59,938 nucleotides of DNA, taken from a virus (lineage: Duplodnaviria > Caudoviricetes). The notes below the pieces were generated by a model. It was not told where the DNA came from and did no database searches. It saw nothing but the letters and a program-made list of their open reading frames with translations. A program made the position numbers and the translations under genes. This document shows, one piece after another, positions 1-59,938 of this stretch; positions within the stretch are counted from its first letter, which is position 1; each line of letters opens with the position of its first letter. The DNA is taken from IMG/VR virus record IMGVR_UViG_3300044970_000300, positions 1 to 59,938 of that record. One strand, 5' to 3'.

Positions 1-2
1 TG

Positions 3-50
3 ACGGCTGAGGAGACTGACCTTATGTCGCAAATTCTTGGCAATCAATAA
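3..50 (+). CDS. 3' end of an upstream ORF (partial), possibly the portal C-terminus if the genome is circularly permuted
   Basis: Open frame TAEETDLMSQILGNQ* ends at TAA 48-50; the portal ORF is cut off at the other end of the window. Confidence 0.4.
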   Translation, partial: TAEETDLMSQILGNQ

Positions 51-55
51 GTTGG

Positions 56-63
56 TATATTTG
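56..63 (+). promoter_or_regulatory. Bacteroidota-type -7 promoter element TATATTTG
   Basis: Matches TAnnTTTG, 4 nt before the ATG at 68. Confidence 0.7.
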
Positions 64-67
64 CATT

Positions 68-427
68 ATGGCAGCCCAGATTAACTTAGATACCGCACAG
101 AGAGTAGATATCACCTGTAGAAAGGGTGACTCATTCCGTCTTGAGCTCACGTTCAAGGACGACACTGGTGCCGTACTCAACCTCACTGGATACACCTGGA
201 AGCTCGACGTTAGGGAGACCGATACGTCATCATCGGCCATCATTGAGGACGACGCATTCACCTATAGCGGCACAGCACAGGGAATACTCACCATAACCGC
301 ATCTCCATCAACTATGGCAGCCGTAAGCGGAGGAATCTACGTGTATGACCTACAGAGCACTAACTCTGGAGCTGTGAAGACCTGGCTGTATGGAATCTTC
401 AAAGTAAACGAGGACGTTACGTTATGA
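68..427 (+). CDS. phage tail/baseplate-associated protein (BppU-N-like)
   Basis: RKGDSF..LNLTGY..W pattern typical of tail-associated Ig-like proteins; first gene of the tail cluster. Confidence 0.55.
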   Translation: MAAQINLDTAQRVDITCRKGDSFRLELTFKDDTGAVLNLTGYTWKLDVRETDTSSSAIIEDDAFTYSGTAQGILTITASPSTMAAVSGGIYVYDLQSTNSGAVKTWLYGIFKVNEDVTL

Positions 428-750
428 GTGATATAACCATCAACAGCGGCGAACAGATTAACGTAAGCGTACAGCAGCCGACCGTACAGACCACCATCGT
501 TGTCCCTAGACCTACCACGTCCCTGTCAATCAAGGGTGTCACGGGCGGTGGTGGTGACGCTCACTTCGTATATGAGCAGAATATGCCATCGGCAACCTGG
601 CAGGTCACGCATAACCTAGGCAAGAAACCATCGGTTGTTGTCGTTGACACCACAGAAAATACAGTCGTTGGAGATATCCAATATACATCCCTTAACACAC
701 TAACCATAACCTTTGTCGACTCTTTTAGCGGGAAGGCATACCTAAACTAA
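424..750 (+). CDS. small tail structural protein
   Basis: W-x-V-THNLG..P-S-V-V-V-V-D domain; ATGA overlap with the upstream gene. Confidence 0.6.
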   Translation: MSDITINSGEQINVSVQQPTVQTTIVVPRPTTSLSIKGVTGGGGDAHFVYEQNMPSATWQVTHNLGKKPSVVVVDTTENTVVGDIQYTSLNTLTITFVDSFSGKAYLN

Positions 751-757
751 GAATGAT

Positions 758-1915
758 ATGGCACTGAGTCATTTAGTTTCGCTTCAGCTCAACGGATATC
801 CCGTATTAGGTCTTCGTCCTGAGCACTTATCTACAGTTCAGATTACTGCGCTCAGCGGTGGTTCGCTGTACACTGGTAGAATCGTATACGACTCTACGGT
901 AAACAAAGTAAAATACTACGATGGTACCGCCTGGCACGATATCACTGGTGACATCCGCAGCGTAACCGCTGGCCTGGGTCTTACTGGCGGTGGAGACAAT
1001 GGCGAGATTACCATCAGCGTAGCTTCTAGTATCGCAGGTAACGGTTTGACTTGGGACGGCACAGGTACTGGCGTACTTAACGTCGGAACGAGTGACGGTC
1101 TTGAAATCACTGGCGATAACGTAAGATTCAAGAACGCACCTAGCCTGTCTGAGGGTAGACTCCTTTACTGGAATGACCTGAACACCCAGCTTGAGAACGC
1201 CAAGATTGTTCAGACTGCCGCCGTTACTCAGTCTGGCACTGTCTACACGATAACCATTGACGCTGAGGAGACGGTTGTGTCTGGTAACCTTACGGTTAAC
1301 GGACAGCTCACGTCTATCACTTCTAACGAGGTTAACATCGGTGACAGCATCATCCTGCTTAATTCTGACCTCGGCGCATCTACCGCTCCGACTCAGGACG
1401 GTGGTTTCTCTGTTAATCGTGGTAGCGCCGCTGACGTATCGTTCTTGTGGGACGAGACCAACGACCGCTTCACTACGGTTGACCAGCCACTGCACGTCGG
1501 TAGCCTGCCTACGCTGACTCCTTCGAATACCACGCAGGACCACTTCATTATGCAGAGCAACGCAGACGCTGGTGAGCTTCGTCTCGCTACGTTTACTTCC
1601 GTTGCTAACTACCTTGGACTGCCCATCTACTTCTCGTTGGATGCCGCACAGGGTAACGTAAGCAAGACTGGCAATGCCTACACGGTAACCCACAACCTGG
1701 GAACCAAGGCTGTTATGGCTGAGGTTATCAGCTACGCCACTCAGGAAACTGTGGTTGTTGATATCACAAGACCTACCGCCAACACGGTAGTAGTCACCTT
1801 CGGTGGTACCGTCACGGATAACGCATACTACGTCGTACTTTCAGGAACCAAGCGTACTGGTGATACCACCATTAGCCCAACCCCTGGTGATGCTCCTGAT
1901 ACGTCAAACGACTAA
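758..1915 (+). CDS. tail structural/fibre-like protein
   Basis: Gly/Thr-rich; carries the same C-terminal THNLG domain as the previous gene. Confidence 0.65.
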   Translation: MALSHLVSLQLNGYPVLGLRPEHLSTVQITALSGGSLYTGRIVYDSTVNKVKYYDGTAWHDITGDIRSVTAGLGLTGGGDNGEITISVASSIAGNGLTWDGTGTGVLNVGTSDGLEITGDNVRFKNAPSLSEGRLLYWNDLNTQLENAKIVQTAAVTQSGTVYTITIDAEETVVSGNLTVNGQLTSITSNEVNIGDSIILLNSDLGASTAPTQDGGFSVNRGSAADVSFLWDETNDRFTTVDQPLHVGSLPTLTPSNTTQDHFIMQSNADAGELRLATFTSVANYLGLPIYFSLDAAQGNVSKTGNAYTVTHNLGTKAVMAEVISYATQETVVVDITRPTANTVVVTFGGTVTDNAYYVVLSGTKRTGDTTISPTPGDAPDTSND

Positions 1916-1941
1916 TCATTGAGTACATTAGATGAAGAATA

Positions 1942-1968
1942 GGGAGGCAATAGCCTCCTTTTCTTTTT
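1942..1968 (+). terminator. intrinsic terminator
   Basis: GGGAGGC-AATA-GCCTCCT hairpin plus T tract. Confidence 0.75.
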
Positions 1969-1969
1969 G

Positions 1970-1977
1970 TACTTTTG
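1970..1977 (+). promoter_or_regulatory. -7 promoter element TACTTTTG
   Basis: TAnnTTTG upstream of tail fibre 1. Confidence 0.6.
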
Positions 1978-2003
1978 CTTATACTATATTAGGCTGGTAA
2001 ACT

Positions 2004-5000
2004 ATGAAGTTTTTATCTCAGATTAACGTCAACACGGAATACACCCTGCCGTTCGTTGATGGCAACAATGGGCAAGTATTGACGACTGACGGCCAAGGTG
2101 CTGTCTATTGGGGTAATGTAAGCGCAGGTTCTACAAGTCTTGATGGGCTAACTGACGTTGAGATTACGTCACCGCAGGCTGGCCAGATACTTAACTATAG
2201 TGTGCCGTTGGGTGGCACCGTACCAGTGTGGAGGAACATTACGTCTCCGTACGCCACGATAGCCTCTCCCGCATTCACTGGGATTCCGACGGCCCCCACC
2301 GCACCGACTGGTACTGATAGTACGCAAATCGCAACTACTGCGTTCGTAAAGGCTCAGGGATACCTATCATCAGCCTCATCAATCAACGACCTTAGTGATG
2401 TAACTATTTCAACGGTCACCACTGGGCAGATTCTGCAATGGAGTGGGACTCAGTGGGTGAATGCCACGCTGTCTACCGTTGATTACGTGTCTAAGGTTCA
2501 GCACCTCGTTAAGTGTGGTGTTGCCGTAGCCAAGGGTCAGGCGGTCTATGTTACTAGCGCTGACGGCACGAATATGATTGTCGGCCTTGCGTCTAACGCT
2601 AGTGAGGCCACATCATCTAAGGTTATCGGATTGGCCGTATCTACGGGTGCTATCAACGACCAAATCTTCGTTGTTACCGAAGGTCTAATCGCTGGCCTGA
2701 ATACGTCTACGGCAACCGCTGGTGACCCAGTATGGCTCGGAACTGGAGGCAATCTAATCTTTGGACTGCTTAACAAGCCAGTAGCACCAGCCCACTTGGT
2801 TTACTTAGGTGTTGTAACTCGTGTTCAGCAGAACAACGGAGAAATCTTCGTCAACGTACAGAACGGATTTGAGCTCAACGAGCTTCACGATGTGCTCATC
2901 AACGGAGTATCTACGGGACAGCTTCTTCGTAGAGACTCAGACGGCCTGTGGAAGAACTGGAGTCCTAATTTCTTGACGAGCTACACGGAAACTGATACGC
3001 TACAGACCGTAACCACACGTGGTGCAACAACCAACCTAGCAATTAGCGCAAACGGGGTAACGTCTCCGAACCTTACGTCTACTGCGTTGATGATTATCAA
3101 TGCTGACAGTAGCGGTTCGTTGCAGCCAGACCAAGGAAGCCCAGCCAATAAGATTCTGTCTTTTAGATGGCAGGCTAACGAGTACGGATACATCGACACT
3201 GACGGAAAGGTAACGCTTAACGGATTCAAGACTCCGACTGGCACGTCATCGCAGTTCCTTAAGGCTAATGGAACCGTTGATTCAAACACTTACCTGACCA
3301 CTACGGCCGCCGCTGGAACGTACACTACGTACGATTATGTAGATGATGAGATTTCTTCGGTAAATACTTACGTGGCTAACAACTTCGTTCCGAAGACCCG
3401 CACGCTCACCATCAACGGAACGTCTTACGACCTAAGTGCTAATAGGTCGTGGACCATTACTACTACTGACTCAACTAAGGTATCTAAGGCTGGTGAGAGC
3501 CACGACACGGTAGAGCCAAACAATCTAGGGGCTGGGGATGGAGGATTCTATACAGTAAAGAACGGTTTTGGGCCGAGCGGTGGTAATGATGCTTTGATTC
3601 ATATCCCATACTCTAATAGTTTATGGGCGCACCAATTAGCATTTGATTGGGCCCTTGGCAACGACCAGGATATGTGGTTCCGCACAAAGAATAATGGAAC
3701 CTGGCAGGGATGGAGAAAGGTATGGCACGACGGTAACTTTACCGACAACAGCACGAACTGGAATACAGCCTATAACGATAGAATCACGGCTGCTGCTGTA
3801 TCAGGAACTGGCACTAAGACGCTTACGCTCACTCAGGGAGACGGTGGAACTGTTACTGCTACGTGGACCGATTACGATACGGATAACGACGCTCAGACGA
3901 TTTCATATAGTTCTGGCACTAATGAATTGTCTATATCAAACGGAAACAGCATCACGCTTGACGGACTGGCTACTGAGGATTACGTATTGAGTCAAGGGTT
4001 TACCACCTTCCAACCTTGGAACTCTGGAACTGGGAGTATCAATTACACCGCTGGAAACGTAGGTGTTGGAACCGCCCTTCCAACCAAAAAACTACACGTA
4101 GTATCTGGAGACAATGAGGGGATATTTATGCAGGGCTCTACTAATGGAGGGCATTGGTTTGACTTTAAGTCTGCGAATTCCAACCACTGGTCAATGGGAG
4201 CACAGCCAGGGCTTATGGGGTGGTACAACCGTACTGATTCAACCTATAAAGTGGTTATTTCAGATGGTGGAAATGTCGGCATTAACACAACGAATCCAGG
4301 GGCTAAACTTCACGTAGTAGGAAACACATATATTCAATCAGGTGTTTTATTTGTAGACACTATTGCTGGTTATGCTACAAACTTAGTTTCAATAGCTGCC
4401 AATACAAACTTTACGGTTCCTTCTGGAATAATCACCGTAGCTAAAGACCTTGGTACAAATGATTACGCCAATGTCGGTCAGCACAATATGCAACTCCGAA
4501 TCAGGAAGTCATCACTGGATGGCGGCTGCGCTCCACGCTCACTAGAACTCGGCGTTCTTGATAATGGAACTGGTATCATTCAGGCTAACCATTGTGGGAT
4601 AGGATACAACACGCTTTCACTAAACCCAGTTGCTGGTTCTGTCTTAATAAACGGACAAACAGCTTGGCACGCTGGCAATGATGGCGCTGGTTCTGGGCTT
4701 GATGCTGATTTGCTTGATGGACAACACGGTTCATATTATGCTTCCGCATCTTCATTAGGTAGCTATCTCCCGCTAAGTGGCGGAACAATGACTGGCGACT
4801 TGACGCTAAAGTATAGCACTGCGGATTCTAGCGACTATAATGGTTTAATGTTTGCGCCATATAGCGATGCTGCAGGATTAAACGATTATATCATTAAGGC
4901 TGCTTCAGATAGAGGTGTATTTGGTCGAAAGTCTTTCGGATGGCACGTTCATACGGAGTCAGCATTTGGAGTATACTCAAACGGTTGGGAGAAACTATTT

Positions 5001-5342
5001 GGAGTTGAGGGCGGAACAGGAAACACTCAGGTATTTGGAAGTCTCACCGTAAATGGTTCAATCACAGAAAGCTCTTCTATCCGATACAAGAAGGACATAG
5101 TAGACATTGAGCATTCATCATCAAAGATTGAATTACTTCGTCCAGTACGATACAAGAAGATGAAAGACGAGTCTGAGGAGATTGGTCTTATAGCTGAAGA
5201 TGTAGCGGAGCTGTTCCCAGAGGTTGTTAAGTACGACAATGAGGGCCGCCCTGATGGAGTCAATTACTCTCGCCTAAGCGTAATTTTGCTGAAGGCTGTG
5301 CAAGAGTTAACAGAACGAGTAAACAAGTTAGAAAACAAGTAA
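2004..5342 (+). CDS. tail fibre 1 with C-terminal peptidase S74 intramolecular chaperone
   Basis: SPAFTGIPTAPT and GSGLDADLLDG fibre motifs; C-terminal SSIRYKKDI...IGLIAEDV..FPEVV plus coiled coil. Confidence 0.9.
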   Translation: MKFLSQINVNTEYTLPFVDGNNGQVLTTDGQGAVYWGNVSAGSTSLDGLTDVEITSPQAGQILNYSVPLGGTVPVWRNITSPYATIASPAFTGIPTAPTAPTGTDSTQIATTAFVKAQGYLSSASSINDLSDVTISTVTTGQILQWSGTQWVNATLSTVDYVSKVQHLVKCGVAVAKGQAVYVTSADGTNMIVGLASNASEATSSKVIGLAVSTGAINDQIFVVTEGLIAGLNTSTATAGDPVWLGTGGNLIFGLLNKPVAPAHLVYLGVVTRVQQNNGEIFVNVQNGFELNELHDVLINGVSTGQLLRRDSDGLWKNWSPNFLTSYTETDTLQTVTTRGATTNLAISANGVTSPNLTSTALMIINADSSGSLQPDQGSPANKILSFRWQANEYGYIDTDGKVTLNGFKTPTGTSSQFLKANGTVDSNTYLTTTAAAGTYTTYDYVDDEISSVNTYVANNFVPKTRTLTINGTSYDLSANRSWTITTTDSTKVSKAGESHDTVEPNNLGAGDGGFYTVKNGFGPSGGNDALIHIPYSNSLWAHQLAFDWALGNDQDMWFRTKNNGTWQGWRKVWHDGNFTDNSTNWNTAYNDRITAAAVSGTGTKTLTLTQGDGGTVTATWTDYDTDNDAQTISYSSGTNELSISNGNSITLDGLATEDYVLSQGFTTFQPWNSGTGSINYTAGNVGVGTALPTKKLHVVSGDNEGIFMQGSTNGGHWFDFKSANSNHWSMGAQPGLMGWYNRTDSTYKVVISDGGNVGINTTNPGAKLHVVGNTYIQSGVLFVDTIAGYATNLVSIAANTNFTVPSGIITVAKDLGTNDYANVGQHNMQLRIRKSSLDGGCAPRSLELGVLDNGTGIIQANHCGIGYNTLSLNPVAGSVLINGQTAWHAGNDGAGSGLDADLLDGQHGSYYASASSLGSYLPLSGGTMTGDLTLKYSTADSSDYNGLMFAPYSDAAGLNDYIIKAASDRGVFGRKSFGWHVHTESAFGVYSNGWEKLFGVEGGTGNTQVFGSLTVNGSITESSSIRYKKDIVDIEHSSSKIELLRPVRYKKMKDESEEIGLIAEDVAELFPEVVKYDNEGRPDGVNYSRLSVILLKAVQELTERVNKLENK

Positions 5343-5343
5343 T

Positions 5344-8300
5344 ATGGCAAATCTTTTAAGTACCACTGTAAATGGTCAGTTGAATACTGGAAACGTAATT
5401 GACCTTGGATATACGGTTAATGGTTCTATTGCAACCACCGCATTCCGTGGTATTAACTTTCATTCATTTGGCGACCTAAACTATTACATTGGTAAGCCAT
5501 CAGGAGCCTGGACTCAGCCATTGCATATCCACTTCTATACTGGCATTTGGATTCGTTCACATCATTCTTATGGTGGAACTAGATTTTACAACATTGCCAC
5601 TGGAAGTAATTTGATGTCTATTGGAGATGGTGCAGACAATATCAATGTTTATGCTAAGATAACTAGCAGTATTACTAGCGGAACTGTTTTATCTCACGGC
5701 TCAATGGATGATGCTATCGGGTGGAATAGCAGTTACGGTACTTACATTGGCTCTACGGTAGGAGGAACATCTTACTTGTACGCTAACGGAACACTTTATA
5801 CTGGCGGCGCCTACAGAACTCTTATCCACTCTGGTAACATCGGAAGTCAGTCTGTAAGTTACGCAACTACAGCTAACGTCGCTAATTTCTTCGGAGGATT
5901 TACAGCCTATGGCCTAGTAGAGGAAGCTCGTGGTGTTCACTCTGCGAGTGATTTTCCAAATGGAACTCTTGTTACCACAGACATTCAATCGAATGAGTGG
6001 GCTGGAGATTCATTTGTTATGGAGGTTTCAGGTAAGAGCTATGGTTCTGGAACTCCGTTCAAGCTTGCAATGGAGGGCTACTTATACGCTGATACGATAA
6101 TCAACGTATCTGCTATGTCATACGGTTCATACTTCCCTGCTCCAGTGAAAGTAATGAATCTCGATGGCACCCTTGCGTTCTGGTGGCCTCGTGGTTCGTA
6201 TTGGAACTCATTCCAAGTCCACGTTAGAGCCGCTGGTGGAGAATCTTGGAATCGTGTGACAGGCATAAGTGATTCCGTAGACCCACCATCAGCAACTAAA
6301 AAGATTTCTATTACTCCAGTACAAGTAATCCACACGAACAATATCGGCTCTCAGTCGGTAAGCTATGCAACGAGTGCTGGAGACGCTTCAACCCTTGGGG
6401 GTTTTGGTCGAGGAAATACAACTAACAAGGTTGCATACTTTGATGGCAGTAGAAACCTTTTTGTAAACAATCCAGAATCATACTCTGGTGAGGTTAGGCT
6501 TGGTGCGGCTTGGGGCCGTGGTGGTGTTTACGCATCTAGTACGTTGAGTCTGTCAACAAGCGGAACAGAAACTCATTTTGTATTTAACAATTCCGTTCCA
6601 ATCATTGCATACAGCAATGGACAAATAGACCTTGGTAGTTCAACCAACACTCCGATAAACATAACTGGAGGCGCTCACAAGTACATAACCATCAATCCTG
6701 GGAATGGATGGGAGGCTATGGTTCGTTATGTTGGCGGCTCTGGTTCTTCTTGGTACGTTGGAAAGAGAATGACATCTCAAGTTGTAGGAACTGAATCATT
6801 TCACTTCTATTCTGAAGCAGCTTCTCAGACAGTTGGCGGCATAGACACTAGTGGAAATATGATTGTCACTGGCTCAATGCGTGCTCCAATTTTTTACGAC
6901 TCTAATGATACTACATACTTCCTTGACCCAAATGGAAGTATATCTGGTATTTTCGCTGGAAGTGTAGGAATAAATAACACTTCACCCATTAACACTGCTT
7001 GGGGTAGTGCCTCCACAACAAAGCAATTGTCGATTGACGGAACTAACTATGCTGTAATAAACCTTTTAGGTGGCTCTAGAAGATTTTCTATGGGTGTTGG
7101 CGACGCACAGTTCTATATGTGTTATGACAACACGGCAGGCCGACACAACATTATTGTAAATAGTAGCGGTAGTGTTAGCATACCTGTTGATGTTAGGTCT
7201 CCAATCTTCTACGATTCTGCTGATACCAACTACTACGTAGACCCAAATAGCAACTCAAAACTTGTTAATCTCGGACTTGGTGGTGCGACTCCAGACCTTA
7301 GACTTAGCGTGTCTGGAGACATACATATGGATGGTTACATCTATCAAGGTGGTACTGCTGGTGTTGTAAATAGCTGGGGCTCTAGAACGCTTGTTAGTAG
7401 TGGCAACTATGTGTCAAACGCAAGGTCTTTTGCTTTCAACAATGTCGGTTATGGTTCGTCTTGGACGTTTGCTATTGCGTCCGATGGGGCAGTAACAACA
7501 AACAGACACATTGATGCAAACACCACTTGGACAAATAGTGCAACTACTCTCTTCCTTGGATGGTACGGTGGTAAGGTTGTAATTGGAAATAATAACAATG
7601 GCAATCACGATGCTGCGGCAGCACTTGGGGGTAATACTGTTATATCTACGAATCCACTGTATGCTCCAATTATTTACGACTTAAATGATACTGGATACTA
7701 CGGAAACTTTGCTGGTTTCTCTAGAATGTCAGAGGTTGGTACTACTAATCAATATGTATACAACTACGACAGTGTAGATTCTGGAAGAGCAGTTAACGAA
7801 TTTGGACACGTAGGAAAGTATGTTTCAACACAATCAGCATCTACGAACTACATCCCGTTCTCTTTTGAGAACAGATATGGAAACCACTCTTGGGGACACG
7901 TAGCACGTTTCCACATTAGCTCTGGAAGCGGAACTGACAGACCATCGATTCAGTTTTCTAGTGGATACAATAATACCAGATGGAGTGTTGGATACTGTAG
8001 TGGTACCGATGACAACTTTAGAATTACCCAAAATATGGGTATGCGACCAGATAACTCTGGAAACCACGATGAGTGGGGAACTGAGCGTTTTAGAATAAAT
8101 ACGGACGGTAGCATCTATATTTCTTCTTCTTTACAGGCGTATTCTTATCAGGGTCACTCTAACGTGGCTGGGACTGGTAATGCCTCATATCACCCATCTG
8201 GTATCTATTCAACTGGAACAAACTGGTTGTACGGAACTATGTATATGAATAACAATAGTATACGTGACGTACAAGAGATATACAATAATGGATGGTTTAG

Positions 8301-9534
8301 AACCGTTGGTCACCAAGGATTGTACAACCCAACAAATGATGCACACTTCTATCCAAACAACGCATCGTATGGTTCTTGGAGGATAGACGGAACAAGAAAC
8401 GGCTGGCACGGATTGCACTTTAATTCTGGCTCTACGTTAATGATGAACAGTGCGGAGACTGGAATTCACCGTGAGGGCTATGGCTGGCAGTTTAGATGGT
8501 ATAATGGTTCTATGTATGTTTCAAGAGGCACATATGGAGGCGGAACGGAGTATACAGTCATAGATAGTGGGACTATTGGTAGCCAATCGGTAAGTTATGC
8601 ATCATCCGCTGGCGGAGTGTCTTGGGGTAACGTAACAAGTAAACCATCAAGATGGCTAGGCGAAGCGAACCTAATCTATGATAACGCACCAGACACAGCG
8701 GTAGAAAGTGGATTTTGGCAGAGCTATTTGGGTTCTGGCAACCCAACTGGAACTTGGTTTAACTATATCAACGTAAGACACTCGAATACTGGAAACGTAC
8801 ACGGATACCAACTAGGTATGTCTTACTACGACAACAATCTATGGTTTAGAAGTTATCAGGGTAACGGAACATATCAGACTTGGTCTAGGGCACTAGGAAC
8901 AACCACTGACCCTTATCCATCTAATATGAATCAATACGTTCGTACTTCGGATGATGTAACATTTAATACTACAACTGCCCCAACAATCCTTGTAAACAAC
9001 CACTCAGATAACACGAAGGGTTACCGTATCCACAACACTAGCGGTTCTTCTGTTAGTGCGATGTTTACGAACTCATCCAATGCACTCGTTATTGCGGCAG
9101 GTGCATTTGACCAAATCAACCTCAACAAGAAGGTATACGTCAACGGAGTGGCGCTCGGTGTCAACGTAACGCCCTCATCAACCGCTGGACGTATTGACGC
9201 ATCCAACGACATCGTGGCCTACTCATCATCTGACGAGCGGTTGAAGCACAACATCACTCCGATTGAGAACGCCATCGATAAGGTGAAGTCTCTCACTGGT
9301 GTAGAGTTTGACTGGAAACCCGAGTACAAGCACGCACACGGATACGAAGGACACGACACTGGTATCATCGCACAGCAAGTACAAGAGGTTATCCCTAGCG
9401 CAGTAAGAACCAACGACACTGGATTCTTGGCTGTACGCTACGAGAAACTAATTGGTCTTCTGGTCGAAGGTATGAAGGAACAGCAGGCACAGATTGAAGA
9501 ACTCAAAGCGAAGCTAGATGGCCTTACAAAGTAG
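5344..9534 (+). CDS. tail fibre 2 with C-terminal peptidase S74 chaperone
   Basis: Gly/Ser/Asn-rich repeats; C-terminal SSDERLKHNI...GVEFDW...GIIAQQV plus coiled coil. Confidence 0.9.
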   Translation: MANLLSTTVNGQLNTGNVIDLGYTVNGSIATTAFRGINFHSFGDLNYYIGKPSGAWTQPLHIHFYTGIWIRSHHSYGGTRFYNIATGSNLMSIGDGADNINVYAKITSSITSGTVLSHGSMDDAIGWNSSYGTYIGSTVGGTSYLYANGTLYTGGAYRTLIHSGNIGSQSVSYATTANVANFFGGFTAYGLVEEARGVHSASDFPNGTLVTTDIQSNEWAGDSFVMEVSGKSYGSGTPFKLAMEGYLYADTIINVSAMSYGSYFPAPVKVMNLDGTLAFWWPRGSYWNSFQVHVRAAGGESWNRVTGISDSVDPPSATKKISITPVQVIHTNNIGSQSVSYATSAGDASTLGGFGRGNTTNKVAYFDGSRNLFVNNPESYSGEVRLGAAWGRGGVYASSTLSLSTSGTETHFVFNNSVPIIAYSNGQIDLGSSTNTPINITGGAHKYITINPGNGWEAMVRYVGGSGSSWYVGKRMTSQVVGTESFHFYSEAASQTVGGIDTSGNMIVTGSMRAPIFYDSNDTTYFLDPNGSISGIFAGSVGINNTSPINTAWGSASTTKQLSIDGTNYAVINLLGGSRRFSMGVGDAQFYMCYDNTAGRHNIIVNSSGSVSIPVDVRSPIFYDSADTNYYVDPNSNSKLVNLGLGGATPDLRLSVSGDIHMDGYIYQGGTAGVVNSWGSRTLVSSGNYVSNARSFAFNNVGYGSSWTFAIASDGAVTTNRHIDANTTWTNSATTLFLGWYGGKVVIGNNNNGNHDAAAALGGNTVISTNPLYAPIIYDLNDTGYYGNFAGFSRMSEVGTTNQYVYNYDSVDSGRAVNEFGHVGKYVSTQSASTNYIPFSFENRYGNHSWGHVARFHISSGSGTDRPSIQFSSGYNNTRWSVGYCSGTDDNFRITQNMGMRPDNSGNHDEWGTERFRINTDGSIYISSSLQAYSYQGHSNVAGTGNASYHPSGIYSTGTNWLYGTMYMNNNSIRDVQEIYNNGWFRTVGHQGLYNPTNDAHFYPNNASYGSWRIDGTRNGWHGLHFNSGSTLMMNSAETGIHREGYGWQFRWYNGSMYVSRGTYGGGTEYTVIDSGTIGSQSVSYASSAGGVSWGNVTSKPSRWLGEANLIYDNAPDTAVESGFWQSYLGSGNPTGTWFNYINVRHSNTGNVHGYQLGMSYYDNNLWFRSYQGNGTYQTWSRALGTTTDPYPSNMNQYVRTSDDVTFNTTTAPTILVNNHSDNTKGYRIHNTSGSSVSAMFTNSSNALVIAAGAFDQINLNKKVYVNGVALGVNVTPSSTAGRIDASNDIVAYSSSDERLKHNITPIENAIDKVKSLTGVEFDWKPEYKHAHGYEGHDTGIIAQQVQEVIPSAVRTNDTGFLAVRYEKLIGLLVEGMKEQQAQIEELKAKLDGLTK

Positions 9535-9919
9535 CGGTCCGATAAGCATCAACGATATCAGAGTAGAGTTGGGCCAAGCGCAGGCGAATAGCTCCCTGCG
9601 TACCCTCTCCTCTCTGGCTGGTAAGTCTACTCCTGACGCTATCAGCGAGTTCTATGGATTCTCAGCCTCGACAGCCTTCTCATTCTTATCTGGAGATGGT
9701 GACCCAGGCGGTTACAGTGACTGGAGCGCAGCGTGTGCGGAGGCATATAACTCAATCACCTTGTACTCGTCTAGCACATCACTAGCGGTAAACGTAACGC
9801 TCTACACGGACAACACGCTGTCATCTGGGTTTGACGGGCAGGGCCTATGGTATAAGTCGGGTTCTTCAGTATACGAAATACAAAGCGACGGCAAGATATC
9901 TTCCGTTCGTGGATGTTAA
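9518..9919 (+). CDS. tail fibre-associated protein
   Basis: MALQSSGPISINDIRVELG N-terminus, typical of genes following S74 fibres. Confidence 0.6.
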   Translation: MALQSSGPISINDIRVELGQAQANSSLRTLSSLAGKSTPDAISEFYGFSASTAFSFLSGDGDPGGYSDWSAACAEAYNSITLYSSSTSLAVNVTLYTDNTLSSGFDGQGLWYKSGSSVYEIQSDGKISSVRGC

Positions 9920-9927
9920 TGTTTTTG

Positions 9928-9935
9928 TATATTTG
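9928..9935 (+). promoter_or_regulatory. -7 promoter element TATATTTG
   Basis: TAnnTTTG in the intergenic gap. Confidence 0.65.
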
Positions 9936-9957
9936 TAACCACTAATTAGTTATCACA

Positions 9958-10338
9958 ATGGCTGTAATCGCAACTGTAGACAAGTTCGGCATCACCTTCG
10001 CCGACGCTTATCACAAGGTAACCCGTCTCACGTACGAGTCTACCGACCAAAAGACCTATGTATACGCTGCACCCGCAGAACCCTCAGTAGATGCTGATGG
10101 CAATCCCGTACCTCCGATGCCCACCCCTCCGACCGAGGCTTGGGTTAAGAAGAACTTCTGCCACTACGAAGTAGCTACCTACGCATCTGAGGAGACTCGT
10201 GAGGCGCACGCTGAACCTATCTACCGCACGCACTTTAGCTTTGAGCCCGTGCTCGAGGCTGAAGCCGCTGACATCCTCGTACAAGCATACGACCACCTTA
10301 AGGCTCAGGCTGGCTACGAAGACGCTGTAGACTGCTAA
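9958..10338 (+). CDS. hypothetical protein, probable fibre assembly factor
   Basis: C-terminal QAYDHLK..Y.DA.DC motif; position after the fibres. Confidence 0.5.
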   Translation: MAVIATVDKFGITFADAYHKVTRLTYESTDQKTYVYAAPAEPSVDADGNPVPPMPTPPTEAWVKKNFCHYEVATYASEETREAHAEPIYRTHFSFEPVLEAEAADILVQAYDHLKAQAGYEDAVDC

Positions 10339-10364
10339 ACAATAACCCCAAATCTTAATTCACT

Positions 10365-10640
10365 ATGGCACAGATTTCTGAAGCCCAATTAAATTCTGCA
10401 CGTGAGATTCGTGCTAAGCAGCAACAAATCCAGATGGAACTTGGTGCTCTCTACGTAAGCGAGAAAGACCTCGCAGCACGTCAGGAGACCCTCGTTGCAG
10501 AACTTCGCAAGAGCGGTGAGGAGATTCAGTCTCTGATGAACGAACTTGCAGAAGAGCACGGCCACGGAACCCTAAACCTTGAGACTGGTGAGTTCACCGT
10601 CCAGGAGCAGGAGACCCCCGAGCTGAAGGTTGTGAAGTAA
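10365..10640 (+). CDS. small coiled-coil protein
   Basis: Coiled coil followed by HG.G.LNLETGEF. Confidence 0.6.
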   Translation: MAQISEAQLNSAREIRAKQQQIQMELGALYVSEKDLAARQETLVAELRKSGEEIQSLMNELAEEHGHGTLNLETGEFTVQEQETPELKVVK

Positions 10641-10666
10641 CACATCCTCGTCCTTAATCAGAAGTT

Positions 10667-10692
10667 AAGCCCCGCTAGGGGCTTTTCTTTTT
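10667..10692 (+). terminator. intrinsic terminator
   Basis: AAGCCCC-GCTA-GGGGCTT plus T tract. Confidence 0.75.
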
Positions 10693-10734
10693 GCCTTACT
10701 TTTGTAACCAGTTGAAAACCATTCAGTTAAGCAG

Positions 10735-10986
10735 ATGATACTCACATACGTAAAAGAAAAGATTATGGGCTTTGCTGCCATCTTTAAGGACGACAACTCT
10801 TGGAACGAGAAGACCATCATTGGCTTTATGTCGTTCGCTGTAATGGTAATGGTAATGGTTGCTGACGTTGTGTCTGGCTTTATGGGCAAGGACCTCGTAA
10901 TCAACGAGTTTACCTACAACTCATTCGTGATTATCACGCTTGGCTCATTCGGAATCGCTGGACTAGAGAAGTTTGCTAAGAAATGA
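10735..10986 (+). CDS. holin-like membrane protein
   Basis: 83 aa, two hydrophobic helices, basic C-terminus; TACTTTTG promoter at 10697-10704. Confidence 0.55.
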   Translation: MILTYVKEKIMGFAAIFKDDNSWNEKTIIGFMSFAVMVMVMVADVVSGFMGKDLVINEFTYNSFVIITLGSFGIAGLEKFAKK

Positions 10987-11234
10987 AAATGCCCGTCTCT
11001 TTTGACCAGTTTCAGAAGAATCCTGTCGCCGCCATCGCCTTCATTGGATTGGTTGCAATAGGTTATCTTTATGTCGACCAAAAAATGATGAATAGCAAAG
11101 TGGACAATCGTTGTCAGACCAGAGTATCAGAGCTCGAAGTGAAGGTGGATAAGTACACCGAACACATTCGCAGGCTGGATTCTGCTTTGGCATACACTAG
11201 CGCTAAGAACGAAATGCTCCTTCAAACCAAATGA
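10983..11234 (+). CDS. membrane-anchored coiled-coil protein
   Basis: One TM helix then a coiled coil; ATGA coupling. Confidence 0.55.
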   Translation: MKMPVSFDQFQKNPVAAIAFIGLVAIGYLYVDQKMMNSKVDNRCQTRVSELEVKVDKYTEHIRRLDSALAYTSAKNEMLLQTK

Positions 11235-11572
11235 CACGCACTATCTTCCTACTAGTCGCTGGCATTACAGTCGGTGCTTTGATAGCTAAACAGAAAGAGG
11301 CTCCAGCACCTGTTGACCCAGTGGATTTAATCATTGAGAAGTCTAAACAGACGATGCAACAAGCGAGCCAGGTATCTGCCAAGGTAGACAAGCAGGTGTC
11401 AGCTAAGATTGGGGAGATGAAGCAGACCATCGAGGTCCTCGAGGAGGAGAAGGAACTGCTTGTCGAACAAGTAACAGAAATGAAAAATGAGATTACTACT
11501 ATCAAGTCTGCTCCTGTGCAGCCTTTCGATGTACTCGCAATCGGTGTACCCGATACAACGAATAGAAAATAA
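11231..11572 (+). CDS. N-anchored coiled-coil protein (i-spanin-like)
   Basis: N-terminal hydrophobic segment and a long coiled coil. Confidence 0.45.
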   Translation: MTRTIFLLVAGITVGALIAKQKEAPAPVDPVDLIIEKSKQTMQQASQVSAKVDKQVSAKIGEMKQTIEVLEEEKELLVEQVTEMKNEITTIKSAPVQPFDVLAIGVPDTTNRK

Positions 11573-11855
11573 CGACACAGTAGTCGTAATGACTAAAGCA
11601 CAGGCGGTCGCTATGAACAAGCGATTCCTGTCAATGGATTCAACAATAAAATCATACGATGAAGCCTACAAGTTCAAATATCATCAGCTACATCAAGCTC
11701 GCCAAACAATGGTCTTCCAAGATTCACTCATTGGTGACCTCAATCGACAACTACTTGTCAAGCCAGCGTTCAAAAAAATGACGCAGCAGGACGTACTTAT
11801 GTCCTCATACTTCATCCTGTTCACAACCGCTCTACTCTATATGAACTTCAAGTGA
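11487..11855 (+). CDS. secreted/membrane protein overlapping the previous gene
   Basis: Signal-peptide-like N-terminus and C-terminal TM; 86-nt out-of-frame overlap. Confidence 0.5.
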   Translation: MRLLLSSLLLCSLSMYSQSVYPIQRIENNDTVVVMTKAQAVAMNKRFLSMDSTIKSYDEAYKFKYHQLHQARQTMVFQDSLIGDLNRQLLVKPAFKKMTQQDVLMSSYFILFTTALLYMNFK

Positions 11856-12139
11856 TGGAAGAAAGAATCAAGAACCTCATTAAGAAGCACGGATTATCTG
11901 GAGTAAACAAGCCGAAGGGTACGCCGTCACATCCCAAGAAGTCACACATCGTGCTGGCTAAGGAGGGTGGCAAGACCAAACTCATCCGCTTCGGAGAGCA
12001 GGGTGCGGACACCGTAACGGAGAGCAACCCAACAGGGGCTAGAGCTAAGAAGCGTGCTAGCTTCAAGGCACGTCACGCCAAGAATATCGCCAAGGGTAAG
12101 ATGAGTGCGGCGTATTGGGCTGACCGCGTGAAATGGTAA
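11852..12139 (+). CDS. small basic phage protein
   Basis: KLIRFG.QG...SFKARH...SAAYWA...W motif recurrent in aquatic phages. Confidence 0.7.
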   Translation: MMEERIKNLIKKHGLSGVNKPKGTPSHPKKSHIVLAKEGGKTKLIRFGEQGADTVTESNPTGARAKKRASFKARHAKNIAKGKMSAAYWADRVKW

Positions 12140-12176
12140 CTAACTGATTTCTATATTTGTACAAAGTTTCACAATT

Positions 12177-12518
12177 ATGAAAGCTAGAAAATACGCCGAA
12201 GGAGGCAAGACCCCACCCAAGAGTGTTGAGGCTGAAGTTAAGGCTCAGCGCAGAAAAGAGATGTACGAGAAGGAGCAAGCCGCGACTAAGGAAGCCAACA
12301 AGGTAGCCGTAGCTCAGGGAGGTAAGCCAACTATGCGTGCTAAGAGTGGTCAAGCCACGGAAGAATTCCGCCAGAAGGCAAAGATTGCAGCTAACCTAAA
12401 GATGGCTAAGCAGGAGGCAATCGGTGGTATGGGCAAGACCCAACTGCCAGCGTCAACCGAGGAGTACCACGGTAAGTACGCGGCCATCAAGCCTAAAGCG
12501 ATTAAGAAAGTAATCTAA
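12177..12518 (+). CDS. basic Lys/Ala-rich protein
   Basis: Own promoter TATATTTG at 12152-12159; begins MKARKYAEGG. Confidence 0.65.
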   Translation: MKARKYAEGGKTPPKSVEAEVKAQRRKEMYEKEQAATKEANKVAVAQGGKPTMRAKSGQATEEFRQKAKIAANLKMAKQEAIGGMGKTQLPASTEEYHGKYAAIKPKAIKKVI

Positions 12519-12552
12519 AAGAGGAGGGGGCCTAAGCCCCCTTCTTTTTTTC
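12517..12552. terminator. bidirectional terminator
   Basis: AAAA-GAGGAGGGGGC-CTAA-GCCCCCTTC-T tract between convergent genes. Confidence 0.75.
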
Positions 12553-12855
12553 CCCTACGTAGTGTGAGTACTTGAAGACGTATGGGTTACCACCAGTCTT
12601 CGTGTCAATCACGGTGATGACCTTCACTCCGTCGATGATTCGCGTCTCTGCGATTAGGTTGTGCTTCTTGAAGCGCTTAAGCTCCACAACTTCAAAGCCG
12701 CAGATTTTAGAGTACATCTCGTCGCTGTTCTCTGTAAACACGACAAGGTTCTCACTCAACCGCTCGAACTTAGCGTCGGCGAACTGAGCGGGGATACGCT
12801 GTCCAAGGAGTGATGTGCTTAGCACAAGTAGGGTGGAAATCAATGCAGTCTTCAT
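12532..12855 (-). CDS. secreted protein on the opposite strand within the late region
   Basis: MKTALISTLLVLSTSLLG signal peptide; own TTTGCA...TATATTTG promoter (-7 at 12878-12885). Confidence 0.65.
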   Translation of the reverse strand: MKTALISTLLVLSTSLLGQRIPAQFADAKFERLSENLVVFTENSDEMYSKICGFEVVELKRFKKHNLIAETRIIDGVKVITVIDTKTGGNPYVFKYSHYVGEKKKGA

Positions 12856-12963
12856 ATCTTTTAATTGTTTATTTACCCAAATATACGAAATAGTTTTCAA
12901 TTCTGCAAACTTTTGCGCGAAATAGTATAGATAATTTTGTAAGGAACTTTAATTCAACCTATT

Positions 12964-14136
12964 ATGGCCGACGGTATTTCAAATCTTGAAGACCTCGTAA
13001 GGGATATGGGCCTCAACATTGTGGACCAACCAGGCGAGCCTTCACCCGACCAACAACCGATTGAACCGACCATTGTCGAGCTCAACGATACAAACGGTGC
13101 CGCTGCCGCCGATGAGAGCAGCGAAGGTTCTACCGCTGACACAGCCGTAACTGAACCATCAGAGCCTCAGGAGCCGTCGTCTGACGATGCCCAGGAGCCT
13201 TCGGATGAGAACAGATACGTCTATCGTCAGCAAGACACGGACGATAACCAAACGTCCAACGACGAACTCACGGACGAGGAGATTAACCAGTTCGTCAATA
13301 CGTACTTGCAGGAGCAGGTGGGTCTTGACTTGGATTCTATCCTCGCACGTTTAGAACAACCAGCGACAATCGATGAGAGGCTTGAGCCTATTCTGAAGTT
13401 TGTTCAAGAGACTGGCCGCGACCCACAGGACTGGTTCTTATACCAGTCAATCAATCCGTCTGAAATGGACGACCTTTCAGTGGTGAAGCTCCAGATGCAG
13501 AACGACTTTCCCGACTTGTCTAGGGATGATATCGATATGCTTGTATCGGCGAAGTACAAGACTGACGGTGAATTCCTTGATGAGAAAGAGCAGAAGATGG
13601 CCACCCTTCAGCTAAAGATTGACGCGGGTAACGCTAGAAAGCAAATTGAGGGGCTACGCAGCAACTATCTCAAACCAGTCGAAAGGACTGCTGAGCAAGA
13701 GCCGCAGGTCGAATCGTTTGTTGACGAGCAGTGGGTGTCTACTATGATGCAAGAAGCTGACGCTCTTGACGGTATTGACTTCGAACTCCCAGGAGAGAAG
13801 GTCTTTACGTTCGGAATCGGCGACAAGTATCGTGAGTCACTCAAATCTAAAAACGCGAATCTAGAGAGTTACTTTGACCAGTACGTTGACCGCGATGGGA
13901 ACTGGAACCACGAGATGTTCAATATGCACAGAACCGTAGTTGATAACATTGACGAAATTGTCAGAGCTGTATATCAACAAGGGATGAGCGATGGACAGCG
14001 CAGGGTTGTGGAGACCGCCGCAAACGTCAAGGTGAATACACCTAACGTAGGTAACGTACAGCCAGGTAACAACATAGAGGAGCAGCTTCGCCAAATCATC
14101 GGAGAGTCTGACTCAATGATGCGATTCCGATTCTAA
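12964..14136 (+). CDS. capsid scaffold-like protein
   Basis: Acidic, disordered N-terminus; directly upstream of the capsid gene; promoter TAATTTTG at 12932-12939. Confidence 0.7.
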   Translation: MADGISNLEDLVRDMGLNIVDQPGEPSPDQQPIEPTIVELNDTNGAAAADESSEGSTADTAVTEPSEPQEPSSDDAQEPSDENRYVYRQQDTDDNQTSNDELTDEEINQFVNTYLQEQVGLDLDSILARLEQPATIDERLEPILKFVQETGRDPQDWFLYQSINPSEMDDLSVVKLQMQNDFPDLSRDDIDMLVSAKYKTDGEFLDEKEQKMATLQLKIDAGNARKQIEGLRSNYLKPVERTAEQEPQVESFVDEQWVSTMMQEADALDGIDFELPGEKVFTFGIGDKYRESLKSKNANLESYFDQYVDRDGNWNHEMFNMHRTVVDNIDEIVRAVYQQGMSDGQRRVVETAANVKVNTPNVGNVQPGNNIEEQLRQIIGESDSMMRFRF

Positions 14137-14161
14137 CGTCTAACGCCTAAAACAACTTAAA

Positions 14162-15502
14162 ATGGCAAATATGACTTCAGCTACTCAGGGAACTTTCTTC
14201 TCTGGAGCTAACGCTGTGAAGCGTCTTGACCCTGCGAAGTACGTCGCTCTTGGTGACTACTTCAACGAAATCAACAAGCCTGACAACCGCGACGCCCTCG
14301 TAAAGGCTTTCGGTGCACAAGGCATCACTGGATTCCTGCAAATGGTAGGAGCCGTTAAAAGCGCTGGTACCGCTGACCAAGTTCAGTGGTGGGAAGAGGT
14401 TCGCCTCCACCAAACCCAGAAAGTAGTTCTTGCTTCGGACACGACCGCTGGTAAGACTATGGTTATCGCCTTCGGTGCTCAGGCTCCCGTTGTTCGCGTT
14501 AACGACGTTGTTCTGTTGAGCGGCAAGGAGCGCGCTATCGTTACGACCATCACTGGTACTACCTCATTCACGGTAGCTAACCTTGAGGACGCTAACCTTA
14601 CCGCCATCGTTGCTGGTACCTACGAACTCCCCATCATCGGTAACCTGTACGCTCAGGGCACTGACCAACCCGACCAATACCTTGAGTCGAACGTGGTTAA
14701 GCGCACCAACCCGTATATGATTGTTAAGGAAATCTTCAAGGTGACTGGCTCACAAGCTACGAACCTCGGCTGGATTGACCTGGGCAATGGTGACTACCGT
14801 TGGTTTATGAAGGGCGAAGCCGACACTCGTCAGCGCTTCCTCGACAAGCGTGAGATGATGATGTTGTTGGGCCAGAAGGTTACTAACACCGCTAACGTAT
14901 CTGTAGAAGGTTCTGAAGGTTACTTCGCCGCTATCGAGAATCGTGGTTTGGTTACCAACGGTTACATCACCGAGTTGGCTGACCTTGACCTTATCATCAA
15001 GGAGCTTGACAAGCAGGGTGCTTCTCCCGAGTACGCTCTGTACGTTGACCGCACGCAGGACCTTCTGCTCGACGACCTCGTAGCTAAGGGTAACGCTGGT
15101 TCATTGACCGCAGGTGTTGCTACGCAATACGGTGCTTTCAATAACAGCGCTGATATGGCCATTCAGCTTGGCTTCAAATCATTCGGCCGTGGTGGTTACA
15201 CCTTCCACAAGCACGATTGGAAGCTTCTGAACGACCCCACCTTGTTGGCTGGTGCTAACTTCGCTGGTGTTGCTATTCCTATGGCTACTGTAGTTGACCC
15301 CAAGTCGGGCGACCGCAATCCGTCACTGGAAATCAACTACAAGGCAACGAACGGTGTTAGCCGTGAGATGCACCACTGGTTGACTGGCTCATTTATGGGT
15401 GCTTCGAACGACACCAAGGACTTGGTTCAGTTCAACTACCTGTCTGAAATCGCTCTTGTAACGCGCGGCGCTAACCGCCACGTGCTTCTCAAGAAGGCCT
15501 AA
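14162..15502 (+). CDS. major capsid protein
   Basis: 446 aa with strong codon bias; follows the scaffold gene; LGFKSFGRGGYTFHKHDWKLLNDP motif resembles Bacteroidota podovirus capsids. Confidence 0.8.
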   Translation: MANMTSATQGTFFSGANAVKRLDPAKYVALGDYFNEINKPDNRDALVKAFGAQGITGFLQMVGAVKSAGTADQVQWWEEVRLHQTQKVVLASDTTAGKTMVIAFGAQAPVVRVNDVVLLSGKERAIVTTITGTTSFTVANLEDANLTAIVAGTYELPIIGNLYAQGTDQPDQYLESNVVKRTNPYMIVKEIFKVTGSQATNLGWIDLGNGDYRWFMKGEADTRQRFLDKREMMMLLGQKVTNTANVSVEGSEGYFAAIENRGLVTNGYITELADLDLIIKELDKQGASPEYALYVDRTQDLLLDDLVAKGNAGSLTAGVATQYGAFNNSADMAIQLGFKSFGRGGYTFHKHDWKLLNDPTLLAGANFAGVAIPMATVVDPKSGDRNPSLEINYKATNGVSREMHHWLTGSFMGASNDTKDLVQFNYLSEIALVTRGANRHVLLKKA

Positions 15503-15513
15503 TCAATAGGTTT

Positions 15514-15556
15514 AAGGGACGGGGGGTCTTCTGGCCCCCCTAGCCCTTTTCTTTTT
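15514..15556 (+). terminator. intrinsic terminator after the capsid gene
   Basis: GGGGGGTC/GGCCCCCC hairpin extended by AAGGG/CCCTT, then T tract. Confidence 0.75.
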
Positions 15557-15577
15557 TAATTCTTAATTGTATTTAAT

Positions 15578-16417
15578 ATGGCACGTCCAGCAATCCGCAG
15601 AGAGGAAGCTATCCTTGACGCACCCGAAAACAACATCGCAGTACCTGCACCCGCTGCTGCATCATTCCGACCCAAGCGTCAGATTGAGAAACAAAAGGAG
15701 GGCAGAAAACAAAAGGTCTACTCCGTAGTATCTGGAGGAGGTATCTGGTTCAAGCTGAACCAAAACAACGTCACAATCTACGACCCCGTCAAGGACACCG
15801 TTCGTGCAATTCGTTACTGCCCGAATGAGCCGTCCATCTACACTGACGAGCAATCGGTTAACGCTATGCGTGACCACATCGTATTCCGTGATGGCTACCT
15901 GGCCGTACCTGCCAACAAGCCGAACCTTCAGGATTACTTGGATGCACACCCCGACAACAAGTCTAACGGAGGTAGTGTCTTCTTCGCCGTAGATACGAGC
16001 AAGAAGGCTGAGGAGGACCTCGACAAGGAGTTCCTGCTTCACGATGCCATCTCATTGGTGAGAGACAAGAGCATCGACGAGCTACTTCCCGTGGCTATGT
16101 ACTTGGGAATCAACATCGAGCAGCGCAATCAGGAGATTCGTCGTGAGCTTCTAACCGAGGCTAAGGCTAATCCTAAGGCGTTCATTGAGATGTTTGACAA
16201 CCCGATGGTTAAGATTCGTTCAGCTATTCGCCAAGCTATCGACTTCCAACTCCTTCGTGAGCGTCCAGATGGGATATACTGGTTTGACACCAACCGTCTT
16301 ATCATCACCGCACCCGCTGGGCAGGACCCGTCAGACGTGCTCACCCGATACTGTATGACAGAGAAGGGCGCACCGATTTACGATGAGGTACTAAACAGAC
16401 TCGAGCGTCTGGGCTAA
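15578..16417 (+). CDS. virion/assembly-associated protein
   Basis: R.IRYC.NE.SIY.DEQ...IVFRDG.L.V motif; position after the capsid gene. Confidence 0.6.
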   Translation: MARPAIRREEAILDAPENNIAVPAPAAASFRPKRQIEKQKEGRKQKVYSVVSGGGIWFKLNQNNVTIYDPVKDTVRAIRYCPNEPSIYTDEQSVNAMRDHIVFRDGYLAVPANKPNLQDYLDAHPDNKSNGGSVFFAVDTSKKAEEDLDKEFLLHDAISLVRDKSIDELLPVAMYLGINIEQRNQEIRRELLTEAKANPKAFIEMFDNPMVKIRSAIRQAIDFQLLRERPDGIYWFDTNRLIITAPAGQDPSDVLTRYCMTEKGAPIYDEVLNRLERLG

Positions 16418-16439
16418 TAACCTAACTGCTTGATAGTAT

Positions 16440-16466
16440 GGGGGCTACGAGAGTGGCCCCTTTTTT
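16440..16466 (+). terminator. intrinsic terminator
   Basis: GGGGCTAC-GAGA-GTGGCCCC plus T6; followed by promoter TATATTTG at 16472-16479. Confidence 0.75.
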
Positions 16467-16496
16467 ATTGGTATATTTGCACATAAACATCGTATA

Positions 16497-17228
16497 ATGG
16501 CTAGCGTCTATACAGTATATTCTACTTTGAAGGATTTGGCTAACAAAGACGAACGTGGTTTCGTCACGCCTTCCACCTTTAATGCGTTCGCAGCGTTGGC
16601 TCAGCAGAACGTGTTCAATGGCTTATTCTCCAAGAATACGCTGTCGGCAACCACTAAGAGCAGGGGTCTTGACGGACACCGCGACCTTGCGTTGAGCAAG
16701 CAAATCCGCGAGGACCTGTCGGTATTCTCCAAGGAGTCTACCATCTCGCAGGTTGATGGGGTGTTCAGCAAACCGATTGACTTAGCTCACATCATCTCGA
16801 TGAAGACGTTCGGTACGTTCATTATGGGTCAGACGACCTCCACACCGATTGACCTCATCTACGACGAGCTGAAGGCTGAATACATCCTCAGAAGCACGCT
16901 ATCTAGACCCACGGAGACGGCACCCATCGGTGTTGTGTCCAGTCAAATCACTGTGTACCCGACCAGCGTCAAGAAGGTTAAGCTGAAATACTACAAGCAG
17001 CCCGAAGGTCTGAACCCGACGAACGGAGCTAAGGTAGCCCTGACCCCTAGGTTCGGATACACCGTAGTCAGCAATAAGGAGATTTACGACGCTGCGACCA
17101 GCGTTGACTTCGAGTTGCCAGAGCACTACACCCCGCAGTTGGTTATGGAGTTGGCCAAGATGATTGGTGTCAACATCAAGGACACCGATATGTTTACGTA
17201 CGCATCATCTGAACAAACTAAGCAGTAA
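16497..17228 (+). CDS. head-tail connector/ring protein
   Basis: ANK..RG.VTP..FN..A..AQ N-terminus and Y.K.P / DFELP C-terminus. Confidence 0.6.
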   Translation: MASVYTVYSTLKDLANKDERGFVTPSTFNAFAALAQQNVFNGLFSKNTLSATTKSRGLDGHRDLALSKQIREDLSVFSKESTISQVDGVFSKPIDLAHIISMKTFGTFIMGQTTSTPIDLIYDELKAEYILRSTLSRPTETAPIGVVSSQITVYPTSVKKVKLKYYKQPEGLNPTNGAKVALTPRFGYTVVSNKEIYDAATSVDFELPEHYTPQLVMELAKMIGVNIKDTDMFTYASSEQTKQ

Positions 17229-18040
17229 TGGCTAGGAACCTAATCACAATCGACGAGGTAGTAAATGACTTCATCCTCACCGTAGGTCAGGACGACTTTG
17301 CCTCTGACGCTACGGATACGCTCGTTCGTAACCTGGCCCTTCGTGGACTCCGCGAGTTCGGATTCGATATGCTTAAGGTTGTCAAGAGCATCAAGCTCCC
17401 AGTCAACCAGACGCTCAGAACCGTGGACCTTCCAGACGATTACGTTGACATCGTTAAGATTGGGTACGTAGGAACCGATGGACTCGTTTACATCTTCGGG
17501 CACAACAAGAATATCAACTACTCACAGGTTTACGTCAAGGACGCTAACGGTCTGCCCATCGATACGGACGGTGATGGCGTATACGACAGACAGGACGACA
17601 AGGGCACCATTGAGCTCACGCAGTCAGTGAAGGGTTACGACCAATACATCTTCAGGAACTTTCTGTACGATAACTCATACGGTGCGGTATATGGACTCGG
17701 TGGAGGCCACTACAACGGTGAGTACAGAATGAACCACGAGCAGAATAGAATCGAGCTGTCCGTAGGAAGCAACATCGACTATGTGGTGATTGAGTACGTG
17801 GCTGACGAGGCCCGTAGCGCTAACCCACTGGTACACATCTATGCAGAGCCTGCCCTGCGCTCATATATCTACTACCGTCTGATAGAGCGCAAAAATACCG
17901 TCTCCCTCGGCGAGAAAGCCAGAGCAAGACAGGAATACTACAACGAAAGACGATTGGCTAACGCCAGACTTAAGAGCTTCAACAAAGACGAGGCACTCAA
18001 GACTATCCGTAAGAATTTCAAGCAGTCACCTAAATACTAA
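17228..18040 (+). CDS. tail ring/tubular protein
   Basis: LPDDYVD motif; synteny with the muzzle-type gene. Confidence 0.6.
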   Translation: MARNLITIDEVVNDFILTVGQDDFASDATDTLVRNLALRGLREFGFDMLKVVKSIKLPVNQTLRTVDLPDDYVDIVKIGYVGTDGLVYIFGHNKNINYSQVYVKDANGLPIDTDGDGVYDRQDDKGTIELTQSVKGYDQYIFRNFLYDNSYGAVYGLGGGHYNGEYRMNHEQNRIELSVGSNIDYVVIEYVADEARSANPLVHIYAEPALRSYIYYRLIERKNTVSLGEKARARQEYYNERRLANARLKSFNKDEALKTIRKNFKQSPKY

Positions 18041-18045
18041 GGCCG

Positions 18046-21000
18046 ATGCCAATAGATAAGCTAACCCCTCGTTACCTAAACAAGGACGACGACTTCTTGG
18101 TTGTGAAGTCAGTCGAAATGATTGACGCTATAAACGTGCACGTTGGTGACAACGACGAGGGCAACGCTGACGTATTGAAGAACAGCCGAGGCAATACTCA
18201 GATTGTATTTGCGAGCGGTTCAGAGTTGCCGTCAGGCACGAACACCGTCGTAGGCTCTGGGCTTAACGTAGAGAAGAGTGAGGTTCTGTTTGCGGTACAC
18301 AATTCATCAGGCAACCATAGCATCTATCACTACTCGACTCAGACCAATCAGTTGAGGTTGGTGTATAGGGATTCGGTGCTTGGATTTACCGCTCTGAGCT
18401 TCGTTAAGTTTGACTTCATCGTTAACGAAAACGGAGACACGCTCGCGTACTTCACGGACGGAGTAACCGACCCAAAGAAGATTAACGTAAGCAAGGCGTT
18501 GCTTGGTACTGGATACCCATACAAAGCTGCTGGTGGATACAACTACACAGACGAGGAGAAATTGGTATGTATCACTGTGGCTAAACAACCACCGCTTGAC
18601 CCTCCTACCCTCGCGTTTACCAATGTGGCCGACCAGGACAACTTCGTCTATGACGAATACTTCCAGTTCGCATATCAGTATGTATACGAGGACGGCGAAG
18701 TATCGGCACTATCTCCATACAGTGAGATTGGCGTGAATGTATATCAGTTACTCGATGGATTCATCACTGACTCCGCCAAGGACCTATTCAACGCAATCAA
18801 CGTAACCGTAAAGCACAGCAGAGCTGACGCGTCTAAGATTAGACTCCTCGCTAAGTCTGCCGATACTCTTGGATTCTTCGTTGCTGGTGAAATTAACAAC
18901 AGCAGAACATCTACCACGGAGGTAATTACGTTCACCAATAGTAAACTTCGTTCCTACATTTCGTCTCTTGAGCAGAATAAGATGTACGACAACGTCCCTC
19001 AGAAGGCGAACACTCAGGCAATATCAGGCAACCGCTTGCTCTATGGTGGATACACAGAGTTCTACGACAACGTAAACACTAACGTGTCAATATCTGAAAT
19101 AAACACCGACAGCGGCAAGTCAGTATACCTTAGCGTAAATCCAACAACTGCGTCGACTAAATACTATAGTCCAGCTAGCAGTATAGCTACGTCTAAGTTC
19201 AACTTCGTGGTTGGTGATACAATCAATAGTACGTCATACGATAGTCAGATAATCCTAGACTTTCAGGTTTACTCTAGCGAGGTGAATGTACTTCCAGGCG
19301 GCTCCGCTAACATTCAGTTGACCTCTACTGAGACAACTAACTACCTGAGAGTTGGAAAACTGGAGATAGATATTTCCAAGCAGTTCACGCTTCCAGCGTA
19401 TGACGACCTATTGAGTGGTTCTCCAGATGTGTATGCTAGATTTGTAAATAACATTTCTGGCAACTACAATGCAACTGTAACTGTCGGTCAAGCTCTTGCT
19501 CAGCCTTCAGGAATAGTTCATAAACTTAAGGGAACCGCAGTTGTGAATATATCACTTGATGCGATTGACTATGGGAGTACTCAGATTTCATTCTTAGTTA
19601 AGATTGTATCTATATCACTCGAAACCGCTAGCGGATACTACAACAGTAACGCTAAGCCCATAGACTCTTCTAAGTTTATCTCATTCACTCTGAATCCGAC
19701 GTTGCTTAATACATCTTATTCTACAGAATTTAAGCAATTCGTTACATATAAGAATTACAACTCAAGACAGTATTACGTCTCGTCAGGTCGTTCATTCAAG
19801 GCTGGACAGGAGCACAAGTTCGGAATTGTGTATTACGATGGATTTAATCGAAGTGGAGCAGTAAACGAGATTGGAGCCAAGGAGGTATCTTGGTACTCAG
19901 AAAGAGAGGTCGATAGCAAGGGACCAGTTTCATTCCAATTCAGAGTCAAACACAACCCGCCGAGCTGGGCTAAGAAGTGGCAGCTACTATACTCACCGTT
20001 TGTATCGTATAACTATGCACTACAATACAGTGTCGGTGAGGCTTTCTGTACTTCATTGTCAGAGAAGGATAATGTCATATACGTGTCTATGGGCACGCTT
20101 GATGGAAAGTCATACTCATACATCGATTCCAAGAGTCCTAAGGTTGAGTATGTATTTGCCGAGGGAGACAAATTACGCATAGTCAAGTATGAGTCAGGAG
20201 GCGAAAATGTCTACGTTGGATATGAGTTCGATATATTAGGATATGAGTATTACGACCTAACGAATACTCCAGTAAACGAAACTATAGGTACTCAACCGAG
20301 TGATGATAGAAGGACTGGATGGTTCTTGAAATTGGCAGAAAATCCTAACGCTCCTGGGTTTACTAAAGCTGACGTTGTAACTAGAATTGAAGGCGGGATT
20401 GTTATTGATAGCGCAGACTTCTGGAATAAGCAGACTGTAGTTGAGATTTACAGACCTATCAAGCAGACCGACGTAAACATCTATAGGGAGATATCTGAAG
20501 TGTTTGATGTCGTGAATGCATCTGGCACCTACAGACACAAGGGTGACAGAGACTACTCGTACACTTGGACATCTAGCACATCAAACATCACCGTATCTGA
20601 TGGTTTTGCAACGACGGCACTCAACATCAAGAACGGTGACGCATTGGTGATAAGCACCACCATCCTCGGAGTGCTCACCTCATACGAGGTTAGAGTGTCA
20701 TCGGTTAAGATGTCTGGGACGAACAGAATCTTCTCAGTTGCTGACGCGAACGTAGTTGGTCAGATTGGAATCTCAGTTCCGCCGAACGGTGGGTACTCAC
20801 TGGCCAATATCACTAACCTGACCGATGCTGTGGTTGAGACGTTCAATGGTGACGCTTACTATCGTCTTCGTCAGATGAACGTGATAACTAATTACCTAAC
20901 AACTCCTCAGGTTACTACTCAGTATGAGGATATGTTCGTCGAGGATAACTCAATCACTGACTTTGCCGACTCTAAGTTTACCAGTATTGGTAGGCCCAAC

Positions 21001-22317
21001 GCACCAGCACCAACCGCTGGTCAGGTATACAGGAAGGCGACAATCACCTACTCTGAGCCATACGCTCTTGACTCTCAGGTGTTAACACTATCATCATTCA
21101 ATCTCGGCCAGGCCAACTTCGTGGACCTATCGCCAGTTTATGGTGGCATACAGTACATCGTGGACGGTGGAGACTCCATCACGATTCTACAGGAGCGTAA
21201 GTGTTCAGTAGCACCAATCAACAGAAACATCATCGAGTACATCGGTGGTGGTGGCGGTGTTACTGTATCGACCAACTTCATCGGCTCGCAGAGCTTCTAC
21301 GCTGGCGACTACGGTGTCGGTAAGCACCCTGAGTCTGTGGTTAACCATTTCGGTCGCGTGTACTTCGCTGACGTAAATAACGGAAAGGTTATACGCCTCG
21401 GGCCAGACGGAATCACTCCAGTAAGTGAGGAGGGCGTTGATTCGTACATCCAAGACAAGATGAACGGTGCCATAGCACTCGGCGACACGAACTTCAAGTT
21501 TGTCGCTGTTATGGACCCAGAGCGTAGCGAATACATCATCTCGTTCCAGAAGCGTGCTGGTAGCGGTTCATACAATGACGACACCATCGCTTACGACGTG
21601 AAGGCTGGCGCTTGGAGAACTAGATACTCATTCATCCCTGAGTCTGGATGCTACGTAGACAACGTAATGATTACGTTCAAGAACGGTGGCGCTTGGGCTC
21701 ACAAGGATGACTCAACCAGAAATACATTCTACGGCGCGTTCACTGCTAGCTCAATCAAGTTGGTGTCAGCACAGAACAACTCTATGGTTAAGATATTCGA
21801 GGCCGTTAGCGTCGAGGGCAACGCACCGTGGAGCTTCTCAGTTGAAACGAGGGACCAATCAACCGTCACCATCTCATCTATGGACAAGCGTGAGGGTATG
21901 TACTACGCGTCAATCCCCACGGCCACTAGCTCGACCTCAAACATCTTCCCACTCGGTGTTGTGACCAACTCAGACCCGATAGCTGGAGGATTCATCACGA
22001 GCGTAGGCAACTACATCTCAGCCATTCCATTCCCGCTCAATGGGCAGGTTATGGTGGTGTCTGGCGGAGCGCTTGTAGATACGAACCTCACGGTAAGTGG
22101 AGTCGTCAACAAAACATCAATCTCAACCGTTGGAACGACCGTCGTTACCGTGGGTCAGACGATTGCTGTAAAGTCGAACTCTACCGTAGATGGAGACAAG
22201 ATTCGCGGTCCATACGCCGTGATTACACTCACTAACAGCCTAACCACTCCAGTGGAGGCTTACGCATTCAACACGGTGTTCAACCGTTCGATGCTTCACA
22301 ATGAATTAGTTAACTAA
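18046..22317 (+). CDS. tail stabilisation/muzzle-type protein
   Basis: LNKDDD start, NVPQKA..Q...GNRL.YG.Y, GIVYYD.FNR, YGVGKHPESV and YSFIPE motifs of crAss-like/podovirus tail proteins. Confidence 0.75.
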   Translation: MPIDKLTPRYLNKDDDFLVVKSVEMIDAINVHVGDNDEGNADVLKNSRGNTQIVFASGSELPSGTNTVVGSGLNVEKSEVLFAVHNSSGNHSIYHYSTQTNQLRLVYRDSVLGFTALSFVKFDFIVNENGDTLAYFTDGVTDPKKINVSKALLGTGYPYKAAGGYNYTDEEKLVCITVAKQPPLDPPTLAFTNVADQDNFVYDEYFQFAYQYVYEDGEVSALSPYSEIGVNVYQLLDGFITDSAKDLFNAINVTVKHSRADASKIRLLAKSADTLGFFVAGEINNSRTSTTEVITFTNSKLRSYISSLEQNKMYDNVPQKANTQAISGNRLLYGGYTEFYDNVNTNVSISEINTDSGKSVYLSVNPTTASTKYYSPASSIATSKFNFVVGDTINSTSYDSQIILDFQVYSSEVNVLPGGSANIQLTSTETTNYLRVGKLEIDISKQFTLPAYDDLLSGSPDVYARFVNNISGNYNATVTVGQALAQPSGIVHKLKGTAVVNISLDAIDYGSTQISFLVKIVSISLETASGYYNSNAKPIDSSKFISFTLNPTLLNTSYSTEFKQFVTYKNYNSRQYYVSSGRSFKAGQEHKFGIVYYDGFNRSGAVNEIGAKEVSWYSEREVDSKGPVSFQFRVKHNPPSWAKKWQLLYSPFVSYNYALQYSVGEAFCTSLSEKDNVIYVSMGTLDGKSYSYIDSKSPKVEYVFAEGDKLRIVKYESGGENVYVGYEFDILGYEYYDLTNTPVNETIGTQPSDDRRTGWFLKLAENPNAPGFTKADVVTRIEGGIVIDSADFWNKQTVVEIYRPIKQTDVNIYREISEVFDVVNASGTYRHKGDRDYSYTWTSSTSNITVSDGFATTALNIKNGDALVISTTILGVLTSYEVRVSSVKMSGTNRIFSVADANVVGQIGISVPPNGGYSLANITNLTDAVVETFNGDAYYRLRQMNVITNYLTTPQVTTQYEDMFVEDNSITDFADSKFTSIGRPNAPAPTAGQVYRKATITYSEPYALDSQVLTLSSFNLGQANFVDLSPVYGGIQYIVDGGDSITILQERKCSVAPINRNIIEYIGGGGGVTVSTNFIGSQSFYAGDYGVGKHPESVVNHFGRVYFADVNNGKVIRLGPDGITPVSEEGVDSYIQDKMNGAIALGDTNFKFVAVMDPERSEYIISFQKRAGSGSYNDDTIAYDVKAGAWRTRYSFIPESGCYVDNVMITFKNGGAWAHKDDSTRNTFYGAFTASSIKLVSAQNNSMVKIFEAVSVEGNAPWSFSVETRDQSTVTISSMDKREGMYYASIPTATSSTSNIFPLGVVTNSDPIAGGFITSVGNYISAIPFPLNGQVMVVSGGALVDTNLTVSGVVNKTSISTVGTTVVTVGQTIAVKSNSTVDGDKIRGPYAVITLTNSLTTPVEAYAFNTVFNRSMLHNELVN

Positions 22318-22333
22318 TAGGTATCTTTGTATT

Positions 22334-23122
22334 ATGAAGTCCAAGAAATCATACAAGAAGTATATTAGCGGAGGCGCAATCGGAGCTGGTATGCAAGCGG
22401 TTGCTGGTCTCGGCCAAGTCGCATACGGCATCGCAGCCAACAAGAAGGCAAATAAGGAGTTAGAGCGTGTACGTGCGTCTGCACCATCACTCGACACTCC
22501 GTCTGAATACTTCAAGGCGTACAAGGAGTCATACGACCAGAACATTATGAATCGCCAGATGGAGAACGTGAATCGTGCTCTGTCGGGTGGTACTCAGGCT
22601 CTGGGTGCGGCAGGTGGCCGTGCGCTGCTAGGTGGTCTCGGTGCTCTCACCGAAGGCGCAGCACAACAACAGCAGTCCTTGGCCGATATGCAACAGCAGC
22701 GTCAGACTGCGGCTCTGTCTCAGTTGGCAGGCGCTCAGGAGGCCACTATGGGCCGCAAGGAAGGTCGCTACCAGCAGGAGCTTGGCTTCGCGCAGGCCGC
22801 TAAGGAAGCAGCGGTACAGAACATCGCAGGAGGTATCAGTGCCATCGGAGGAGCTGGACTTTCTCTTGCAGCTAATATGCCTAAGAAGGAAGTCCCCAAA
22901 GCCGCTAAGGGTGCTAAAGTAGAGAAGACACCAGGTAAGTTCTCACACAAGGAAAACCCAATCGACATTATGAAGGATGGCGCTAAGATTGGTGAGATGA
23001 CTGGCGGTGAATACATCTTCAACCCGAAGCAGATGAGCAACATCAAGAAGTTCACATCCGCTGGAGACAAAGAGAAACTACACGCATACGTGAAGAGTTT
23101 AATTAAGAAGTTCGAAAAGTAA
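22334..23122 (+). CDS. putative ejection (internal virion) protein
   Basis: Gly/Ala-rich hydrophobic segments, Gln-rich coiled coil, GEMTGGEYIFNP motif; promoter TATCTTTG at 22322-22329. Confidence 0.6.
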   Translation: MKSKKSYKKYISGGAIGAGMQAVAGLGQVAYGIAANKKANKELERVRASAPSLDTPSEYFKAYKESYDQNIMNRQMENVNRALSGGTQALGAAGGRALLGGLGALTEGAAQQQQSLADMQQQRQTAALSQLAGAQEATMGRKEGRYQQELGFAQAAKEAAVQNIAGGISAIGGAGLSLAANMPKKEVPKAAKGAKVEKTPGKFSHKENPIDIMKDGAKIGEMTGGEYIFNPKQMSNIKKFTSAGDKEKLHAYVKSLIKKFEK

Positions 23123-24486
23123 TGGCTTTAAGCACCACAGTATTTAAGGTTCCCGAGTGGGCGGCACAGGGTGCTGCTATGGAGGCCCAAGCCGCTCAGA
23201 AGAGAAAGGAAGAGGCCGAGAAGCGTGAGAAGCTCACGTCCGCTATGGGTATTGACCAAAAGTTTGCTGAGAACCAGTATAAGCTGGTCGGTAAATACAA
23301 GGATGCATCACAGGCCGCATACAACGCCTGGAGAGAGTCTGCAATCGAATTTGAGACGAGCGGTTCTCAGGCTGCTAAGGCGAAGATGGATATGGCTCGT
23401 AATCAGTTCAACCAAGCGTTTGGAATCGGACTGAGTGCATCAGCCACCGCAACCGATGAGCTGAACAAGATGAACTCTGCTAAGGGTGTTGGATACATTG
23501 ATACCCCTGACACCGCCAAGCAGAAGTACAATCAGTTCGCCACTGGCACGATGGAGACCAAAATCGAGAACGGTATCGTTATGGTTAAGGACCCCGACGG
23601 CGCTATGGTCCCCCTGTCTCAGTCTGTGTACTTTCAGCAGGAGCAGAACCCATATAACTCGTTTATGCTGGATAAGGTTGACCCGAACATCAAGTTCGTC
23701 GACCCAGTGGCCGTAGCTCAGCAGGACGCTAAGAACATCTACAACCTGAGCGGTGTAAGAATCGACAACGGTCGTGGTGTTACGTACAACGCTAATGCTG
23801 CCGCAGAGAAGGGATTAGCTCAGCTTAAGATGCGTTACGATTCAGACCCAGAGGTCAAGCGTATGATTGCAACTCGCTGGTACGCCCAATCTAATGGACT
23901 GGACAAGAACCGATTGGGATTTGCTGACTCAGCACAGGTGGACAACCTTATGAACACCGACCCTGCGTTTATGGAAGCAGCGCTTGAAGACTTCGAGAAG
24001 CAGTACGCTGACGCTATTAAGTCGCAGAAGCCAGCCGCACAGGTTGCCGCACCGACCACTGGTGGAAGCAAACCAACGCAGGCTGAACTTGACGCTGCTG
24101 GCGTTCTACAGACCGCTAGTGTCGGAGTACAAAATCAGCGCGGCTCAGGTAAAAAGGTTTACGGCTCATCGTTCTCATTCGCTAACAAGCCAGTTAAACT
24201 TACAGACGCTAGCGACCTGTTCATCACCGACGTTGTGATGGATTCGGCTGGTAACATCATCAACTACAAGCTATACAAAACTTCTAGTGGAGGTCTTGAC
24301 AATACTCCTGGCGGAGACTGGTCAAACGCAAAGAAGGAAGAAGTCGTAGGCGGACTAATAACTAAGTCACAGATGGCTGGACTTAAGTCTGAGCTTATCT
24401 CTAGGGGTCTGTACGACAATATGAGAACTATCTCTGCGTCTGCGAAGCCAAACTACGGAGGTCTTCAGTCCGCTCTAGGCCAGTAA
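23122..24486 (+). CDS. putative ejection protein
   Basis: Helical Ala/Lys-rich protein between two other ejection-type genes. Confidence 0.55.
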   Translation: MALSTTVFKVPEWAAQGAAMEAQAAQKRKEEAEKREKLTSAMGIDQKFAENQYKLVGKYKDASQAAYNAWRESAIEFETSGSQAAKAKMDMARNQFNQAFGIGLSASATATDELNKMNSAKGVGYIDTPDTAKQKYNQFATGTMETKIENGIVMVKDPDGAMVPLSQSVYFQQEQNPYNSFMLDKVDPNIKFVDPVAVAQQDAKNIYNLSGVRIDNGRGVTYNANAAAEKGLAQLKMRYDSDPEVKRMIATRWYAQSNGLDKNRLGFADSAQVDNLMNTDPAFMEAALEDFEKQYADAIKSQKPAAQVAAPTTGGSKPTQAELDAAGVLQTASVGVQNQRGSGKKVYGSSFSFANKPVKLTDASDLFITDVVMDSAGNIINYKLYKTSSGGLDNTPGGDWSNAKKEEVVGGLITKSQMAGLKSELISRGLYDNMRTISASAKPNYGGLQSALGQ

Positions 24487-24524
24487 TAGTTTAGTATATT
24501 TGCATATCGCAGATATACTATGCT

Positions 24525-27500
24525 ATGAACGAAGAACTTAAGGCAATCCTAGAGAAGGCGTACGCCAGCGGAAAGTCATTAGACCAGATATCTAAGGCTA
24601 TGAAGGATAACGGCTTCTCTAACGAGGACGTTGCGTTCGCATCAAGCTTTTACGAGAGTAAAAAAAAAAGACCGACCGATGGGGCATCACGTTCCACTTC
24701 GGCTCAGGAGCCTACTTCTTCGGAGTTACCCGTCTCTAAGAGCTCTATGCCTAAGCCTGACCAGTGGGAGAAAGACTTCCAGCAGGCTCGTATGCAGGCA
24801 ATGGAGACTGGGAAACCCGTTGATTTATTTGCGACACCAACAGGTAAACTCTTATCTGAGGGTATAAAGAAAGACAGCGCCCAGCGTGAGCGCGAGGAAA
24901 TCAGCACCGAGCTGGCATCTAAGATTTCTGGTATTAAGACGGCCGAAGACCTTGAGCGTGTTCGTCCTGAGATTGAGAAGACCTACGTAAAGTACAAGGA
25001 GTTTGACCTTGACAATGCAGCACCTGAGTCCATCTTCAATCAGGATGGTTCGTTCAACGTAGCAGCCACATCGTCGCTCGATTCCGACATCAAGTCATCT
25101 ATGGAGCGTTTCACGGCGGAGCAGAAGCGTTTAGCAGAGAATAGCACGTTCGTCTCTAGAGGTCTTGACGCACTGAGTGCTGGTGTTAATGGATTCATCG
25201 ATATGGCCCTTAAGACGGCCACTCCACCTATGACGGCGGCTACGCTCCAGGCGACTGGTACGACGTTCGGTGAACAAGCCAAGAAGGACCTAAAGAACGT
25301 GTCTCTGGCTAACTATGCCGAGAAGTTCAATATGGGTTACACGCCAGAACAGATTGAGAAGGGTGCGCTCAGTATGGCTATGCAGGGAGATTTCGGTCTA
25401 CTAGGTGTAGATATGCTAGACCAAACCATCAATCTAGCGGTCGGTGTTGCGGCTGGTCCCGCTGGCCTCGTGGCTCTAGGTACTACCGCGGCAGGTAGCG
25501 CGTGGACTGAGGTTATGGATGACAACAGATACAATATGGGGGAGAAGATGCTCTACGCCGTAGGTTCTGGTCTCGCCGAGTACGCAACTGAGAAAATTTT
25601 CGCCTCTGACCTTAAGGCCGTTAGAGGGTTGTTTGGTAGTGCAGAGGATGTAGCTAAGATGTCCAGGAAGGATTTCGGAGACCTATTGTTCAGCAAGCTC
25701 CCAGCACTAGCCCGCCAACCGCTTGAGGAAGGTATGGAAGAGGCCATAGTAGCCACCACTCAGGAGACGTTGAAGGCTGTACTTGCAGGTGAGAAGGTTG
25801 ACTATATGAACATCGCCGAGTCTGCGTTTGTGGGTGCGGCTATGGGTGGTTCTGTAGGTGTAGTTACGAGCGGTCCATCCGCCCTGTTGCAGACTCCAAT
25901 CTTCAAGGATAGAATCGAAATCAGAAACAAAATCTCTGAGATTAACAACCTCATCAACGACCCATCAGTGTCTGAGGACGAGAAGGAGCTTCTCAAGACT
26001 AGACTGAACGAATACGTATCTAAGGAGCGCAAGATGCGTGATGACGCAAAGAACTATTACTCTGCATTCTCTGAGGATGACCTACAACAAACCATCAAGC
26101 TGAATCAGACCATCTCTGATGGGATGAAAAAGTACAACACGCTAACTAGCACGGAGGCTAAGGCTCAGGTCGTAACCGACATCAAGGGAGCTATGGCTGA
26201 GAAAGCTAAAATCGAACAGAAGTATGATAGCAAAGCGCAACAACAAGTACCAGGTACTGTCGTCGAAGGGCAAGCCGTTGAGCAAGCCCAACCTGTCGAA
26301 GGAGCAGGCACTCAAGAGACTCAGGCAGGTGGAGTTCTTCAAGCACCTCAAGAAGTAACTAATGCCGCAGAGAGTCTAGGGTTTAAAGTCAAGAGATTCA
26401 AACTAAATCAAAACACAGTTAGTCAAGCGGTTGACGCTATGAACAGTTTCTTGTCTAACGTATCTGATGAAGTTATATCATCTTATGAAACGACTAGAGA
26501 AAATGTTGGTCTTGGAATCCAAAGTATTCAAAATGTTATTGACTCTTTTGCTAAGTCAAACATTGATGTAAACTTCGTTGCCCACACCACTCCTGAAAGT
26601 ATGCAGGAGCAAACTGGACAGTTGGAGCGCGGCGTACACATATCTTACAAGGACGGCAAGCCTAGTGAGATTCACGTATACATTCCATCTCTGCTATCAA
26701 ACACTGCCTATCACGAGGCTATCCACGAGATAATCCCAAGAACGATGGGTGCTGATGGCGTAAATAGCCTTGCTGATAAACTCAAAAGAGCCGTCAAGAG
26801 AGACCCGCAACTTCAGGCGCGTATGGATAAGTTCCTTGGAGGATATGATGTCACCGAGAACACAAATGACGAATTCCTTACTGAATTGGCTTCCTTAGTT
26901 TCTGCTGGGGATATTGACATAAACATCAAGAAAAGTCTCGCCACTAAGTTCGTTGAAGCGGTTAAGAGCGTATTAGGTATGGCTGGAATTAAAACTCAGC
27001 CTACTACAGCTCAACTGTTTAATGGATTAAATCAAATGGCCAAAGAGCTTGGAGCTGGAATTCAGCTTACTGGAGAGCTTGGCCAAATGGACTTCGAAGC
27101 AGCTAGAGCTCAAAAAATCTCTAAGCCTTCCGAAGATAGAGTTATGGCAGCAGCAAATGCTATTGCAAACAACGTAAACAATAAGTATCCAGAGGCTGTA
27201 GAACAAGAAGTAACTAAGGCCGAAGAGATTGTAGATAAGAGAGGCAAAAAGTATGTTAGCTATGAGGTTAAGCAAGTACCTTACCGCCTTGAGTCTGGTG
27301 CAATGGAATTCTTTGGTGAATCAGCAACTGATGTACTAGTAGATAGGATAGTAAAAGACGTAAATGAAAACCTAAGCAACAAAGAGGTTAGCAATGGAAT
27401 AGGATGGTACTCAAAAATGAGAGATTGGTTCCAGAAGAAATTCGGAGCTAACATCGAGTTATTCGGCCAACTGCTTGCTGCAACTTCGGCAAGAACTCCT

Positions 27501-30500
27501 GTAGATATAAACTTCAGGCAGTCAGTAGATGCTATGCGTCAATTCTCATTGGGTAAGTACGACGATATGCTTAATAGATACCACGATTACGTTAGTGGCA
27601 TCGAATCTATGAGCGATGAGGCTGCGCTTAAAGCGTCTGGATTCAAAAAGAAGTCTCACACTGAGGCAGACGTAATTGATGCTCGTAGAAAGCTCATCAA
27701 CAAGTTTACAGAAGTCCCACTTCAGGGTAACGGAAAGAAGTTTAATGCTAACAGTGCTAAAGTTTTACAGGCTCTTTACGGTAACTGGCTTAATCAGACT
27801 CAAGGACCTAAGACTAAGAACTTTGCTGGCAATTTAACTGGACGTTCTACTGAAGCCACGATTGACGTATGGGCAGCTAGATACCTTAGAAGAATAACTT
27901 ACCAAGGCAACGTCGAGCGCTGGAGAATACATCCTTCTCAGGAAGGCTCAGTCGAGCATACTGTCAATACTAAAGGAGAACTAGGGGGAGATTACTTCTT
28001 CGCAGAATCGGTTATGAGAAAGGCCGCCGATAAACTTGGGTGGCAGGCCGATGACCTTCAAGCTTTCCTTTGGTTCTTGGAGAAAGACGTATGGGATAAA
28101 AACGAATGGACTGGAGTTGTAGGTAAAAAGAAATCATCTTTTGAGGAGGAAGCCGCTAAACTTAAAACTGAGCGCTATCAAGCTGGAGTAACTACATTTA
28201 AGGACTTTGATACTTTCGATAAGAAAGAATATGATAAAGCAAAAAAGGAGCTTTTAGACAGCATTAGAAGCATCAGAGGCGTCGTTGTGGCCAGAGTAAA
28301 TGACTCTGAAGGTGAGTTTTACTCCCCTAGTGGAGATGTGTACACCGAGCCATCATTTGACGTTGAGTTCTCTGTAGAGGAAGGAACTGATGTGTCTTCT
28401 GTTGAGGCTAAGGTTGTAGAGATTGGTAAGCGCTATAACCAAGAAGCGGTTTTGTTTAGCAGAATTAGTGACATCAAAACATCCAAAACAGCACCGATTA
28501 TAGAGATTGGCCTGAAGAGACCAGTTAAAGAATCCAAGACGCTGGACGAGGTCAAGAAAGCTCTTGCTGCGATGGACGTTAAAGGTTTCACTATATCCAG
28601 AGACAGCAGGGGTAATGTGCTAGGTATTCGTACTCAGTTTATCAGTGAGTTCGAAGGAAAGCCCATCTCTGAAGGAGAGGTTATATTCGAAAAAGCAGAG
28701 AGCGAAATAAAGTCAAAGTTTGGCAAAAACGAAGATATTTCGTACATTGAGCGTAACTTTGTTGAGACAAACGTATTTTTTACAGCAAATGAAAAAGAAG
28801 CAGAACTACAGAGTGACACTCAAGCCGCCAGCAGTGGGACTGTCCCAGGAGGACTTGAACCTGCTAGCGCAGTGGTTAGAAAACAGGCAGGTCTTGGGAA
28901 GCCAGGAGAAAACGGAAATCGCCTCGATGCCAGAAGAGAAGGAGTAAAAACATCCTTTGTAAACACCTATAGAACTGCTGATTTCCTTCACAGGGCTATA
29001 AGAGACATCGCATACGGTTCAGGTAATGAATGGGGTTTCTTTGCCCCAAGGGGAACAGTAGTAACCGAAGTAAGGGGCCGCAAGGAACGTGGCGACAGGG
29101 ACGAAAGTAGATATTTCGAAGCTGAACTTAAGTTCGTTAACAGAATCAACAAGACCAGTTCTACGTTTAAGTTTATGTTCCGAATTGCTGACCATACGGT
29201 TCCAGCAGATGAGGCTAGAGCGGAGACTTACGTTGATGATGGTATAGCTACATTTAATAACGGATTTGATATAGCGTTAAACATCTGGAGCCCCAACACG
29301 TATAACGCGGCAGTTCTTCATCTTCAGAAGATGTTCAGAGTTAAGTTGCCTAAGATTGACTCTCAACTGCTTATATCTAACAGTAGAATGTTCCGCCAAC
29401 AGCGTGGAATTATGGACATACTGCGTAGACATTTGATGAGTGGAGCTCAGATGATAGATGGCAAATATGTTCCTGCAATTAGCGAAGAAGACTTTGTTGA
29501 GTTAGCAAATAAAATGGGCATCAGTGATATCCTTGCTAAGACTTTGTACGCAGACATCCTTGACCGAGCTAATGAGATGGAGCAGGCTGACTTCAGTATG
29601 GCGAATGTTAGAAGCCAGTATGAAGAGAGAATCAAGGAGCAGCCTTGGTACAAAGTAGTATTCAGCTTGAACAAAATCAGAACTGCGTTATTCGATAGGC
29701 AGTCAAACATCAAGAAGGCTATACTAAATTCTAGAGTATCAGGGGCATACGATTACTTAGTAAACAAATCTGGAGCTAGCGCTCGAGCTAAATACTTTGT
29801 AAACAAGGCTCATAGAGCTATATACTCTGGCCTTAACAAGTCAGACATCAACAACCTTGATGACATTATCTTCCTTCGCCGCGTAATCGAAATCGACAAA
29901 TCTTTTGACGACAGAAGAGCGGCTATTGTTGACCAGCTTGCAGAGGCGAACATTGAGCTAGAATACGCTCAGTACCGCGTAGACAATATGGCCAGCAACA
30001 TTAGTGTAGATAAGAAAAACAAGCTAAGAGAAGAGCTTTCAAAAGCTAGCGCTGAGGTTGATAGACTAACAAAACTGCTTGATGAGACTCAGCGGCCTAT
30101 GCACACTATGGACCGTAAGTCTGGAGTTACCACAAATAAGGAGATAGCCGAATTAGAGCTTCAAAAGATGTCTAAGACGATTAGCAACTTCGACCTTTTA
30201 AACTCTAGAGCTGATGCATACTTTAATGAGTTTAAAAACATTCTAAACGACCTGTTCAAGAATGGCTTAATCACTAAAGAGCTCTACGATAAGATTAAAG
30301 ACTTTGACTACTCTCCAAGGGTCTTCTTAAATCACGCCTTTGACTTCGGTGATAATGACGTGGCTGTACGTGACTATGGACTTACTGGTGACCAAGTTAA
30401 GAGAATCCGCGAAGGCAGTAACGATGATATCATTTTAGATTCTCAGTTTCTGCTATCGGCTTATGCAGCATCAGCTTCATCTAGAATCCTTAAGAACAGA

Positions 30501-32546
30501 GCCAACAAAGCGTTATTTGAGGCTGCCCTAGACCCATCTAACAAAGAGTGGATTAAACCACAGGACCCAGACGGTAGCGCATCGGTTGGTTTTGAGACTG
30601 TATATTTCTACGAGAACGGTGAGCAGGTTAAGTTCCAGCTTCGCACTGACCTGAAGCGTGAGTGGGACGGAGCTAATAGACTGTTTGACTTGGGTCCCGT
30701 AGGCAATAAGTGGATTAGTTACTTGTCTGGTTCTGCACTGCTGAAACTGCTTGCAACCAGAGCGAACCCGTTGTTCGTCGTAAGGAACTTCCCTCGCGAC
30801 TTTGGGCACATCTTGTTTTTCACTGACATTTACGACAATCAGAATATCTACTTCGCATCATACAATCTGATGAGAGACTTCTTTAAGGGTAGACGCTCAT
30901 TCAAGAATGATGACCAGGACTTCCAGGAGTATATGGAAATGGGTGGAGGTATGGACTTCTTATCAACTGATGGTCGCCCTGGTAGCCTTAAGCTAGATAA
31001 GAGTAGTATTGATAAGTTCGTAGATAGGATGTCTAAAATCGGCGAGGTATCCGAGGTGGCATTCCGAGTTGCGGTGTACAAGCGCACTAAGGACGACGCT
31101 GTAGCCGAATACGAGAAGAAGTACGGAAAGAAGCCTACAGGTGAAGACCTAGAACTAATCAAGGCTAAGGCAGTAACTAAGGCTCGCTCAATTATCGACT
31201 TCGCACAAGGAGGTAATCTAACCAAAGGTCTTGAGATTGTTAAGCCTTACATTAACTCAGCATTCCAAGGCTTCAGAGTGTCTGCGTCTTATATCAAGGA
31301 AAACCCGAAGAAGTTCGCTAGCAAGTTCCTTCAGGCGCAGGCTGGTATGCTTGCCTTGGCTATGGCTAACGCACTCATCGGTGGTGACGACTATGAGGAC
31401 ATCCCAGACGAGGTTAAGCTCAAGTACTTCATCATATTTACTGGACTGACGTACCTAGATGAGGATGGCGTAGAGCGTAGAGCTTACATTCGAATCGCTA
31501 AGCCTCAGCAGATGGTTCCGTTCTTTGCGCTGATGGATATTGCGAATGGTTATACGCTTTCTTCAATTCTAGGAAAAGAATACCGTCCGTCTGATGACCT
31601 GATTGAGTACGCAACCAAGGGTGTATTTAATGCCTTGCCTACTGGAGCGTCTCTGTCCGAGATTACATCATCTATACCGTTACTCAGCGCATTAAACACG
31701 TACCAGAGTAACTACGATTCATTCCGCAAACGTGCGATTTCATTGGGATTCGGCGGTAGAGCTCCACTGCCTATGGACGAAGGACTAAATGACCCTAACG
31801 TAGAGCGTTTCTATCAGGTCATCGGTAAGGTATTCGGTGAGACTCAGGAACTAGTTACGGGCGAAAAGAGTGGCCTGTCTCCAGCACGTTTAAAGGTGTC
31901 AGTCGAGAAGATAATCACTAGTCCTAGCTCGTCAATAGTTGTTGGAGCCGCCTATGGACTGCTTGATATCATCACATCGGTTGTGCCGCTCGATAATGAG
32001 CTATCATCACAGGAGCGTAAGGCATCTGCCGTGAAGATTGTAGAGGCTCTATCTAAGAACGGAATTACAGTAAGTAAGGCCATATGGGGTGAGACTAATC
32101 CTGACTGGAAGATTTACAACAAAAAGGAGGAGCTTGAAAGAATAGACCAGGAGTCCGTTAGCAAGCGTATGAGAATCAATGGTGCCGCTAAGGAGCTGGG
32201 ACGTGAATACTTCAACGCCAAGACTGAGGAGGAGAAACAAGCCATTCTTGAAGAAGCTAAGAAGAAATCATCTGAGATAGCAGAGGAGAACAAGATTGAT
32301 GGTATGTACTTCAGGGACACGTTCCTTACCGCAGCTAAGAAGCGTGTGGCTACCCAGAATACGAATGAAATTATCTACTCTGTCGATGATGAATCAAGAG
32401 CCAAAAAGTTCTATAATTTCTACGGAGATATGACCGAAGAGGAACTGCTCGAGGTTAGACGACAGATTTACAACGAGTCTGGATACAAACTGAGCGCTAA
32501 GTTCAAGTACGAGTACGACAGATTACGCAAAGAAAAAATGAAGTAA
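24525..32546 (+). CDS. giant polyvalent virion/ejection protein (zincin HExxH, HhH-like and LPD38-like regions)
   Basis: 2673 aa; YHEAIHE motif; C-terminal PYINSAFQG..IPDEVK..YFII..YIRIAKP resembles LPD38; promoter TATATTTG at 24495-24502. Confidence 0.7.
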   Translation: MNEELKAILEKAYASGKSLDQISKAMKDNGFSNEDVAFASSFYESKKKRPTDGASRSTSAQEPTSSELPVSKSSMPKPDQWEKDFQQARMQAMETGKPVDLFATPTGKLLSEGIKKDSAQREREEISTELASKISGIKTAEDLERVRPEIEKTYVKYKEFDLDNAAPESIFNQDGSFNVAATSSLDSDIKSSMERFTAEQKRLAENSTFVSRGLDALSAGVNGFIDMALKTATPPMTAATLQATGTTFGEQAKKDLKNVSLANYAEKFNMGYTPEQIEKGALSMAMQGDFGLLGVDMLDQTINLAVGVAAGPAGLVALGTTAAGSAWTEVMDDNRYNMGEKMLYAVGSGLAEYATEKIFASDLKAVRGLFGSAEDVAKMSRKDFGDLLFSKLPALARQPLEEGMEEAIVATTQETLKAVLAGEKVDYMNIAESAFVGAAMGGSVGVVTSGPSALLQTPIFKDRIEIRNKISEINNLINDPSVSEDEKELLKTRLNEYVSKERKMRDDAKNYYSAFSEDDLQQTIKLNQTISDGMKKYNTLTSTEAKAQVVTDIKGAMAEKAKIEQKYDSKAQQQVPGTVVEGQAVEQAQPVEGAGTQETQAGGVLQAPQEVTNAAESLGFKVKRFKLNQNTVSQAVDAMNSFLSNVSDEVISSYETTRENVGLGIQSIQNVIDSFAKSNIDVNFVAHTTPESMQEQTGQLERGVHISYKDGKPSEIHVYIPSLLSNTAYHEAIHEIIPRTMGADGVNSLADKLKRAVKRDPQLQARMDKFLGGYDVTENTNDEFLTELASLVSAGDIDINIKKSLATKFVEAVKSVLGMAGIKTQPTTAQLFNGLNQMAKELGAGIQLTGELGQMDFEAARAQKISKPSEDRVMAAANAIANNVNNKYPEAVEQEVTKAEEIVDKRGKKYVSYEVKQVPYRLESGAMEFFGESATDVLVDRIVKDVNENLSNKEVSNGIGWYSKMRDWFQKKFGANIELFGQLLAATSARTPVDINFRQSVDAMRQFSLGKYDDMLNRYHDYVSGIESMSDEAALKASGFKKKSHTEADVIDARRKLINKFTEVPLQGNGKKFNANSAKVLQALYGNWLNQTQGPKTKNFAGNLTGRSTEATIDVWAARYLRRITYQGNVERWRIHPSQEGSVEHTVNTKGELGGDYFFAESVMRKAADKLGWQADDLQAFLWFLEKDVWDKNEWTGVVGKKKSSFEEEAAKLKTERYQAGVTTFKDFDTFDKKEYDKAKKELLDSIRSIRGVVVARVNDSEGEFYSPSGDVYTEPSFDVEFSVEEGTDVSSVEAKVVEIGKRYNQEAVLFSRISDIKTSKTAPIIEIGLKRPVKESKTLDEVKKALAAMDVKGFTISRDSRGNVLGIRTQFISEFEGKPISEGEVIFEKAESEIKSKFGKNEDISYIERNFVETNVFFTANEKEAELQSDTQAASSGTVPGGLEPASAVVRKQAGLGKPGENGNRLDARREGVKTSFVNTYRTADFLHRAIRDIAYGSGNEWGFFAPRGTVVTEVRGRKERGDRDESRYFEAELKFVNRINKTSSTFKFMFRIADHTVPADEARAETYVDDGIATFNNGFDIALNIWSPNTYNAAVLHLQKMFRVKLPKIDSQLLISNSRMFRQQRGIMDILRRHLMSGAQMIDGKYVPAISEEDFVELANKMGISDILAKTLYADILDRANEMEQADFSMANVRSQYEERIKEQPWYKVVFSLNKIRTALFDRQSNIKKAILNSRVSGAYDYLVNKSGASARAKYFVNKAHRAIYSGLNKSDINNLDDIIFLRRVIEIDKSFDDRRAAIVDQLAEANIELEYAQYRVDNMASNISVDKKNKLREELSKASAEVDRLTKLLDETQRPMHTMDRKSGVTTNKEIAELELQKMSKTISNFDLLNSRADAYFNEFKNILNDLFKNGLITKELYDKIKDFDYSPRVFLNHAFDFGDNDVAVRDYGLTGDQVKRIREGSNDDIILDSQFLLSAYAASASSRILKNRANKALFEAALDPSNKEWIKPQDPDGSASVGFETVYFYENGEQVKFQLRTDLKREWDGANRLFDLGPVGNKWISYLSGSALLKLLATRANPLFVVRNFPRDFGHILFFTDIYDNQNIYFASYNLMRDFFKGRRSFKNDDQDFQEYMEMGGGMDFLSTDGRPGSLKLDKSSIDKFVDRMSKIGEVSEVAFRVAVYKRTKDDAVAEYEKKYGKKPTGEDLELIKAKAVTKARSIIDFAQGGNLTKGLEIVKPYINSAFQGFRVSASYIKENPKKFASKFLQAQAGMLALAMANALIGGDDYEDIPDEVKLKYFIIFTGLTYLDEDGVERRAYIRIAKPQQMVPFFALMDIANGYTLSSILGKEYRPSDDLIEYATKGVFNALPTGASLSEITSSIPLLSALNTYQSNYDSFRKRAISLGFGGRAPLPMDEGLNDPNVERFYQVIGKVFGETQELVTGEKSGLSPARLKVSVEKIITSPSSSIVVGAAYGLLDIITSVVPLDNELSSQERKASAVKIVEALSKNGITVSKAIWGETNPDWKIYNKKEELERIDQESVSKRMRINGAAKELGREYFNAKTEEEKQAILEEAKKKSSEIAEENKIDGMYFRDTFLTAAKKRVATQNTNEIIYSVDDESRAKKFYNFYGDMTEEELLEVRRQIYNESGYKLSAKFKYEYDRLRKEKMK
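26224..26358 (+). CDS. nested +1-frame small basic protein (44 aa)
   Basis: MIAKRNNKYQVLSSKGKPLSKPNLSKEQALKRLRQVEFFKHLKK*; phage-like AAG codons; the main frame here is a low-complexity linker. Confidence 0.6.
   Translation: MIAKRNNKYQVLSSKGKPLSKPNLSKEQALKRLRQVEFFKHLKK
28789..28947 (+). CDS. nested +1-frame small protein (52 aa)
   Basis: MKKKQNYRVTLKPPAVGLSQEDLNLLAQWLENRQ...; TAACTTTG at 28754-28761 upstream; the main frame is a linker. Confidence 0.45.
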   Translation: MKKKQNYRVTLKPPAVGLSQEDLNLLAQWLENRQVLGSQEKTEIASMPEEKE

Positions 32547-32554
32547 ATTTGCTT

Positions 32555-32977
32555 ATGTTCAACAAGTTATGTTTGATTTGTCTATCAGTCCTCTTGCTCA
32601 GTGGATGCTCAGCAGAATGGCACCTAAAGAAGGCCATCCAGAAGGACCCCTCGATGTTGAAGCCCACGGTTGTTACGATATGGGATACGATTGTGACTCC
32701 GCCGATTTATGTGGTTGATACCGTAGGCATCCCAGCCGAGGGAGACTCTTCAGTGATTGACAACGACACCGTGCAGGTGGTCATCACTAAGTTTCAAGAC
32801 AAACTCATCGTAAAGACTAAGGTCAAGGAGGTTCCGTACCCAGTATCTGTACAGGCCGAGTGCCCGCCTCAGGTTGTACAACCCGAAGGTAAAGGCTCCA
32901 AGATTAAGGACTTCCTGTTGATTTTCTTGTCGCTATCCCTAGCGATTATGATGTTCATCTATAGATTCGGTAAGTAA
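32555..32977 (+). CDS. lipoprotein with C-terminal TM helix, candidate unimolecular spanin
   Basis: Lipobox LSGC, beta-rich middle, C-terminal FLLIFLSLSLAIMMFIY. Confidence 0.6.
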   Translation: MFNKLCLICLSVLLLSGCSAEWHLKKAIQKDPSMLKPTVVTIWDTIVTPPIYVVDTVGIPAEGDSSVIDNDTVQVVITKFQDKLIVKTKVKEVPYPVSVQAECPPQVVQPEGKGSKIKDFLLIFLSLSLAIMMFIYRFGK

Positions 32978-32979
32978 CT

Positions 32980-33120
32980 ATGGCCAAGCTAAAAGCTCAG
33001 ACGGCTGCGGTATTCCAAGCCAAGCCCAAAAAGAAGCGTCCAGGAGTGCACGCTAAAAATAAAAACTCAGTGCTCAAATCCTCTAAGTTATACAGGAAGC
33101 CGAGCCGTGGGCAGGGCTAA
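32980..33120 (+). CDS. small basic protein (46 aa)
   Basis: MAKLKAQ...KKKRPGVHAK...YRKPSRGQG*; too short for the ORF track. Confidence 0.65.
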   Translation: MAKLKAQTAAVFQAKPKKKRPGVHAKNKNSVLKSSKLYRKPSRGQG

Positions 33121-33199
33121 TAGGAAACACGAAGAGCCCCTATATGAGGGGCCAGTCCGTTATTGTTCCGTCAAGCCTGTAGAGTGTCGCTCTAACTGC

Positions 33200-33409
33200 T
33201 CAGGAACCTGTAATGAAGCTAACCACCCGCTCCCAAAAGGTCGGTGAGTTGACTTCCTCGTCCAGCTCCTGCTTCTTTTTCTTGCGCCATTCCCTAGAGA
33301 ATTGGGCGTAGCAGAACTTGCACGTTGAGTGACGGATTCCTTCCTCTTTATTCTTCCAAGCGAAGAACTCGTTGCGATGTTCCTTCTTGCATTTATTGCA
33401 CTTTTTCAT
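33200..33409 (-). CDS. zinc-finger protein
   Basis: CNKC...CKFC; promoter TATCTTTG 7 nt upstream. Confidence 0.6.
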   Translation of the reverse strand: MKKCNKCKKEHRNEFFAWKNKEEGIRHSTCKFCYAQFSREWRKKKKQELDEEVNSPTFWERVVSFITGS

Positions 33410-33446
33410 AGTGCTACAAAGATACGAAACGTAGTCCAATAAATAG

Positions 33447-33518
33447 TACCCCCAACAGGAATCGAACCTGTAACTAAACTTTAGAAGAGTCTCGTTATAT
33501 CCTTTTAACTATGGGGGC
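33447..33518 (-). tRNA. tRNA-Arg (anticodon UCU)
   Basis: Cloverleaf: acceptor GCCCCCA/TGGGGGT, D arm GTTA/TAAC, anticodon arm AGACT-CTTCTAA-AGTTT, T arm ACAGG-TTCGATT-CCTGT; CCA not encoded. Confidence 0.93.
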
Positions 33519-33520
33519 GT

Positions 33521-33663
33521 ACTCGTCTTTCCGAGTGGTCAGTCTTTGATATCCTTATTGCCGAATGGGTCAACTAGCCTTAGTTTGTAAACAATTTGCC
33601 CAATTAAGGGAGGATACCCTTCATTCCCGAAGACATCCGAGAAGTTTTATCAACAAACCAGGC
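33521..33663 (-). ncRNA. structured pseudoknotted ncRNA 5' of the tRNA (possibly manA/GOLLD-like)
   Basis: Several nested helices, a loop pseudoknot and a terminal ACTCG-GAAA-GA-CGAGT hairpin. Confidence 0.6.
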
Positions 33664-33664
33664 A

Positions 33665-33802
33665 CTATTTTTCGTCTTCGAACTCTGGGTAATGCTCGCC
33701 AGTGTTGCCGTTCTGACCGATAATATCTATCCGTCGGTTCAGCTCCTCCTCTTCACTCTCCCAGTCGAAGTCTCTATCGTAATTACTGCACGGACTAGCC
33801 AT
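33665..33802 (-). CDS. small acidic protein (45 aa)
   Basis: RRIDIIGQNGNTGEHY motif; overlaps the nrdA stop. Confidence 0.6.
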   Translation of the reverse strand: MASPCSNYDRDFDWESEEEELNRRIDIIGQNGNTGEHYPEFEDEK

Positions 33803-35573
33803 CGCAACTGACACAATCAGGGTTCATAGCTTTCACGGCAATATCTCCACGGAGCACGGACTCAGTACGCATATAATACAGCGTCTTGATTCCCTGATTC
33901 CAAGCCTCCATATGGACTTGGTTAATCCACTTAGGTGTGGCCTCAGTCGGGAACGCTAGGTTCAAAGAAACCGATTGGTCAATGTACTGCTGACGGATGC
34001 CCGCTTGGTTCACTAGGTCCAACTGATTGATTTCCTTGAAGGTCTTGTACACGTCCTTCACCGACACTGGGTCAACCATCGGGTCGAGTTCGTCCTTACT
34101 TACGAGCTTACCCTTCTGGTAGTACCAATCGTCAAGTGTGTTGATGTTCTGCACCGAACCACCGTCCGCGAGTATCTGGTCCCAAGTCTCCTTGTTGTTG
34201 ATGCCAATTCGACGGAGTACCTTCTCAAGCGTAGGATTCTTTCTGATGAACGTACCCTTAGCCGACTGCTCCGTGAACACGTTGGCCGCCCAAGGCTCGA
34301 TACCAGCGCTCACGTTGCCGCTCAGCTTTGAGTTAGATACGGTCGGTGCGATAGCTCTCAGGTGAGTGTTACGCACTCCGAATCCACGACACCATAGTGG
34401 CTCACCGAACATCTTAGCCATATCACGGCTGGCACGTTCTGATTCCATCTTGATGTGTGAGAAGATGCGACGCGTCTCAATCTGCGCCTGCAAGCCCTCG
34501 AATGGGATTCCACGTTGCTGCAAGTAAGTGTGCCATCCAAGTACGCCCAGGCCAAGTGCCCGTCCCTTTTCAGCGGAGCGAACCGAATTTTCGAAGCCCT
34601 TCATATTCTTGGCTTTCTGGATGAACTCCTCAAGCACGCCGTCTAGAAACAACGTGGAGTAGTATACAACGTCTGTGTCCTTCCACTCGTCGAACTTGGC
34701 GAGGTTGAGTGATGACAGACAGCAAACGAAACTGTGTGACTCGTCGGTGTACAACGTAATCTCAGAGCAGATGTTGGTCATAAAGACCTTCAAACCGTTA
34801 TGCTTGTACATCTCTGGGTTCTGCTTGTTCACGTTACCGCGGAACATAATGTACGGCTCACCTGTGGCCTTACGCTTCTGTAGGACCTTAGCCCAACGCT
34901 TGCGAGCCTCGTCGTCACCGTCTTGTAGTTTACGCATAAACTTGTCCGATACGATTACGCACTGGTGCAGGTTTAGACACTGGCGGTTCACGTCGCCCTT
35001 GGGCTCACGGATTTCAATCCACTCCCAGAAGTCTTCGTGCTCGATGCTCAGGTTTACCGATGCCGCACCACGACGCACGTTTCCCTGTGACGTGGCGAGA
35101 ATCGTTGAGTCGTATATTTTGCAGAATGGAACCACACCGTCGGTCGTACCGTTGCTGTTGGAGATTGGTGAGCCAGCGGGACGGAGCATATTGACTCCGA
35201 TGCCGACGCCGCCGCCGTGCTTAGCCAACAACATAGTCTCGAGATTCTTCATTCCGATGTCGTGGATGCTGTCGCCAACGTCCACACCGAAACAAGAGAT
35301 AGGCAGTCCACGGTCTGTTCCCATATTAGCCAATACGGGCGTGGCCAGACCGAGCCAGTTGTTCCAGATATACTCATAGAACTTGGGTGCGAGTTCGGGC
35401 TTATTCAAGCGGTTGGCCGCTGCCCTTGCAACCCTGAGGTATGCGTCACGAGGCTTCTCGTCATTGATTAGGTAACCACGAGAGATTGTCTTGACGTACT
35501 CCTCCGTATTCCCCCACTCGGGGAAGTCAACTCCGACCTCCCAGCCTAGGTGCTCTGCGAAATTCTTAGACAT
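33795..35573 (-). CDS. nrdA: ribonucleotide reductase class I large subunit, no ATP cone
   Basis: ATPVLAN, PISCF, TNICSEI, CCLSSLN, APTVSNS, KTLYY and C-terminal CVSC motifs. Confidence 0.95.
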   Translation of the reverse strand: MSKNFAEHLGWEVGVDFPEWGNTEEYVKTISRGYLINDEKPRDAYLRVARAAANRLNKPELAPKFYEYIWNNWLGLATPVLANMGTDRGLPISCFGVDVGDSIHDIGMKNLETMLLAKHGGGVGIGVNMLRPAGSPISNSNGTTDGVVPFCKIYDSTILATSQGNVRRGAASVNLSIEHEDFWEWIEIREPKGDVNRQCLNLHQCVIVSDKFMRKLQDGDDEARKRWAKVLQKRKATGEPYIMFRGNVNKQNPEMYKHNGLKVFMTNICSEITLYTDESHSFVCCLSSLNLAKFDEWKDTDVVYYSTLFLDGVLEEFIQKAKNMKGFENSVRSAEKGRALGLGVLGWHTYLQQRGIPFEGLQAQIETRRIFSHIKMESERASRDMAKMFGEPLWCRGFGVRNTHLRAIAPTVSNSKLSGNVSAGIEPWAANVFTEQSAKGTFIRKNPTLEKVLRRIGINNKETWDQILADGGSVQNINTLDDWYYQKGKLVSKDELDPMVDPVSVKDVYKTFKEINQLDLVNQAGIRQQYIDQSVSLNLAFPTEATPKWINQVHMEAWNQGIKTLYYMRTESVLRGDIAVKAMNPDCVSCDG

Positions 35574-35874
35574 TTTCGATTTGATATTTGATGTTAGACT
35601 TGACGCGATTATACCGCTTGCGGAATCCAGCGTTGGTTTCAATCTGATTCTGGATAACCTTAGACGTTGTGGATATAGTCGAATGGTCTCTATTGACCAG
35701 CATACCGATATCCTCCAGCGTCATAGACGAGTGCTCACGCATAAGCTGTGTGAACACCTGGCGAGCCTCTCGGATGTTCGCCATACGAGTTGAGCTGTTC
35801 ATTTGGGCGGCGGTTACACCGTACTCTCCCTTGACCTCGCGAAATACGATGGCCGCAATAATGTTGTTGTTCAT
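35566..35874 (-). CDS. DnaA C-terminal (domain IV) HTH-like protein
   Basis: ARQV...LMRE....TLEDIG...NRDHSTI signature. Confidence 0.75.
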   Translation of the reverse strand: MNNNIIAAIVFREVKGEYGVTAAQMNSSTRMANIREARQVFTQLMREHSSMTLEDIGMLVNRDHSTISTTSKVIQNQIETNAGFRKRYNRVKSNIKYQIENV

Positions 35875-35885
35875 AGAATTAGTTT

Positions 35886-36875
35886 TTACCAGATATCTTC
35901 AAAGTCTTCACCTTCGTTGGCTTTCGAATAGTCCGTGGGTCGGATAGCGAAGAAGTCAGTGTGCGTGTGTCCACCCGTGAGATGGTAGAACCAGTCAAGC
36001 TCAGCGGCCTTCTTGTTATCGAACTCAAAGATACTTTCGTACCCCAACTCCTGCAACTTTTCGTTTGCTCTTTTCTTGATGAACTCCTTAAGGTCATCCG
36101 CCTTCAGATTCTCAAGGTCGCCCATCTCGAACATCTTGTCGATGAACTTAGCCTCCATCTCAACCGCTACGCGTGCGGCCTCCTCAACCTGCTTACGCAC
36201 CTGTTGGCGGATGGTTGGGAACTCCTCACATAGGTGATTGAATAGGGCGCAACCCATCTTAGAGTGCAACGATTCGTCACGTACGCTCCATTTCATCTGC
36301 TGACCGATACCCTTCAGTAGGTTACGCATCTGGAATGAGTAGAGCACAGCGAACGATGAGTACAGGGATACACCCTCTGCGAACGCGGAGAACACAGCGA
36401 TTGAGCGAGCCACATCCTCACGGCACTTAGGGCATACCGCAAGCATATTGTGGTCGTATCCAGCCTTGGTGTTGACTAGGTTCTCAAAGCGAGCTGCCGT
36501 TGACGGCTCGTGAAGGAACGCCTCGAAGTCCTCAAGACCGAGTGTTTCGTTCAGGTAGCTGTACGCTGCGGCGTGGATTGTCTCCTGTGAGCCGAACATC
36601 ATAGCCATCTGCTTAATCTCGTGCTTGGGGAACCATCTAGTTACCATCGTCGTCCAGTAGTCTCCAACGGCTGTCTCCGTCTGCGCGAAGCCTAATAGGA
36701 TATTGCCCACGAGATTGCGTTCACTATCACTAAGATTCTCGCGGAAATCCTTCACGTCGTTCTGCATTGATATCTCCGTATGGAGCCAGAAAGCCTGAGC
36801 CTGCTTGAGCCAGCCCTCGGTGTAATATATTGGATATTCGAATGGTTTGTAGGGGATGCGTTCTTCAAATAGCAT
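35886..36875 (-). CDS. nrdB: ribonucleotide reductase class I small subunit
   Basis: QAFWL, ETIH..AY, AEGVSLYSSF, RDESLH and TDFF...TDYSK motifs. Confidence 0.95.
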   Translation of the reverse strand: MLFEERIPYKPFEYPIYYTEGWLKQAQAFWLHTEISMQNDVKDFRENLSDSERNLVGNILLGFAQTETAVGDYWTTMVTRWFPKHEIKQMAMMFGSQETIHAAAYSYLNETLGLEDFEAFLHEPSTAARFENLVNTKAGYDHNMLAVCPKCREDVARSIAVFSAFAEGVSLYSSFAVLYSFQMRNLLKGIGQQMKWSVRDESLHSKMGCALFNHLCEEFPTIRQQVRKQVEEAARVAVEMEAKFIDKMFEMGDLENLKADDLKEFIKKRANEKLQELGYESIFEFDNKKAAELDWFYHLTGGHTHTDFFAIRPTDYSKANEGEDFEDIW

Positions 36876-36898
36876 AGCCTCTGGTTTTTACGTTAGAC

Positions 36899-36927
36899 AA
36901 AAAAGGGCCACACGAAGTGACCCAAAA
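36899..36927 (-). terminator. hairpin plus U tract upstream of nrdB
   Basis: GGGTCAC-TTCGT-GTGGCCC-TTTTTT on the minus strand. Confidence 0.6.
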
Positions 36928-36953
36928 GGAGTGCGAATATATATATCTATATC

Positions 36954-37367
36954 CTAATCAAGCAAGTCAGAAATGTCCACTCCAAGTGACAAATCGTAGT
37001 AGCCGACATCCTTCGATACAAAGTTCTTGTTTCGGAATTCAGTCGTCTTGGGCATACCTTTCTTAGACCAGGATGGCTCTGGTATCTCGTCGAGTCTGAA
37101 TGCCCATACCCCCTCAGGAGTCGAGTTTATGTATACTGGCCTATAGCCGAATACCTTAGCTCGCTCCATAAGTGCCTCGTACTTAATCTTCTCTATGACT
37201 AGGTTGTCGTAGTGAGTGTACCTGCACTTTAGCTCTATGTCCATCTGATGCTTCTCTGAGTAGCAGTCATACTTAGACATAGCGAATTCGCTCTCCTTAA
37301 GGTCTGGAATAATCCGTTCCTTAAGCGCATTGAAGAGCTCCTTCTCTCCTTTAAATGTTCGTCTCAT
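36954..37367 (-). CDS. PD-(D/E)xK nuclease-like protein
   Basis: YDC...IELKCR motif. Confidence 0.6.
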   Translation of the reverse strand: MRRTFKGEKELFNALKERIIPDLKESEFAMSKYDCYSEKHQMDIELKCRYTHYDNLVIEKIKYEALMERAKVFGYRPVYINSTPEGVWAFRLDEIPEPSWSKKGMPKTTEFRNKNFVSKDVGYYDLSLGVDISDLLD

Positions 37368-37569
37368 TGAATTCCTTGCAGGATGCCTTAATTCCGTCTA
37401 ACTCTGCCTTCACCTTTAGTGTGAAGTTGGAGCAAAGATGGCGAACTAAGTCTTCTTTCTCGATTGCATTACCCGCATAATCGTGCAACGCTTCGTAAAG
37501 AATTGTTGTCTCCTGTTGGATACGATAGGTCGTAGAGAAATAGAACTGCGACAGTGTCTTATTGTCCAT
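37351..37569 (-). CDS. hypothetical protein
   Basis: Coupled ORF in the operon. Confidence 0.55.
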   Translation of the reverse strand: MDNKTLSQFYFSTTYRIQQETTILYEALHDYAGNAIEKEDLVRHLCSNFTLKVKAELDGIKASCKEFNETNI

Positions 37570-38005
37570 TTGAAATAATACTTATAGCCTCGTCTACTTG
37601 GTGCTGATTCTTAACCAGGAACACCTTGTAGTCGGACATATTGTTATCAGTCAACCATTTCAAGAACAGCTTCCATCGTATGTGGAACGTATGCTGTGAC
37701 GGTACGAAGCCCTTAGTTTCGATATAGAACTTACTGCTGTGAGAGATGAAGTCTGGCGTGTAGGTGATGGGGAGTTGCTTCCTCATACCTACGTGAACTA
37801 GTTCCTTCTTCTTTAGCATAGACTTATAGTACAGTCCAACAGGGGCGAAGGAGGGAAGAAGCGTTATTGACTCACCCTCGTATTCAAATTGAATTCCTTT
37901 AGATTTGAGTGAGGTATAGCAATATGACTCGAGTGTTGACGCGAACGTGATTCCGTCAATAGTCTTCTTCTTACTCCTAACTGCGCCTGTTTTCTTTCGT
38001 GGCAT
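37559..38005 (-). CDS. T7 endonuclease I-like resolvase
   Basis: FASTLE..FEYE..YTPDF..IETKG motif. Confidence 0.8.
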   Translation of the reverse strand: MPRKKTGAVRSKKKTIDGITFASTLESYCYTSLKSKGIQFEYEGESITLLPSFAPVGLYYKSMLKKKELVHVGMRKQLPITYTPDFISHSSKFYIETKGFVPSQHTFHIRWKLFLKWLTDNNMSDYKVFLVKNQHQVDEAISIISNGQ

Positions 38006-38019
38006 TCTCAAATGTACAT

Positions 38020-39861
38020 CTAGAATGCGTCGTCTAGGGTAGGTAGTTGAATAATCGTAGTCTGGACTGGCTCCAAAGACAACGGTTCAAACATCTTCTG
38101 AGCGCTTGACGCTAAGTAGAACGTAGAGCCGTTACCGCTCATCTCAAAGAGAATCGGTTCGTCTATAGATGTGGGAGTACCACCAGTCTCAGTCTCACGA
38201 ATCTTACGAACGTGAAACTCAACCGTTCGACGTCTGTCGTGTTCAGGGTGCTGAATCTTCCTGTGGAAAGTAAGGAAGTCATCGGCACGGTTCACGAACT
38301 TACCGCCACCCTCTGTCTGCTCAGCGAACGGTGCGATGGGTAATCCATCGTCCCCCTTCATACGCTGTGCTTCCGTGACTGCGTGTGTGTTCAGCCATAC
38401 CGCTATGTTCTTAGCGTTGGAGAACGTGAGCATCTCGCTCGTGGCCTCATAGTCATACTCGTGAGGTCCGAGGTTGATGTTCGTACCGAGGTCCCTACGC
38501 AGTGAGTTGTATGGGTCGATAAACAATCCATCAAGCGGTTGGTTCTTCATCAGCTTCTCAGCGAAGATTAGGATATCAGAGAACGAATACACGGACTTGT
38601 TGTCGATGAAGGTGAAGTGTTCGTTCACCCACTCGAACGCACGCTTACGTTCCTGATAACTCATATCCCTGATTGGCCTTCCCATAGCGAACGTCATAAG
38701 TTTCATCTTCTGTGATGCCGTCTTATTCTCGCTCGTATACATAAGCCACTTCCATCCGTGACGCATTGCCGATGCTACCTGTAGGTACATAGCGAACGTC
38801 GTCTTACCGATGTTGGAGTGTCCGTTGATAATGGTGAAGTTCCGCTTGAATCTGAAGTGCTCGTCGAGCCTACTGACTCCAGTATCTAGACCCATCTGAA
38901 TCCTACCCTCTGCGAAGTCAGTAATCCACCTGAAGTCCTCGTCGTCTGATGAGATGAAGGACATATCGCCGTCGTTGATTCGCATCTCACGCTCGACCTT
39001 ATTACGCTCCTCCATCATCTGCTTGATGGGCATAAGTTTACCCATCTCGATTCCGTCCTCGATAGCCTTCTTAGCGTTGTCTACTGAGTCGATGTCTCGA
39101 CGCTCAATCTCACGAAGTAGGATTCGTTTTACCTCGTCCTCCTCCATCATACCAGCGGCGATGTATCCACCACACAGCCTAGCGGCTCGCACTAGCTTGG
39201 CGTGCTTCTCTCCGTCCTCAGCCTTACGAATCATCCGAGCTGCGATGTTCAACTGCTCGTAATCCGTAAACTTAGCCTTGGATGTCTTGACAACCTGATT
39301 CTCTGCGAACTCGGTTATCATATTGCCGAACACCTTAGCGTTCGGGTTGAAGATTAGCTCTGGGTCGTATGAGTCGAACGAAGCACGAGACTCGTTGACG
39401 CTAGTGCCGTCGATGATAATCCCGTACTTGTTCTCGTAATACTTAGCGAACGCTCGGTAGTGGTCGCGATGCCGCTCAGGGTTGCTGATTTGAATTACAA
39501 CCTTAACACCACGGCCGCTAGGCGACGTGTAGCATATGGTTGTGAACTCATCGAAGGTTAGGACCTTCTTGGTCTCCTCGGGGTCTACATCATCGATGTC
39601 GATGACTACAAGACCTGAATGCTCGACCAGTGAACCGTCGTTCCGCTCAGAAAAAACCCCAGACCACAAAGTGACTGGGAGTCTTTTCTTGTTGGCGGCT
39701 ACGTCCTCACCGTTCCTAATCTTCGATACCAGGCCAAGTGTATCCTCCTTGGGCGATGTTATCAGTTGGATTACTTGTCCAACTGCTATATGTAGTGGTT
39801 CCTCTGGCCTCAGAATGCTCTTGAACCTTGTGACTTTCCTCTGTAAAATGTCCTGCTGCAT
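38020..39861 (-). CDS. primase (BT4734/VirE-N-like)-helicase fusion
   Basis: LP....SG.F..R, SGLVVIDID, SPSGRGVK; Walker A GHSNIGKT, Walker B FIDPYN. Confidence 0.85.
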   Translation of the reverse strand: MQQDILQRKVTRFKSILRPEEPLHIAVGQVIQLITSPKEDTLGLVSKIRNGEDVAANKKRLPVTLWSGVFSERNDGSLVEHSGLVVIDIDDVDPEETKKVLTFDEFTTICYTSPSGRGVKVVIQISNPERHRDHYRAFAKYYENKYGIIIDGTSVNESRASFDSYDPELIFNPNAKVFGNMITEFAENQVVKTSKAKFTDYEQLNIAARMIRKAEDGEKHAKLVRAARLCGGYIAAGMMEEDEVKRILLREIERRDIDSVDNAKKAIEDGIEMGKLMPIKQMMEERNKVEREMRINDGDMSFISSDDEDFRWITDFAEGRIQMGLDTGVSRLDEHFRFKRNFTIINGHSNIGKTTFAMYLQVASAMRHGWKWLMYTSENKTASQKMKLMTFAMGRPIRDMSYQERKRAFEWVNEHFTFIDNKSVYSFSDILIFAEKLMKNQPLDGLFIDPYNSLRRDLGTNINLGPHEYDYEATSEMLTFSNAKNIAVWLNTHAVTEAQRMKGDDGLPIAPFAEQTEGGGKFVNRADDFLTFHRKIQHPEHDRRRTVEFHVRKIRETETGGTPTSIDEPILFEMSGNGSTFYLASSAQKMFEPLSLEPVQTTIIQLPTLDDAF

Positions 39862-40114
39862 CTTTTAGCGCGATGTTTAATAGAATTAAATAGCCGATAA
39901 GGTCATCAATGGTATCCACTGTGTCTACATTGAGCCCTCTGTTCTTAATACGCATCAGCTTGTCGTCGATTCGGGAGCAGAGGTTATCTACCGCTGAGCC
40001 CTTGGCGAATACGTTAGCTGGCTTGAGTGCGCTGTCACCGTATGAAGCGTTCTTCCTTAGTAGGAGTTCCTTCACGCGGTCTGCTTCCTGTGTTATCTTA
40101 TCTCTAGAATTCAT
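39716..40114 (-). CDS. DUF1599/Nmad1-like protein
   Basis: KNASYGDS...RIDDKL.RI...DT..DLIGY motif. Confidence 0.75.
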   Translation of the reverse strand: MNSRDKITQEADRVKELLLRKNASYGDSALKPANVFAKGSAVDNLCSRIDDKLMRIKNRGLNVDTVDTIDDLIGYLILLNIALKDAAGHFTEESHKVQEHSEARGTTTYSSWTSNPTDNIAQGGYTWPGIED

Positions 40115-40529
40115 CGTAGTATTTGTTGTTATCGTATTCTTCACCTACCATATATACCCAGGCTTCTGTGTCGCTGTTGAACACTGACTCCTCAGGCGTT
40201 ACGGTAATCTTCTCGCGCTTGTAGTAGATTGGGTGTCCCTCCAATCGGTCGAGTGCGGCTAGTGTGGTGTCATCAACGTAGTACAACTCAAGTAGGACGT
40301 GCTTGCCGTTCTCTGAGGAGCCCTTGATTACGTAGGGGAGTGAAATCACACACATACGCATCGGCTCCTTAGTGCGAGCGGTTCCCATATAGATTGAGTC
40401 GCGCAGGTAGATGTTGTTACCGCGCCCCATCTTCAGTGTGCCGTACACAGCGACGAGGTGGCGCTTCTCTTGCTTGTCGACGACTTGCTGGCTATCGCCT
40501 GGGTCGTCCCAGTATAGAAACTCATTCAT
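40104..40529 (-). CDS. gamma-glutamylcyclotransferase (AIG2-like)
   Basis: VAVYGTLK.G and LDRLEG...Y.R motifs. Confidence 0.85.
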   Translation of the reverse strand: MNEFLYWDDPGDSQQVVDKQEKRHLVAVYGTLKMGRGNNIYLRDSIYMGTARTKEPMRMCVISLPYVIKGSSENGKHVLLELYYVDDTTLAALDRLEGHPIYYKREKITVTPEESVFNSDTEAWVYMVGEEYDNNKYYDEF

Positions 40530-40737
40530 AGGATAATTCAATTTTGATGTGTTCGACGAATTGGTTTAGTCTGTCGATGAACTTGGGTGTGACGATGGCG
40601 TTCCTGTTTATCACATTCGTAACCAACGTACGGCTCAGTCTGAGGTTCTTGGCGATTGCCGTCTGGCTCACGCCGATGTTCTCGGTGAGCACCCTAAGCA
40701 TCTCAAGGGCTTCGTCTTCGTTATTTATTTGAGGCAT
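40522..40737 (-). CDS. XRE-like HTH protein
   Basis: SQTAIAKNLRLSRTLV helix-turn-helix pattern. Confidence 0.6.
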   Translation of the reverse strand: MPQINNEDEALEMLRVLTENIGVSQTAIAKNLRLSRTLVTNVINRNAIVTPKFIDRLNQFVEHIKIELSYE

Positions 40738-40960
40738 AACCTACAATCTTTTTTTCTAAAACTTTAGTGATTACAAATGACTTGTCTCCCTTATAGTTTG
40801 AACCGAACAACCGCTCGCGTAAACTGTCTGCGGTCTTGCTGTCGTACATCATAATGCCTGCTGGTGTGTCGTGTTTGGATACCGCCCACTCCTTCCTAGA
40901 ATGATTGAGCTTCCCCTTCTTGAACGAGACCTCTATTTCTAGAAAATAAATCGGATGCAT
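40721..40960 (-). CDS. hypothetical protein
   Basis: Likely start MHPIYF; operon context. Confidence 0.5.
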   Translation of the reverse strand: MHPIYFLEIEVSFKKGKLNHSRKEWAVSKHDTPAGIMMYDSKTADSLRERLFGSNYKGDKSFVITKVLEKKIVGYASNK

Positions 40961-41291
40961 TAGTGAACTCCATTTCGGTTTTACGCTTGATAATAGTAGC
41001 CAGTCTACTGGCGGCAATGAACCACTTGTCGTGCATAGCACCGAGCAGTTCGTTTGAGTCCACCAGCACTACGTTGTTGCCCTTCTTCTCGGGGATTACA
41101 ATGACGCAGAACTTGAAGTGTTCCGTGTTGGGCATAGTGTCAAGCTCGATGTCCTGACCTGATACCTTACCGAACACTATCTGTGTTGACATACTACCAG
41201 TCCTCGATGTGTGTGTGAAGAAGCGGGGCTGAGCGTTTAACAGCTCAAGACCCCACTCAAAACACAGCAACGCTGCGATTGCTCTCTCCAT
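40896..41291 (-). CDS. hypothetical protein
   Basis: Coupled to the upstream stop codon. Confidence 0.5.
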   Translation of the reverse strand: MERAIAALLCFEWGLELLNAQPRFFTHTSRTGSMSTQIVFGKVSGQDIELDTMPNTEHFKFCVIVIPEKKGNNVVLVDSNELLGAMHDKWFIAASRLATIIKRKTEMEFTNASDLFSRNRGLVQEGEAQSF

Positions 41292-41572
41292 TAGAACGGC
41301 AAATCGTCTGCGCTAGGCATCGGCGCTTTGCTGGCCGCGGCGTTAGCCTTACGAGCGGCTGTCTCTTGTGGAGACTCGATTACGCTGTATGGCTTCTTCG
41401 GGTCACGACCCTGCTTGATTAGAATCTTAACCTTACCAGACTCCTCGTTGATGTAACGAGCGGCCTCAGCTAGTTCAGCAGCGGTCAGGTAAAGAGTGTA
41501 TCCATTGAATTCTCCTTTGTACTCATTGTACCAGGTACTACCGAAGTAGTTGGGTTTTGCTTTGTCTTGCAT
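41291..41572 (-). CDS. putative single-stranded DNA-binding protein
   Basis: Acidic tail DDLPF; next to the exonuclease and annealing genes. Confidence 0.55.
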   Translation of the reverse strand: MQDKAKPNYFGSTWYNEYKGEFNGYTLYLTAAELAEAARYINEESGKVKILIKQGRDPKKPYSVIESPQETAARKANAAASKAPMPSADDLPF

Positions 41573-41584
41573 CGCAGTATTGAA

Positions 41585-42376
41585 TTAAAGTTCTCCGTAA
41601 ATCACATATTGATTGAGGTCCTCGCCGTTGATGAAGAAACGAATGTAATCATTCGCTGCGCTCTCCACCAACCGCTTGCCTCTGTTAAAGAAGTCCTCCG
41701 ACACGGAGAAAACGCCGATGTCCTTCTTTATCTTATCCACCACGATGAACTTGAAGTTCTCGTATGGCACGTCAAACAACGTACAGTAGATGTACGCCTG
41801 GGCTGCATATCCATATTTCTTAGCACTGAAGTAAAAGTCATCGATGTTCGATGTCGTCTTCAGGTCAAAGATGTAGGGCATACCCTTCTTCTTGATATCG
41901 GCCTTAGCACGGAACGGTAGCCCGTGTAGCAGACCAATCTCTGGGAGCTCATAGTCAGCGTCAGATAACGCCTCCCGTACGAAGTTGTTCTTCATCAGGG
42001 CATCGACAACATAGTAGCAGTTGTCGTAGTCCTTACGAAGCAGTAGCTTCTTACCTGTCTCCTCATACTCCAACACCGCATTCTTCCAAATGTTAGTGTT
42101 CTTTGAGGCACACTCCACAGGGACGAAGTTGCCCTCCAGGTGTGGCTCCAGTAGCAGGGTGTGGATGAGGTTGCCTGCAACCAGTGCAGTAACGTCCCCA
42201 TCCTCCCCATACTTAAGATAACGAGCATACTCACGCGGAGAGTCGTTAATCTTCTTCAGCGACGAGGAAGACAATGCTGCCTTCCCTAGATATCCATAGT
42301 AGAAATCGTCGTCGGTCATCGCGGCTAGCAGGTCCTCCCTGAGCCACGTCGTTCCATCCAGAAGTTGGATTTCCAT
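41585..42376 (-). CDS. RecE/DUF3799-like PD-(D/E)xK exonuclease
   Basis: LSSSSLK, G.LIH..LLEP, KADI, DLKTT and Y..QA..Y motifs. Confidence 0.8.
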   Translation of the reverse strand: MEIQLLDGTTWLREDLLAAMTDDDFYYGYLGKAALSSSSLKKINDSPREYARYLKYGEDGDVTALVAGNLIHTLLLEPHLEGNFVPVECASKNTNIWKNAVLEYEETGKKLLLRKDYDNCYYVVDALMKNNFVREALSDADYELPEIGLLHGLPFRAKADIKKKGMPYIFDLKTTSNIDDFYFSAKKYGYAAQAYIYCTLFDVPYENFKFIVVDKIKKDIGVFSVSEDFFNRGKRLVESAANDYIRFFINGEDLNQYVIYGEL

Positions 42377-42912
42377 TACTTCTTGACGAACTTGGCTATT
42401 GCTCCCTTCTGAGCGTCCGTGAACTGGTCGCCGTACTTAGAGAGAATCTTCTCCAGGCCCGCGGTCGTTCCGTCCTTCTTCATAAAGTCAATGGCTGACT
42501 GAAAGACGCTGTTCTTCGGTATGGAAACTTTTTGCGTCGCGGATGCAGGAGCGTCCTGCTTGGCGATGGCCATAGCAACCTCGTTAGACGAAGCGATTGA
42601 TGTCTCGATTCCGATACCAAGCATCGCTAGTGCACGGCCTACGGCTGAAGTCTCGCAGTTCTCAACGTATGATGTCTTGTTAATCATAGATGATGTGCGG
42701 TCCTCCTGTGCGTGAGCGCTTGAAATCACTCGTCCGTTGTTATCTCGGATGGTTGACTTGATGATACAGGTCTCGCTATCAATGGCGACGAGTTCGTTCT
42801 CGATTGTCCACCCTTCGTACTTGGCTTCAGTACGGAAGAACAGGACGCGTTGATTGACCTCAACATACTCCTTGCCTTTGATGTTGGTGGTCTTGAATTT
42901 GTAATTAGACAT
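42376..42912 (-). CDS. putative single-strand annealing protein
   Basis: KGKEYVEV..R and ENCETSAVGRAL motifs; adjacent to the exonuclease; own promoter TTTGCA...TACTTTAG. Confidence 0.6.
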   Translation of the reverse strand: MSNYKFKTTNIKGKEYVEVNQRVLFFRTEAKYEGWTIENELVAIDSETCIIKSTIRDNNGRVISSAHAQEDRTSSMINKTSYVENCETSAVGRALAMLGIGIETSIASSNEVAMAIAKQDAPASATQKVSIPKNSVFQSAIDFMKKDGTTAGLEKILSKYGDQFTDAQKGAIAKFVKK

Positions 42913-42978
42913 AGTGTTTGAATTGAATTACTTTGCTAAAGTACACACTTTTTACCAGATGTGCAAACTTTTTGCGAA

Positions 42979-43116
42979 TTATTTGAAGTTGAAGAATAAT
43001 CCTCGGTCTAACCAACCGATTGACAGGCCCGTCTCATCGACCCAACCATCGTAGTGAACCTCGATGAATGGGAGAACGTGAAACGAACCACGATACTTGA
43101 ATGGGTATATTTTCAT
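42979..43116 (-). CDS. hypothetical protein (45 aa)
   Basis: MKIYPFKY...IGWL...FK*; A-rich leader. Confidence 0.45.
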   Translation of the reverse strand: MKIYPFKYRGSFHVLPFIEVHYDGWVDETGLSIGWLDRGLFFNFK

Positions 43117-43194
43117 TTTTATTTGTACATTTAACATTAAATTAACATAAGATGCTCAAAATCAGATACTTACTCATCGCATTAGCCTTCGCCG

Positions 43195-43413
43195 CTACGA
43201 GTTGTTCTTCTCTTCAGACTTCACCTTCTTACTCATCTTCTGCACCCTGTCACGCTGAGGGTTGTCAGAATATGTCAATACACGCTCATTACTCCTTCGA
43301 GTAAGTTCTTCGCGCTTCTGAAGCATAGGGAAGTTGATTACTATCCATCGGTAGAACTCACGGCCGTCAGAGTCGTTGAGTTTTTCTTCAATCAGTTCGA
43401 GTGCCGTCTTCAT
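43195..43413 (-). CDS. hypothetical protein
   Basis: ATGA-coupled ORF. Confidence 0.55.
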   Translation of the reverse strand: MKTALELIEEKLNDSDGREFYRWIVINFPMLQKREELTRRSNERVLTYSDNPQRDRVQKMSKKVKSEEKNNS

Positions 43414-43709
43414 TCCTTGATGAATACACCGTTAACCGTCTGACCCTTGCGATTCGCAATCTCGTTGTACGCTGACTCCAGGCATTCCCAGGGGTTCAGC
43501 TCAAGTTGATACGACAGGATGATAATTGTGACAAGTACGTCACCGATTGCGTCAATCGTTTCGTCTTGCTTGCCTTTGGCGATTCCTGACGCAAGTTCTC
43601 CGACCTCCTCTACTACCTTCAGCATCTGCTTCGGTGCGTTCTCAGGTGCGGTGATTCCACGTTTGATTGCCCAGTCGACAATCTTTTCTTCAAGTTCTAG
43701 GGGATTCAT
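43410..43709 (-). CDS. MazG-like nucleotide pyrophosphohydrolase
   Basis: K..EE.GELA....K....D.IGD motif. Confidence 0.85.
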   Translation of the reverse strand: MNPLELEEKIVDWAIKRGITAPENAPKQMLKVVEEVGELASGIAKGKQDETIDAIGDVLVTIIILSYQLELNPWECLESAYNEIANRKGQTVNGVFIKE

Positions 43710-44008
43710 TCTTCTTTGTTGATTGGTTTATATCCGATGTTGTACAGCGCGTCGATGTCGGCGGCGGCTAGAATCTCGACACCACGTTGTATGGCGAGGA
43801 ATGCCTCCTCCTTCTCGTTGTCCATATGCATCTGTTTGTACATATTAGACAGGAAATTCTCCACGTCTATGGTTACGTTATTCACCGCACGCTTTAGGTT
43901 GTGCCTGTACACGTTGGTTCCTTTTAGTTCATCAAGCAGTTCCAGGTACACCTGGGATACTATCAGTAACTTAACGAGTTTGTACTCGACTGAATGTTCC
44001 TCACTCAT
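43706..44008 (-). CDS. hypothetical protein
   Basis: Coupled ORF. Confidence 0.55.
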   Translation of the reverse strand: MSEEHSVEYKLVKLLIVSQVYLELLDELKGTNVYRHNLKRAVNNVTIDVENFLSNMYKQMHMDNEKEEAFLAIQRGVEILAAADIDALYNIGYKPINKEE

Positions 44009-44156
44009 CGTCTGGTTGGGTTTCTATGATTAAACTAAGTGCGTTGACATACCCCTCCCAATACTTGGCTTCGGTATCTCGGCGGCTGTATAGGCACACG
44101 TTTCGATTGTACTGAGCCTTCTTGTATTGCTCAAGGATTAGTCTCTGGTTCTTCAT
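44001..44156 (-). CDS. hypothetical protein (51 aa)
   Basis: MKNQRLILEQY...YWEGY; fills a gap with short overlaps. Confidence 0.5.
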   Translation of the reverse strand: MKNQRLILEQYKKAQYNRNVCLYSRRDTEAKYWEGYVNALSLIIETQPDDE

Positions 44157-44478
44157 TGGTTTTCTTTTTTTCGTCTATGCATTTTTTGCATAATAGTTCC
44201 CATCGGTTGGGCTGGTCTATGTGATACATAAGGTCATCCCAAGAATCGCTCTCCTTACCGCATCCTTCGCAGTCGGGTGCAGGACCAAAGTCGTCGTCGA
44301 TGTTCTTGTAGAACTCGTTGAACGCGGCAAGGTTGTCACCTTCGTTCCCGTTCATATTGTAGAAGTCAATGTAGTACGGACCGATGTCCAGAACGATTGA
44401 CCACATACCTCTGGTGTAGTTGATGAATGATACACCAAAACCCCATTGTGAGTAGTATTTACCTGTCTCAATCTTCAT
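44131..44478 (-). CDS. hypothetical protein with CxxC...CxxC
   Basis: CEGC and CKKC pairs. Confidence 0.55.
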   Translation of the reverse strand: MKIETGKYYSQWGFGVSFINYTRGMWSIVLDIGPYYIDFYNMNGNEGDNLAAFNEFYKNIDDDFGPAPDCEGCGKESDSWDDLMYHIDQPNRWELLCKKCIDEKKKTNEEPETNP

Positions 44479-44480
44479 AA

Positions 44481-44807
44481 CTATAGTGATTTCTCGATTA
44501 GTTCTAGTTGCTCGATGACATTCTCTTGGTGCGCCTGCCTCTTTGCGTAGTTCTCTCCACGCAACATAGGCTTTAGCTCCTGTACCTTGCGTCTCGCCCT
44601 AGTGATTGAGTCCGCGAGCGGCATCTTGTCGTCGCTGTATAGAGACAGGAACGTGTAGATGTTTGCGTTTCGTATGTCGACACCCTGTTTGCTTAGTGCC
44701 TTACTCCATATCATACAACACAACCGCTGGTCATTGTCTCTAGCCTTTATGTCGTTAATCAACGCGGCCTCGACCTCGCTGGATATATCAAAAAGTTTGG
44801 TTTTCAT
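44481..44807 (-). CDS. hypothetical phage protein
   Basis: RDND..L and SITRARRKVQE...LRG motifs. Confidence 0.6.
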   Translation of the reverse strand: MKTKLFDISSEVEAALINDIKARDNDQRLCCMIWSKALSKQGVDIRNANIYTFLSLYSDDKMPLADSITRARRKVQELKPMLRGENYAKRQAHQENVIEQLELIEKSL

Positions 44808-44900
44808 CGTCAGATTTTGTTTGGTTATTCGGGTTTTCTCCGAGTTGATGTTCATTTTTTGACAATATCGCGCATCGCGATACGCGATATTAGCTCATAT

Positions 44901-45131
44901 CTATTTGTTCTTGAATGTTTTGTTGTAGTATTCTTCTGCTTGGTGATTAGTCCATTCGGTATGCGGATAGTCATCAAATACTCTTTGACCTTCTATGTGT
45001 GCATCTTCAATCTGCTCCTTCTCTTTCTCAAGCACTAGTTCCTCATCTATTAAAAGGTAGTTCACTACTTCTTCAGGGGGTAAACCTGATTTAAGTAATT
45101 TGTAAACTAGTTGTATTGCTGTCTGTTTCAT
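44901..45131 (-). CDS. hypothetical phage protein
   Basis: MKQTA...EKEKEQI.DA...AEEYYNKTF, a pattern common in Bacteroidota phages. Confidence 0.65.
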   Translation of the reverse strand: MKQTAIQLVYKLLKSGLPPEEVVNYLLIDEELVLEKEKEQIEDAHIEGQRVFDDYPHTEWTNHQAEEYYNKTFKNK

Positions 45132-45155
45132 TTCTCGTTGGTGTTAAAGAAAAAG

Positions 45156-45220
45156 ACTCCGTTAATCAGGGCGGTTGCATTCCGCTTGCTGAATCCTAAT
45201 GCGCCATAAGCGGGCGGAGT
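45156..45220 (-). ncRNA. small pseudoknotted intergenic RNA element
   Basis: ACTCCG/CGGAGT outer stem, inner hairpins, GCATT/AATGC loop pairing, then a U tract. Confidence 0.4.
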
Positions 45221-45228
45221 TCTAATTT

Positions 45229-45630
45229 CTAGTTGTCTTTAAATGATTTCGTTTCTTGAACCATATGCAGAGCAAGAGTCATATATTGCTTAACTCTTTC
45301 TGCCTTGTCTTCTAACATCTCAATCGACTGAAACGTATCGCACACAGAACAGGAGCCGTACGCAACCGATGTGAAGATGTAGTCAGTCAGGCTGGGTTGG
45401 TATTCGTTACTGCAAAGGATGTAGATTTCGTTTCCTTGGAAAGTCCCATCGTCAATCTTTACAAACCTTCCCCAGTCCCACTCGCTGTACTCGTCATCGT
45501 TTGGTTTAGTTACAACCAAATTAAACAGCATCTCGTAGATGCTCTCGTACGAGTTAGGCTCGTTCTCGTTTAGCCATTGCTCAAGAAGATGCTTGCGCTC
45601 CTCCCATTGTTTTACATAGTTCAGTATCAT
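45229..45630 (-). CDS. hypothetical protein
   Basis: YGSCSVCD motif. Confidence 0.6.
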   Translation of the reverse strand: MILNYVKQWEERKHLLEQWLNENEPNSYESIYEMLFNLVVTKPNDDEYSEWDWGRFVKIDDGTFQGNEIYILCSNEYQPSLTDYIFTSVAYGSCSVCDTFQSIEMLEDKAERVKQYMTLALHMVQETKSFKDN

Positions 45631-45643
45631 TTGTCGTTGTGTT

Positions 45644-45964
45644 TTAATGGGTCGGATTCGACCCCTTTGATTTAATGTATTCGTCAAAGTCTGAATACTT
45701 CAGCCCCCACATTACACTGAACCACATCATTTCCTTCTCTGCATAGGCTGCTCGCAACTTAAGTTCTCGCATAAGGTATTTCTTACCCCACTCCTCAAGT
45801 TCCTCGCCCTGCTTAAAGGTCATAGTATACTTCTGAAACCACTTATCTACGCCAACGATGTCGTCGTAGGTCACGTTGTGTCCAGCAATCTCAAACATCT
45901 TATTGATGATGTCAACGATTGCCTTCTCTTTCTTCTCTTCTCTGGTTAGTCGTTTAGTTGCCAT
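45644..45964 (-). CDS. hypothetical protein
   Basis: ORF in the early operon. Confidence 0.6.
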   Translation of the reverse strand: MATKRLTREEKKEKAIVDIINKMFEIAGHNVTYDDIVGVDKWFQKYTMTFKQGEELEEWGKKYLMRELKLRAAYAEKEMMWFSVMWGLKYSDFDEYIKSKGSNPTH

Positions 45965-46296
45965 AACTCATAGTTGCTGTTTTGTGTCTTGAACTTGATG
46001 TAGTTATCTCGCTCTTCTACAATTTCTGTTATTGTAGTTGTCTGCCAAGTAAAGTAATCGTTGAACGGAGACAGAATTAATGAGTAGCCTACTGCTGGTT
46101 TACAGTGTCGAGCCTTGAACTTTCCTTCATTACTCCACTCAACCCACATCACCTCGTGACATTCTTTAGTTAATCCGTCTCGTTCACGAACTAGCTTCCA
46201 GTTAAAATCTTTCTCAAGAATCCCAAGCTCGATAGCAATCCTTAGAAGATTTTCTTGTAGCGTTATAGGAACTTTTGTTTGCTTTATCTTACTCAT
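45946..46296 (-). CDS. hypothetical protein
   Basis: WQTT.ITEI...FKT.NS.Y motif. Confidence 0.6.
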   Translation of the reverse strand: MSKIKQTKVPITLQENLLRIAIELGILEKDFNWKLVRERDGLTKECHEVMWVEWSNEGKFKARHCKPAVGYSLILSPFNDYFTWQTTTITEIVEERDNYIKFKTQNSNYELWQLND

Positions 46297-46550
46297 AATG
46301 CGTCTTCAATTAAAATCTCCCAATGGTCGTCGTGGCCAACGAATCCTGATGCGATTCCATCTAGTCCATACAGAGACATCTTAGTGCCGATAGATATGAA
46401 TGGTCCTCCGCTTGGGTCAACGAATATGATGTTGTCATCGTTGTCCCATCCACATCGTGTGTACTTGAAGTCTCCCCTCCAGTCGATGTTTCCGTTCTCG
46501 TTCTTCTCAAACGTGAACTCGTCTCCGTATCGGTTGGTGTACTTACTCAT
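46293..46550 (-). CDS. hypothetical protein
   Basis: NRYGD and FVDPSGGP motifs. Confidence 0.6.
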   Translation of the reverse strand: MSKYTNRYGDEFTFEKNENGNIDWRGDFKYTRCGWDNDDNIIFVDPSGGPFISIGTKMSLYGLDGIASGFVGHDDHWEILIEDAL

Positions 46551-46690
46551 TTCGTCTCTGATTTCTTGTCTAACCACCGACGATACATACTCGCGGCTAT
46601 AGCGATACGTTGTGGGTAGAACGGATAGTCAGCCTTGATGCGAGCCATTGCGATTCGTACGAATGCCTCACGCGTCTCTTTGTCGTTCAT
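46547..46690 (-). CDS. hypothetical protein (47 aa)
   Basis: Start re-assigned to MNDKETRE; the upstream part of the track ORF is a structured region. Confidence 0.55.
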   Translation of the reverse strand: MNDKETREAFVRIAMARIKADYPFYPQRIAIAASMYRRWLDKKSETK

Positions 46691-46719
46691 TTTCAAGCGG
46701 TTGTGTTTGTTGGTGATTT

Positions 46720-46879
46720 GACATAGTGCGCCTCTATTGCGCTTGTATACTAACCTTCGTATTCGTCTCCGAGGACTAGTGGCGGGAGTGGGGGCCCTTG
46801 AAAGCCCCCCTCCCCGCACAAGACGTCTCGTAATCGGCTTCTCCGATAGGGCGAAGTTAGCGCTCACGGACGACATAGT
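46720..46879 (-). ncRNA. structured intergenic element between 8-bp direct repeats
   Basis: GACATAGT at both ends; several GC-rich helices inside. Confidence 0.5.
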
Positions 46880-46888
46880 CAATGGATT

Positions 46889-47089
46889 TTACAATCTTGT
46901 TGGTAACTCGCTAAGCAGCCGTGTGTACGGCTTGTCTAGCAGTTGGTTGAGTAGGTGCTCACGCTCTGACTCTAGATAGTCACATCGCTCCTGCAACGCT
47001 ACCAACCGATTGTCTTTCTCCTTGAGTTCCTTATCCATCGCAACGATTCGGTGTTGCAGATAGAGTATCATATCTTGATTGTAGGTCAT
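46889..47089 (-). CDS. small coiled-coil protein
   Basis: Heptad pattern; ATGA coupling. Confidence 0.55.
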   Translation of the reverse strand: MTYNQDMILYLQHRIVAMDKELKEKDNRLVALQERCDYLESEREHLLNQLLDKPYTRLLSELPTRL

Positions 47090-47265
47090 ACGAATTTGAG
47101 ATTACGGATTGGGGTGTTACGCTTCCTGCCGAACGTGTCGACTATTTCAGCGCGTTGATTGCCCAGGCACCGCTTGTCGGTCTTGATTCCTACTAGAAGT
47201 GCTGGTGATTCGAATCCCAAGGGAGAGATTACGAATACGTTCGTCTTAATGATTTTGGATTCCAT
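47086..47265 (-). CDS. hypothetical protein (59 aa)
   Basis: MESKIIKTNVF...; coupled to the downstream ORF. Confidence 0.5.
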   Translation of the reverse strand: MESKIIKTNVFVISPLGFESPALLVGIKTDKRCLGNQRAEIVDTFGRKRNTPIRNLKFV

Positions 47266-47300
47266 AGTTGTTGAAGTGAATTGATTTTGCGTCTCGAATG

Positions 47301-47317
47301 CGTTTCGTGATAGTGGA
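47301..47317 (-). repeat. 17-bp repeat copy A (TCCACTATCACGAAACG)
   Basis: Identical to 49892-49908; both copies are intergenic. Confidence 0.75.
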
Positions 47318-47319
47318 CA

Positions 47320-47868
47320 TTAAAAAACATCGCGCAGACCATCACGTTCGATGACCTCGCGAAGTTTGGTTTCATAGTGTACATCCTCAGCGTATCGGCT
47401 CAGTAGCGCGAAGAATTCGTCCTCCGTGCGGCAGACGCTCGCATAGGTAGCACACCAATACGCGTAGTCGAGGACGCTGTCCTCCCACGTAGAGTAGTAG
47501 GCGTGACCTCTAGACGTTCCCGCCGCGAGGTTGACACGCACACGTGCTTGCTTCATACCGAACAGGTTGTTGTTCTCAGTGAAGATGGACGAACTATAGT
47601 TCGCGCTCTCCAATTTTGCCTGAGCCAACGCAATGTGCGGATACTTAATGTTCAACCGCTTGAATGTCTCAATCAGTCGTTGCTCCGTGAATGCGGCATC
47701 GGTCACGTTCACGTTGAGTATGCTCTCGTAGAGCCTCTCGTCTGCGTTTTGGACTCCGTAGAGACCGAACCCGACCAAGGTAGCCGCCGTAGCCATAGCC
47801 ACAGCGACACCCTTGGTGGATACTATCGGTTTGAACACTAGGTGTTCCCTGTCATACTTGTACAACAT
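47320..47868 (-). CDS. membrane-anchored GH73 glucosaminidase
   Basis: AQA.LES, NNLFGMK and YAED..Y motifs; N-terminal TM. Confidence 0.85.
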   Translation of the reverse strand: MLYKYDREHLVFKPIVSTKGVAVAMATAATLVGFGLYGVQNADERLYESILNVNVTDAAFTEQRLIETFKRLNIKYPHIALAQAKLESANYSSSIFTENNNLFGMKQARVRVNLAAGTSRGHAYYSTWEDSVLDYAYWCATYASVCRTEDEFFALLSRYAEDVHYETKLREVIERDGLRDVF

Positions 47869-47871
47869 AGC

Positions 47872-48654
47872 CTACCATATTCCGTCCTCGTCCAACGTGT
47901 CGCGTAGGTATTCGCTACGCAGTTCGTGCTTGCTTGCATTCCATTTGTACGACGGCTCGTCATCGAAGTCATCGAGGAAGTCCGTGTACTTAGGTGCCTT
48001 AGGGATAGCAACCTTGCGCTCGCTGTCCCAAATGGTAGGCTGAGTCACGGCGTTGGCGTATGAGCCTGTCTTGTACACCTTCTTGCTACCTGCCCATACG
48101 TAGTCGTTTACACGCTTGTACGAGTCGTTGCTGAACCAATTTCCGTCGACATCGTAGTGACCTAGTTGGTCGTTGAGGATACGTACCTCACCGCGCCAAT
48201 CAAGGAACGCTACTTTGTTGTGGGAACCGATGATTGTCAGAGCCATAGCACGGATGCCCGCGTGGTCGAGGAAGTCGACGTTGTCAGGGTAGAACTTGCC
48301 TAGCATCTGAGCGAACTCACGAGTGTCGCTGACCTTGTGGTCACCTAGACCCGAGATGACTCCGTTGTGAATCAGTGATACACGACCCTCGGTCACGCTG
48401 TGCGGATGGAGCATATCCTTGCCCTTGCCGTGCGTTGCGATGCGGAAGTGAATCAAGATGGGAGTGTCGGTGAGTTCACGTATGAACTCGTACTCCTCAA
48501 AGAAGTCATCGAAGTTGTAGCCCTCGTGGTAGGTCATCACCTTGCCGTTGTCGACGTAGGCGATGCCTGCTCCGTGGTTGTTATTATCCCAAGCATTCTT
48601 GAGTTGTTTCTTGGTGAGAAAAGAGTTCGGTTGATTTACGATTGCGATACACAT
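47872..48654 (-). CDS. class II (Ntn) glutamine amidotransferase
   Basis: N-terminal MC, N.HGAG, HFRIATHG, HP, HNGVI and SDT motifs. Confidence 0.88.
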   Translation of the reverse strand: MCIAIVNQPNSFLTKKQLKNAWDNNNHGAGIAYVDNGKVMTYHEGYNFDDFFEEYEFIRELTDTPILIHFRIATHGKGKDMLHPHSVTEGRVSLIHNGVISGLGDHKVSDTREFAQMLGKFYPDNVDFLDHAGIRAMALTIIGSHNKVAFLDWRGEVRILNDQLGHYDVDGNWFSNDSYKRVNDYVWAGSKKVYKTGSYANAVTQPTIWDSERKVAIPKAPKYTDFLDDFDDEPSYKWNASKHELRSEYLRDTLDEDGIW

Positions 48655-48666
48655 AATTGAAATGAA

Positions 48667-48852
48667 TTAGTCGTTATTATAGTTTACGATGTAGCCAAAG
48701 GCTGAGATGAGGAACAAGAGTCCCCCTCCTACTATTAGGATGCCTGTGGACTCAGATGCGTGACCCTGTGCGAGTCGAGCGGTTACTCCGATGATTAGCA
48801 TAATCAGTGCGAAGTACACACCCACACGAAAGAATTTTTTGTCGTCGTTCAT
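48667..48852 (-). CDS. small 2-TM membrane protein
   Basis: Two hydrophobic helices. Confidence 0.6.
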   Translation of the reverse strand: MNDDKKFFRVGVYFALIMLIIGVTARLAQGHASESTGILIVGGGLLFLISAFGYIVNYNND

Positions 48853-49049
48853 AGTTCTAGTGCTTGTAGTGAAACATTGCCTTTCTTATCAATCCAACCC
48901 GCCTCGATTAGTTTTCGAGCGGTGCGTCCGTATGAGCCCTGTAAGACCCAAGCCTGTCCTGTTGCGATTAGGTCGGCAAAGAGAAACACAACCTGTTGGT
49001 CGTCGAGTTCTCCGTTCTCGTACTGAATGATTAGGTCTATCTGACTCAT
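48849..49049 (-). CDS. hypothetical phage protein
   Basis: LI.TG.AW.LQG.YGRTA..LIEAG motif. Confidence 0.7.
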   Translation of the reverse strand: MSQIDLIIQYENGELDDQQVVFLFADLIATGQAWVLQGSYGRTARKLIEAGWIDKKGNVSLQALEL

Positions 49050-49219
49050 TTCACCTGTACGATTTCGTAGTTGGTCGCCTTGCTCGCGAACGCTAGCGCC
49101 TCGTCGAAGTCGAAGAACAGCGCAACCCTCACCGAGCGGTCACCTCCGTATGAGGCCGACACTTTGTACAAGGTGGTGGGGTATGGGGTATTTTCTGAAA
49201 AAAAGATTTCTCGTAGCAT
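49046..49219 (-). CDS. hypothetical protein (57 aa)
   Basis: Fills a gap; A-rich leader; ATGA coupling. Confidence 0.5.
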   Translation of the reverse strand: MLREIFFSENTPYPTTLYKVSASYGGDRSVRVALFFDFDEALAFASKATNYEIVQVK

Positions 49220-49236
49220 AATTAGTTTTTTTTAGT

Positions 49237-49629
49237 TTATTGAATGGTGAACCAATCCTCGTCCATATTGAACTCGTCGATTTGCGCTTGCGTTACGAAC
49301 GCCTCGCAGTACCACGAGCCTTCATCGTTGTCGAAGTTTTCGTCGGCCGTTACGATTGTATCTAGTAGCGTCTCCCACTCTCGAACGAAGTCGGCTACGT
49401 CTGAGTCGTTTCCATCGAAGTATGTCCACACACGAAGTAAGTCTTCCTGTTTCGTGTCTTCGGTTGAGGTCACCTCTACGTCTACACCTGTAGGGTCGCA
49501 GAGGTTTTTGATAGTTTTTCGGCTGTAAGCCTTTTCGTACGCAATTTCCTTGGCCTTATCGTAATCCTCTGCTTGGATAATAAAGTCTTCGGAGTTGGTG
49601 ATTGTAATGGTGAATTTGTAAGAGTTCAT
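49237..49629 (-). CDS. acidic hypothetical protein
   Basis: ORF starting just downstream of hammerhead 1. Confidence 0.6.
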   Translation of the reverse strand: MNSYKFTITITNSEDFIIQAEDYDKAKEIAYEKAYSRKTIKNLCDPTGVDVEVTSTEDTKQEDLLRVWTYFDGNDSDVADFVREWETLLDTIVTADENFDNDEGSWYCEAFVTQAQIDEFNMDEDWFTIQ

Positions 49630-49644
49630 CTTAAAGTTTTTTAT

Positions 49645-49694
49645 GGTTAAGACGCCTCACGGCGTTTCGTCTACTAAAGCCTCGTCAGTTAACC
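49645..49694 (-). ncRNA. type I hammerhead ribozyme 1
   Basis: GGUUAA CUGACGA GGCU-UUAGU-AGAC GAAA CGCC-GUGA-GGCG UC^UUAACC; one mismatch in stem II. Confidence 0.85.
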
Positions 49695-49889
49695 TTGCTC
49701 GTTTATGTACTGCGTCAGCACCTCGTCAGCCGCATTCAAATTTTCCTCGAGTTCGAGGGACTGCCGCTCGATTATGTCGAACGCAATCAGTTTGTAGCGC
49801 TCGTCTTCGTCGGTGGCTTCTATGAACCTAGACACACTACTCAGGTAGTTCTCATAGGCTCTCATCATTTGCTTTAGTTCGTGTTTCAT
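49689..49889 (-). CDS. hypothetical helical protein (66 aa)
   Basis: Start MKHELKQ; the stop codon lies in hammerhead stem I. Confidence 0.55.
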   Translation of the reverse strand: MKHELKQMMRAYENYLSSVSRFIEATDEDERYKLIAFDIIERQSLELEENLNAADEVLTQYINEQG

Positions 49890-49891
49890 TT

Positions 49892-49908
49892 CGTTTCGTG
49901 ATAGTGGA
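49892..49908 (-). repeat. 17-bp repeat copy B
   Basis: Identical to 47301-47317. Confidence 0.75.
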
Positions 49909-49971
49909 AAGAAAGGCCGCGCCGTACCGCGACCTGTCGTTTTAACCACACCCTTGTACGGAGGGGACATC

Positions 49972-51480
49972 TTACGCTTGGCCGATAGCCTTGCGGATAG
50001 TGTGTGAACCGAACTTCGACTCTACCGCACGGCTAGTGAAGTTCTGAACGCTAGCGTAGGCACGCTTCATTCGCTCCAAGGTGCGGTCGTAGTTGTCGCT
50101 GTTGGCTAGGAACTCGGTAGGTGACTGACCTTCCAAGCATCCACCGAATACGTAAACCAAGGCTTGCTTGCGTGCAAGTTTTTCGGCGCTGTATTGTGAG
50201 CGGAGTAACTTGTTCAGTTTTTTGTCGCTGAACATTGCATCTGCAACCTCGGTGAACTTAGTGTACGTTCCGTTGTCGATTTGCTTTACAATCCACTGCA
50301 CTAGTTTAGTGCGGAACTTGATTGACTCGAGCGTTGATACCGCGCTGAAGATGCGAAGTTCAACCGCGTCCTTCGGTAGTGTGCCGAAGTTGCAGTTGTA
50401 GATTGCCCTGCGGCTACCGCGCTTCATCTCGTCCTTGTTTTGGATGCCGCCGTAATCGGTGCTGAGGCGGCCTTCGTACAGGCTGAAAAGTAGCGGGATA
50501 AACGGAGCCAACTTGTCAATCAGGTCAACTGCGGTTACACCTCGACGGCTGATTGTGATGTGCCCACCACAGCGACGTGAGTAACCCGAATTCATAACCC
50601 AATCGAGTCGGTCGAACTCGTCGAACATCGTCTTCGTGTCGAGTAGGTTAAATACAGGAGACACAGCCTCGAAACCTGTGCGGCTGTCGAGCGATGAGTC
50701 ACGCTCAACAATCCATCCGTTGCCTAGGTTTGAACTAGCCCAAGCACAGCGGTTGCGTGCCTCGCGGTCTTCTTTCTCAACCTCGAAGCCTACGAACCAA
50801 TCAACACTTGCGTCGTTTAGGACGCTTTTGCTGCGTGACGTAAGGTGGTAACCTCCCAACGATGGTGCGTCTCCGTAACGACGGCCGACTTCGGCGTTCT
50901 CGAAGATTGCCGTGCGTCCCTCCCACTCACCAACAACCAAGTCGTTGTCGCTACGACGGATTTGGCTTAGGTACTCGTGGCGGTATTGGTCGTGCAGTCG
51001 AATCTCCTGAGAGGCGAAGTTTGCACCGAACAGCGGGTACTCGGATGTGCGGTAATCGGTGAACGCACACAGGTCGGTGGTGTATAATTGGCCGTCGATA
51101 ACAACGCAAACGAAGTTGGTTGGGTATTCGGTCATAGGCACAGCCTCGAACGTAGCGTCGCTGAGTTCAAGGTGCGGGAAGCCCTCGAGTCGGAGCGGGT
51201 TACGCTGTCCGCTAGTGTGGCGGTAGTAGATGTTTGCCTCAGTGCGGAGCGCACCGATGGTGATAAACATTGACTCGTGACAGCGCATATTGACATCAAT
51301 TCCGTACGCTGCTGCGTCGAGCGCCATAGGGAACAAGGTTTGCTTGGTGGTTCCGTCGCTAGCGATGTACCTGTAGCGGAAATAATCGTTGTTGACTCCG
51401 AAGTAGAAGTCGAACTGAGCGTTGTGGTATGCTCGGTGAAGTTCAATCTTGCGGCCTGATACGATGTTGGTGACTTTCAT
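49972..51480 (-). CDS. putative COOH-NH2 amidoligase (Amidoligase_2-like C-terminal domain)
   Basis: GFEVE, DSSL...GFE.VSP, CGGHI and VELR motifs. Confidence 0.75.
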   Translation of the reverse strand: MKVTNIVSGRKIELHRAYHNAQFDFYFGVNNDYFRYRYIASDGTTKQTLFPMALDAAAYGIDVNMRCHESMFITIGALRTEANIYYRHTSGQRNPLRLEGFPHLELSDATFEAVPMTEYPTNFVCVVIDGQLYTTDLCAFTDYRTSEYPLFGANFASQEIRLHDQYRHEYLSQIRRSDNDLVVGEWEGRTAIFENAEVGRRYGDAPSLGGYHLTSRSKSVLNDASVDWFVGFEVEKEDREARNRCAWASSNLGNGWIVERDSSLDSRTGFEAVSPVFNLLDTKTMFDEFDRLDWVMNSGYSRRCGGHITISRRGVTAVDLIDKLAPFIPLLFSLYEGRLSTDYGGIQNKDEMKRGSRRAIYNCNFGTLPKDAVELRIFSAVSTLESIKFRTKLVQWIVKQIDNGTYTKFTEVADAMFSDKKLNKLLRSQYSAEKLARKQALVYVFGGCLEGQSPTEFLANSDNYDRTLERMKRAYASVQNFTSRAVESKFGSHTIRKAIGQA

Positions 51481-51506
51481 AACTGAAAAGAATTAAGTTT
51501 TGTAAT

Positions 51507-51560
51507 GGTTAAGACGAGGACGAATCCTCGTTTCGGCTACTAAAGCCTCGTCAGTTAACC
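51507..51560 (-). ncRNA. type I hammerhead ribozyme 2
   Basis: GGUUAA CUGACGA GGCU-UUAGU-AGCC GAAA CGAGGA-UUCG-UCCUCG UC^UUAACC; all three stems perfect. Confidence 0.92.
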
Positions 51561-51565
51561 TTTAT

Positions 51566-51664
51566 TTATTCGAGGTTGCTTTCATACTTGTAGATGCGAT
51601 AGTAGACATACGCTACAACTGCGGCTCCTATAAGCATCTGAATGAGTTCGAAAAAACTTTCCAT
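51566..51664 (-). CDS. small single-TM peptide (32 aa)
   Basis: MESFFELIQMLIGAAVVAYVYYRIYKYESNLE; A-rich leader. Confidence 0.55.
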   Translation of the reverse strand: MESFFELIQMLIGAAVVAYVYYRIYKYESNLE

Positions 51665-51694
51665 AATTGTTGTGGTTTTAAGTGGTTGAATTTT

Positions 51695-52348
51695 GACTGC
51701 CGTAGGGACTCGAACCCTATGCCTTGCGGCACTCCAAGCGGCAGTTATTGCCTTGAACAGGCGAACCTTTTTGGCGGCGTTGTTGCTCGCAACATCTACC
51801 GCATACGCTGTTAGTTCCTCCACGACTGCTATCCTTTGGCGGCGCTTTTTACGCACCGCATACGCTGTCTTTCGCTGTCGTTTGTTCTCGGCTTGTTTTG
51901 ACTTGATTTGCTTGGGTGTTCTTGCGGTGTTCATTGGCCTCCCCCCAACCGCCTGAAACCTTTGCGCCACGGCGCTTCGTTTTCGTTTGTCTGAGGCTTG
52001 ATTTCTTACGGCCGCCATACTTGGCCTTGCTCGTCTCGTCTACCTGCCCTCGTTACTTTCGGTCGGATTGTGCTAGCCTACTTACGCTACTCACTTGGAT
52101 TACATCACCTACTCAATCAGACCTGACCTGCTACTCCGCTCCCTAACGCCCGACAGCCTGTAGGCCGTGGCCTACTGACTGAATCGTACAGGGTTCACAA
52201 GGTGGGTTTCCGATTTTTGGGAGGCGCTTTCGCTAACATCTCTCCGCCTATCGTCACTATGGGACTTTATTTAGAAACACCTCGTATTCGACCTAGCGGC
52301 CGCCGCGTTTTGTGTTTCAGAATTTTAAAGAGCGTTTGTCTTTCGACT
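51695..52348 (-). ncRNA. large structured early leader/ncRNA
   Basis: No credible ORF; many helices and GNRA loops; starts after a complete promoter. Confidence 0.5.
51696..51745 (-). ncRNA. mini tRNA-like structure
   Basis: 7-bp acceptor-like stem, canonical T arm TAGGG-TTCGAGT-CCCTA, GCAA hairpin in place of the anticodon arm. Confidence 0.65.
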
Positions 52349-52351
52349 CCA

Positions 52352-52382
52352 CAAACATACGACGACTTTGCACATCTGCAAA
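52352..52382 (-). promoter_or_regulatory. early promoter TTTGCA-N17-TATGTTTG
   Basis: Bacteroidota -33/-7 consensus at the head of the minus-strand early region. Confidence 0.75.
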
Positions 52383-52437
52383 CTCCGACCACAAAAAAAG
52401 TTAGGACTCCCGCTCGCCTATAAGGAATATATAGGGC

Positions 52438-52690
52438 TAACTGCTTGATAATCAGCACACAAAAAAAAGTTTACTAGGGGGTGAAATTTAGAATCGTTCT
52501 AAATAAAAGTGACTGAAAATCAACAACTTAGTAATCCATTGAAAATCAGATAGTTACTAACTGCCTAAAACTCAGCAAGTTACAACGTACTGAAACACAG
52601 CGAGTTAACGTAACTACCTGATAATCAGCGACATTTAAGAAATCATATGCACAGGATTACGACCCGAACCGCTTGACAACCAACGACTTA
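52438..52690. repeat. array of IHF-box-like degenerate repeats
   Basis: WATCARnnnnTTA-like units, four of them spaced 26, 26 and 25 bp apart. Confidence 0.6.
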
Positions 52691-53330
52691 ACTAGCCAAC
52701 GTATGTACAGAATACGGCGATAAGCATACTTTTTTCGTTTAATAAAACACCCGTACAGAATCCGTGCGTTTATACCACACAAACAAGCACACGACCTGTC
52801 TACTATAGTATACAAAAAAGAATATACAATTATGCGTGCCTAGCGTACTCAGTTCGGTGAAGTATTAACGTGGTAAATAGTGGGAGAAAATGGTAGGGGG
52901 ATTGATGCAGGTCTACGGCCAAGTCCCCCCACGAAAAAAAACATACGTTCGGTGACACGTTTTCCCTACTTTTTCTACAGCGAACAGGCCGAAACGATTA
53001 AGGTAGACGGGCTAATAGTGACACAAAGTAGGCACACCACTCACCCACCCACCCCAACAGCAAAACGCTAAAATGTTTGAACGTAACGTGTTGATAACGA
53101 GGGGGTTGGGTTCGGGATTCCGTTTCGGGGTCGGGGGCGCAGCGTCGTTCTTGTATAATTCTCCCCAGGGTATACATAACTCGTCCCCAAATCAAGACGA
53201 TGTTGACCTGATATGAAACAAAAACACCGTGAAGTCTACCTAGACGGTTAATACAAGCGGTTAAATAGTAGGGAAATCGGGGATACGCAACCGTTTGAGC
53301 CTAAGCACACGCATCCTGTATTCAAGTCTT

Positions 53331-53467
53331 TGTAGTAGCTGTCGCTCTATTCTTTGTCAGTTGCGGACGGGCGTTTGGGACTGTCCTCCACTGCCAATCG
53401 TTCCGTAGTTCCGTCTCTAGGACGATTACGTCCGCTATAGCACGTCGTCTTGTGCCTTGCACTACAG
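53331..53467 (-). ncRNA. candidate small structured RNA with its own promoter
   Basis: TAACTTTG at 53471-53478 followed by nested helices. Confidence 0.45.
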
Positions 53468-53580
53468 GAGCAAAGTTACAAAAAAAAAACGAGATAATCA
53501 ATAGTGTGTTATGCATAGTACCGCCCTTCGGATACGGAATGGTATATCATAGTATCTTTGTGACTATAACACAGATAGTT

Positions 53581-54042
53581 ATGCAACTGACAGAGAACTT
53601 TACGTTAAAGGAGCTCACGGATAGCCCAACGGCTGACAAGCTCGGTATTAAGAACGAACCAGACGAGAAGCAGCTAGCCGCGCTTAAGCTCCTCGCAGAG
53701 AAGGTGCTACAGCCCCTGCGTGAGGGTATCGGTAAGCCGATTAAGATTAACTCAGGACTCAGAGGCACAGCCCTGAATAAGGCCATCGGTGGGTCATCCA
53801 CGTCGCAGCACTGCAAGGGTGAGGCGGCCGACCTTAGCCTCAAGTCAGTGAAGAACGGGAACGCCTTGTTGTTCCACTACATCAGAGAGAACCTCGTGTT
53901 CGACCAGATGATTTGGGAGTTCGGTACCAAGGAGAATCCTGACTGGGTACACGTGAGCTACTCCGCCAAGGGTAACCGAAAGGAGATTCTAGAGGCGTAC
54001 AAGCATCACGGGAAGACGGCATATAGAGCCTGGAAGCCGTGA
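53581..54042 (+). CDS. peptidase M15 family endolysin
   Basis: INSG.R, SQH..GEAAD and WVHVS motifs; start MQLTENF after TATCTTTG at 53553-53560. Confidence 0.88.
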   Translation: MQLTENFTLKELTDSPTADKLGIKNEPDEKQLAALKLLAEKVLQPLREGIGKPIKINSGLRGTALNKAIGGSSTSQHCKGEAADLSLKSVKNGNALLFHYIRENLVFDQMIWEFGTKENPDWVHVSYSAKGNRKEILEAYKHHGKTAYRAWKP

Positions 54043-54164
54043 TAGCCGTAAAGAGACCAGTGGAGTCGTCGGGGAGTAAGCCTGAGCCAAAACCCGACAA
54101 CCGCTCGAAGCTGGTCAAGTTCGATATGTCTAAAGTGATAAAAAGAAAGAAGCGTGAAAGCTAA
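54039..54164 (+). CDS. small basic protein (41 aa)
   Basis: GTGA-coupled ORF filling a gap. Confidence 0.4.
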   Translation: MIAVKRPVESSGSKPEPKPDNRSKLVKFDMSKVIKRKKRES

Positions 54165-54327
54165 GAAGTTTGAAGAAGGCGGAAAGATGTACGCTGGACA
54201 GGAGATTGAGGTGAAGCACCCCGACCTTATGGCTGCTGTGAAGCAGATGCAGGCGGCTGTGAAGGCCGCAGGTATGGCGCCAATGCACTACAAGATTAAG
54301 GCCTGCTATGAAAGCGAGGAAGAGTAA
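54154..54327 (+). CDS. small protein (57 aa) beginning MKAKKFEEGG
   Basis: GTG start; phage-like codon usage. Confidence 0.6.
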   Translation: MKAKKFEEGGKMYAGQEIEVKHPDLMAAVKQMQAAVKAAGMAPMHYKIKACYESEEE

Positions 54328-54541
54328 GAGCGCAGAGTTCTACGCCAAAAACCCAGTCGCCAAGGAGAAGAAGAAGGCGTACGACACCGAATACCACTCC
54401 ACCGAGGAGCGGAGAAAGTATCGTGCGTTCCTGAACAAGAAGAATAGAGACGCTGGCACGTACGGAAACGGTGATGGTAAGGATTACGACCACGATGAGG
54501 CACGTATGATTATGGCCAGACGCAATAGAAGCAAGAAATGA
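54308..54541 (+). CDS. small basic protein, HNH-like C-terminus
   Basis: GDGKDYDH...NRS motif. Confidence 0.55.
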   Translation: MKARKSKSAEFYAKNPVAKEKKKAYDTEYHSTEERRKYRAFLNKKNRDAGTYGNGDGKDYDHDEARMIMARRNRSKK

Positions 54542-54717
54542 AGAACGAGGCATTCAACGACTGGGTATTCCACTTCAACCCCTACGAGGGAGAGTGGAAC
54601 GCCGTGGTACGTGAGCACTATAACGATTACTTCAACGGGCTGGAAATCCCACAGGGGAAGTTTCTCAAGTCGAAGGACATCAAGATTATCACCCACTACA
54701 TCAACTGGAATGGCTAA
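54538..54717 (+). CDS. hypothetical protein (59 aa)
   Basis: DWVFHFNPY..EW.A..R..Y..YFN; ATGA coupling. Confidence 0.6.
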   Translation: MKNEAFNDWVFHFNPYEGEWNAVVREHYNDYFNGLEIPQGKFLKSKDIKIITHYINWNG

Positions 54718-54841
54718 GTCAGCGAAGAAGCGTGGCGAGAACACGCGCGGTATCAAGAGAGTGAGCCCTGATAGGGCATTGACTGGGACACTAAATTTGC
54801 AGATAATCAACCGATTGACCGTTGGAAGCAAAGAAGAGTAA
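54710..54841 (+). CDS. small basic protein (43 aa)
   Basis: Start re-assigned to MAKSAKKRG. Confidence 0.45.
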   Translation: MAKSAKKRGENTRGIKRVSPDRALTGTLNLQIINRLTVGSKEE

Positions 54842-55205
54842 CCCAGGACTGTGGAAACGCATCGTAGCCAGCGTGAAGTCCAGCTCAAAGGGCGGAGACC
54901 CTGGTGAGTGGAGCGCACGTAAGGCTCAACTGGCCGTGCTCAAGTACAAGAAGGCGGGCGGTGGTTACTCGGGTGCTAAGAAGGAGACGAACCTATCTAA
55001 GTGGACCAAGCAGAAATGGACGACCTCCGACGGCAAACCCAGCGAAGGCAAGAAGCGCTATCTGCCGAAGGCGGCCTGGGGTGCATTAAGCAACGCTGAG
55101 AAGGCAGCCACCAACAGAGCGAAGGCTCAGGGTAACAAGTCAGGCAAGCAGTTCGTGTCTCAGCCTAAGAACATCGCCGCTAAGGTGGCTAAATTCCGTA
55201 AGTAA
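54822..55205 (+). CDS. basic phage protein (DUF5872-like)
   Basis: GEWSARKAQL...YKKAGGGY...KWT.QKW...RYLP motif. Confidence 0.7.
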   Translation: MEAKKSNPGLWKRIVASVKSSSKGGDPGEWSARKAQLAVLKYKKAGGGYSGAKKETNLSKWTKQKWTTSDGKPSEGKKRYLPKAAWGALSNAEKAATNRAKAQGNKSGKQFVSQPKNIAAKVAKFRK

Positions 55206-55384
55206 TGAAGGCTAATAAGAGGACAGACCTTAAGAGACCCAACGAGGTGATGGTGAAGGCCCCAGCGGGCTACCATTGGATGAGCAAGGGAGGTAGATAC
55301 TACCTGATGCCACACCAGGGTAAGTTCGTACCCCACGAGGGAGCGTCACTGGAGATGCCGTTCAAGGTCATTCGGGAGCATTGA
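55205..55384 (+). CDS. small protein (59 aa)
   Basis: MKANK...VKAPAGYHWM...YYLM; TAATG coupling. Confidence 0.6.
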   Translation: MKANKRTDLKRPNEVMVKAPAGYHWMSKGGRYYLMPHQGKFVPHEGASLEMPFKVIREH

Positions 55385-55808
55385 TAGCCTCCAGACCCTC
55401 TAACTTGCGGTAAATCTTCTGCACCAGTAGCCTACCCTTCTGTGATAGGCAGTATCTGGCACCGTAGCCCACACCATTATCCAACCCAAACAACTGCTTG
55501 TCCTCCTCAGTGACGGACTGTCTGCTTATGTAGACATCGATGAGACCCATATTCATCATCGGCTTGTTGTACATAATACGTATCTTATTGTCGGATATCG
55601 CCGCAAAGTGACTTCTGACGTACATCAGAGTGAAGAACTCAAGGTCGTAGATGAAAAGTAGATAGTCTATCTGTGAAGGGGTCAGCCCATAGCTCTGCGA
55701 TATGTCCACCTTGACGTGTCGTAGGTACTTCAGGTAGTTGCGGAGTATGTTCTTGGCGGGCAGTATCGCGTACTCACGCATCCTCCTGGTGTTGGCTCCC
55801 CTTCTCAT
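55368..55808 (-). CDS. winged-helix (MarR-like) protein
   Basis: YGLT...DYLLFIYD and Y.LS.KG motifs. Confidence 0.55.
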   Translation of the reverse strand: MRRGANTRRMREYAILPAKNILRNYLKYLRHVKVDISQSYGLTPSQIDYLLFIYDLEFFTLMYVRSHFAAISDNKIRIMYNKPMMNMGLIDVYISRQSVTEEDKQLFGLDNGVGYGARYCLSQKGRLLVQKIYRKLEGLEAINAPE

Positions 55809-55859
55809 ATTATATTGTTTCGTAAATTCGTGACAAATTTCATACAAAAATTCATAACA

Positions 55860-56183
55860 ATGGGTCTATCCAAGCAAGAACAGGAGGAGATGTACAAGGA
55901 GTTCTCGGACCTCGTGTACGAGATAAACACTCTCATCCTAAAGTATGGCCTTGAGGAGAGCGGTTTCGTGGTTGCGGCCATTGGCTCCGTGAATTACGAC
56001 GAACTTGATGAGGACGACGAACCCACGATGGATATCGCCTTCTCAGTCAACGTGGCTGACGAGGAGGAGCTCGACGAAGTGGTCGGTCTAATTATCTCAG
56101 GATATCAGCATCAGGAGCGTAACGACACCAGCAAGGTAGATTACTGGATTCGACGAGCTGGAGGAGACCCAGATAAAGAATAA
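55860..56183 (+). CDS. acidic hypothetical protein
   Basis: Start MGLSKQ after an A-rich leader. Confidence 0.6.
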   Translation: MGLSKQEQEEMYKEFSDLVYEINTLILKYGLEESGFVVAAIGSVNYDELDEDDEPTMDIAFSVNVADEEELDEVVGLIISGYQHQERNDTSKVDYWIRRAGGDPDKE

Positions 56184-56187
56184 CACA

Positions 56188-56418
56188 ATGATTAGGAAGA
56201 TTATCATCGGGCAAAACCCGAAGGATGCCTTGGCGTACGTCGTAGGCAACCCCGCAGGCAACGACGGAGTAATCGTAGCCATCGAGCTCGACGAGCGCAC
56301 GTTCGCTAAGTACGGACGTAAGGACTATACCATCTACATTCAGAACCCAGACGGAACCATTCCGTGGAAGGAAGTCATCGGTATGCCCGTAGTAATCGAA
56401 AACGACTGTAAGTTCTAA
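56188..56418 (+). CDS. hypothetical protein
   Basis: IRKI.IG...KDA..Y.VG...WK motif; precedes the GroES-like gene. Confidence 0.65.
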   Translation: MIRKIIIGQNPKDALAYVVGNPAGNDGVIVAIELDERTFAKYGRKDYTIYIQNPDGTIPWKEVIGMPVVIENDCKF

Positions 56419-56993
56419 TGAGAGTTCTGCACGAGTTCATCGTAAGGATGCCCAAGAAGTTCAAGGACACCATCAAGTTCGGGGACACGGAGATATTCCT
56501 TGACTCTCGCTTCGACGAGTTCGCCAACAGAATCAGCGAGGCGGAGATTGTGGCCACCCCAGTCAAGTTCCCCACGGGAGCCAAGGAGGGTGACACGCTA
56601 TACTTCCACCATCACGTGGTGCTGGACAAGCGAGCAGAGATAGACAAGGAGCTATATCGCGTGAAGTTCGACCCAGAGGGCGGCTACGGTTCACAGGCAT
56701 ACGCCTACAAAAGCGAGGACGGAGCGGTTAAGGTGCTCCCAGGTTGGGTGTTCCTAATCCCCGAGGAGGGCGAGGAGCCAACGTCTGAGTCTGGACTCAT
56801 CCTATCGATGAAGAAGGAGGTCAAGATGGAAGGCATCGTCCGCTTCGATACCCCCGAACTGCTCGAGATGGGTGTGAACGCTGGCGACCGAGTAGGCTTC
56901 AGCAAGGAATCCGACTATACGATGGAGGTAAACGGTGAGAAGCTCTGGAGGATGACACCTAACGACCTGTTGTATGTCGCGGAGAAAGTCTGA
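56418..56993 (+). CDS. GroES-like protein with two repeats
   Basis: GDTLYFHH and SGLI...GV..GD.VGF....Y...V.GE.L.RM motifs. Confidence 0.65.
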   Translation: MRVLHEFIVRMPKKFKDTIKFGDTEIFLDSRFDEFANRISEAEIVATPVKFPTGAKEGDTLYFHHHVVLDKRAEIDKELYRVKFDPEGGYGSQAYAYKSEDGAVKVLPGWVFLIPEEGEEPTSESGLILSMKKEVKMEGIVRFDTPELLEMGVNAGDRVGFSKESDYTMEVNGEKLWRMTPNDLLYVAEKV

Positions 56994-57270
56994 ATTCACC
57001 ACAATCGATGCGGCACAGCGTCTGATGGACTCTATGGAGGTGGCCATCAACAATATGATTGAGGAGATTAAGAAGCCCGTCGACCCAGAAATCAACGGTT
57101 CGGCACGCAAGGCGGAGCTCCAGTCAATCAAACAGACCGCCGTGGATGCGCGTGAACTGTTGCAAGAAAGGCAACGACTTGAGGATATGATACGTAGCCT
57201 GTCCGAGAGCGGCAGTATGGGCGAGCAGGCCGACTTTTCAGGCGGTTTCGCTGAGAAATACAGGAAGTAA
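56974..57270 (+). CDS. probable terminase small subunit
   Basis: Small helical protein ending GGFAE, directly upstream of the large subunit. Confidence 0.6.
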   Translation: MSRRKSEFTTIDAAQRLMDSMEVAINNMIEEIKKPVDPEINGSARKAELQSIKQTAVDARELLQERQRLEDMIRSLSESGSMGEQADFSGGFAEKYRK

Positions 57271-59396
57271 TGGCTGGCCTTAAGAAGATAGACGGATACA
57301 AAGACTTCGTGGTGAACATCTGTCCCGATGGGACGGAAGGCGAGGTCATTGAGTTGTCTGATGTCTTCATTCAGCTACCAAAGAAACCGCTCGCCAAGGA
57401 TATACTATTCAACGGGCTCAAGCGTGAGGAGCAGATGTGGAAGCGTCTACCCGTACCGCAGGACCTGATGCGTATACGCTCGATGGACGAATGGATGGAG
57501 CAGCCCAAGGAGTTCCGCATTAAGCACGCTGAGTTCATCGACCAAGAGTTCCACCGCAGACGCAGCGGTGTATGGTTCTACAACAACGGTGTTCCAACAT
57601 ACATCACAGGTCATCACTATATGCTACTCCAATGGAGTCAGATGGACATCGGCTACGCCAGCTATCTGGACTTCCAGCGCAAGCTATACCTCCACTTTGA
57701 GGCGTGCAAGCAGGACCCTAGATGCGTGGGACAGATATACACTAAGTGTCGACGCTCTGGTTATACGAACATCTGTGGTGCGGCACTGGCCGACGAGGGT
57801 ACGCAGGTATCCAATAAGGTGCTGGGCATTATGTCCAAGACTGGTAAGGACGCGCAGGAGAACATCTTTATGAAGAAGCTCCTACCAATGTTCCGTAGCT
57901 ACCCGTTCTTCTTCAAGCCAATCCAGGACGGCACCACCAACCCTCGCGTTGAGCTAGCGTTCCGCGAGCCCGCGAAGCGAATCACCAAGACCAACAAGGT
58001 GAGCAATCAGACCGAGGCTCTCGATACGGTGATTAACTGGAAGAACTCGGTGGCCAACGCATACGACGGTGAGAAACTGCACTATCTATATCTCGATGAG
58101 GCTGGTAAGTGGGAGAATCCACTGGACATCAACGAGGTATGGCGAATCCACCGCACGTGTCTGCTGGTAGGTAAGAAGATTGTCGGTAAGGCTATGGTGG
58201 GCTCCACGGTGAACCCGTTGGATAAGGGAGGTGCAAATTACAAGAAATTGTATTACGACTCCGACCCCACCAAGCGAAACGAGAACGGTAGGACCAAGTC
58301 TGGCCTGTATAAGATATTCGTACCCGCGTACGAGGCCCTGGAGGGCTTCTTCGACGTTTACGGTATGCCGATAATGGACGACCCATCGGAGCCTACGCTC
58401 ACTATGGACGGCGACGTCATCAGCATCGGAGCCAAGACCTACCTGTCGAACGAGCGCAAGGCGTTGATGCACGACCCATACGAACTCAATGAGGTAATCA
58501 GACAGTTCCCGTGGAGCGAGGAGGAGGCATTCCGCGACTCAACGAAGTCATCACACTTCAACGTGGGCAAGATATACGAGCAGTTGCAGCATAACAGGGA
58601 GATGTACCCAAGCCCAGTCGTAAAGGGTAACTTCGTATGGAAGGACGGTAAGCCCGACAGCGAGGTGCTATGGAACCCTGACTCCAACGGCCGATGGCTA
58701 GTGACGTGGCTGCCGCCCGACGATATCCGAAATAAACGAAAGCAGGAGTTCGGTAAGGTATTCCCTGCCAACGACCACCTCGGTACTGGCGGTGTCGACT
58801 CCTATGACCTCGACAATACGATGGACGGCAGGGGTTCTAAGGGTGCGTGTCACCTGTACAACAAGTTCAATATGAGCTACCCGAGCAATATGTTCGTGGC
58901 TGAGTACGCCAACCGCCCGCCGCTAGCTAGAATCTTCTATGAGGACGTGCTGATGGCTGCGGTGTTCTACGGATATCCGCTGCTCATAGAAAACAACAAG
59001 TACGGGATAGTACGCTACTTCGAGTCGCGTGGATACGACGGATACATTATGGATAGGCCAGAACATCTAAAGGCTCCAGGCTCTAGCTCCAACGTGAAGA
59101 CCAAGGGTATACCGTCCAACTCGCAGGATGTTATACAGGCCCACGCACAGGCAATCGAAGCATTCGTTCACGAACACGTCGGTATGAACGCGGAGACTGG
59201 CGATTACGGCAGGATGTATCTCGACAGGACGCTCGAGGATTGGATTGGATACAGGATTGACGACAGAACAAAGTTTGACTTGACCATCAGTTCGGGGCTG
59301 GCGTTGCTTGCCGCACAGAGGGTTAAGCAGGAGAGAAAGACGGCGGATATGTCAAGTAAAGTGTTCCTCAGACGGTTCAAGGATATAACTCGCTAA
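57270..59396 (+). CDS. terL: terminase large subunit
   Basis: K.RRSG Walker A, YLDEAGKW Walker B, GST, and nuclease GVDSY and ENN motifs. Confidence 0.9.
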   Translation: MAGLKKIDGYKDFVVNICPDGTEGEVIELSDVFIQLPKKPLAKDILFNGLKREEQMWKRLPVPQDLMRIRSMDEWMEQPKEFRIKHAEFIDQEFHRRRSGVWFYNNGVPTYITGHHYMLLQWSQMDIGYASYLDFQRKLYLHFEACKQDPRCVGQIYTKCRRSGYTNICGAALADEGTQVSNKVLGIMSKTGKDAQENIFMKKLLPMFRSYPFFFKPIQDGTTNPRVELAFREPAKRITKTNKVSNQTEALDTVINWKNSVANAYDGEKLHYLYLDEAGKWENPLDINEVWRIHRTCLLVGKKIVGKAMVGSTVNPLDKGGANYKKLYYDSDPTKRNENGRTKSGLYKIFVPAYEALEGFFDVYGMPIMDDPSEPTLTMDGDVISIGAKTYLSNERKALMHDPYELNEVIRQFPWSEEEAFRDSTKSSHFNVGKIYEQLQHNREMYPSPVVKGNFVWKDGKPDSEVLWNPDSNGRWLVTWLPPDDIRNKRKQEFGKVFPANDHLGTGGVDSYDLDNTMDGRGSKGACHLYNKFNMSYPSNMFVAEYANRPPLARIFYEDVLMAAVFYGYPLLIENNKYGIVRYFESRGYDGYIMDRPEHLKAPGSSSNVKTKGIPSNSQDVIQAHAQAIEAFVHEHVGMNAETGDYGRMYLDRTLEDWIGYRIDDRTKFDLTISSGLALLAAQRVKQERKTADMSSKVFLRRFKDITR

Positions 59397-59450
59397 CCCA
59401 CAACATATTATTGGGTATATTTGCACATAAACTGGGGATAAAGAATAGGT

Positions 59451-59938
59451 ATGGAAAGCAATAACAAGCAGGGGAACTTCCCTGACCCGCTAGCATCTCC
59501 CGAGGCTAAGGCCGCAAAGTCCTACGGACTGAAGTACGCCAGAGCCATCGAGTCGCAGTGGGGACATACGGACGACCACGGCAGCATCTTTAGGAAGCGC
59601 CTGGACGAGTTCGAACGCTACCGCGACTACGCCAACGGCACACAAGACACGAAGATTTACAAGCAGATACTCAATTCGCTGGACCCGAACAACGGTGACG
59701 GCTCACTGCTTAACATCGACTGGTCACCCGTACCCATCATCCCTAAGTTCGTTAAGATTGTCGTAAACAAGATTCTATCTAAGAATCCATACCCCAACGT
59801 GGAGGCAATCGACCCGCTGAGCATCACCGAGAAGGAGCGCAAGAAGGCAGAGCTTAAGTTCAACGTGGAGAACAAGGAGATGCTCCAGCAGGCTAAGATG
59901 GCAGGCATCGAGGTTGGCGCTGAGATTGAGAAGATTCC
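59451..59938 (+). CDS. portal protein (5' part, truncated by the window end)
   Basis: R.YA.G.Q...YK and LNIDWSPVPIIPKFV.IVVN motifs; follows terL; promoter TATATTTG at 59416-59423. Confidence 0.8.
   Translation, partial: MESNNKQGNFPDPLASPEAKAAKSYGLKYARAIESQWGHTDDHGSIFRKRLDEFERYRDYANGTQDTKIYKQILNSLDPNNGDGSLLNIDWSPVPIIPKFVKIVVNKILSKNPYPNVEAIDPLSITEKERKKAELKFNVENKEMLQQAKMAGIEVGAEIEKI

Follow-up and report, generated by a model that had tools for sequence, protein, structure and literature searches.

A small gene of 44 codons, beginning with ATG and ending with TAA (26224..26358, + strand), lies in the +1 frame of a 2673-codon ORF that stays open through it (24525..32546, + strand) and is the largest gene of a phage known from 59,938 nucleotides of DNA (IMG/VR record IMGVR_UViG_3300044970_000300), hereafter the window. 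Comparison with related sequences demonstrates purifying selection on the frame of the small gene, and the same nesting recurs in related phages. The most probable reading, to which we give about four chances in five, is that a pre-existing small gene lies out of frame in an inter-domain linker of the giant gene, where it would have arisen by capture and would be made separately by internal initiation. A gene nested out of frame at this site had been proposed in a preliminary description made from the DNA letters, and the proposal is supported by homology, by conserved nesting and by the frame under selection. The ORF is present on the + strand at exactly the proposed position, and its translation is identical, letter for letter, to the peptide then reported. 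Because 21 ORFs of at least 30 aa overlap positions 25000-27500, ORF size alone is no evidence for a gene, and it is homology that raises the nested ORF above chance.

The small gene and its protein family

The product of the nested ORF is a very basic mini-protein of 44 aa with a net charge of about +11, containing neither a cysteine nor a hydrophobic N-terminus. Codon usage fits the nested frame. The other genes of the phage prefer AAG for Lys (78%), CAG for Gln (66%) and GAG for Glu (70%), and the nested ORF uses these codons throughout (AAG 10/10, CAG 3/3, GAG 2/2), while the frame of the giant gene in the overlap uses CAA in 9/10, AAA in 1/1 and GAA in 3/5 cases. These counts bear out the earlier remark that the +1 frame carries the preferred AAG codons and the main frame atypical CAA and GAA codons. 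Relative codon adaptiveness is +0.178 in the nested frame and -0.125 in the giant's frame over the overlap, against a baseline of 0.044 (sd 0.081) for 45-codon windows along the giant gene.

The peptide belongs to an unnamed family of basic sequences of about 44 aa with the consensus MIxKxxxGYQVLSSKGK...AxKRLRQVEFFKH. In a library of 5.8 billion proteins, matches were obtained at E-values of 2.6e-11 to 1e-5 with 91-100% of the query covered, and 225 of the 227 small proteins scored match at E<=0.01. A family profile built on an alignment of 27 sequences, with the window ORF as its first row, recovers 2778 representatives of 50%-identity clusters at E<=0.001, 721 of them at E<=1e-10, bringing to light a mini-protein or domain family that has so far carried no name. 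All residues that are invariant in this alignment (K4, V11, S13, G16, A29, R32, L33, Q35, E37, F39 and K40) are present in the window peptide, which starts at the family's M-I and ends four residues past FKH. The C-terminal motif RLRQ(V/I)E(F/Y)FKH, which the preliminary description had ascribed to free-standing small basic phage proteins, is real and is seen in the homologues, and the profile search suggested there finds stand-alone homologues in plenty.

Stand-alone members occur in phages, bacteria and archaea. The family ranges over phages of enterobacteria, of Aeromonas and apparently of Bacteroidota, as well as cellular Acidobacteriota, Micrarchaeota and Patescibacteria. Among the candidate stretches, 447 of 532 were confirmed in viruses and 567 of 600 in contigs of cellular genomes, so that the cellular stretches number at least 567. 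One free-standing ORF, in Aeromonas phage 1233, matches the peptide at E 3e-7 and, although free, is unannotated in the phage record. As a separate observation, the most frequent identifiable neighbours of the free copies in Acidobacteriota are stress genes (USP, CBS, BON, Hsp20 and Crp/Fnr), found at a minority of loci.

No significant match for the peptide was found in Pfam searched up to E 10 (TMF_DNA_bd at E 0.042 only, below its cut-off) or in PHROGs (phrog_3684 at E 0.34), and NCBIfam returned nothing. A search of the PDB by sequence gave no match (best E 0.44), and the ESM Atlas gave no named match, only unnamed clusters of 293, 55 and 123 members. Among the family members identified, none with an assayed function was found. 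Isolated phages yielded no relatives at the DNA level in a blastn 'distant' search, and a full-text literature search for five motif strings from the family found no paper.

The same module is found in frame in 536 longer proteins, including large multi-enzyme proteins, where it is joined to Acb1, an anti-CBASS enzyme, or to ligase, NUDIX or GNAT domains, among others. In Pseudotevenvirus phages, the C-terminal residues (about 40) of the 207-aa gp265 of Cronobacter phage Banach belong to this family (profile 36.6 bits; tblastn E 0.04) and follow an Acb1 phosphodiesterase domain (PF23474, E 3.6e-49). The module is thus fused in frame behind Acb1 in Banach, whereas it is a separate nested gene in the window phage. 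A search of articles on Acb1 C-terminal extensions found nothing on the nested arrangement described here. An assignment of two long module-carrying proteins, P0188 and P0242, as portal proteins was dropped, as neither has a PHROG match at E<=1e-5.

The host linker and the conservation of nesting

In the frame of the giant gene, the overlap spans 46 codons, YDSK...QEVT (26223..26360, + strand), and across the nested span this frame reads YDSKAQQQVPGTVVEGQAVEQAQPVEGAGTQETQAGGVLQAPQEVT, a linker rich in Gln, Glu, Ala, Gly, Pro and Val that has a helical N-terminal domain before it and the next domain after it. An AF2 model of giant residues 431-760 has pLDDT below 50 and no secondary structure at about residues 570-620, the overlap region, and both the translation and this predicted disorder agree with the Gln/Glu/Ala linker first described. 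The nested ATG overlaps the third base of a Tyr codon in the giant's frame. The host gene, which comes after a gene with a crAss muzzle C-terminal domain, appears to encode a polyvalent-type multi-domain protein, to judge from a DUF7178 match above the Pfam cut-off of 27 (E 6.4e-7, 29.9 bits), an LPD38 match below the same cut-off (E 5.9e-4, 20.4 bits), and the strong scores for Kinase-PolyVal, InPase, RadC and GNAT domains in the giant ORFs that host the nested gene in relatives. The earlier label of 'ejection protein' is partly supported and stays putative, the domains pointing to a polyvalent-type make-up.

Nesting is the rule among the nearest relatives of the window. Of the 80 best viral loci, 61 have the small gene within a giant ORF of 1150-2710 codons and in the relative frame seen in the window; these 80 are the best of the 447 and were found with the peptide itself, so the proportion describes the nearest relatives and not the family as a whole. 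The nested copies include 48 that are distinct in sequence, and the remaining 19 viral copies are free-standing. No stop interrupts the giant's frame over the small gene in any of the 61 nested loci, while the equivalent frame is open in 2/19 free-standing viral and 20/78 cellular copies and closed in 17/19 and 58/78, respectively. Since this frame is mostly closed in free copies and open in every nested copy, both frames appear to be needed where the gene is nested. The preliminary description had named interruption of the +1 frame in close relatives and a lack of stand-alone homologues as grounds for giving up the proposal; the frame is intact in the relatives, and stand-alone homologues comprise the free-standing viral copies, the cellular stretches and the small proteins counted above. 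In the distant giant-gene homologues L174-L178, the DNA examined holds no small ORF.

The domains around the nested gene vary. In relatives it is found between Kinase-PolyVal/InPase and RadC domains, or ahead of a GNAT domain. An A3-type N-domain is encoded upstream in 25 of 49 nested loci, the remaining loci having different domains, and this weakens the idea that the small protein is a partner of the domain encoded just upstream. Another proposal, that the small gene was once free and separated two parts of what is now the giant gene, as Aeromonas phage 1233 appears to suggest, is rejected for that phage, in which the upstream 812-aa protein has no similarity to the giant's N-domain (BLASTP E 0.88; hhalign probability 0.75%).

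Initiation, selection and alternative explanations

The probable translation-initiation region of the nested gene (26194..26223, + strand) is A-rich, G-poor and predicted to be unstructured, with no Shine-Dalgarno sequence in the leader, as in the other genes of the phage. Across 47 distinct nested loci, the content of positions -20..-1 is 53% for A (background 31%) and 13% for G (background 25%). From -30 to +20, the folding energy averages -2.2 kcal/mol, compared to -8.4 elsewhere in the gene, and in 47/47 loci the start region is less structured than the mean of its own gene. A peak of A at -13 reaches 0.77 at nested starts and 0.69 at the window's own gene starts, compared to 0.34 at other +1-frame ATGs. 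The start codon in these loci is ATG at the family's N-terminus, with GTG in L060 and L064, and GTG is found in 5 of the 80 loci overall. Initiation would then occur internally, at the conserved ATG on the mRNA of the giant gene, and would give a separate small protein; the start signal would be Shine-Dalgarno-independent, A-rich and unstructured, as in the other genes of this phage, which apparently infects Bacteroidota, the likely hosts being freshwater members.

The retention of ATG or GTG precisely where the free-standing family members begin, in a leader with the -13 A peak and low structure of the phage's ordinary starts, argues against an incidental ATG. An incidental ATG is what would be expected if a programmed +1 ribosomal frameshift or transcriptional slippage produced a protein composed of the N-terminal domain and the module, ending at the module's stop. 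This explanation is improbable, even though the module is an in-frame domain in so many longer proteins, one of which, P0183 from a relative, is exactly such a fusion of an L017-type N-terminal domain with the module. A stop in the nested frame lies 1-40 codons upstream of the start (median 5, 47 loci), and in 22/47 loci the distance is 1-5 codons, leaving hardly any room for a shift site. Furthermore, while runs of A can be slippery and the upstream sequence is A-rich, no heptamer is common to the upstream sequences of the 47 loci.

The motif TATATTTG (24495..24502, + strand), which resembles the Bacteroidota-type -7 promoter element, lies 23 nt before the ATG of the giant gene; no motif of this kind lies closer upstream to the nested gene. 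Every copy of TATATTTG precedes an ORF start by no more than about 35 nt; the general pattern TAnnTTTG shows no enrichment in the window, with 31 occurrences against 31.4 expected. As the nearest promoter-like motif precedes the giant gene, a single late mRNA probably serves for both products, and nesting would couple the inheritance and the late expression of the small gene to those of the giant gene. An internal promoter for the nested gene found no support, with TAnnTTTG present in the 200 nt that precede the nested start in 1/47 loci. RNA-library contigs reach parts of 26100-26491 in runs X16, X17 and X19 and, in run X15, only 25268-25528; these contigs, from four runs, carry no transcript start, strand or level, may include DNA carry-over, and have uninformative gaps.

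The frame under selection is that of the small gene. In five close relatives, pooled pN/pS is 0.12 in the nested frame and 2.59 in the giant's frame on the same DNA. Where computable, dN/dS is 0.05-0.14 in the nested frame, compared to 1.5-11 in the giant's frame over the overlap and 0.05-0.12 in the giant's frame upstream of it. The comparison of dN/dS in both frames, suggested at the outset, thus favours the nested frame. In a relative of 87% identity, 10 of the 17 differences in 135 nt affect the third position of nested codons, and 11 leave the nested amino acid unchanged. Over 44 distinct loci, nested codon positions 1, 2 and 3 have nucleotide diversities of 0.253, 0.183 and 0.433, respectively. 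The overlap is an island of conservation between barely alignable flanks with a diversity of 0.54-0.70, and in a sliding scan of about 1940 aligned codons it was the only region flagged in both comparisons run. Synonymous divergence is also low, with dS of 0.12-1.09 in the overlap against about 1.9-2.7 in the flanks (one pair saturated), which dual coding predicts but which recent exchange of the module between phages would predict as well. The giant gene needs only to stay open across the small gene, its 46 codons there amounting to a spacer predicted to be disordered, and the arrangement would have originated when a flexible linker received the small gene through insertion or capture, rather than by overprinting from scratch.

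This pattern leaves little credence for the suggestion that the nested ORF is a relic, that is, a formerly in-frame domain of the giant protein that was frameshifted and is now an untranslated remnant. Other large proteins do hold in-frame copies, but a remnant should decay, and yet the start and stop are intact in all 48 distinct nested loci between almost unalignable flanks, nested dN/dS is about 0.1, and third positions vary most. Conservation at the level of DNA or RNA is likewise highly unlikely, whether as a recombination hot spot for the shuffling of polyvalent modules or as a structured or regulatory RNA, with the open +1 frame as a by-product. The position of the element at module boundaries with varied neighbouring domains and its low dS relative to the flanks would fit a recombination junction; however, the three-base periodicity of variation tracks the nested frame, the peptide matches thousands of proteins, including the products of free-standing genes in cellular genomes, and the start region is less, not more, structured than the rest of the gene. 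Lastly, a chromosomal copy (L087) has the giant's frame broken just downstream of the small gene, as if the giant ORF were two genes with the small gene between them and an open frame across it by chance, but this is scarcely credible given a frame open in every nested locus and mostly closed in free copies, and a near-identical sister copy (L107) that is open for more than 2705 codons.

Predicted fold, possible function and comparison with known systems

An AF2 model of the peptide (pLDDT 90.3) predicts a beta-hairpin followed by an amphipathic helix on which the hairpin packs. Foldseek found no match to this model in the PDB at E<=0.001. In the wide VIA comparison the highest score, Z 5.0, fell to a dimethylformamidase chain, with 6q2z, yaiA, pieces of PH domains, the lambda Int N-domain and a GCC-box domain at Z 3.5-4.4. 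Among the top fold matches are the small beta-beta-alpha structures 3bid (NMB1088), 6q2z (HVO_2922) and 2k7i (ATU0232), which we take to be UPF0339/YegP-type (DUF1508) proteins. They stand at Foldseek ranks 1 and 6 with E above 1 and at VIA Z of 4.4, 3.8 and 3.2, the level of common small arrangements, and have no sequence match to the peptide; the UPF0339/YegP-like (DUF1508) family profile in Pfam does not match it at E up to 10. The Foldseek and VIA scores are too weak for either fold or function to be named from them.

Conservation across such different hosts points to a target that all cells share. From its charge and predicted fold it may tentatively be suggested, at less than even odds, that the product binds nucleic acid or another target of this kind. 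A role alongside polyvalent proteins is a speculative suggestion, based on other phages in whose polyvalent proteins the module forms an in-frame part. A wider proposal is doubtful but would follow the same lines: the linkers of giant injected polyvalent genes might be a general hiding place for captured genes, with the present one as the best-sampled case, and the module inserted in the alternate frame might be a nucleic-acid- or ribosome-binding factor of the dormancy type, deployed on its own, as a nested gene, or in cis fusion with polyvalent or anti-defence enzymes (Acb1). If this were true, deletion of the module from the alternate frame could hardly occur without damage to the giant gene, and the module would share the giant's late expression.

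The concept of polyvalent proteins of phages and conjugative elements is reportedly that of Iyer et al. in 2017. Like such proteins, which carry LPD38, Kinase-PolyVal and InPase domains, the products of the host gene and its relatives appear to be very long chains of enzyme domains of unrelated kinds, with linkers between them. In the literature searched, no description was found of nested out-of-frame genes in polyvalent linkers or in crAss-like phages. Standard gene callers drop genes nested in larger ORFs, and a conserved protein has in this way been missed in many phage genomes.

Small complete genes in the +1 frame of a larger gene, with both frames translated, are known from Rz1 inside Rz in lambda and from 18.7 inside 18.5 in T7. 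Like these embedded spanin genes of the Rz1 type, the nested gene has its own start and stop and lies wholly in the +1 frame of the larger gene. The products of Rz1-type genes are lipoproteins, carrying a signal peptide and a lipobox cysteine, and function as partners of the protein of their host gene, the inner-membrane spanin. The nested product, unlike Rz1, lacks a cysteine and a hydrophobic leader, its family occurs free in cellular genomes, and its host is a multi-domain giant. Identity as an embedded, Rz1-like o-spanin was rejected on the absence of a lipobox cysteine and signal peptide and on the 2673-codon multi-domain protein encoded by the host gene.

In phiX174, E inside D and B inside A are also cases of two proteins encoded by one stretch of DNA in different frames, and the inner genes are considered to have originated de novo within an older gene. 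In contrast, the inner gene described here is the older and widely distributed one, and the outer frame is poorly constrained. It represents a natural and long-lived case of an older gene in the alternate frame of a linker. In synthetic biology, overlapping, alternate-frame insertion (OAFI) is described in outline as a method that keeps both genes functional and ties the fate of the inner gene to that of the outer one (bioRxiv 10.1101/2024.11.07.622342). OAFI in this outline is engineered, whereas the nested arrangement occurs naturally and is conserved across no fewer than 48 distinct phage loci, its origin by insertion being the probable one. With the outer frame as the weakly constrained one, the arrangement is the reverse of usual overprinting and parallels the engineering idea of OAFI as there outlined.

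Codon usage and selection in the two frames

The record of 59,938 bases has an estimated completeness of 98%, and its giant ORF (24525..32546, plus strand, 2673 codons) contains in its +1 frame a nested ORF at 26224..26358 on the same strand, with an ATG start, 44 codons and a TAA stop. The peptide given for this frame in the preliminary description is its exact translation. A 44-codon ORF is by itself no proof of a gene, since ORFs of such length are common, and 21 ORFs of at least 30 aa overlap positions 25000-27500. It had also been argued that the nested frame follows the codon preference of the phage where the giant's frame does not, and the counts bear this out. AAG accounts for 78% of Lys, CAG for 66% of Gln and GAG for 70% of Glu codons in the phage's other genes; the nested ORF uses AAG in 10 of 10, CAG in 3 of 3 and GAG in 2 of 2 cases, whereas the giant's frame over the overlap uses CAA in 9 of 10 and GAA in 3 of 5. 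Codon adaptiveness is +0.178 in the nested frame versus -0.125 in the giant's frame of the overlap (windows along the giant gene: mean 0.044, sd 0.081).

Comparison of dN/dS in both frames across relatives, the check proposed for the nested gene, places the constraint on the nested frame. For five close relatives, the nested frame has a dN/dS of 0.05-0.14 where computable and a pooled pN/pS of 0.12, whereas the giant's frame over the same DNA has an apparent dN/dS of 1.5-11 and a pooled pN/pS of 2.59; over the 300 codons upstream, dN/dS in the giant's frame is 0.05-0.12. Against a relative of 87% identity, 17 differences occur in 135 nt, 10 of them at the third codon position of the nested ORF, which is the giant's first. 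In an indel-free set of 44 distinct loci, diversity is 0.253, 0.183 and 0.433 at positions 1, 2 and 3 of the nested codons, while the barely alignable 150-codon flanks, read in the giant's frame, reach 0.62/0.54/0.70 and 0.65/0.58/0.70. In a sliding scan of about 1940 aligned codons, the nested region was flagged in both comparisons and was the sole region flagged twice. The small gene is an island of conservation within a fast-evolving stretch of the giant gene.

The giant's frame is nevertheless kept open across the small gene: of 19 free-standing viral copies, 17 have stops in the equivalent frame, as do 58 of 78 cellular copies, whereas no nested copy has one. In an AF2 model of giant residues 431-760, a low-confidence, structure-free stretch at about 570-620 coincides with the overlap, suggesting that the giant protein reads the DNA of the small gene as a disordered spacer.

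Distribution of the family and its nesting in giant genes

Searches of Pfam, PHROGs and NCBIfam with the nested peptide gave no significant match. In a word-indexed search of 5.8 billion proteins, 225 of 227 scored proteins of 24-77 aa matched it at E<=0.01; nearly all of the 225 are 43-47 aa in length, and none contains a Pfam domain. When clusters at 50% identity are searched with a profile built from 27 family members, 2778 of their representatives match at E<=0.001, and 721 still do at E<=1e-10. The peptide belongs to a large, unnamed family whose members share M-I-x-K at the N-terminus and A-x-K-R-L-R-Q-V-E-F-F-K-H towards the C-terminus.

Free-standing copies make up 19 of the 80 best viral loci, and one lies within an unannotated gap of Aeromonas phage 1233 (tblastn E 3e-7). 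In five of the 19 (L041, L042, L048, L069 and L070), the terminase large-subunit gene is found just downstream, as the direct neighbour in four and with one short ORF between in L069. At least 567 stretches in cellular-genome contigs match the family, by record title mainly from Acidobacteriota, but also from Micrarchaeota, Patescibacteria/Saccharibacteria, Binatia, Verrucomicrobia and others. The small gene is present, mostly in single copy, in 68 of 101 genomes (4 of the 68 unpublished) from the order of one Acidobacteriota genome. On two Micrarchaeota contigs (L091 and L092), a ribonucleotide reductase gene with a TSCPD domain ends right where a free-standing small gene starts.

Of 532 candidate stretches from an IMG/VR scan with the family profile, 447 were confirmed; the loci were thus found by the peptide itself, and the best 80 of the 447 were examined. 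Sixty-one of the 80 have the small ORF inside an open frame of 1150-2710 codons, with the same frame relation throughout; an alternative tally, omitting the partial match at L085, gives 60 of 79 loci plus the window. The giant's frame is the small ORF's frame plus 2 in every nested locus, and 48 nested copies are distinct in sequence. The window-type helical N-terminal domain lies directly upstream of the small gene in 25 of 49 nested loci, while the upstream context is different in the remaining 24. A Pfam scan of ten loci with differing context found named domains in three: Kinase-PolyVal and InPase followed by the small gene (L072), the small gene between a Kinase-PolyVal/InPase pair and a RadC domain (L107), and the small gene followed by a GNAT domain (L060). 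The host proteins are therefore probably polyvalent-type, with the small gene located in their inter-domain linkers. Detectable similarity to the window's giant ORF is absent from many of the relatives' giant ORFs. A separate scan with the giant's N-terminal domain revealed one further relative carrying the nested gene (L170), and distant giant homologs from that scan (L174-L178, 21-31% identity) have no small ORF in the DNA examined.

A Prolixibacteraceae MAG, a 7.6-Mb Bacteroidota chromosome record, carries a giant polyvalent ORF with InPase, Kinase-PolyVal and RadC domains at two places (L087 and L107), 98.5% identical over 8 kb. Both retain the nested small gene, and one of them has a break in the giant's frame just past it. 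The two copies could represent prophages or integrative elements and give a hint of the host range.

A second candidate for a nested gene lies at 28789-28947 (plus strand), again in the giant ORF's +1 frame and in another low-complexity linker of its protein, with 52 codons beginning MKKKQNYRV. Compared with L010, one of its relatives, 17 of 28 differences fall at the candidate's third codon positions, amino-acid identity is 77% in its frame versus 65% in the giant's, and L010 has a stop upstream of the equivalent ATG. The candidate is known from two relatives only, with no homolog among isolated phages or called proteins of 28-91 aa. Elsewhere in the window, the adjacent ORFs 2004-5342 (1112 aa) and 5344-9534 (1396 aa) each end in a Peptidase_S74 intramolecular-chaperone domain, as in tail fibres or spikes.

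Probable initiation of the nested gene

No Shine-Dalgarno sequences were seen before the window phage's genes. TATATTTG, a promoter element of the Bacteroidota type, stands before several of them, with a copy at 24495 before the giant gene; for each of seven copies (56, 9928, 12152, 12878 on the minus strand, 16472, 24495 and 59416), an ORF starts no more than about 35 nt downstream. The promoter motif class shows no overall enrichment in the window (31 occurrences versus 31.4 expected). Such placement without Shine-Dalgarno sequences is typical of Bacteroidota promoters whose leaders are short or absent and, taken together with ORF 18046-22317, which encodes a crAss muzzle C-terminal domain, suggests that the host belongs to the Bacteroidota.

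In Bacteroidota, A-rich, unstructured leaders act as start signals. Positions -20 to -1 of 47 nested loci contain 53% A and 13% G, versus 31% and 25% in the surrounding gene, and the folding energy of -30 to +20 is -2.2 kcal/mol versus -8.4 elsewhere, with leader structure below the own gene's mean in 47 of 47. The A peak at -13 reaches 0.77 at nested starts, 0.69 at the phage's ordinary gene starts and 0.34 at other +1-frame ATGs. The start codon is ATG in nearly all loci, with GTG in 2 of 47 distinct loci (L060 and L064) and 5 of the 80 best. In these features, the nested start resembles the phage's ordinary starts. A promoter-like motif occurs within 200 nt upstream in only 1 of 47 loci, making internal initiation on the giant gene's mRNA the likeliest route by which the small protein would be produced. 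Parts of 26100-26491 are covered by RNA-library contigs of three runs from freshwater or rivers (X16, X17 and X19), whereas those of a fourth run, X15, cover only 25268-25528, upstream of the nested ORF; they fit transcription and show neither start nor translation.

The same module is also found in frame in 536 proteins of 112-2000 aa, with partners including Acb1/2H phosphoesterase, DNA/RNA ligase, GNAT, NUDIX, histidine phosphatase, and DUF72 together with lytic transglycosylase. Pseudotevenvirus (T4-like) phages carry it at the C-terminal end of a 207-aa Acb1 protein, where it takes up ~40 residues. Acb1 is an anti-CBASS enzyme, and this extension is seen in Cronobacter phage Banach gp265 (L002:1006-1629) and about 270 similar T4-like phage records, annotated inconsistently as hypothetical protein, RNA ligase or anti-CBASS protein.

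These in-frame copies, along with one natural fusion (P0183), leave some room for the main rival reading, a programmed frameshift fusing the giant's N-terminal domain to the module, but nested-frame stops 1-40 codons upstream of the start (median 5, 47 distinct loci), the lack of a slippery site common to the loci and the ordinary appearance of the start signal all speak against it. In P0183 (395 aa, from a metagenome contig), which represents a natural variant of a phage of the L017 type, the relative whose N-terminal domain it shares, this domain continues in frame into the module and the protein ends with the module. Either a frameshift variant or an error in sequencing the nested gene's first codons would explain it. 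Three further readings, a decayed domain, an element conserved at the DNA level and a frame open by chance, all conflict with the periodicity of variation and with the counts of open frames.

Possible role and known embedded genes

The nested peptide is confidently modeled by AF2, at a mean pLDDT of 90.3, with strands at 2-5 and 8-12, bridges at 18 and 24 and a helix at 26-43; fold searches with this model gave weak, mixed matches only. Its net charge, counted from the sequence, is about +11. The motif is near-identical among phages that infect very different hosts and also among cellular phyla, which suggests either a target common to all cells or a very tight structural constraint on the mini-fold. 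Acidobacteriota neighborhoods are varied, with 298 adjoining ORFs falling into 208 clusters, the commonest (80 loci) being tandem universal-stress proteins (12), CBS pairs (4) and Crp/Fnr regulators (4), followed by BON proteins (3) and Hsp20 (3). From the motif, the charge and these neighbors comes the guess, with the odds against it, of a putative nucleic-acid- or ribosome-binding accessory factor.

Embedded +1-frame genes are familiar from phages, as in Rz1 within Rz and the genes of phiX174. Unlike the Rz1/Rz spanins, the nested peptide has no cysteine and no signal peptide, and a spanin identity was therefore rejected. While embedding itself is known, the family and the arrangement are new to the searched literature, in whose full text, supplements aside, nothing was found on either. 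The arrangement mirrors an engineered design, 'alternate-frame insertion', as described in a preprint (bioRxiv 10.1101/2024.11.07.622342). In comparison to known embedded phage genes, the usual direction is reversed here, as the inner gene is the older and widespread one.

Follow-up and report, generated by a model that had tools for sequence, protein, structure and literature searches.

Hammerhead ribozymes that bracket genes have already been described in phages. In the available text of Perreault et al. 2011 (PMC3088659), several hammerheads flank single genes in prophages of Clostridium scindens, Azorhizobium caulinodans and Agrobacterium tumefaciens, and long transcripts are proposed to be cut to single-gene mRNAs. 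That text reports in vitro cleavage at every ribozyme of three tandem prophage arrangements other than ours, and in vivo cleavage for one; circular products are raised there and were not detected. It also describes HHphage of haloviruses HF1/HF2, a hammerhead of a dsDNA virus that lies a few nucleotides (13 nt) before an early-gene start codon, with a mapped transcript 5′ end near the cut site. In the accessible parts of the work on retrozymes and viroid-like circular RNAs (PMC4918200, PMC7229834, PMC7761336), tandem type I hammerheads with rejoinable ends are found in eukaryotic, mostly non-coding RNAs of 170-1100 nt, which carry long repeats, replicate at the RNA level or retrotranspose, and have been detected as circles. 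The role of hundreds of bacterial and phage hammerheads was termed unresolved in a 2019 review (PMC6765202), in its available part.

The window analysed here is the whole stretch of 59,938 nt, a record of an uncultivated 60-kb virus whose host is probably a member of the Bacteroidota. Two hammerheads, HH1 and HH2, are the only ones in this 59.9-kb record, which is about 98% complete, and they bracket a cassette of a 502-aa and a 66-aa ORF on its coding strand. As in the prophage clusters, as far as the available text of Perreault et al. 2011 describes them, at least two coding-strand intergenic hammerheads flank a single gene or short block, and which genes are flanked differs from case to case. 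Unlike the examples seen there, HH1 and HH2 belong to a compact, uniform subclass with a 6-bp open stem I and an overlapping stop codon, although the supplementary alignments or figures of that paper may already include members of it. They are also accompanied by a tRNA-like element and by a large structured RNA. HHphage, in the same text, differs in being a structural variant hammerhead, in single copy, in an archaeal virus. The retrozymes differ as well, since the unit here, predicted from sequence, is a dsDNA phage cassette of 1.86 kb that codes for protein and has repeats of 34 and 24 nt. On its own, the locus is one more ribozyme-bracketed gene and leaves the picture of hammerhead role unchanged; the comparative work around it sharpens that question. 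The features of the locus, in the direction of transcription, are as follows.

52352..52382, minus strand: promoter-like TTTG-N19-TAnnTTTG, the sole such match on this strand upstream of the early block
51750..52345, minus strand: conserved region of about 600 nt, resembling a structured ncRNA, at the start of the transcription unit (ends approximate)
51696..51745, minus strand: tRNA-like element with a 7-bp acceptor stem and a T arm, without a proper D arm
51566..51664, minus strand: small hydrophobic ORF of 32 aa, between the tRNA-like element and HH1
51560..51507, minus strand: hammerhead 1 (HH1), type I by core, fold and covariance score
51560-51555, minus strand: HH1 stem I, 5′ strand
51554-51548, minus strand: HH1 core CUGACGA
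51547-51535, minus strand: HH1 stem II hairpin
51534-51532, minus strand: HH1 GAA
51531-51514, minus strand: HH1 stem III hairpin with A15.1/U16.1
51513, minus strand: HH1 C17, with the predicted cut at 51513/51512
51512-51507, minus strand: HH1 stem I, 3′ strand
49651..51512, minus strand: 1862-nt RNA predicted to result from both cuts, starting 5′ with UUAACC and ending 3′ within the body of HH2
49972..51480, minus strand: 502-aa ORF, with its ATG 32 nt past the HH1 cut
49914..49935, minus strand: terminator-like element separating the 502-aa from the 66-aa ORF, with a GC-rich hairpin and a U-rich tract after it
49689..49889, minus strand: 66-aa ORF within the bracketed unit
49694..49645, minus strand: hammerhead 2 (HH2), type I, with C17 at 49651 and the predicted cut at 49651/49650
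49237..49629, minus strand: 130-aa ORF, with its ATG 21 nt past the HH2 cut

Read on the minus strand, HH1 is GGUUAA / CUGACGA / GGCU-UUAGU-AGCC / GAA / A-CGAGGA-UUCG-UCCUCG-U / C17, followed after the cut by UUAACC. HH2 shares the core and stem I, and reads GGUUAA / CUGACGA / GGCU-UUAGU-AGAC / GAA / A-CGCC-GUGA-GGCG-U / C17, again followed by UUAACC. Both copies match the full hammerhead core (C3 U4 G5 A6 N7 G8 A9, G12 A13 A14, A15.1-U16.1, H17), and the pairs adjoining it, U1.1-A2.1 and G10.1-C11.1, are intact in both. Stems II and III are closed by loops and stem I is open, the type I topology. Stems I, II and III have 6, 4 and 7 bp in HH1 and 6, 4 and 5 bp in HH2, where the second pair of stem II is a G.A mismatch (10.2-11.2).

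The combined hammerhead pattern gave two matches in the window against 0.00 expected from 100 shuffles, and chance is thus excluded. A covariance model of 47 class members, whose seed included both window sites, scored HH1 and HH2 at 71.1 and 71.0 bits, the next-best site in the window reaching 10.2. These results and the sequence readout bear out the initial annotation, which had reported two minus-strand type I hammerheads with a common core and stem I. Its cut sites, its 1862-nt fragment and the two ORFs within the fragment were likewise all found at the positions it gave. It had also pointed to the different, fully paired stem III hairpins; these are present, but it had overlooked the mismatch in stem II of HH2 and the predicted fold of this copy. 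The minimum-energy fold of HH2 differs from a hammerhead (z = -1.0), and 32 of 200 shuffles fold equally well. The predicted fold of HH1 is the hammerhead (z = -2.98), with none of 200 shuffles as good.

In the Infernal-type search with Rfam hammerhead models that had been proposed as a check, no model reached its gathering score in the window. RAGATH-1-hammerhead matched HH1 at 22.3 bits (gathering score 56.3, E = 1.2), the sole Rfam hammerhead match at the E-value threshold. RF00163 (Hammerhead_1), which has the same core and open-stem-I topology, gave no match to HH1 or HH2 even at E <= 10. Class relatives scored 22.7-30.2 bits with RF00163, and none of those tested reached its gathering score of 34; the class escapes standard Rfam annotation. 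On the evidence of their core, their topology and the covariation seen in homologues, HH1 and HH2 are type I hammerheads.

The class sample was collected without any stem I constraint and has at least 171 unique members. The descriptor had 76 matches in 1.14 Mb of loci and none in the same sequences reversed. In the alignment of 47 members, changes on both sides were seen in 12 of 15 pairs, spanning all three stems, and its covariation score was reached by none of 500 shuffles. For these 47, whose rows had been pre-selected by a descriptor that requires pairing, 99.6% of cells were paired, against 24-40% with the partner column slid. The wild-type core was found in 190 unique sequences; with stems intact, single-position variants numbered three at U4 and zero at C3, G5, A6, G8 and A9.

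Among the matches listed, with stem I unconstrained, 155 of the 171 members had a stem I of exactly 6 bp. Among the 166 usable ribozymes in those matches, an ATG-initiated ORF began at most 80 nt past the cut in 161 (median 26, IQR 22-32), and in 145 the stop of an upstream ORF, 40 codons or longer, lay within -40..+13 nt of the ribozyme 5′ edge. The stop offsets, among the matches listed, peak at 0/+1, +6 and +10, and the stop codon of the upstream ORF usually overlaps the ribozyme. The window follows this pattern, with leaders of 32 and 21 nt and stop offsets of -5 and +6. For example, the 66-aa ORF ends in a TAA (49691-49689) that also makes up the last three bases on the 5′ strand of HH2 stem I. 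The unpaired A flanking stem I was kept on the 5′ side in 160 and on the 3′ side in 142 of 166 matches listed. A loop II position and the 3′ flank also covary (U:A 124, G:A 11, A:U 11, A:A 1 among the matches listed), which suggests a tertiary contact of the type that makes natural hammerheads fast. On these alignments, the class is a large, rigidly built group of phage hammerheads. Its fixed layout, with a stop overlapping the ribozyme, a 6-bp stem I and an ATG about 26 nt past the cut, points to defined short-leader mRNAs.

We consider it likely that both hammerheads are active and act as intercistronic punctuation in a long minus-strand early transcript. Observed here are the sequences, their folds and covariation, and where the ribozymes lie with respect to the ORFs; from these we infer cleavage, its end chemistry and an effect on stability and translation, in the following steps. 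The early transcript would probably start near the promoter-like site at about 52.35 kb and pass the structured RNA of about 600 nt, then the tRNA-like element, then the genes. Each ribozyme would fold during transcription and cut itself 3′ of C17. Hammerhead cleavage leaves a 5′-OH on the downstream RNA and a 2′,3′-cyclic phosphate on the upstream RNA, and the 1862-nt unit would presumably carry these ends. The upstream RNA would thus end in the stem II/III hairpins of the ribozyme plus the cyclic phosphate, and the downstream message would start with a 5′-OH and a short, A-rich, unstructured leader, of 32 nt for the 502-aa gene and 21 nt for the 130-aa gene. Stability and translation of a cistron would be uncoupled from its neighbours, akin to a natural ribozyme insulator. 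RiboJ-type synthetic insulators are placed before the ribosome-binding region and were engineered from a satellite-RNA ribozyme. The phage element is natural, and would likely work in the same way, by a defined 5′ end and a gene freed from its upstream context.

The early block of about 18 kb, in which the genes downstream are for replication and nucleotide metabolism, is served by these two ribozymes only, so punctuation of this kind is no general feature of the genome. That the phage may cut its early transcript into units, as the initial annotation had it, is reasonable from the type I cores, the covariation and the placement; the idea is not new, having been proposed for clustered prophage hammerheads in the available text of PMC3088659. 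A search of the available literature found no functional test of tandem phage hammerheads after 2011. In four riverine metatranscriptomes (of five runs that share 5-9% of the sampled words), contigs left 51362-51643 and 49576-49669 uncovered, including both cuts. Two contigs end at 49693 and 49685, close to where HH2 begins on its 5′ side; as they come from diverged strains, no conclusion on cleavage is drawn from them.

The label 'amidoligase' for the 502-aa protein has indirect support only. Pfam PF12224 (Amidoligase_2) gave no match to this protein at E <= 10, but matched 2 of 10 tested homologues (24.9 and 23.7 bits, cut-off 22). In an Atlas search with the protein, 27 of 30 named matches were Amidoligase_2 clusters, which is a lead only. 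Its C-terminal half (about residues 200-450) falls in a large family with a distant likeness to Amidoligase_2. A blastn search in distant mode against GenBank phages gave no match to 49400-51800.

The related records differ in the two ribozymes. A ribozyme downstream of the cassette was found in all eight with enough sequence. HH1 was absent in 7 of 14 informative records, which have only the tRNA-like element, itself a signal for RNA processing, at that place, directly preceding the gene. As to the conservation of the pair, suggested earlier as a check, HH1 is dispensable in these seven records. The 32-aa ORF and HH1 come and go as a module, jointly present in seven and absent in seven of the 14, with UUAACC-like sequence at both junctions. 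A replacement of HH1 by the tRNA-like element was considered and rejected, as the alignment shows gain or loss of the small ORF plus HH1 downstream of an ever-present element.

The presence or absence of this module, together with the gene content between the ribozymes, which varies among relatives, would fit ribozymes that chiefly mark mobile cassettes or arise as their by-products. They would then be short, conserved boundaries where recombination adds, removes or swaps small gene modules, with little or no role in expression and some of them decaying. The stem II mismatch of HH2 and a U4-to-C core change at HH2-equivalent positions (L135, L133 and twin loci) could be read in the same way, and flanked genes are not constant in the available text of Perreault et al. 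2011 (PMC3088659) either. We nevertheless regard this explanation as unlikely. The core is near-perfectly kept, with its three single variants all at U4, the stems covary, and the rigid stop and start spacing is hard to explain without selection at the RNA level.

The mismatch and predicted fold of HH2 and the U4-to-C change in relatives do suggest that the ribozyme after the cassette may cut slowly or be in decay. There is a small chance that the ribozymes are tuned or conditional switches, the weak HH2 and the U4C forms cutting slowly or conditionally. Such a switch could, at similarly low probability, determine how much RNA is dicistronic rather than monocistronic, or when the downstream genes are expressed. 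The weakening changes lie at the HH2 position in otherwise well-kept ribozymes, HH1 being perfect, and the three U4C copies keep three different stem III sequences, each fully paired. However, neither a ligand-binding element nor one for alternative pairing was found, the evidence for competing folds consists of thermodynamic predictions, and variants in the sample are few.

The initial annotation had gone beyond punctuation and proposed a circular mRNA. The doubly cut 1862-nt RNA would be the key product, sealed into a circular, exonuclease-resistant mRNA, which we consider very unlikely. The route would have the 5′ UUAACC pair with GGUUAA of HH2, and the nick in the rebuilt hammerhead closed either by the ribozyme reaction run in reverse or by RtcB of the host; this, too, seems quite improbable. 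As far as sequence logic goes, the circle is possible. Because stem I is identical, stem III differing, the cut ends are complementary at 6 of 6 positions and could re-form a nicked hammerhead. Among 59 pairs of neighbouring same-strand ribozymes in the class, 29 have compatible ends (17 of 34 when each locus contributes a single pair); the share is 6.8% in 5000 random inter-locus pairs. The within-locus likeness per position, compared with random, is 0.76/0.44 for stem I, 0.49/0.38 for stem II and 0.67/0.48 for stem III, and 11 of the 59 pairs have the same stem I with stems II and III both different. Tandem type I hammerheads do yield circles in retrozymes, according to the available parts of PMC4918200 and PMC7229834.

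The likeness of stem I within a genome can also be explained by duplication and by the constraints of the overlapping stop codon and leader, and the other 30 of the 59 pairs are end-incompatible. In the seven of 14 records that lack the upstream ribozyme, the 5′ end of the cassette would derive from the tRNA-like element. The enzymes of tRNA processing leave a 5′-phosphate, which is no substrate for the proposed joining by hammerhead or RtcB. HH2 and its equivalents carry a flaw, the G.A mismatch or U4C. The direct repeats in the cassette are the ribozymes themselves, of 34 and 24 nt only, and no long terminal repeats like those of retrozymes are present. A conserved terminator-like hairpin lies within the bracketed unit; locus L007 has one at the same place with another sequence, the fold z-scores not being significant. 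No RtcB, Rnl1-type or Rnl2-type ligase was found in the phage genome. The sole joint in the metatranscriptome contigs is a diverged stretch inside one contig and is not head-to-tail, the unit ends being uncovered. Circular or spliced products were sought in other prophage clusters and not detected, as the available text of Perreault et al. 2011 (PMC3088659) states. Given the records without HH1, the end-incompatible pairs and the missing ligases, the circular mRNA is not supported. In its general form, that matching of neighbouring stems I is selected and that excised cistrons re-form the hammerhead by their ends and religate into circular or rejoined, shuffled translatable mRNAs, we give the idea very little credence. 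The matching within genomes is nonetheless a concrete, testable reason to seek rejoined or circular products in a culturable phage-host pair.

Upstream of the ribozymes, TTTG-N19-TAnnTTTG is presumably a promoter, as it resembles the consensus for Bacteroidota promoters. The RNA of about 600 nt that follows had no match in Rfam, and blastn in distant mode against GenBank phages gave no match to 51690-52360. RNase P RNA, considered because of a resemblance, was rejected as a candidate, since no Rfam RNase P model matched and the partner strand of a key helix was not seen. A description of tRNA-like punctuation in phage operons was not found in the available literature. The tRNA-like element is likely a processing site for RNase P and RNase Z. 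Its 'anticodon' stem of 5-6 bp, with a loop of 3-4 nt, covaries among relatives, and tRNA is the sole Rfam family at gathering score in the window.

The window record, of 59,938 bp and with an estimated completeness of 98%, carries two type I hammerhead ribozymes on the minus strand, HH1 upstream and HH2 downstream of a gene for a 502-aa protein. Every defining feature of this type could be read in both sequences. The ribozymes and the ORFs between their predicted cuts are as follows.

51560..51507, minus strand, HH1: GGUUAA, CUGACGA, 4-bp stem II with loop UUAGU, GAA, stem III, C17 at 51513, UUAACC
49694..49645, minus strand, HH2: stem I, core and loop II identical to HH1; C17 at 49651
49972..51480, minus strand, 502-aa ORF, inside the 1862-nt fragment
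49689..49889, minus strand, 66-aa ORF, inside the 1862-nt fragment

Stem III consists of an A-U pair plus six pairs with closing loop UUCG in HH1, and of an A-U pair plus CGCC/GGCG with closing loop GUGA in HH2. Cuts are predicted at 51513/51512 and 49651/49650, which would release the fragment of 1862 nt. In these respects (strand and type, shared core and stem I, differing stem III, cut positions, fragment length and ORF content) the initial annotation was accurate. It had missed a G.A mismatch at the second stem II pair of HH2.

A combined hammerhead pattern matched the window at HH1 and HH2 only, with 0.00 matches expected by chance. A covariance model built from the phage hammerhead class, with HH1 and HH2 themselves in its seed, gave them 71.1 and 71.0 bits; no other site in the genome exceeded 10.2 bits. 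None of the Rfam hammerhead models reached its gathering score in the window, and the sole match below it was a weak one of RAGATH-1-hammerhead to HH1. When each element was folded in isolation, the hammerhead fold was predicted to be preferred for HH1 (z = -2.98) but not for HH2 (z = -1.0). HH1 and HH2 are genuine hammerheads and probably divide the early transcript into separate messages whose ends are defined.

HH1 and HH2 are members of a large, uniform class of phage hammerheads. Public virus contigs were first scanned with UUAA required in stem I, which gave at least 117 loci; 43 of the 117 listed had at least one element passing a strict structural descriptor, which matched 76 times in 1.14 Mb of loci versus 0 times in reversed sequences. 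Compensatory changes were seen in 12 of 15 pairs in an alignment of 47 members, the rows of which had been picked by a descriptor demanding pairing. A second scan, with stem I free except for its first base, gave at least 171 unique ribozymes. Among the 171 matches listed, stem I was exactly 6 bp in 155, yet its commonest sequence, GGUUAA, occurred in just 23. With Rfam Hammerhead_1, class members scored 22.7-30.2 bits, under the gathering score of 34, and were therefore overlooked by routine annotation.

The placement of the ribozymes relative to flanking ORFs is strikingly regular. Among the matches listed, an ATG-initiated ORF started no more than 80 nt past the cut in 161 of 166 usable cases (median 26, IQR 22-32), and the stop codon of the upstream ORF lay at -40 to +13 nt relative to the ribozyme 5′ edge in 145 of 166, with peaks at the UAA ending stem I (+6) and the UGA of the CUGA core (+10). 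Again among the matches listed, an A preceded stem I in 160 of 166 and followed it in 142 of 166; the final base of loop II and the base just 3′ of stem I were combined as U:A (124), G:A (11), A:U (11) and A:A (1). For the cases with a 13-nt stem II seen in the class alignment and the second-scan sample, a 3′-flank U was always accompanied by a loop A. This covariation suggests a candidate tertiary contact between loop II and the stem I flank.

Among single-position core variants with intact stems, U4→C (CCGANGA) alone was found, in 3 unique cases versus 190 wild-type cores; five other positions gave 0 each in the same sample. The three hammerheads, at the following virus-contig loci, have different stem III sequences, each fully paired.

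L135:3752-3801 (= L006 ~5771-5820), U4→C hammerhead, otherwise intact
L133/L007 (~L007:5605-5654), U4→C hammerhead, otherwise intact
L077 ~7281-7330, U4→C hammerhead, otherwise intact

The minus-strand block from ~52.3 kb to 33.8 kb is an early or replication block, judging by its genes for ribonucleotide reductase, a primase-helicase-like protein and a PD-(D/E)XK nuclease. The sequence TTTG-N15-23-TAnnTTTG, presumably the Bacteroidota promoter consensus, has 5 matches in the window versus 1.15 expected, two of which form a divergent pair at 12.9 kb; that at 52382..52352 is the only minus-strand match upstream of the early block.

52352-52382, minus strand, promoter-like match
12878-12909, minus strand, promoter-like match
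12912-12939, plus strand, promoter-like match
32548-32575, plus strand, promoter-like match
4378-4408, minus strand, promoter-like match
~52345..51750, minus strand, conserved ~600-nt region downstream of the promoter-like site
51745..51696, minus strand, tRNA-like element (mascRNA-menRNA model, 30.9 bits, under gathering score)

No Shine-Dalgarno sequences were read ahead of the window genes. Such starts, the promoter-like matches and a BT4734-like primase domain suggest a Bacteroidota host. Along the minus strand, the promoter-like site is followed by the ~600-nt region, the tRNA-like element, a 32-aa ORF, HH1 and the 502-aa gene, and then by a terminator-like hairpin, the 66-aa ORF, HH2 and a 130-aa gene.

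The ~600-nt region resembles a large structured non-coding RNA. Its nucleotide conservation is above that of the adjacent protein gene, it shows single-base indels, and 27 of 148 RNAalifold pairs have compensatory changes among 8 sequences. It matched no Rfam family and no GenBank phage, and was partly covered by contigs in 3 of the 4 RNA libraries compared; neither predicted hammerhead cut site was covered in any of the 4. The tRNA-like element, for which ARAGORN made no tRNA call, has an acceptor stem of 7 bp and a T arm, with no real D arm; its short 'anticodon' stem-loop covaries among relatives, and the T arm always lies 424-429 nt past a 22-mer of the ~600-nt region that 14 other contigs share. 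The element is probably an RNase P/Z processing signal parting the ~600-nt RNA from the mRNAs. Acceptor-plus-T-arm minihelices were present in further hammerhead-bearing loci, such as L003 and L029.

The relatives compared were the 14 other virus contigs with the exact 22-mer of the upstream RNA. With the window counted and one further record set aside for too little sequence, a hammerhead separated the tRNA-like element from the 502-aa gene in 7 of 14 informative records; in the other 7 this gene directly followed the tRNA-like element. The upstream ribozyme was gained or lost jointly with the small 32-aa ORF. All 8 records that extended far enough had the first ribozyme past the 502-aa gene, and thus the downstream member of the pair is the conserved one. 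Its core was CCGANGA in 3 of the 8 (L135, and L133 and L007 with identical sequence).

The initial annotation had proposed that the doubly cut 1862-nt RNA could close into a circular mRNA. Sequence logic permits this, because UUAACC at the 5′ end of the fragment is complementary to GGUUAA at the 3′ end of the same molecule. One result speaks for the circle: among the matches listed, adjacent same-strand hammerheads of one locus had stem I ends able to pair in 29 of 59 cases (17 of 34 at one pair per locus) versus 6.8% of random cross-locus pairs, and a stem I likeness of 0.76 per position versus a background of 0.44; the values were 0.49 versus 0.38 for stem II and 0.67 versus 0.48 for stem III. 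Within a genome, stem I of neighbours tended to be all shared (e.g. L018, L022, L138, L224) or all different (e.g. L013, L027, L057, L159). Duplication descent, with the added constraints that the overlapping stop codon and the leader place on stem I, can explain the likeness, as may selection for matching ends. As a selected function, the circle is opposed by the 30 of 59 neighbouring pairs, among the matches listed, with incompatible ends, and by the lack of HH1 in half of the relatives, where tRNA-type processing would produce the 5′ end and leave a 5′-phosphate on it. Also against it, HH2 equivalents carry weakening changes, the excised unit contains a terminator-like hairpin, the repeats are just 34 and 24 nt, and the phage genome encodes no RtcB or RNA ligase. 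We consider closure into a circle improbable. The observation of the initial annotation is confirmed, and its interpretation is supported in part, as cutting into separate messages.

Perreault et al. (2011; PMC3088659) describe several hammerheads that flank single prophage genes and propose that these divide long transcripts into mRNAs of one gene each. They also report in vitro cleavage at every ribozyme in three tandem arrangements and a halovirus ribozyme 13 nt upstream of an early-gene start codon, and note that successive cleavage and ligation could yield spliced or circular products, which they could not detect. The core of the initial interpretation had therefore already been published. 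A 2019 review calls the purpose of these ribozymes still undefined (PMC6765202). A 2026 paper reports that, in RNA viruses of fungi and plants, type I hammerheads lie immediately 5′ of ORFs, and ties them to translation initiation (PMC13725137).

The 502-aa protein, labeled an amidoligase in the initial annotation, had no direct match to Pfam Amidoligase_2. Its homologues numbered 573 at E ≤ 0.001, and 2 of 10 tested reached the Amidoligase_2 cut-off; an Atlas lead pointed in the same direction, to Amidoligase_2. This makes the name 'amidoligase-like' reasonable, though indirect. Two further ORFs lie a few genes downstream of the 502-aa gene.

47872-48654, minus strand, 260-aa protein (weak glutamine-amidotransferase match, 19.8 bits, under cut-off)
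47320-47868, minus strand, 182-aa glucosaminidase-type endolysin

Upstream of the promoter-like site, a stretch with few ORFs (~52440-52660, minus strand) contains several copies of a ~18-nt motif resembling CUGAUUAUCARGYAGUUA, which may be iterons or operator sites.

Follow-up and report, generated by a model that had tools for sequence, protein, structure and literature searches.

Between a promoter and the first long gene of its leftward operon, this phage carries several hundred nucleotides that raise a simple question: what is made from this stretch, where does the product begin and end, and what might it do? A sequence-only reading had proposed that the leftward transcript begins with a large structured non-coding RNA not described before, and this proposal stands, given that the region matches no Rfam family, that its helices covary and that it is present in RNA libraries. 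The window, i.e., the whole stretch of DNA analyzed here, is a complete virus record of 59,938 bp; the promoter, RNA with its domains, minihelix, hammerhead, small ORF, ligase gene and repeat array described below all lie on its (-) strand.

The locus and the extent of the RNA

The promoter (52352..52382), read from the sequence, consists of a -33 box TTTG (52382-52379), a 19-nt spacer and a -7 box TATGTTTG (52359-52352), which we take to follow the Bacteroidota-type consensus. It is present just upstream of the RNA, as had been claimed, and its position is common to all clades, including clade E with the version CTTG ... TATACTTG. A scan for sigma-70 promoters gave no match, as expected with a Bacteroidota host. 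The RNA stands first on the leftward transcript of replication and DNA-metabolism genes, and we infer its "early" timing solely from the host-type promoter and the DNA-metabolism genes downstream. Further upstream, an iteron- or operator-like array (52438..52690) comprises 5-7 repeats at a spacing of ~26 nt with the core TGATTATCA..AGTTA. Searched at up to two mismatches, the window contains this motif 8 times where 0.57 would be expected, and 52438-52627 accounts for 6 of these matches. A palindrome, TGAT-N-ATCA, is part of the repeats, and the array, which includes the direct-repeat families D1 and D2, is conserved in all clades including clade E.

Downstream of the RNA, a 32-codon ORF for a hydrophobic peptide (51566..51664) is found only in the window's spacer and is absent from three related loci (L003, L004 and L005). 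The spacer is divided from the next cistron by a type I hammerhead ribozyme (51508..51582) with a predicted cut after C51513, where the RAGATH-1-hammerhead model of Rfam scores 22.3 bits against a gathering score of 56.3; a second copy lies at 49664-49688. This cut site is real as a sequence feature, though its cleavage is a prediction, and it lies outside the large RNA. The first long gene of the operon (49972..51480) encodes a 502-aa protein that a fold search assigns to the glutamine-synthetase-fold carboxylate-amine ligases: the top Foldseek matches of its structure model (pLDDT 68) are glutamine synthetases and PafA with a probability of ~1, at a TM of only ~0.25. The protein has no Pfam match (to E 10), no PHROG match and no PDB sequence match, and the Amidoligase family of Pfam, considered as a candidate, was dropped on that basis; only the fold search points to the glutamine-synthetase fold. 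A homologue of this ligase lies downstream of the RNA in every clade, at a distance that varies through inserted small ORFs and hammerheads.

Evidence for the RNA itself comes from four river metatranscriptome runs under four study codes, all river samples of 2018 and possibly one campaign, in which contigs of 479-608 nt span 51752-52338 without giving the strand. The region is transcribed, in agreement with the sequence-only reading. The observed ends lie at 52334-52338 and 51748-51752 and are not precise, as they come from contigs and not from raw reads. Loose letters, presumably Illumina adapter, adjoin 52338 in one run (X15) and 51752 in two others (X16 and X20), and one short contig extends to 51748. 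A low-depth contig of run X15 (52319-52469) spans the proposed start, so that processing could have produced the 5' end, or the sample may contain DNA. The stretches 50900-51747 and 52601-53100 are without contig cover in all four runs, an absence that we do not count as evidence.

What the libraries contain is a discrete piece, which extends from a few bases past the promoter to a few bases short of a tRNA-like minihelix, and it is almost certainly a real, conserved and expressed structured non-coding RNA. Conservation, covariation and these contigs together delimit its body to ~590-600 nt (51746..52345). The hammerhead with the cut site at 51513, numbered 2 in the earlier reading, had been expected to set the 3' end there, but the contigs end at 51748-51752, ~240 nt upstream. 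Because both the contigs and the adjoining letters stop there, we place the 3' end just before the tRNA mimic and not at the hammerhead.

Conservation, distribution and coding potential

The RNA is present in 18 IMG/VR contigs. Exact-pattern scans each returned the same 13-14 contigs, as did an alignment search with the ligase, and the only route to a wider reach was a terminase search combined with a model of the RNA built on 52085-52226 (R1), which matched in 5 of 81 sources, 3 of them new. Related terminases are found in at least 598 contigs. No match was found among 185,579 prokaryote species genomes, and a blastn search of 50,697 phage records with 1.3 kb was equally negative. Model R1 has no match in MW202828, the nearest GenBank relative, whose ligase homologue is preceded by small ORFs without a large gap.

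Where the RNA occurs, it is more strongly conserved than the neighboring gene, with nucleotide identities of 97.1 vs 79.6, 86.0 vs 83.8 and 72.7 vs 61.6. By blastn, the upstream block has identities of 96%, 83% and 75% to its relatives, compared to 75%, 82% and 56% for the next protein. One locus (L074) has the same operon-head position and a ligase homologue, with an RNA of unrecognizably different sequence for which we found no Rfam match, no relative among the fetched loci and no second contig.

Apart from the sub-threshold tRNA-like element, the RNA matched no family of Rfam 15, GOLLD and ROOL included, in searches of the whole window at the gathering score and of 2.5 kb and 681 bases to E 10. 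We also found no description of it in the literature, though fragments of it may figure among the IMG/VR motifs of 29-151 nt that Fremin et al. catalogued (PMC10690425).

The sole long ORF of the region (51566-52018) would encode a basic protein of 150 aa. Among nine distinct homologues it is full length in one (the window), truncated to 68 aa in another (a 97%-identical relative) and absent from the remaining seven, with one-base indels falling within the ORF region, and it matched neither Pfam nor PHROG. The RNA carries no conserved reading frame, in line with the earlier judgment that no credible ORF comes before 51664.

Covarying structure and its domains

The structure of the RNA is backed by covariation and not by folding energy. 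In an alignment of 15 distinct sequences, which is of low diversity (only five clades, so that many "cells" are inherited together) and from which the RNAalifold structure was itself derived, 59 of 169 pairs changed on both sides compared to 11-19 in controls with slid partners, and 90.7% of cells are paired compared to 33-38%. With 13 sequences, 34 of the 169 pairs changed on both sides (controls: 2-8). The minimum free energy (MFE) structure of the window sequence alone, when mapped onto the 15-sequence alignment, has 47 of 166 pairs changed on both sides, as opposed to 11-22. The covariation predicted for this RNA is hence present in both alignments and in the window-only mapping. The folding energy of the window sequence is no better than that of shuffles (z -0.07), 45 of 100 of which fold at least as well.

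Four domains can be distinguished. The variable 5' domain (52266..52345) is shortened in the window's clade, and alignments show helices that differ between clades; the long-range helices that the window-only MFE structure places here are unsupported, with 26-60% of cells paired. The conserved core (52046..52265) contains the best-supported helices, i.e., 52248-52232/52077-52061, 52215-52200/52129-52115 and 52193-52185/52148-52141 as well as the hairpin 52181-52154. Pairs changed on both sides amount to 10/14 in helix 9, 8/13 in helix 12, 3/8 in helix 13 and 4/9 in helix 14; within helix 12, ACCCACCUU pairs with AGGUCAGGU, which are otherwise invariant and change from AC/GU to CU/AG in clade E. 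The central domain (51895..52043) comprises helices 19, 21, 22 and 24, the hairpin GCGC-CGUG-GCGC (51975-51964) and the invariant GUAUGG..GCCGUAAGAAA (52020-52003), which resembles what we take to be the GAAA-tetraloop receptor motif. The 3' domain (51750..51892) holds helices 26-32 and is closed by the helix of GCCGAGAACA (51892-51883) and UGUUCAAGGC (51759-51750), in which the mature 3' end lies buried. Clade E aligns poorly in this domain, and its register there is unreliable, as are the 5'-domain helices. In a scan for further stacked covariation, alignment columns 416-422 emerged as possible alternative partners of columns 536-542, a pairing that mirrors a local hairpin of almost identical sequence.

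The helices that had been picked out by eye fared differently. GUAGGC/GCCUAC (helix 14), proposed as GUAGGCC/GGCCUAC, covaries, and GCGC/GCGC (helix 24), proposed as GCGCC/GGCGC, is kept. GCCU/AGGC (helix 22) shows variation in both strands, but pairing extends to only 77% of its cells, and GUC-GAAA-GAC, present in 13 of 15 sequences, is missing in clade E. The proposed GAAACAC/GUGUUUC helix occurs in only 3 of the 15 sequences.

Blocks of 18-22 invariant nucleotides sit within this covarying scaffold. Two hairpin loops, CACG within CCACGG (52165..52170) and CGUG within CCGUGG (51967..51972), are candidate loop-loop partners of each other and invariant in 14 of 15 sequences. Only L016 changes both, A>G and U>C together, a single event that 39 of 500 shuffles matched. 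The complementary invariant loops and the tetraloop-receptor-like motif suggest tertiary or intermolecular docking. A reading of GGAAAGUCC and GAAACCCACCUU as an RNase P-like element with P4-type pairing was rejected because covariation pairs GUCCC with GGGC and, as above, the two strands within helix 12, not these blocks with each other; bacterial RNase P RNA likewise had no match to the Rfam covariance models.

The minihelix and a proposed function

The minihelix (51696..51745), recognized from sub-threshold Rfam matches and T-stem covariation, has a 7-bp acceptor stem, a short GCAA hairpin, a 5-bp T stem and a UUCGAGU loop, without a D arm or an anticodon arm and without an encoded CCA after it. 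The region's best Rfam match is mascRNA-menRNA (RF01684) with 30.9 bits, below the gathering score of 42.5 (E 0.0003-0.0011). Across eight sequences, 4 of the 5 T-stem pairs changed on both sides, and variants of the acceptor stem still pair (ACUGCCG/CGGCAGU, UCUGCG/CGCAGA and GCCCUA/UAGGGC, differing in clade E and L074). It is not a tRNA: the two arms are missing, the Rfam tRNA model scores 15.2 bits against a gathering score of 29 and ARAGORN called no tRNA here in the window or in five relatives. The only true tRNA of the window, Arg-TCT, lies 18 kb away. A tmRNA was rejected as well, as neither ARAGORN nor Rfam found a match, the mimic is one contiguous piece where the tRNA-like domain of tmRNA is formed by the two ends, and no small ORF that could serve as a tag frame is conserved.

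A stack of acceptor and T stem is a minimal substrate of RNase P, which also processes the C4 RNA of phages P1 and P7 and tmRNA (PMC3858429). The 3' end of our RNA is probably formed by an RNase P-type cut on the 5' side of the minihelix, predicted at 51746/51745, although the contigs end 2-6 nt short of this site, at 51752 (two runs, with adjoining letters) and at 51748.

Our main reading, to which we assign a probability of about 0.5 as a whole chain, is a new class of large (~600 nt) phage RNA that is cut free by an RNase P-type event and acts in trans. In the leftward DNA-metabolism operon, it would be the segment that host RNA polymerase transcribes first, and host RNase P would cut on the 5' side of the tRNA mimic by the same logic as in MALAT1/mascRNA, creating the 3' end of the RNA and uncoupling it from the downstream mRNA, which the hammerheads would cleave further. 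With both of its ends in helices, the freed RNA would therefore accumulate and could work during host takeover as a compact RNA or RNA-protein particle. For this action in trans, proposed by likeness to GOLLD and ROOL, we see slightly less than an even chance, and particle formation may be considered by the same analogy. An extended version is unlikely: the RNA would be a third self-assembling phage RNA class beside ROOL and GOLLD and the first product of infection, excised by RNase P via the mimic, with CACG/CGUG loops that link copies into rings or cages capturing a host component, while phages of the L074 type would keep the promoter-RNA-mimic-ligase module with a diverged RNA. In that case, large RNAs derived from leaders would be widespread in podophages of Bacteroidota and for the most part uncatalogued.

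The most serious competitor, itself improbable, is a leader acting in cis, i.e., a long 5' UTR that controls, stabilizes or antiterminates the operon, with the mimic as a stabilizer of the mRNA 5' end after cleavage. The RNA does always head the same operon with a ligase homologue next in every clade and in L074, but the library contigs end with presumed adapter letters before the mimic and none enters the mRNA. A separate RNA species that ends before the downstream mRNA speaks against a purely cis-acting antitermination leader, and so does the variable distance to the gene; moreover, no leader known to us comes close to it in size or in invariant single-stranded blocks. Somewhat less probable is a transcript of an origin region, a structured pre-primer or origin-activating RNA like ColE1 RNA II that obtains a 3'-OH by endonuclease cleavage. 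The genome's only cluster of the 26-nt-spaced iteron-like motif lies directly upstream, and the locus is the divergence point of two transcription directions at which AT skew changes sign. However, TGAT-N-ATCA repeats may equally be operators. A ColE1-type primer would form a persistent RNA-DNA hybrid at an origin and have its processed 3' end extended by DNA polymerase, and the one feature here that points that way is the nearby array. Priming does not need conserved tertiary-type motifs, and what builds up in the RNA libraries is a discrete RNA whose two ends lie in helices.

We give a still smaller share to a large ribozyme whose conserved core catalyzes, e.g., the generation of its own end or a reaction with a tRNA-like substrate. 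Its invariant blocks within a covarying scaffold, the self-cleaving hammerheads on the same transcript and the 2-6 nt between the observed 3' end and the predicted RNase P site would fit, but no ribozyme family of Rfam 15 matched, the context points to no chemistry and contig ends are imprecise. That the RNA is a divergent GOLLD or ROOL is very improbable, since neither covariance model matched to E 10 with lax filters on 681 bases, even though genome kind, ROOL-like size and an adjoining tRNA-type element agree. Least credible of all is a protein-coding or merely conserved DNA control region. The region is conserved as DNA and its 150-codon frame is open in the window, but compensating changes keep long-range pairs, the region is present in RNA libraries and the homologue comparison refutes the coding reading.

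The RNA of the main reading would form a new class among the large phage RNAs of unexplained role, of which there are few. Large structured RNAs without known function are likewise scarce, and to our knowledge all solved ones (the ribosome, RNase P, group I and II introns and, more recently, the cages of ROOL and GOLLD) brought new biology to light. For a metagenomic find, the RNA is rarely complete: the promoter is there, both ends are known approximately from RNA libraries, the core fold is well supported and there is an obvious candidate for the processing signal. It would also be, as far as we know, the first long non-coding RNA whose end a phage sets by means of a tRNA mimic, a logic known in human MALAT1. 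The conserved operon-head module may be a general pattern in a common freshwater phage group, judging by the contigs with related terminases.

Among known RNAs, the pRNA of phi29 multimerizes through complementary loops. Like our RNA, with its two complementary loops that covary once, it is a podovirus RNA from an early promoter, but it has ~170 nt, belongs to the packaging motor of phages that lack a classical large terminase (a 708-aa large terminase is encoded here) and matches our RNA in neither sequence nor structure. For GOLLD and ROOL, both of them phage RNAs with tRNAs nearby, PMC12286853 gives the function as unknown. With GOLLD, our RNA shares phage origin, several hundred nucleotides, many helices, the absence of a coding frame and an adjoining tRNA-type element, and GOLLD itself sometimes carries tRNAs in a linker (PMC12286853). 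It differs in lacking a match to the Rfam model, in size (~600 nt vs >800), in a truncated tRNA mimic instead of true tRNAs and in its operon-head site behind a host-type promoter. ROOL has a similar size, phage or prophage origin and a tRNA neighborhood, and the same article reports high abundance and no known partner protein (PMC12286853); our RNA has other helices and conserved blocks and no match to its model. MALAT1/mascRNA (and MEN-beta) has a like arrangement, a long non-coding RNA followed directly by a tRNA-like element without a normal anticodon arm (PMC8457004), and here, too, the RNA contigs stop just before the mimic. That system is eukaryotic and nuclear, so the likeness is one of analogy, not homology, and we saw no triple-helix protection of the end in our RNA. 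The C4 antisense RNA of P1/P7, the tmRNA precursor and the t-elements of plant mitochondria likewise use tRNA-like modules as processing signals, located within the functional RNA or between mRNAs (PMC3858429), whereas in this phage the module would determine where a structured RNA of 600 nt ends on its 3' side.

A conserved non-coding RNA family

The minus strand at ~52345-51746 encodes an RNA of ~600 nt that is conserved, non-coding and covarying, and that is bounded in RNA libraries near its promoter and near a tRNA-like minihelix (the tRNA mimic, 51745-51696). It lies at the extreme head of the leftward gene block of a virus record that is complete or nearly so (59,938 bp; 98%). The large terminase of this virus shares 39-47% identity with its counterparts in Flavobacterium "elemo" podophages, Cellulophaga phages and a spring-water Caudoviricetes genome, and related terminases are encoded by at least 598 IMG/VR contigs. 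Rightward genes from ~53.4 kb encode the endolysin, terminase and structural proteins, and leftward genes extend from ~52.35 kb down to 33.8 kb. Between endolysin gene and a repeat array upstream of the RNA, a further 0.75 kb (52691-53451) has no credible ORFs and shares conserved blocks such as GTCGTAGACCTGCATCAATCCCCC with relatives. Elsewhere, a 2673-aa protein (24525-32546, plus strand) with weak matches only (DUF7178, LPD38) could be a polymerase packaged in the virion, like that of crAss-like phages.

Upstream of the RNA, the minus strand reads TTTG (52382-52379), 19 nt and TATGTTTG (52359-52352), which we take to be the -33/-7 promoter arrangement of Bacteroidota and which has the same position in every relative. 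The next credible genes past this promoter start at 51664 (a 32-codon ORF) and 51480 (the gene of a 502-aa protein, 49972-51480). The sole long ORF inside the RNA stretch (51566-52018, minus strand, 150 aa) has no match in Pfam and PHROG searches. Among nine distinct homologues it is intact in the window alone, shortened to 68 aa in a relative with 97% identity and missing in the other seven, with one-base indels both in DNA alignments and in RNA-library contigs. This lack of conservation refutes a protein-coding reading and agrees with the original impression that no credible ORF directly follows the promoter. The 32-codon ORF (51566-51664, minus strand) between tRNA mimic and hammerhead encodes a hydrophobic peptide and is found only in the window's version of this spacer, while clades D and E of the RNA homologues have other small ORFs there.

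The first relatives were six loci from a search with the neighboring 502-aa protein. By blastn, relatives match the block 52627-51664 at 96%, 83% and 75% identity versus only 75%, 82% and 56% for the 502-aa protein, and global alignment gave nucleotide identities for RNA versus gene of 97.1 versus 79.6, 86.0 versus 83.8 and 72.7 versus 61.6; conservation ends directly after CGGCAGUCAAA. Exact patterns from invariant blocks matched 14, 14 and 13 IMG/VR contigs as well as six metagenome contigs, which pooled into 13 distinct sequences of four clades. A covariance model of the 142-nt core (R1, 52085-52226) matched five of 81 sources (80 terminase-related loci and one GenBank locus), i.e., two known contigs and three members of a new clade E that is far more diverged (124 bits versus 161). 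A looser two-block pattern raised the total to 18 IMG/VR contigs and found none among 185,579 prokaryote species (one genome each). Neither blastn of the RNA region against 50,697 phage records nor R1 on the nearest GenBank genome gave a match. The RNA also belongs to no Rfam 15 family and our literature search returned no description of it, which supports the suggestion of the sequence-only reading that this large RNA is undescribed. The IMG/VR motif catalogue covers motifs of 29-151 nt only and may include fragments of this RNA (PMC10690425).

Ends of the RNA and the tRNA mimic

Among 24 listed public runs, 14 lake DNA runs contain at least half of the sampled words and six river metatranscriptome runs contain ~0.4 of them. 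We compared contigs from four of these six runs (X15, X16, X17 and X20; four study codes, all 2018 river samples that may be one campaign) with 50900-53100. The main contigs, 479-608 nt long and sharing 95-99% identity with the window, span 51882-52338, 51752-52336, 51856-52334 and 51752-52307. The region is thus present in RNA libraries, though neither strand nor exact ends can be read from such contigs. Loose letters that we take to be Illumina adapter abut 52338 (X15) and 51752 (X16, X20), which marks these positions as ends of library inserts; in X17, a short contig extends to 51748. These ends place the 5' end a few bases past the start site expected from the -7 element (~52345) and the 3' end 2-6 nt before the tRNA mimic. 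One low-depth contig (52319-52469) runs across the proposed start, and missing contig cover on the flanks was not counted as evidence.

A 3' end set by a type I hammerhead ribozyme (51582-51508, minus strand; core CUGACGAG ... CGAAAC ... GUC) with a predicted cut after 51513 had previously been suggested. This suggestion is not supported, as the RNA contigs stop near the tRNA mimic instead (51752-51748). A near-identical type I hammerhead lies at 49640-49700 (minus strand), both being placed between cistrons of the leftward operon, and related loci contain more copies.

At gathering score, Rfam 15 finds nothing in the window but a true tRNA-Arg 18 kb from the RNA. With lax thresholds, the region shows a single notable match, to mascRNA-menRNA at 51745-51696 (30.9 bits, gathering 42.5; E 0.0003-0.0011), accompanied by a weak tRNA match (15.2 bits). 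This minus-strand minihelix has a 7-bp acceptor stem (ACUGCCG/CGGCAGU), a 5-bp T stem and a UUCGAGU loop; a short GCAA-capped hairpin replaces the anticodon arm, the D arm is absent, and ARAGORN does not call it as a tRNA. Across the family, clade E and the related locus L074, four of five T-stem pairs show changes on both sides (UAGGG/CCCUA, AGUGG/CCACU, AGCAG/CUGCU), and the acceptor stems differ in sequence with pairing retained. Stacked acceptor/T-stem helices are described as a minimal substrate of RNase P, which also processes tRNA-like modules in phage P1/P7 C4 RNA and tmRNA (PMC3858429). Another related phage has a 72-nt tRNA-like element (L092:3991-4064, minus strand) with a 7-bp acceptor stem and GGGUUCGAUUCCC T arm, located after a coding sequence ~6 kb upstream of the terminase.

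Structure by covariation

The folding energy of the 600-nt window sequence equals that of shuffles (-170.8 versus -170.35 ± 6.49 kcal/mol; z -0.07), and the helices originally spotted by eye are thus not beyond chance. Comparison nevertheless supports the structured RNA that they had been taken to indicate, i.e., the molecule appears structured by covariation and not by energy. In the RNAalifold structure of 13 sequences, 95.2% of cells are paired and 34 of 169 pairs have both-side changes, compared to 2-8 when partners are slid by 1-3 columns. With clade E (15 sequences), 90.7% are paired (slid 33-38%) and the count rises to 59/169 (slid 11-19), though cell counts overstate independent events because there are five clades only. 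Since RNAalifold picks pairs using covariation, we added a test of the window-only MFE structure, which recovered the same core helices (15 sequences; 78% paired; 47/166, slid 11-22).

Best supported is the core (52265-52046), with both-side changes in 10/14 pairs of helix 52248-52232/52077-52061, 8/13 of 52215-52200/52129-52115, 3/8 of 52193-52185/52148-52141 and 4/9 of hairpin 52181-52154 (all minus strand). Within the RNA, GAAACCCACCUUGUGAAC pairs with GAGCGGAGUAGCAGGUCAGGUC; neither varies among the first 13 sequences, and clade E keeps the pairing through AC/GU to CU/AG. The 5' domain varies among clades and its long-range helices from single-sequence folding are unsupported (26-60% paired), while the clade E alignment is poor in the 3' domain. 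A possible alternative long-range pairing (GCGCCGU/GCGGUGC, 51975-51969 with 51859-51853; alignment columns 416-422/536-542) is kept in clade E through both-side changes and mirrors a local hairpin of near-identical sequence, so that either a switch or a coincidence could explain it.

Invariant A-rich single strands, several GAAA loops and a GUAUGG..CCGUAAG stretch that we take to resemble the 11-nt tetraloop receptor suggest tertiary or intermolecular docking, as do two invariant complementary loops (CACG 52169-52166, CGUG 51971-51968). In one relative alone (L016), these loops change jointly to CGCG and CGCG, a single event that 39 of 500 shuffles also reach.

Neighborhood, possible roles and known relatives in kind

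In every clade, a homologue of the 502-aa protein is encoded downstream of the RNA, in some cases after a small ORF and hammerhead. This protein has no Pfam and no PDB sequence match, and a Foldseek search with its AlphaFold model (pLDDT 68) points to glutamine synthetases and the Pup ligase PafA (probability ~1, TM only ~0.25). Its gene shares one minus-strand operon with genes of a weak glutamine-amidotransferase-like protein (47872-48654) and a gamma-glutamyl cyclotransferase-like protein (40104-40541), which together look like a gamma-glutamyl-type modification module; by fold search only, the 502-aa protein would be its glutamine-synthetase-fold ligase. The leftward genes further encode a glucosaminidase-domain protein, a PD-(D/E)XK nuclease, a primase-helicase and both ribonucleotide reductase subunits. 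At L074 (terminase 70% identical), a different ORF-poor stretch of ~800 nt (L074:3666-4520, minus strand) occupies the same place, starts with GUCGAAAGGGACAAACG like the window RNA, contains many UAUGG/CCUUAAG-type motifs and has a tRNA-like minihelix of its own at the end; the gene after it encodes a 512-aa protein homologous to the 502-aa one. The stretch has no Rfam match and no relative or second copy in the loci and contigs searched. Given this layout, the combination of promoter, large RNA, tRNA mimic and ligase gene may extend beyond the family recognized by sequence.

We infer that host RNA polymerase initiates at ~52345 and that RNase P cleaves on the 5' side of the mimic to form the 3' end of the RNA, which would be buried in helix 51892-51883/51759-51750. 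This cut would part the RNA from the mRNA, which the hammerheads would cleave further, and the freed RNA could then act in trans. A cis-acting leader would match the fixed position of the RNA but is at odds with a separate RNA species. The locus could alternatively yield an origin or primer RNA, given its strand switch and an array of five to seven repeats upstream (52438-52690; spacing ~26 nt, palindromic core TGATTATCA), though nothing beyond array and strand switch speaks for this. The array motif has eight matches in the window versus 0.57 expected, six of them at 52438-52627, a cluster found nowhere else in the genome and kept in all clades, even clade E; these repeats could be operators or replication iterons. 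The invariant core would also fit a ribozyme, a possible alternative to the processed, trans-acting RNA that we propose.

Covariance-model searches exclude membership in GOLLD or ROOL. These are the nearest known kinds to this RNA and are described as abundant, cage-forming phage RNAs of unknown function encoded near tRNAs (PMC12286853).

What the first reader, a model, noticed from the sequence alone, without database searches (positions are those of the whole stretch)
51696..51745. Anticodon-less mini tRNA mimic
Seen on the minus strand: ACUGCCG CUUGGAG UGCC-GCAA-GGCA UAGGG-UUCGAGU-CCCUA CGGCAGU. This gives a 7-bp acceptor stem, a canonical 5-bp T arm, a GG-containing D-like loop without a stem, and a GNRA hairpin where the anticodon arm would be. 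Known: similar minimal mimics occur in the tmRNA tRNA-like domain, bacterial Y RNAs and mascRNA. Inference: it may be an RNase P/Z processing signal or a decoy for tRNA-targeting defences.
Basis: partly seen in the sequence, partly recalled or inferred. Interest (0 to 1): 0.75.

Follow-up and report, generated by a model that had tools for sequence, protein, structure and literature searches.

The report
Phage mini-tRNA ending a large RNA
A 50-base tRNA look-alike without an anticodon sits at the end of a new, roughly 590-base folded RNA of freshwater phages and most likely tells the host's tRNA-trimming enzymes where to cut that RNA free, much as mammalian cells do for the long RNA MALAT1.

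Summary
On the minus strand, 51745..51696 holds a 7-bp acceptor stem, a 7-nt GG loop, a short hairpin and a 5-bp T arm with a tRNA-type T loop. ARAGORN does not call it. Its only Rfam match is a full-length, sub-threshold one to mascRNA (30.9 bits).

It is not chance: 0 of 300 shuffled windows gave such an element. All 22 related contigs that reach this position carry one. In a distant subfamily 5 of 12 acceptor and T-stem pairs changed on both sides and still pair.

The context matters most. The element directly follows a conserved, non-coding, strongly covarying RNA with no Rfam family and precedes the early genes.

Metatranscriptome contigs from 4 of 4 runs cover only 51748..52338. They stop 3 to 7 bases before the mimic.

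Best reading (0.62): an RNase P/RNase Z punctuation signal that makes the large RNA's 3' end and frees the downstream mRNA. This is the MALAT1/mascRNA logic in a phage. Cleavage itself is not shown. The decoy idea has no support.

The parts
51696..51745 (-). Anticodon-less mini-tRNA, 50 nt. Acceptor 5' strand 51745-51739; GG-containing D-like loop 51738-51732; short hairpin 51731-51720; T stem-loop 51719-51703; acceptor 3' strand 51702-51696. The discriminator C is 51695. Predicted RNase P cut between 51746 and 51745; predicted RNase Z cut after 51695.
   Evidence: Sequence and fold. mascRNA model 30.9 bits over its full length. Descriptor versus shuffles. One copy per genome by model R1. Covariation.
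51746..52338 (-). Body of a large structured non-coding RNA, about 590 nt by the limits of the RNA contigs. The conserved sequence runs on upstream to about 52420. It has no Rfam family.
   Evidence: It is 74.5-95% identical in 11 distinct relatives, with frame-breaking indels and no conserved open frame. Of 144 pairs (129 in this RNA and its upstream flank, 15 in the mimic), 98.0% of cells pair against 33-42% in slid controls; 24 pairs changed on both sides against 2-6. With the distant subfamily added, 120 pairs and 42 changed against 7-16. RNA contigs of 4 runs cover 51748-52338 only. No Rfam match.
52352..52382 (-). Promoter-like pair of conserved motifs upstream of the RNA contigs' 5' limit: TTTG at 52382-52379 and TATGTTTG at 52359-52352, 19 nt apart.
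   Evidence: Conserved in the alignment. They fit the -33/-7 promoter consensus of Bacteroidota as I recall it; this was not tested. The sigma-70 scan found 0 sites in 51300-53700. The nearest cultured relatives by terminase infect Flavobacterium and Cellulophaga.
51665..51695 (-). Trailer of the mimic and leader of the next gene. It is G-poor, has no Shine-Dalgarno-like run and no terminator, and holds the conserved motif UUCAACC.
   Evidence: Sequence. CAAA directly after the acceptor in all 18 records of the main family, and a YYAACC-type motif 6-15 nt downstream in all lineages seen. There is no terminator-like site on the minus strand here.
51566..51664 (-). Inserted small ORF of 32 aa, hydrophobic. 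It is absent at this place in most relatives.
   Evidence: The gene for the 502-aa protein follows the mimic directly in L013, L014, L016 and L021.
51507..51560 (-). Hammerhead ribozyme with open stem I. Predicted self-cleavage between 51513 and 51512, 32 nt before the start codon of the gene for the 502-aa protein.
   Evidence: Core CUGACGA...GAAA...GUC with three stems. The family holds 5 distinct variants with covarying stems II and III. The Rfam scores are below threshold: 22.3 and 15.9 bits.
49972..51480 (-). First conserved protein gene after the mimic (502 aa), amidoligase-like by language-model features only.
   Evidence: No Pfam, PHROG or PDB sequence match. In the ESM Atlas the hit with a Pfam family is a PF12224 cluster at 0.94, and 23 of 30 hits share that family set. 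Homologues follow the mimic in all relatives checked.

Best explanation
The mini-tRNA is a punctuation signal for the host's tRNA-maturation enzymes.

Transcription of the leftward early block starts in the divergent intergenic region. It runs through a structured RNA of about 590 nt, then the 50-nt tRNA mimic, then straight into the protein genes with no terminator. The mimic offers what RNase P measures: a 12-bp acceptor/T-arm stack, a tRNA-type T loop, and a GG loop that could form the elbow. RNase P would cut between 51746 and 51745 and so make the 3' end of the large RNA, which ends a few bases after its closing helix.

RNase Z, or an equivalent enzyme, would cut after the discriminator C (51695) and release the unstructured, G-poor leader of the downstream mRNA. 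The excised 50-mer would be a by-product or a small RNA of its own.

Shown here: the structure, its selection, its position, its single copy per genome, and RNA contigs that cover the large RNA and stop just before the mimic. Inferred: which enzymes cut, the exact cut sites, and the fate of the 50-mer.
For: 1. Structure under selection. The acceptor and T stems are kept by changes on both sides in the distant subfamily: 5 of 15 pairs, against 0-1 in slid controls and 0 of 500 shuffles. The 12-bp stack is kept as 7+5 in the main family, with 6+6 as an equally possible split in L093. The hairpin stem covaries in three forms.

2. Position. The mimic follows the large RNA after a 4-5 nt linker (18 nt in the distant subfamily) in 22 of 22 records that reach that far: the window, 13 viral contigs, 4 further metagenome contigs and 4 distant contigs. 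L026 ends before it. There is exactly one copy in the window and in 5 of 5 related virus records.

3. RNA. Six metatranscriptome runs hold about a third of the words of the 1.2-kb stretch. In the 4 that I laid, contigs cover 51748/51752/51777/51882 up to 52307-52338 at depths of about 7-25, and nothing on 51450-51747. One contig carries a sequencing adapter directly at 51752 and one at 52338. DNA runs hold the whole stretch.

4. The base before the acceptor is A, U or C and never G, so it cannot extend the stem against the discriminator C.

5. Neither the mimic nor the phage's own tRNA-Arg encodes CCA, so both would take the same maturation route.

6. Where a small-ORF cassette separates the mimic from the gene for the 502-aa protein (3 lineages), a hammerhead sits in front of that gene. 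A cut upstream of this leader is therefore kept by another means.

7. The many G-U pairs in the large RNA fit only the minus strand as the RNA.
Against: No cleavage was observed. Contigs cannot show true RNA ends, and the tool itself rates such stops as a weak hint. The four runs may belong to one sampling campaign.

A 50-nt, highly structured RNA would be missed by these libraries whether it is cut off or not, and random-primed libraries lose 3' ends. The contig stops scatter: 51748, 51752, 51777 and 51882.

Fold energy is unremarkable: z -2.05 for the window and -0.46 for L093. Variants with C in the D-like loop fold equally well into a rod.

There is no 3' CCA, which bacterial RNase P RNA likes.

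The mascRNA score is below threshold, and the distant variant matches neither the mascRNA nor the tRNA model at E up to 10.

The global RNAalifold fold of the close family did not draw the acceptor stem. It paired its 3' strand with an invariant GCCGUA 300 nt upstream. That pairing is lost in the distant subfamily, while the acceptor stem is kept.

The host is unknown and uncultured.
Confidence: 0.62

Rival explanations
1. The excised 50-mer is itself the product that matters. It would be a stable tRNA mimic acting in trans, for example by occupying a tRNA-binding enzyme or a defence protein that senses or attacks tRNA acceptor ends. Cutting the large RNA would then be a side effect.
For: Sequence conservation is stricter than pairing needs. 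Acceptor, T arm and GG loop are invariant in 12 distinct close relatives, while the rest of the RNA averages 83% column identity. Recalled: mascRNA is a stable RNA in its own right.
Against: There is no anticodon loop, so anticodon nucleases have no target. No RNA contig of the 4 runs laid covers the element, which says little for a 50-nt RNA. No defence or anti-defence gene was seen next to it. The acceptor sequence differs in the distant subfamily.
Confidence: 0.13
2. The mimic is not cut off. It stays as the 3' domain of the large RNA, a tRNA-like tail that receives CCA or recruits tRNA-binding factors, as in plant-virus tRNA-like structures or tmRNA.
For: It is covalently next to the RNA in every member. 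According to passages of the cryo-EM preprint, GOLLD RNAs sometimes carry tRNAs in their linker.
Against: RNA contigs stop at 51748-51752 in two runs, one with an adapter right there. The invariant mimic would have aligned had it been present. There is no G3-U70 and no encoded CCA. ARAGORN finds no tmRNA.
Confidence: 0.08
3. RNase P cuts 5' of the mimic, but the mimic stays on the downstream mRNA as a structured 5' cap that protects it from 5'-end-dependent decay.
For: No terminator lies between the mimic and the genes. The trailer CAAA plus a YYAACC motif is conserved.
Against: Hammerhead cleavage, which takes its place upstream of the same gene in cassette-bearing genomes, leaves a bare leader without any such cap. 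No RNA contig of the 4 runs laid covers the mimic plus leader.
Confidence: 0.09
4. It is a decayed tRNA gene, or a phage attachment site copied from a host tRNA gene, with no present RNA function.
For: Large phage RNAs often lie beside tRNA genes, so a tRNA remnant at this place is plausible as its origin.
Against: Compensatory changes keep both stems across subfamilies whose flanking protein is only 45% identical. The 24-nt 3' half occurs in 0 contigs of 185,579 species genomes. The 98%-complete genome has no tyrosine integrase. An attachment site would not need the 5' acceptor strand.
Confidence: 0.03

Closest known systems
mascRNA / menRNA at the 3' ends of MALAT1 and MEN-beta (Rfam RF01684)
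   Same: Both have an acceptor stem, a T arm and a short stem where the anticodon arm would be. Both sit at the 3' end of a long, stable non-coding RNA. The long RNA ends just upstream of the mimic, as RNase P cleavage would give. The Rfam model aligns over its full length. The biology of MALAT1 is recalled; for PMC8457004 I saw only the search listing and the start of the abstract.
   Different: This one is in a phage of bacteria, not a vertebrate nucleus. It scores 30.9 bits against a cut-off of 42.5. It has no D stem at all. No triple-helix element was recognised upstream. It is followed by protein genes on the same transcript. The distant variant does not match the model. It is an analogue, not a homologue.
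tRNA punctuation of mitochondrial transcripts and t-elements of plant mitochondria (recalled)
   Same: tRNAs or tRNA-like stem-loops between genes serve as RNase P/Z cut sites that define the ends of neighbouring RNAs.
   Different: There the signals are mostly working tRNAs. Here it is a dedicated, non-decoding 50-mer in a phage, between a large ncRNA and an mRNA.
GOLLD and ROOL, large ornate phage RNAs found near tRNA islands
   Same: All are large (about 600-800 nt), heavily covarying and phage-borne, and lie next to tRNA-type elements. Co-transcription with tRNAs has been suggested (passages of 10.1101/2024.12.08.627333 and PMC5737381).
   Different: No Rfam model matches, ROOL tested on its own included. 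The neighbour is a mimic and not a tRNA. The family is narrow: 23 contigs found.
tRNA-like domain of tmRNA and bacterial Y RNAs (YrlA)
   Same: Acceptor and T-arm mimicry without decoding.
   Different: In tmRNA the two acceptor strands are the far ends of a 360-nt RNA, with G3-U70 and CCA. Here the strands are 36 nt apart, with U3-A70 and no CCA. Neither ARAGORN nor Rfam gives a hit.
Theta (HDV-like) ribozymes next to phage tRNAs (PMC10879173; listing and start of abstract only)
   Same: Phage transcripts in which small RNA-processing elements sit beside tRNA-type elements.
   Different: There a ribozyme trims a working suppressor tRNA. Here host tRNA enzymes are borrowed to trim a non-tRNA, and hammerheads act at other junctions.

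Membership tests
tRNA (RF00005, ARAGORN) | Cloverleaf with a D arm and an anticodon arm carrying a 7-nt anticodon loop | tested here: not met
   ARAGORN makes no call. RF00005 gives 15.2 bits against 29. The arm is 4-5 bp with a 3-4 nt loop.
tRNA (RF00005, ARAGORN) | 7-bp acceptor stem stacked on a 5-bp T stem with a T loop of the UUCRANY type | tested here: met
   kept by compensatory changes.
mascRNA-menRNA (RF01684) | Score at or above the curated gathering threshold (42.5 bits) | tested here: not met
   30.9 bits; E = 0.026 for the whole window. The distant variant L095 has no match at E up to 10.
mascRNA-menRNA (RF01684) | Lies at the 3' end of a long stable ncRNA whose 3' end is made by a cut 5' of the mimic | tested here: inconclusive
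   The position is met in 22 of 22 records. RNA contigs stop 3-7 nt upstream in two runs. Cleavage is not shown.
mascRNA-menRNA (RF01684) | RNase Z cut and CCA addition give a stable small RNA | not testable with these tools
   The libraries laid cannot show a 50-nt RNA.
Bacterial RNase P substrate (functional class) | 12-bp acceptor/T coaxial stack with a single-stranded 5' leader that does not extend the stem | tested here: met
   7+5 bp in the main family; 6+6 is an equally possible split in L093. The -1 base is A, U or C against discriminator C.
Bacterial RNase P substrate (functional class) | 3' RCCA tail | tested here: not met
   The trailer is CAAA. The phage's tRNA-Arg also lacks an encoded CCA.
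tmRNA tRNA-like domain | G3-U70 pair, CCA end, acceptor strands from the two ends of a long RNA | tested here: not met
   U3-A70 and no CCA. ARAGORN finds no tmRNA.
Phage attachment site in a tRNA gene | Identity with the 3' part of a host tRNA gene, and an integrase | tested here: not met
   The 24-mer is found in 0 contigs of genome contigs. PF00589 is absent from the 98%-complete genome.
GOLLD / ROOL / other Rfam large RNAs (for the upstream RNA) | Match to the family's covariance model | tested here: not met
   No large-RNA family at E up to 10 in four scans. ROOL tested on its own gave none, but its control rang nowhere either.
RNase P RNA (for the upstream RNA) | Match to RF00010, or sequence similarity to rnpB beyond chance | tested here: not met
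   RF00010 gives no match at E up to 10. Local alignment to E. coli rnpB is no better than shuffles: 20 of 300 reach it, and z is about 0 with cheap gaps.
Hammerhead ribozyme (neighbouring element) | Conserved core, three helices and a cleavage triplet. Rfam threshold. | tested here: inconclusive
   The core and helices are present, with covarying stems II and III in 5 variants. Rfam gives 22.3 and 15.9 bits, far below its cut-offs, and nothing in the whole-window scan at E up to 5.

The most novel reading that the evidence does not exclude
This may be the first phage counterpart of the MALAT1-mascRNA device with RNA-level support. A new class of ornate RNA of about 590 nt, made first and in excess from the early operon of Flavobacteriia-type freshwater phages, would have its 3' end set by a dedicated, non-decoding tRNA mimic that hands the transcript to host RNase P and RNase Z. 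If so, the long-noted closeness of large phage RNAs (GOLLD, ROOL) to tRNAs would have a simple general reason: tRNA-shaped elements are their maturation signals. The mimic shows which parts of a tRNA that job needs.
Probability: 0.45. Interest if true: 0.85.

Novelty: new variant of a known kind. Interest (0 to 1): 0.72.

Why it matters
Three things would follow if the reading holds.

First, it gives a concrete, testable answer to why large phage non-coding RNAs keep company with tRNAs. The tRNA shape is the cheapest way for a phage to obtain precise RNA ends from enzymes that every host must keep.

Second, it defines a natural minimal substrate that selection has pared down: a 12-bp stack, a T loop, a GG loop and any short hairpin. 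That is useful for RNase P/Z biochemistry and for RNA engineering in bacteria.

Third, it uncovers a new, abundant, heavily covarying RNA of about 590 nt. It has no known family, sits at the head of a phage early operon, is seen in metatranscriptomes, and its function is open.

Tried and rejected
RNase P RNA. From memory, three short stretches of the large RNA looked like bacterial RNase P RNA. I rejected this. RF00010 finds nothing at E up to 10. Alignment to the real E. coli rnpB is no better than shuffles. The stretch that looked like a P9 hairpin is not a hairpin in the covariation model and is changed in the distant subfamily.

GOLLD and ROOL. No Rfam match. I misremembered the GOLLD accession: RF01998 turned out to be a group II intron piece. 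GOLLD was therefore tested only within the all-family scans.

rRNA or other cellular RNA mimicry. blastn of the RNA against all E. coli genomes gave no match.

Protein-coding reading. The 150-aa frame 51566..52018 that runs through the mimic is not kept in relatives and has no Pfam or PHROG match.

Wider family. Three pattern scans of viral contigs returned, beyond known members and L026, only unrelated coding sequences. The Rfam scan of 19 of those 26 loci gave only tRNAs. GenBank phages gave no match by DNA or by the 502-aa protein. Species genomes gave 0 hits for both patterns.

The nearest GenBank relative by terminase (MW202828.1) has no such RNA. Its tRNA-like pair lies at the other end of the gene block.

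The sigma-70 scan found no promoter. The repeat finder was called with a wrong strand and not repeated.

Parts without RNA cover (51450-51747, and most of 52340-52650) prove nothing by themselves.

Earlier notes of this scan on this genome: none.

Full report
**1. The observation**

On the minus strand, 51745..51696 reads ACUGCCG CUUGGAG UGCC-GCAA-GGCA UAGGG-UUCGAGU-CCCUA CGGCAGU, followed by C and AAA.

- ARAGORN finds only a normal tRNA-Arg(UCU) at 33446-33518.
- At gathering thresholds Rfam finds only that tRNA.
- With E-value thresholds, the one model that aligns end to end with the element is mascRNA-menRNA: 30.9 bits against a cut-off of 42.5. The E-value is 0.026 for the whole window, where it is the second-best RNA hit by score. 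The tRNA model gives 15.2 bits.
- A plain descriptor (tRNA-type T loop, 5-bp T stem abutting a 7-bp acceptor stem) hits the window once with Watson-Crick pairs and never in 300 shuffled windows. With G-U pairs allowed it also finds the true tRNA, and 11 hits appear in the 300 shuffles.

So the element is real and is not a chance hairpin.

**2. What surrounds it**

The window is a 98%-complete virus record of 59,938 bases.

- The minus-strand block downstream of the element holds exonuclease, primase/helicase and ribonucleotide reductase genes. The plus strand holds terminase and structural genes.
- By terminase, the nearest cultured relatives (39.5% identity in the rows listed) are Flavobacterium and Cellulophaga phages: 68 and 15 of 115 records. 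No integrase is present.
- A 150-codon frame (51566..52018) runs through the element, but it is an accident. Relatives differ from the window by single-base insertions and deletions in it. The open frames differ from genome to genome. It has no family match.

**3. The large RNA upstream**

About 590-700 bases upstream of the element are conserved non-coding sequence.

*Members found*
- The exact 24-base 3' half of the element occurs in 13 viral contigs.
- A pattern from the upstream region adds one truncated viral contig (L026) and four further metagenome contigs.
- A protein-profile search with the neighbouring gene, plus one more pattern scan, add a distant subfamily of four contigs: L092/L093, which are the same contigs as L096/L095, and L094/L097.

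*Conservation and covariation*
- Twelve distinct close sequences are 74.5-95% identical to the window.
- On their alignment I took a predicted structure for the RNA and added the mimic's own three stems. It has 144 pairs (129 in the RNA and its upstream flank, 15 in the mimic). Of all cells, 98.0% form a standard pair, against 33-42% when the partners are slid. 24 pairs changed on both sides, against 2-6 in the slid controls. No shuffle out of 500 reaches these values, apart from one measure (further pair types) on which shuffles score higher.
- With the distant subfamily added, 120 pairs remain, 93.9% of cells pair, and 42 pairs have changes on both sides against 7-16 in slid controls.
- Many invariant G-U pairs fit only the minus strand as the RNA.

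*No known family matches*
- Four Rfam scans at E up to 10 found none.
- ROOL tested on its own gave no match.
- RNase P RNA was rejected by the covariance model and by alignment to the real E. coli rnpB against shuffles.
- There is no similarity to anything in E. coli genomes, in GenBank phages or in 185,579 species genomes.

**4. The element in the family**

In every record that reaches far enough (22 of 22), the mimic follows the large RNA, after a linker of 4-5 bases (18 in the distant subfamily). A covariance model of the mimic finds exactly one copy in the window and one in each of 5 related virus records.

Within the close family the acceptor, the T arm and the GG loop do not vary, which by itself says nothing about pairing. 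The short hairpin changes as UGCC/GGCA, UGCAC/GUGCA and UGCGC/GCGCA, with different loops.

The distant subfamily settles the matter.
- L093:2417-2471 and L094 carry a 55-56 base version. In it, acceptor pairs 1:72 and 6:67 and three of the five T-stem pairs are changed on both sides and still pair.
- Over all 15 pairs, 97.8% of cells pair and 5 pairs are changed on both sides. Slid controls give 0-1, and 0 of 500 shuffles reach this.
- The sum of acceptor and T stem stays at 12 bp: 7+5 in the main family, with 6+6 as an equally possible split in L093.
- The T-loop letters UUCGA-U, the GG and the presence of a hairpin are kept. The hairpin's sequence and loop are not.

One alternative pairing of the acceptor's 3' strand, with an invariant GCCGUA far upstream, was preferred by RNAalifold on the close family. 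It is lost in the distant subfamily.

**5. RNA evidence**

Fourteen lake or freshwater DNA runs hold at least half of the words of the 1.2-kb stretch. Six riverine metatranscriptome runs each hold about a third. I laid four of the six. Their contigs cover the following.

| Run | Covered | Depth | Note |
|---|---|---|---|
| X15 | 51752-52307 | 25.5 | sequencing adapter joined directly at 51752 |
| X18 | 51748-51846 and 51856-52334 | 13.7 and 23.7 | plus short pieces between 51795 and 51876 |
| X20 | 51777-52338 | 6.6 | |
| X16 | 51882-52338 | 7.3 | adapter at 52338 |

Nothing lies on 51450-51747, that is on the mimic, the small ORF or the hammerhead. Only thin pieces (depth 3-4) lie upstream, at 52319-52600.

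DNA contamination would have covered the flanks as well. So a discrete RNA of about 590 bases is far more abundant than its neighbours. Its downstream limit lies 3-7 bases before the first base of the mimic, which is invariant in all close relatives and would have aligned had it been present.

These are contigs, so the ends are approximate. The tool rates such stops as a weak hint, and the four studies may be one campaign.

**6. Mechanism**

I read the mimic as punctuation.

- No terminator-like site lies on the minus strand between the RNA and the genes.
- The base before the acceptor is never G, so the stem cannot grow against the discriminator C.
- Neither the mimic nor the phage's tRNA-Arg encodes CCA. 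That points to the RNase P plus RNase Z plus CCA-adding route for both; the enzyme assignment is an inference.
- The trailer is a G-poor leader without a Shine-Dalgarno-like run, and the next start codon follows 30-50 bases later.
- In three lineages a small ORF (32, 65 or 69 aa) has been inserted between the mimic and the conserved gene for the 502-aa protein. Each time a hammerhead ribozyme follows the small ORF, and its cut restores a short leader that begins with UUAACC. This resembles the UUYAAYC (CCAACC in the distant subfamily) that follows the mimic elsewhere.

So two different devices, one host-dependent and one self-cleaving, stand at equivalent places. That fits a need for a cut there.

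**7. Rivals**

- A trans-acting 50-mer, as decoy or regulator, cannot be excluded and is compatible with cutting. Nothing speaks for a decoy role in particular.
- A tail that stays on the RNA is disfavoured by the RNA contigs.
- A 5' cap for the mRNA is disfavoured by the hammerhead-bearing genomes.
- A dead tRNA or an attachment site is disfavoured by the compensatory changes, by the absence of the 24-mer from species genomes and by the absence of an integrase.

**8. Comparison and novelty**

The device works like mascRNA at the end of MALAT1 and like mitochondrial tRNA punctuation. It is not a member of RF01684: it scores below threshold, it comes from another domain of life, and the distant variant does not match.

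Large phage RNAs next to tRNAs are known (GOLLD, ROOL; passages read). My literature searches listed no paper describing a dedicated anticodon-less mimic at the end of a large phage RNA. Supplements were closed, and subscription journals are not covered.

Earlier unchecked notes of this scan describe similar mimics at the ends of other phage RNAs. They agree with this reading but are not independent evidence. They suggest the device recurs. This case adds RNA-level data and cross-subfamily covariation.

I rate it a new variant of a known kind, with a new large RNA class attached whose function is unknown.

Noticed in passing
window 51507-51560 (-) and 49645-49694 (-); L012:3258-3309; L004, L001 and others: Hammerhead ribozymes with open stem I (GGUUAA/UUAACC) lie between cistrons of the early block, and the stop codon of the upstream ORF often sits in stem I. 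The family has five distinct variants with covarying stems II and III. The second window copy has a G-A mismatch in stem II. Rfam scores are far below threshold.
   Followed up: partly
window 51566-51664 (-); L011:6716-6913; L012:3059-3268; L001:6041-6127: Cassettes of a small ORF plus a hammerhead are inserted between the mimic and the gene for the 502-aa protein in three lineages. The window's small ORF has a 77% identical copy at a different place in L001. This suggests mobile mini-cassettes that join at the UUAACC motif.
   Followed up: partly
window 52438-52455, 52558-52575, 52611-52628 (-); also 16423-16440 (-): An 18-base motif, CTGATTATCARGNAGTTA, is repeated upstream of the large RNA: 4 matches at up to 3 mismatches, against 0.27 expected. 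It is conserved in relatives, the distant subfamily included. It may be a phage promoter or an operator.
   Followed up: no
window 51855-51868 and 51798-51811 (-): The 3' domain of the large RNA holds two copies of ACAGCGUAUGCGGU, each opening a similar hairpin module. The distant subfamily keeps only the second copy.
   Followed up: no
window 12436-12550 (+) and 12517-12694 (-): Weak matches to the PrrB/RsmZ small-RNA family: 28.4 bits with E 0.011, and 23 bits. Both are below the cut-off of 44.
   Followed up: no
window 49972-51480 (-) and 47872-48654 (-): The first conserved gene after the mimic encodes a 502-aa protein with no Pfam, PHROG or PDB match. Language-model features place it with amidoligase (PF12224) clusters. 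Three small ORFs further on (260 aa, starting 1.3 kb downstream) comes a weak class-II glutamine amidotransferase-like protein.
   Followed up: partly
L104:523-630 and 637-697 (MW202828.1): The nearest GenBank relative by terminase carries two tandem tRNA-like elements that ARAGORN does not call (Rfam tRNA 47.3 and 37.2 bits). One has a long insert where the anticodon arm should be. The other is a 61-base element with acceptor, D and T arms but no anticodon arm. They lie at the far end of the gene block, where the window has its tRNA-Arg.
   Followed up: partly
window 33446-33518 (-): The phage's tRNA-Arg(UCU) has no encoded CCA and sits at the end of the minus-strand block, convergent with the 2673-codon ORF.
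   Followed up: no
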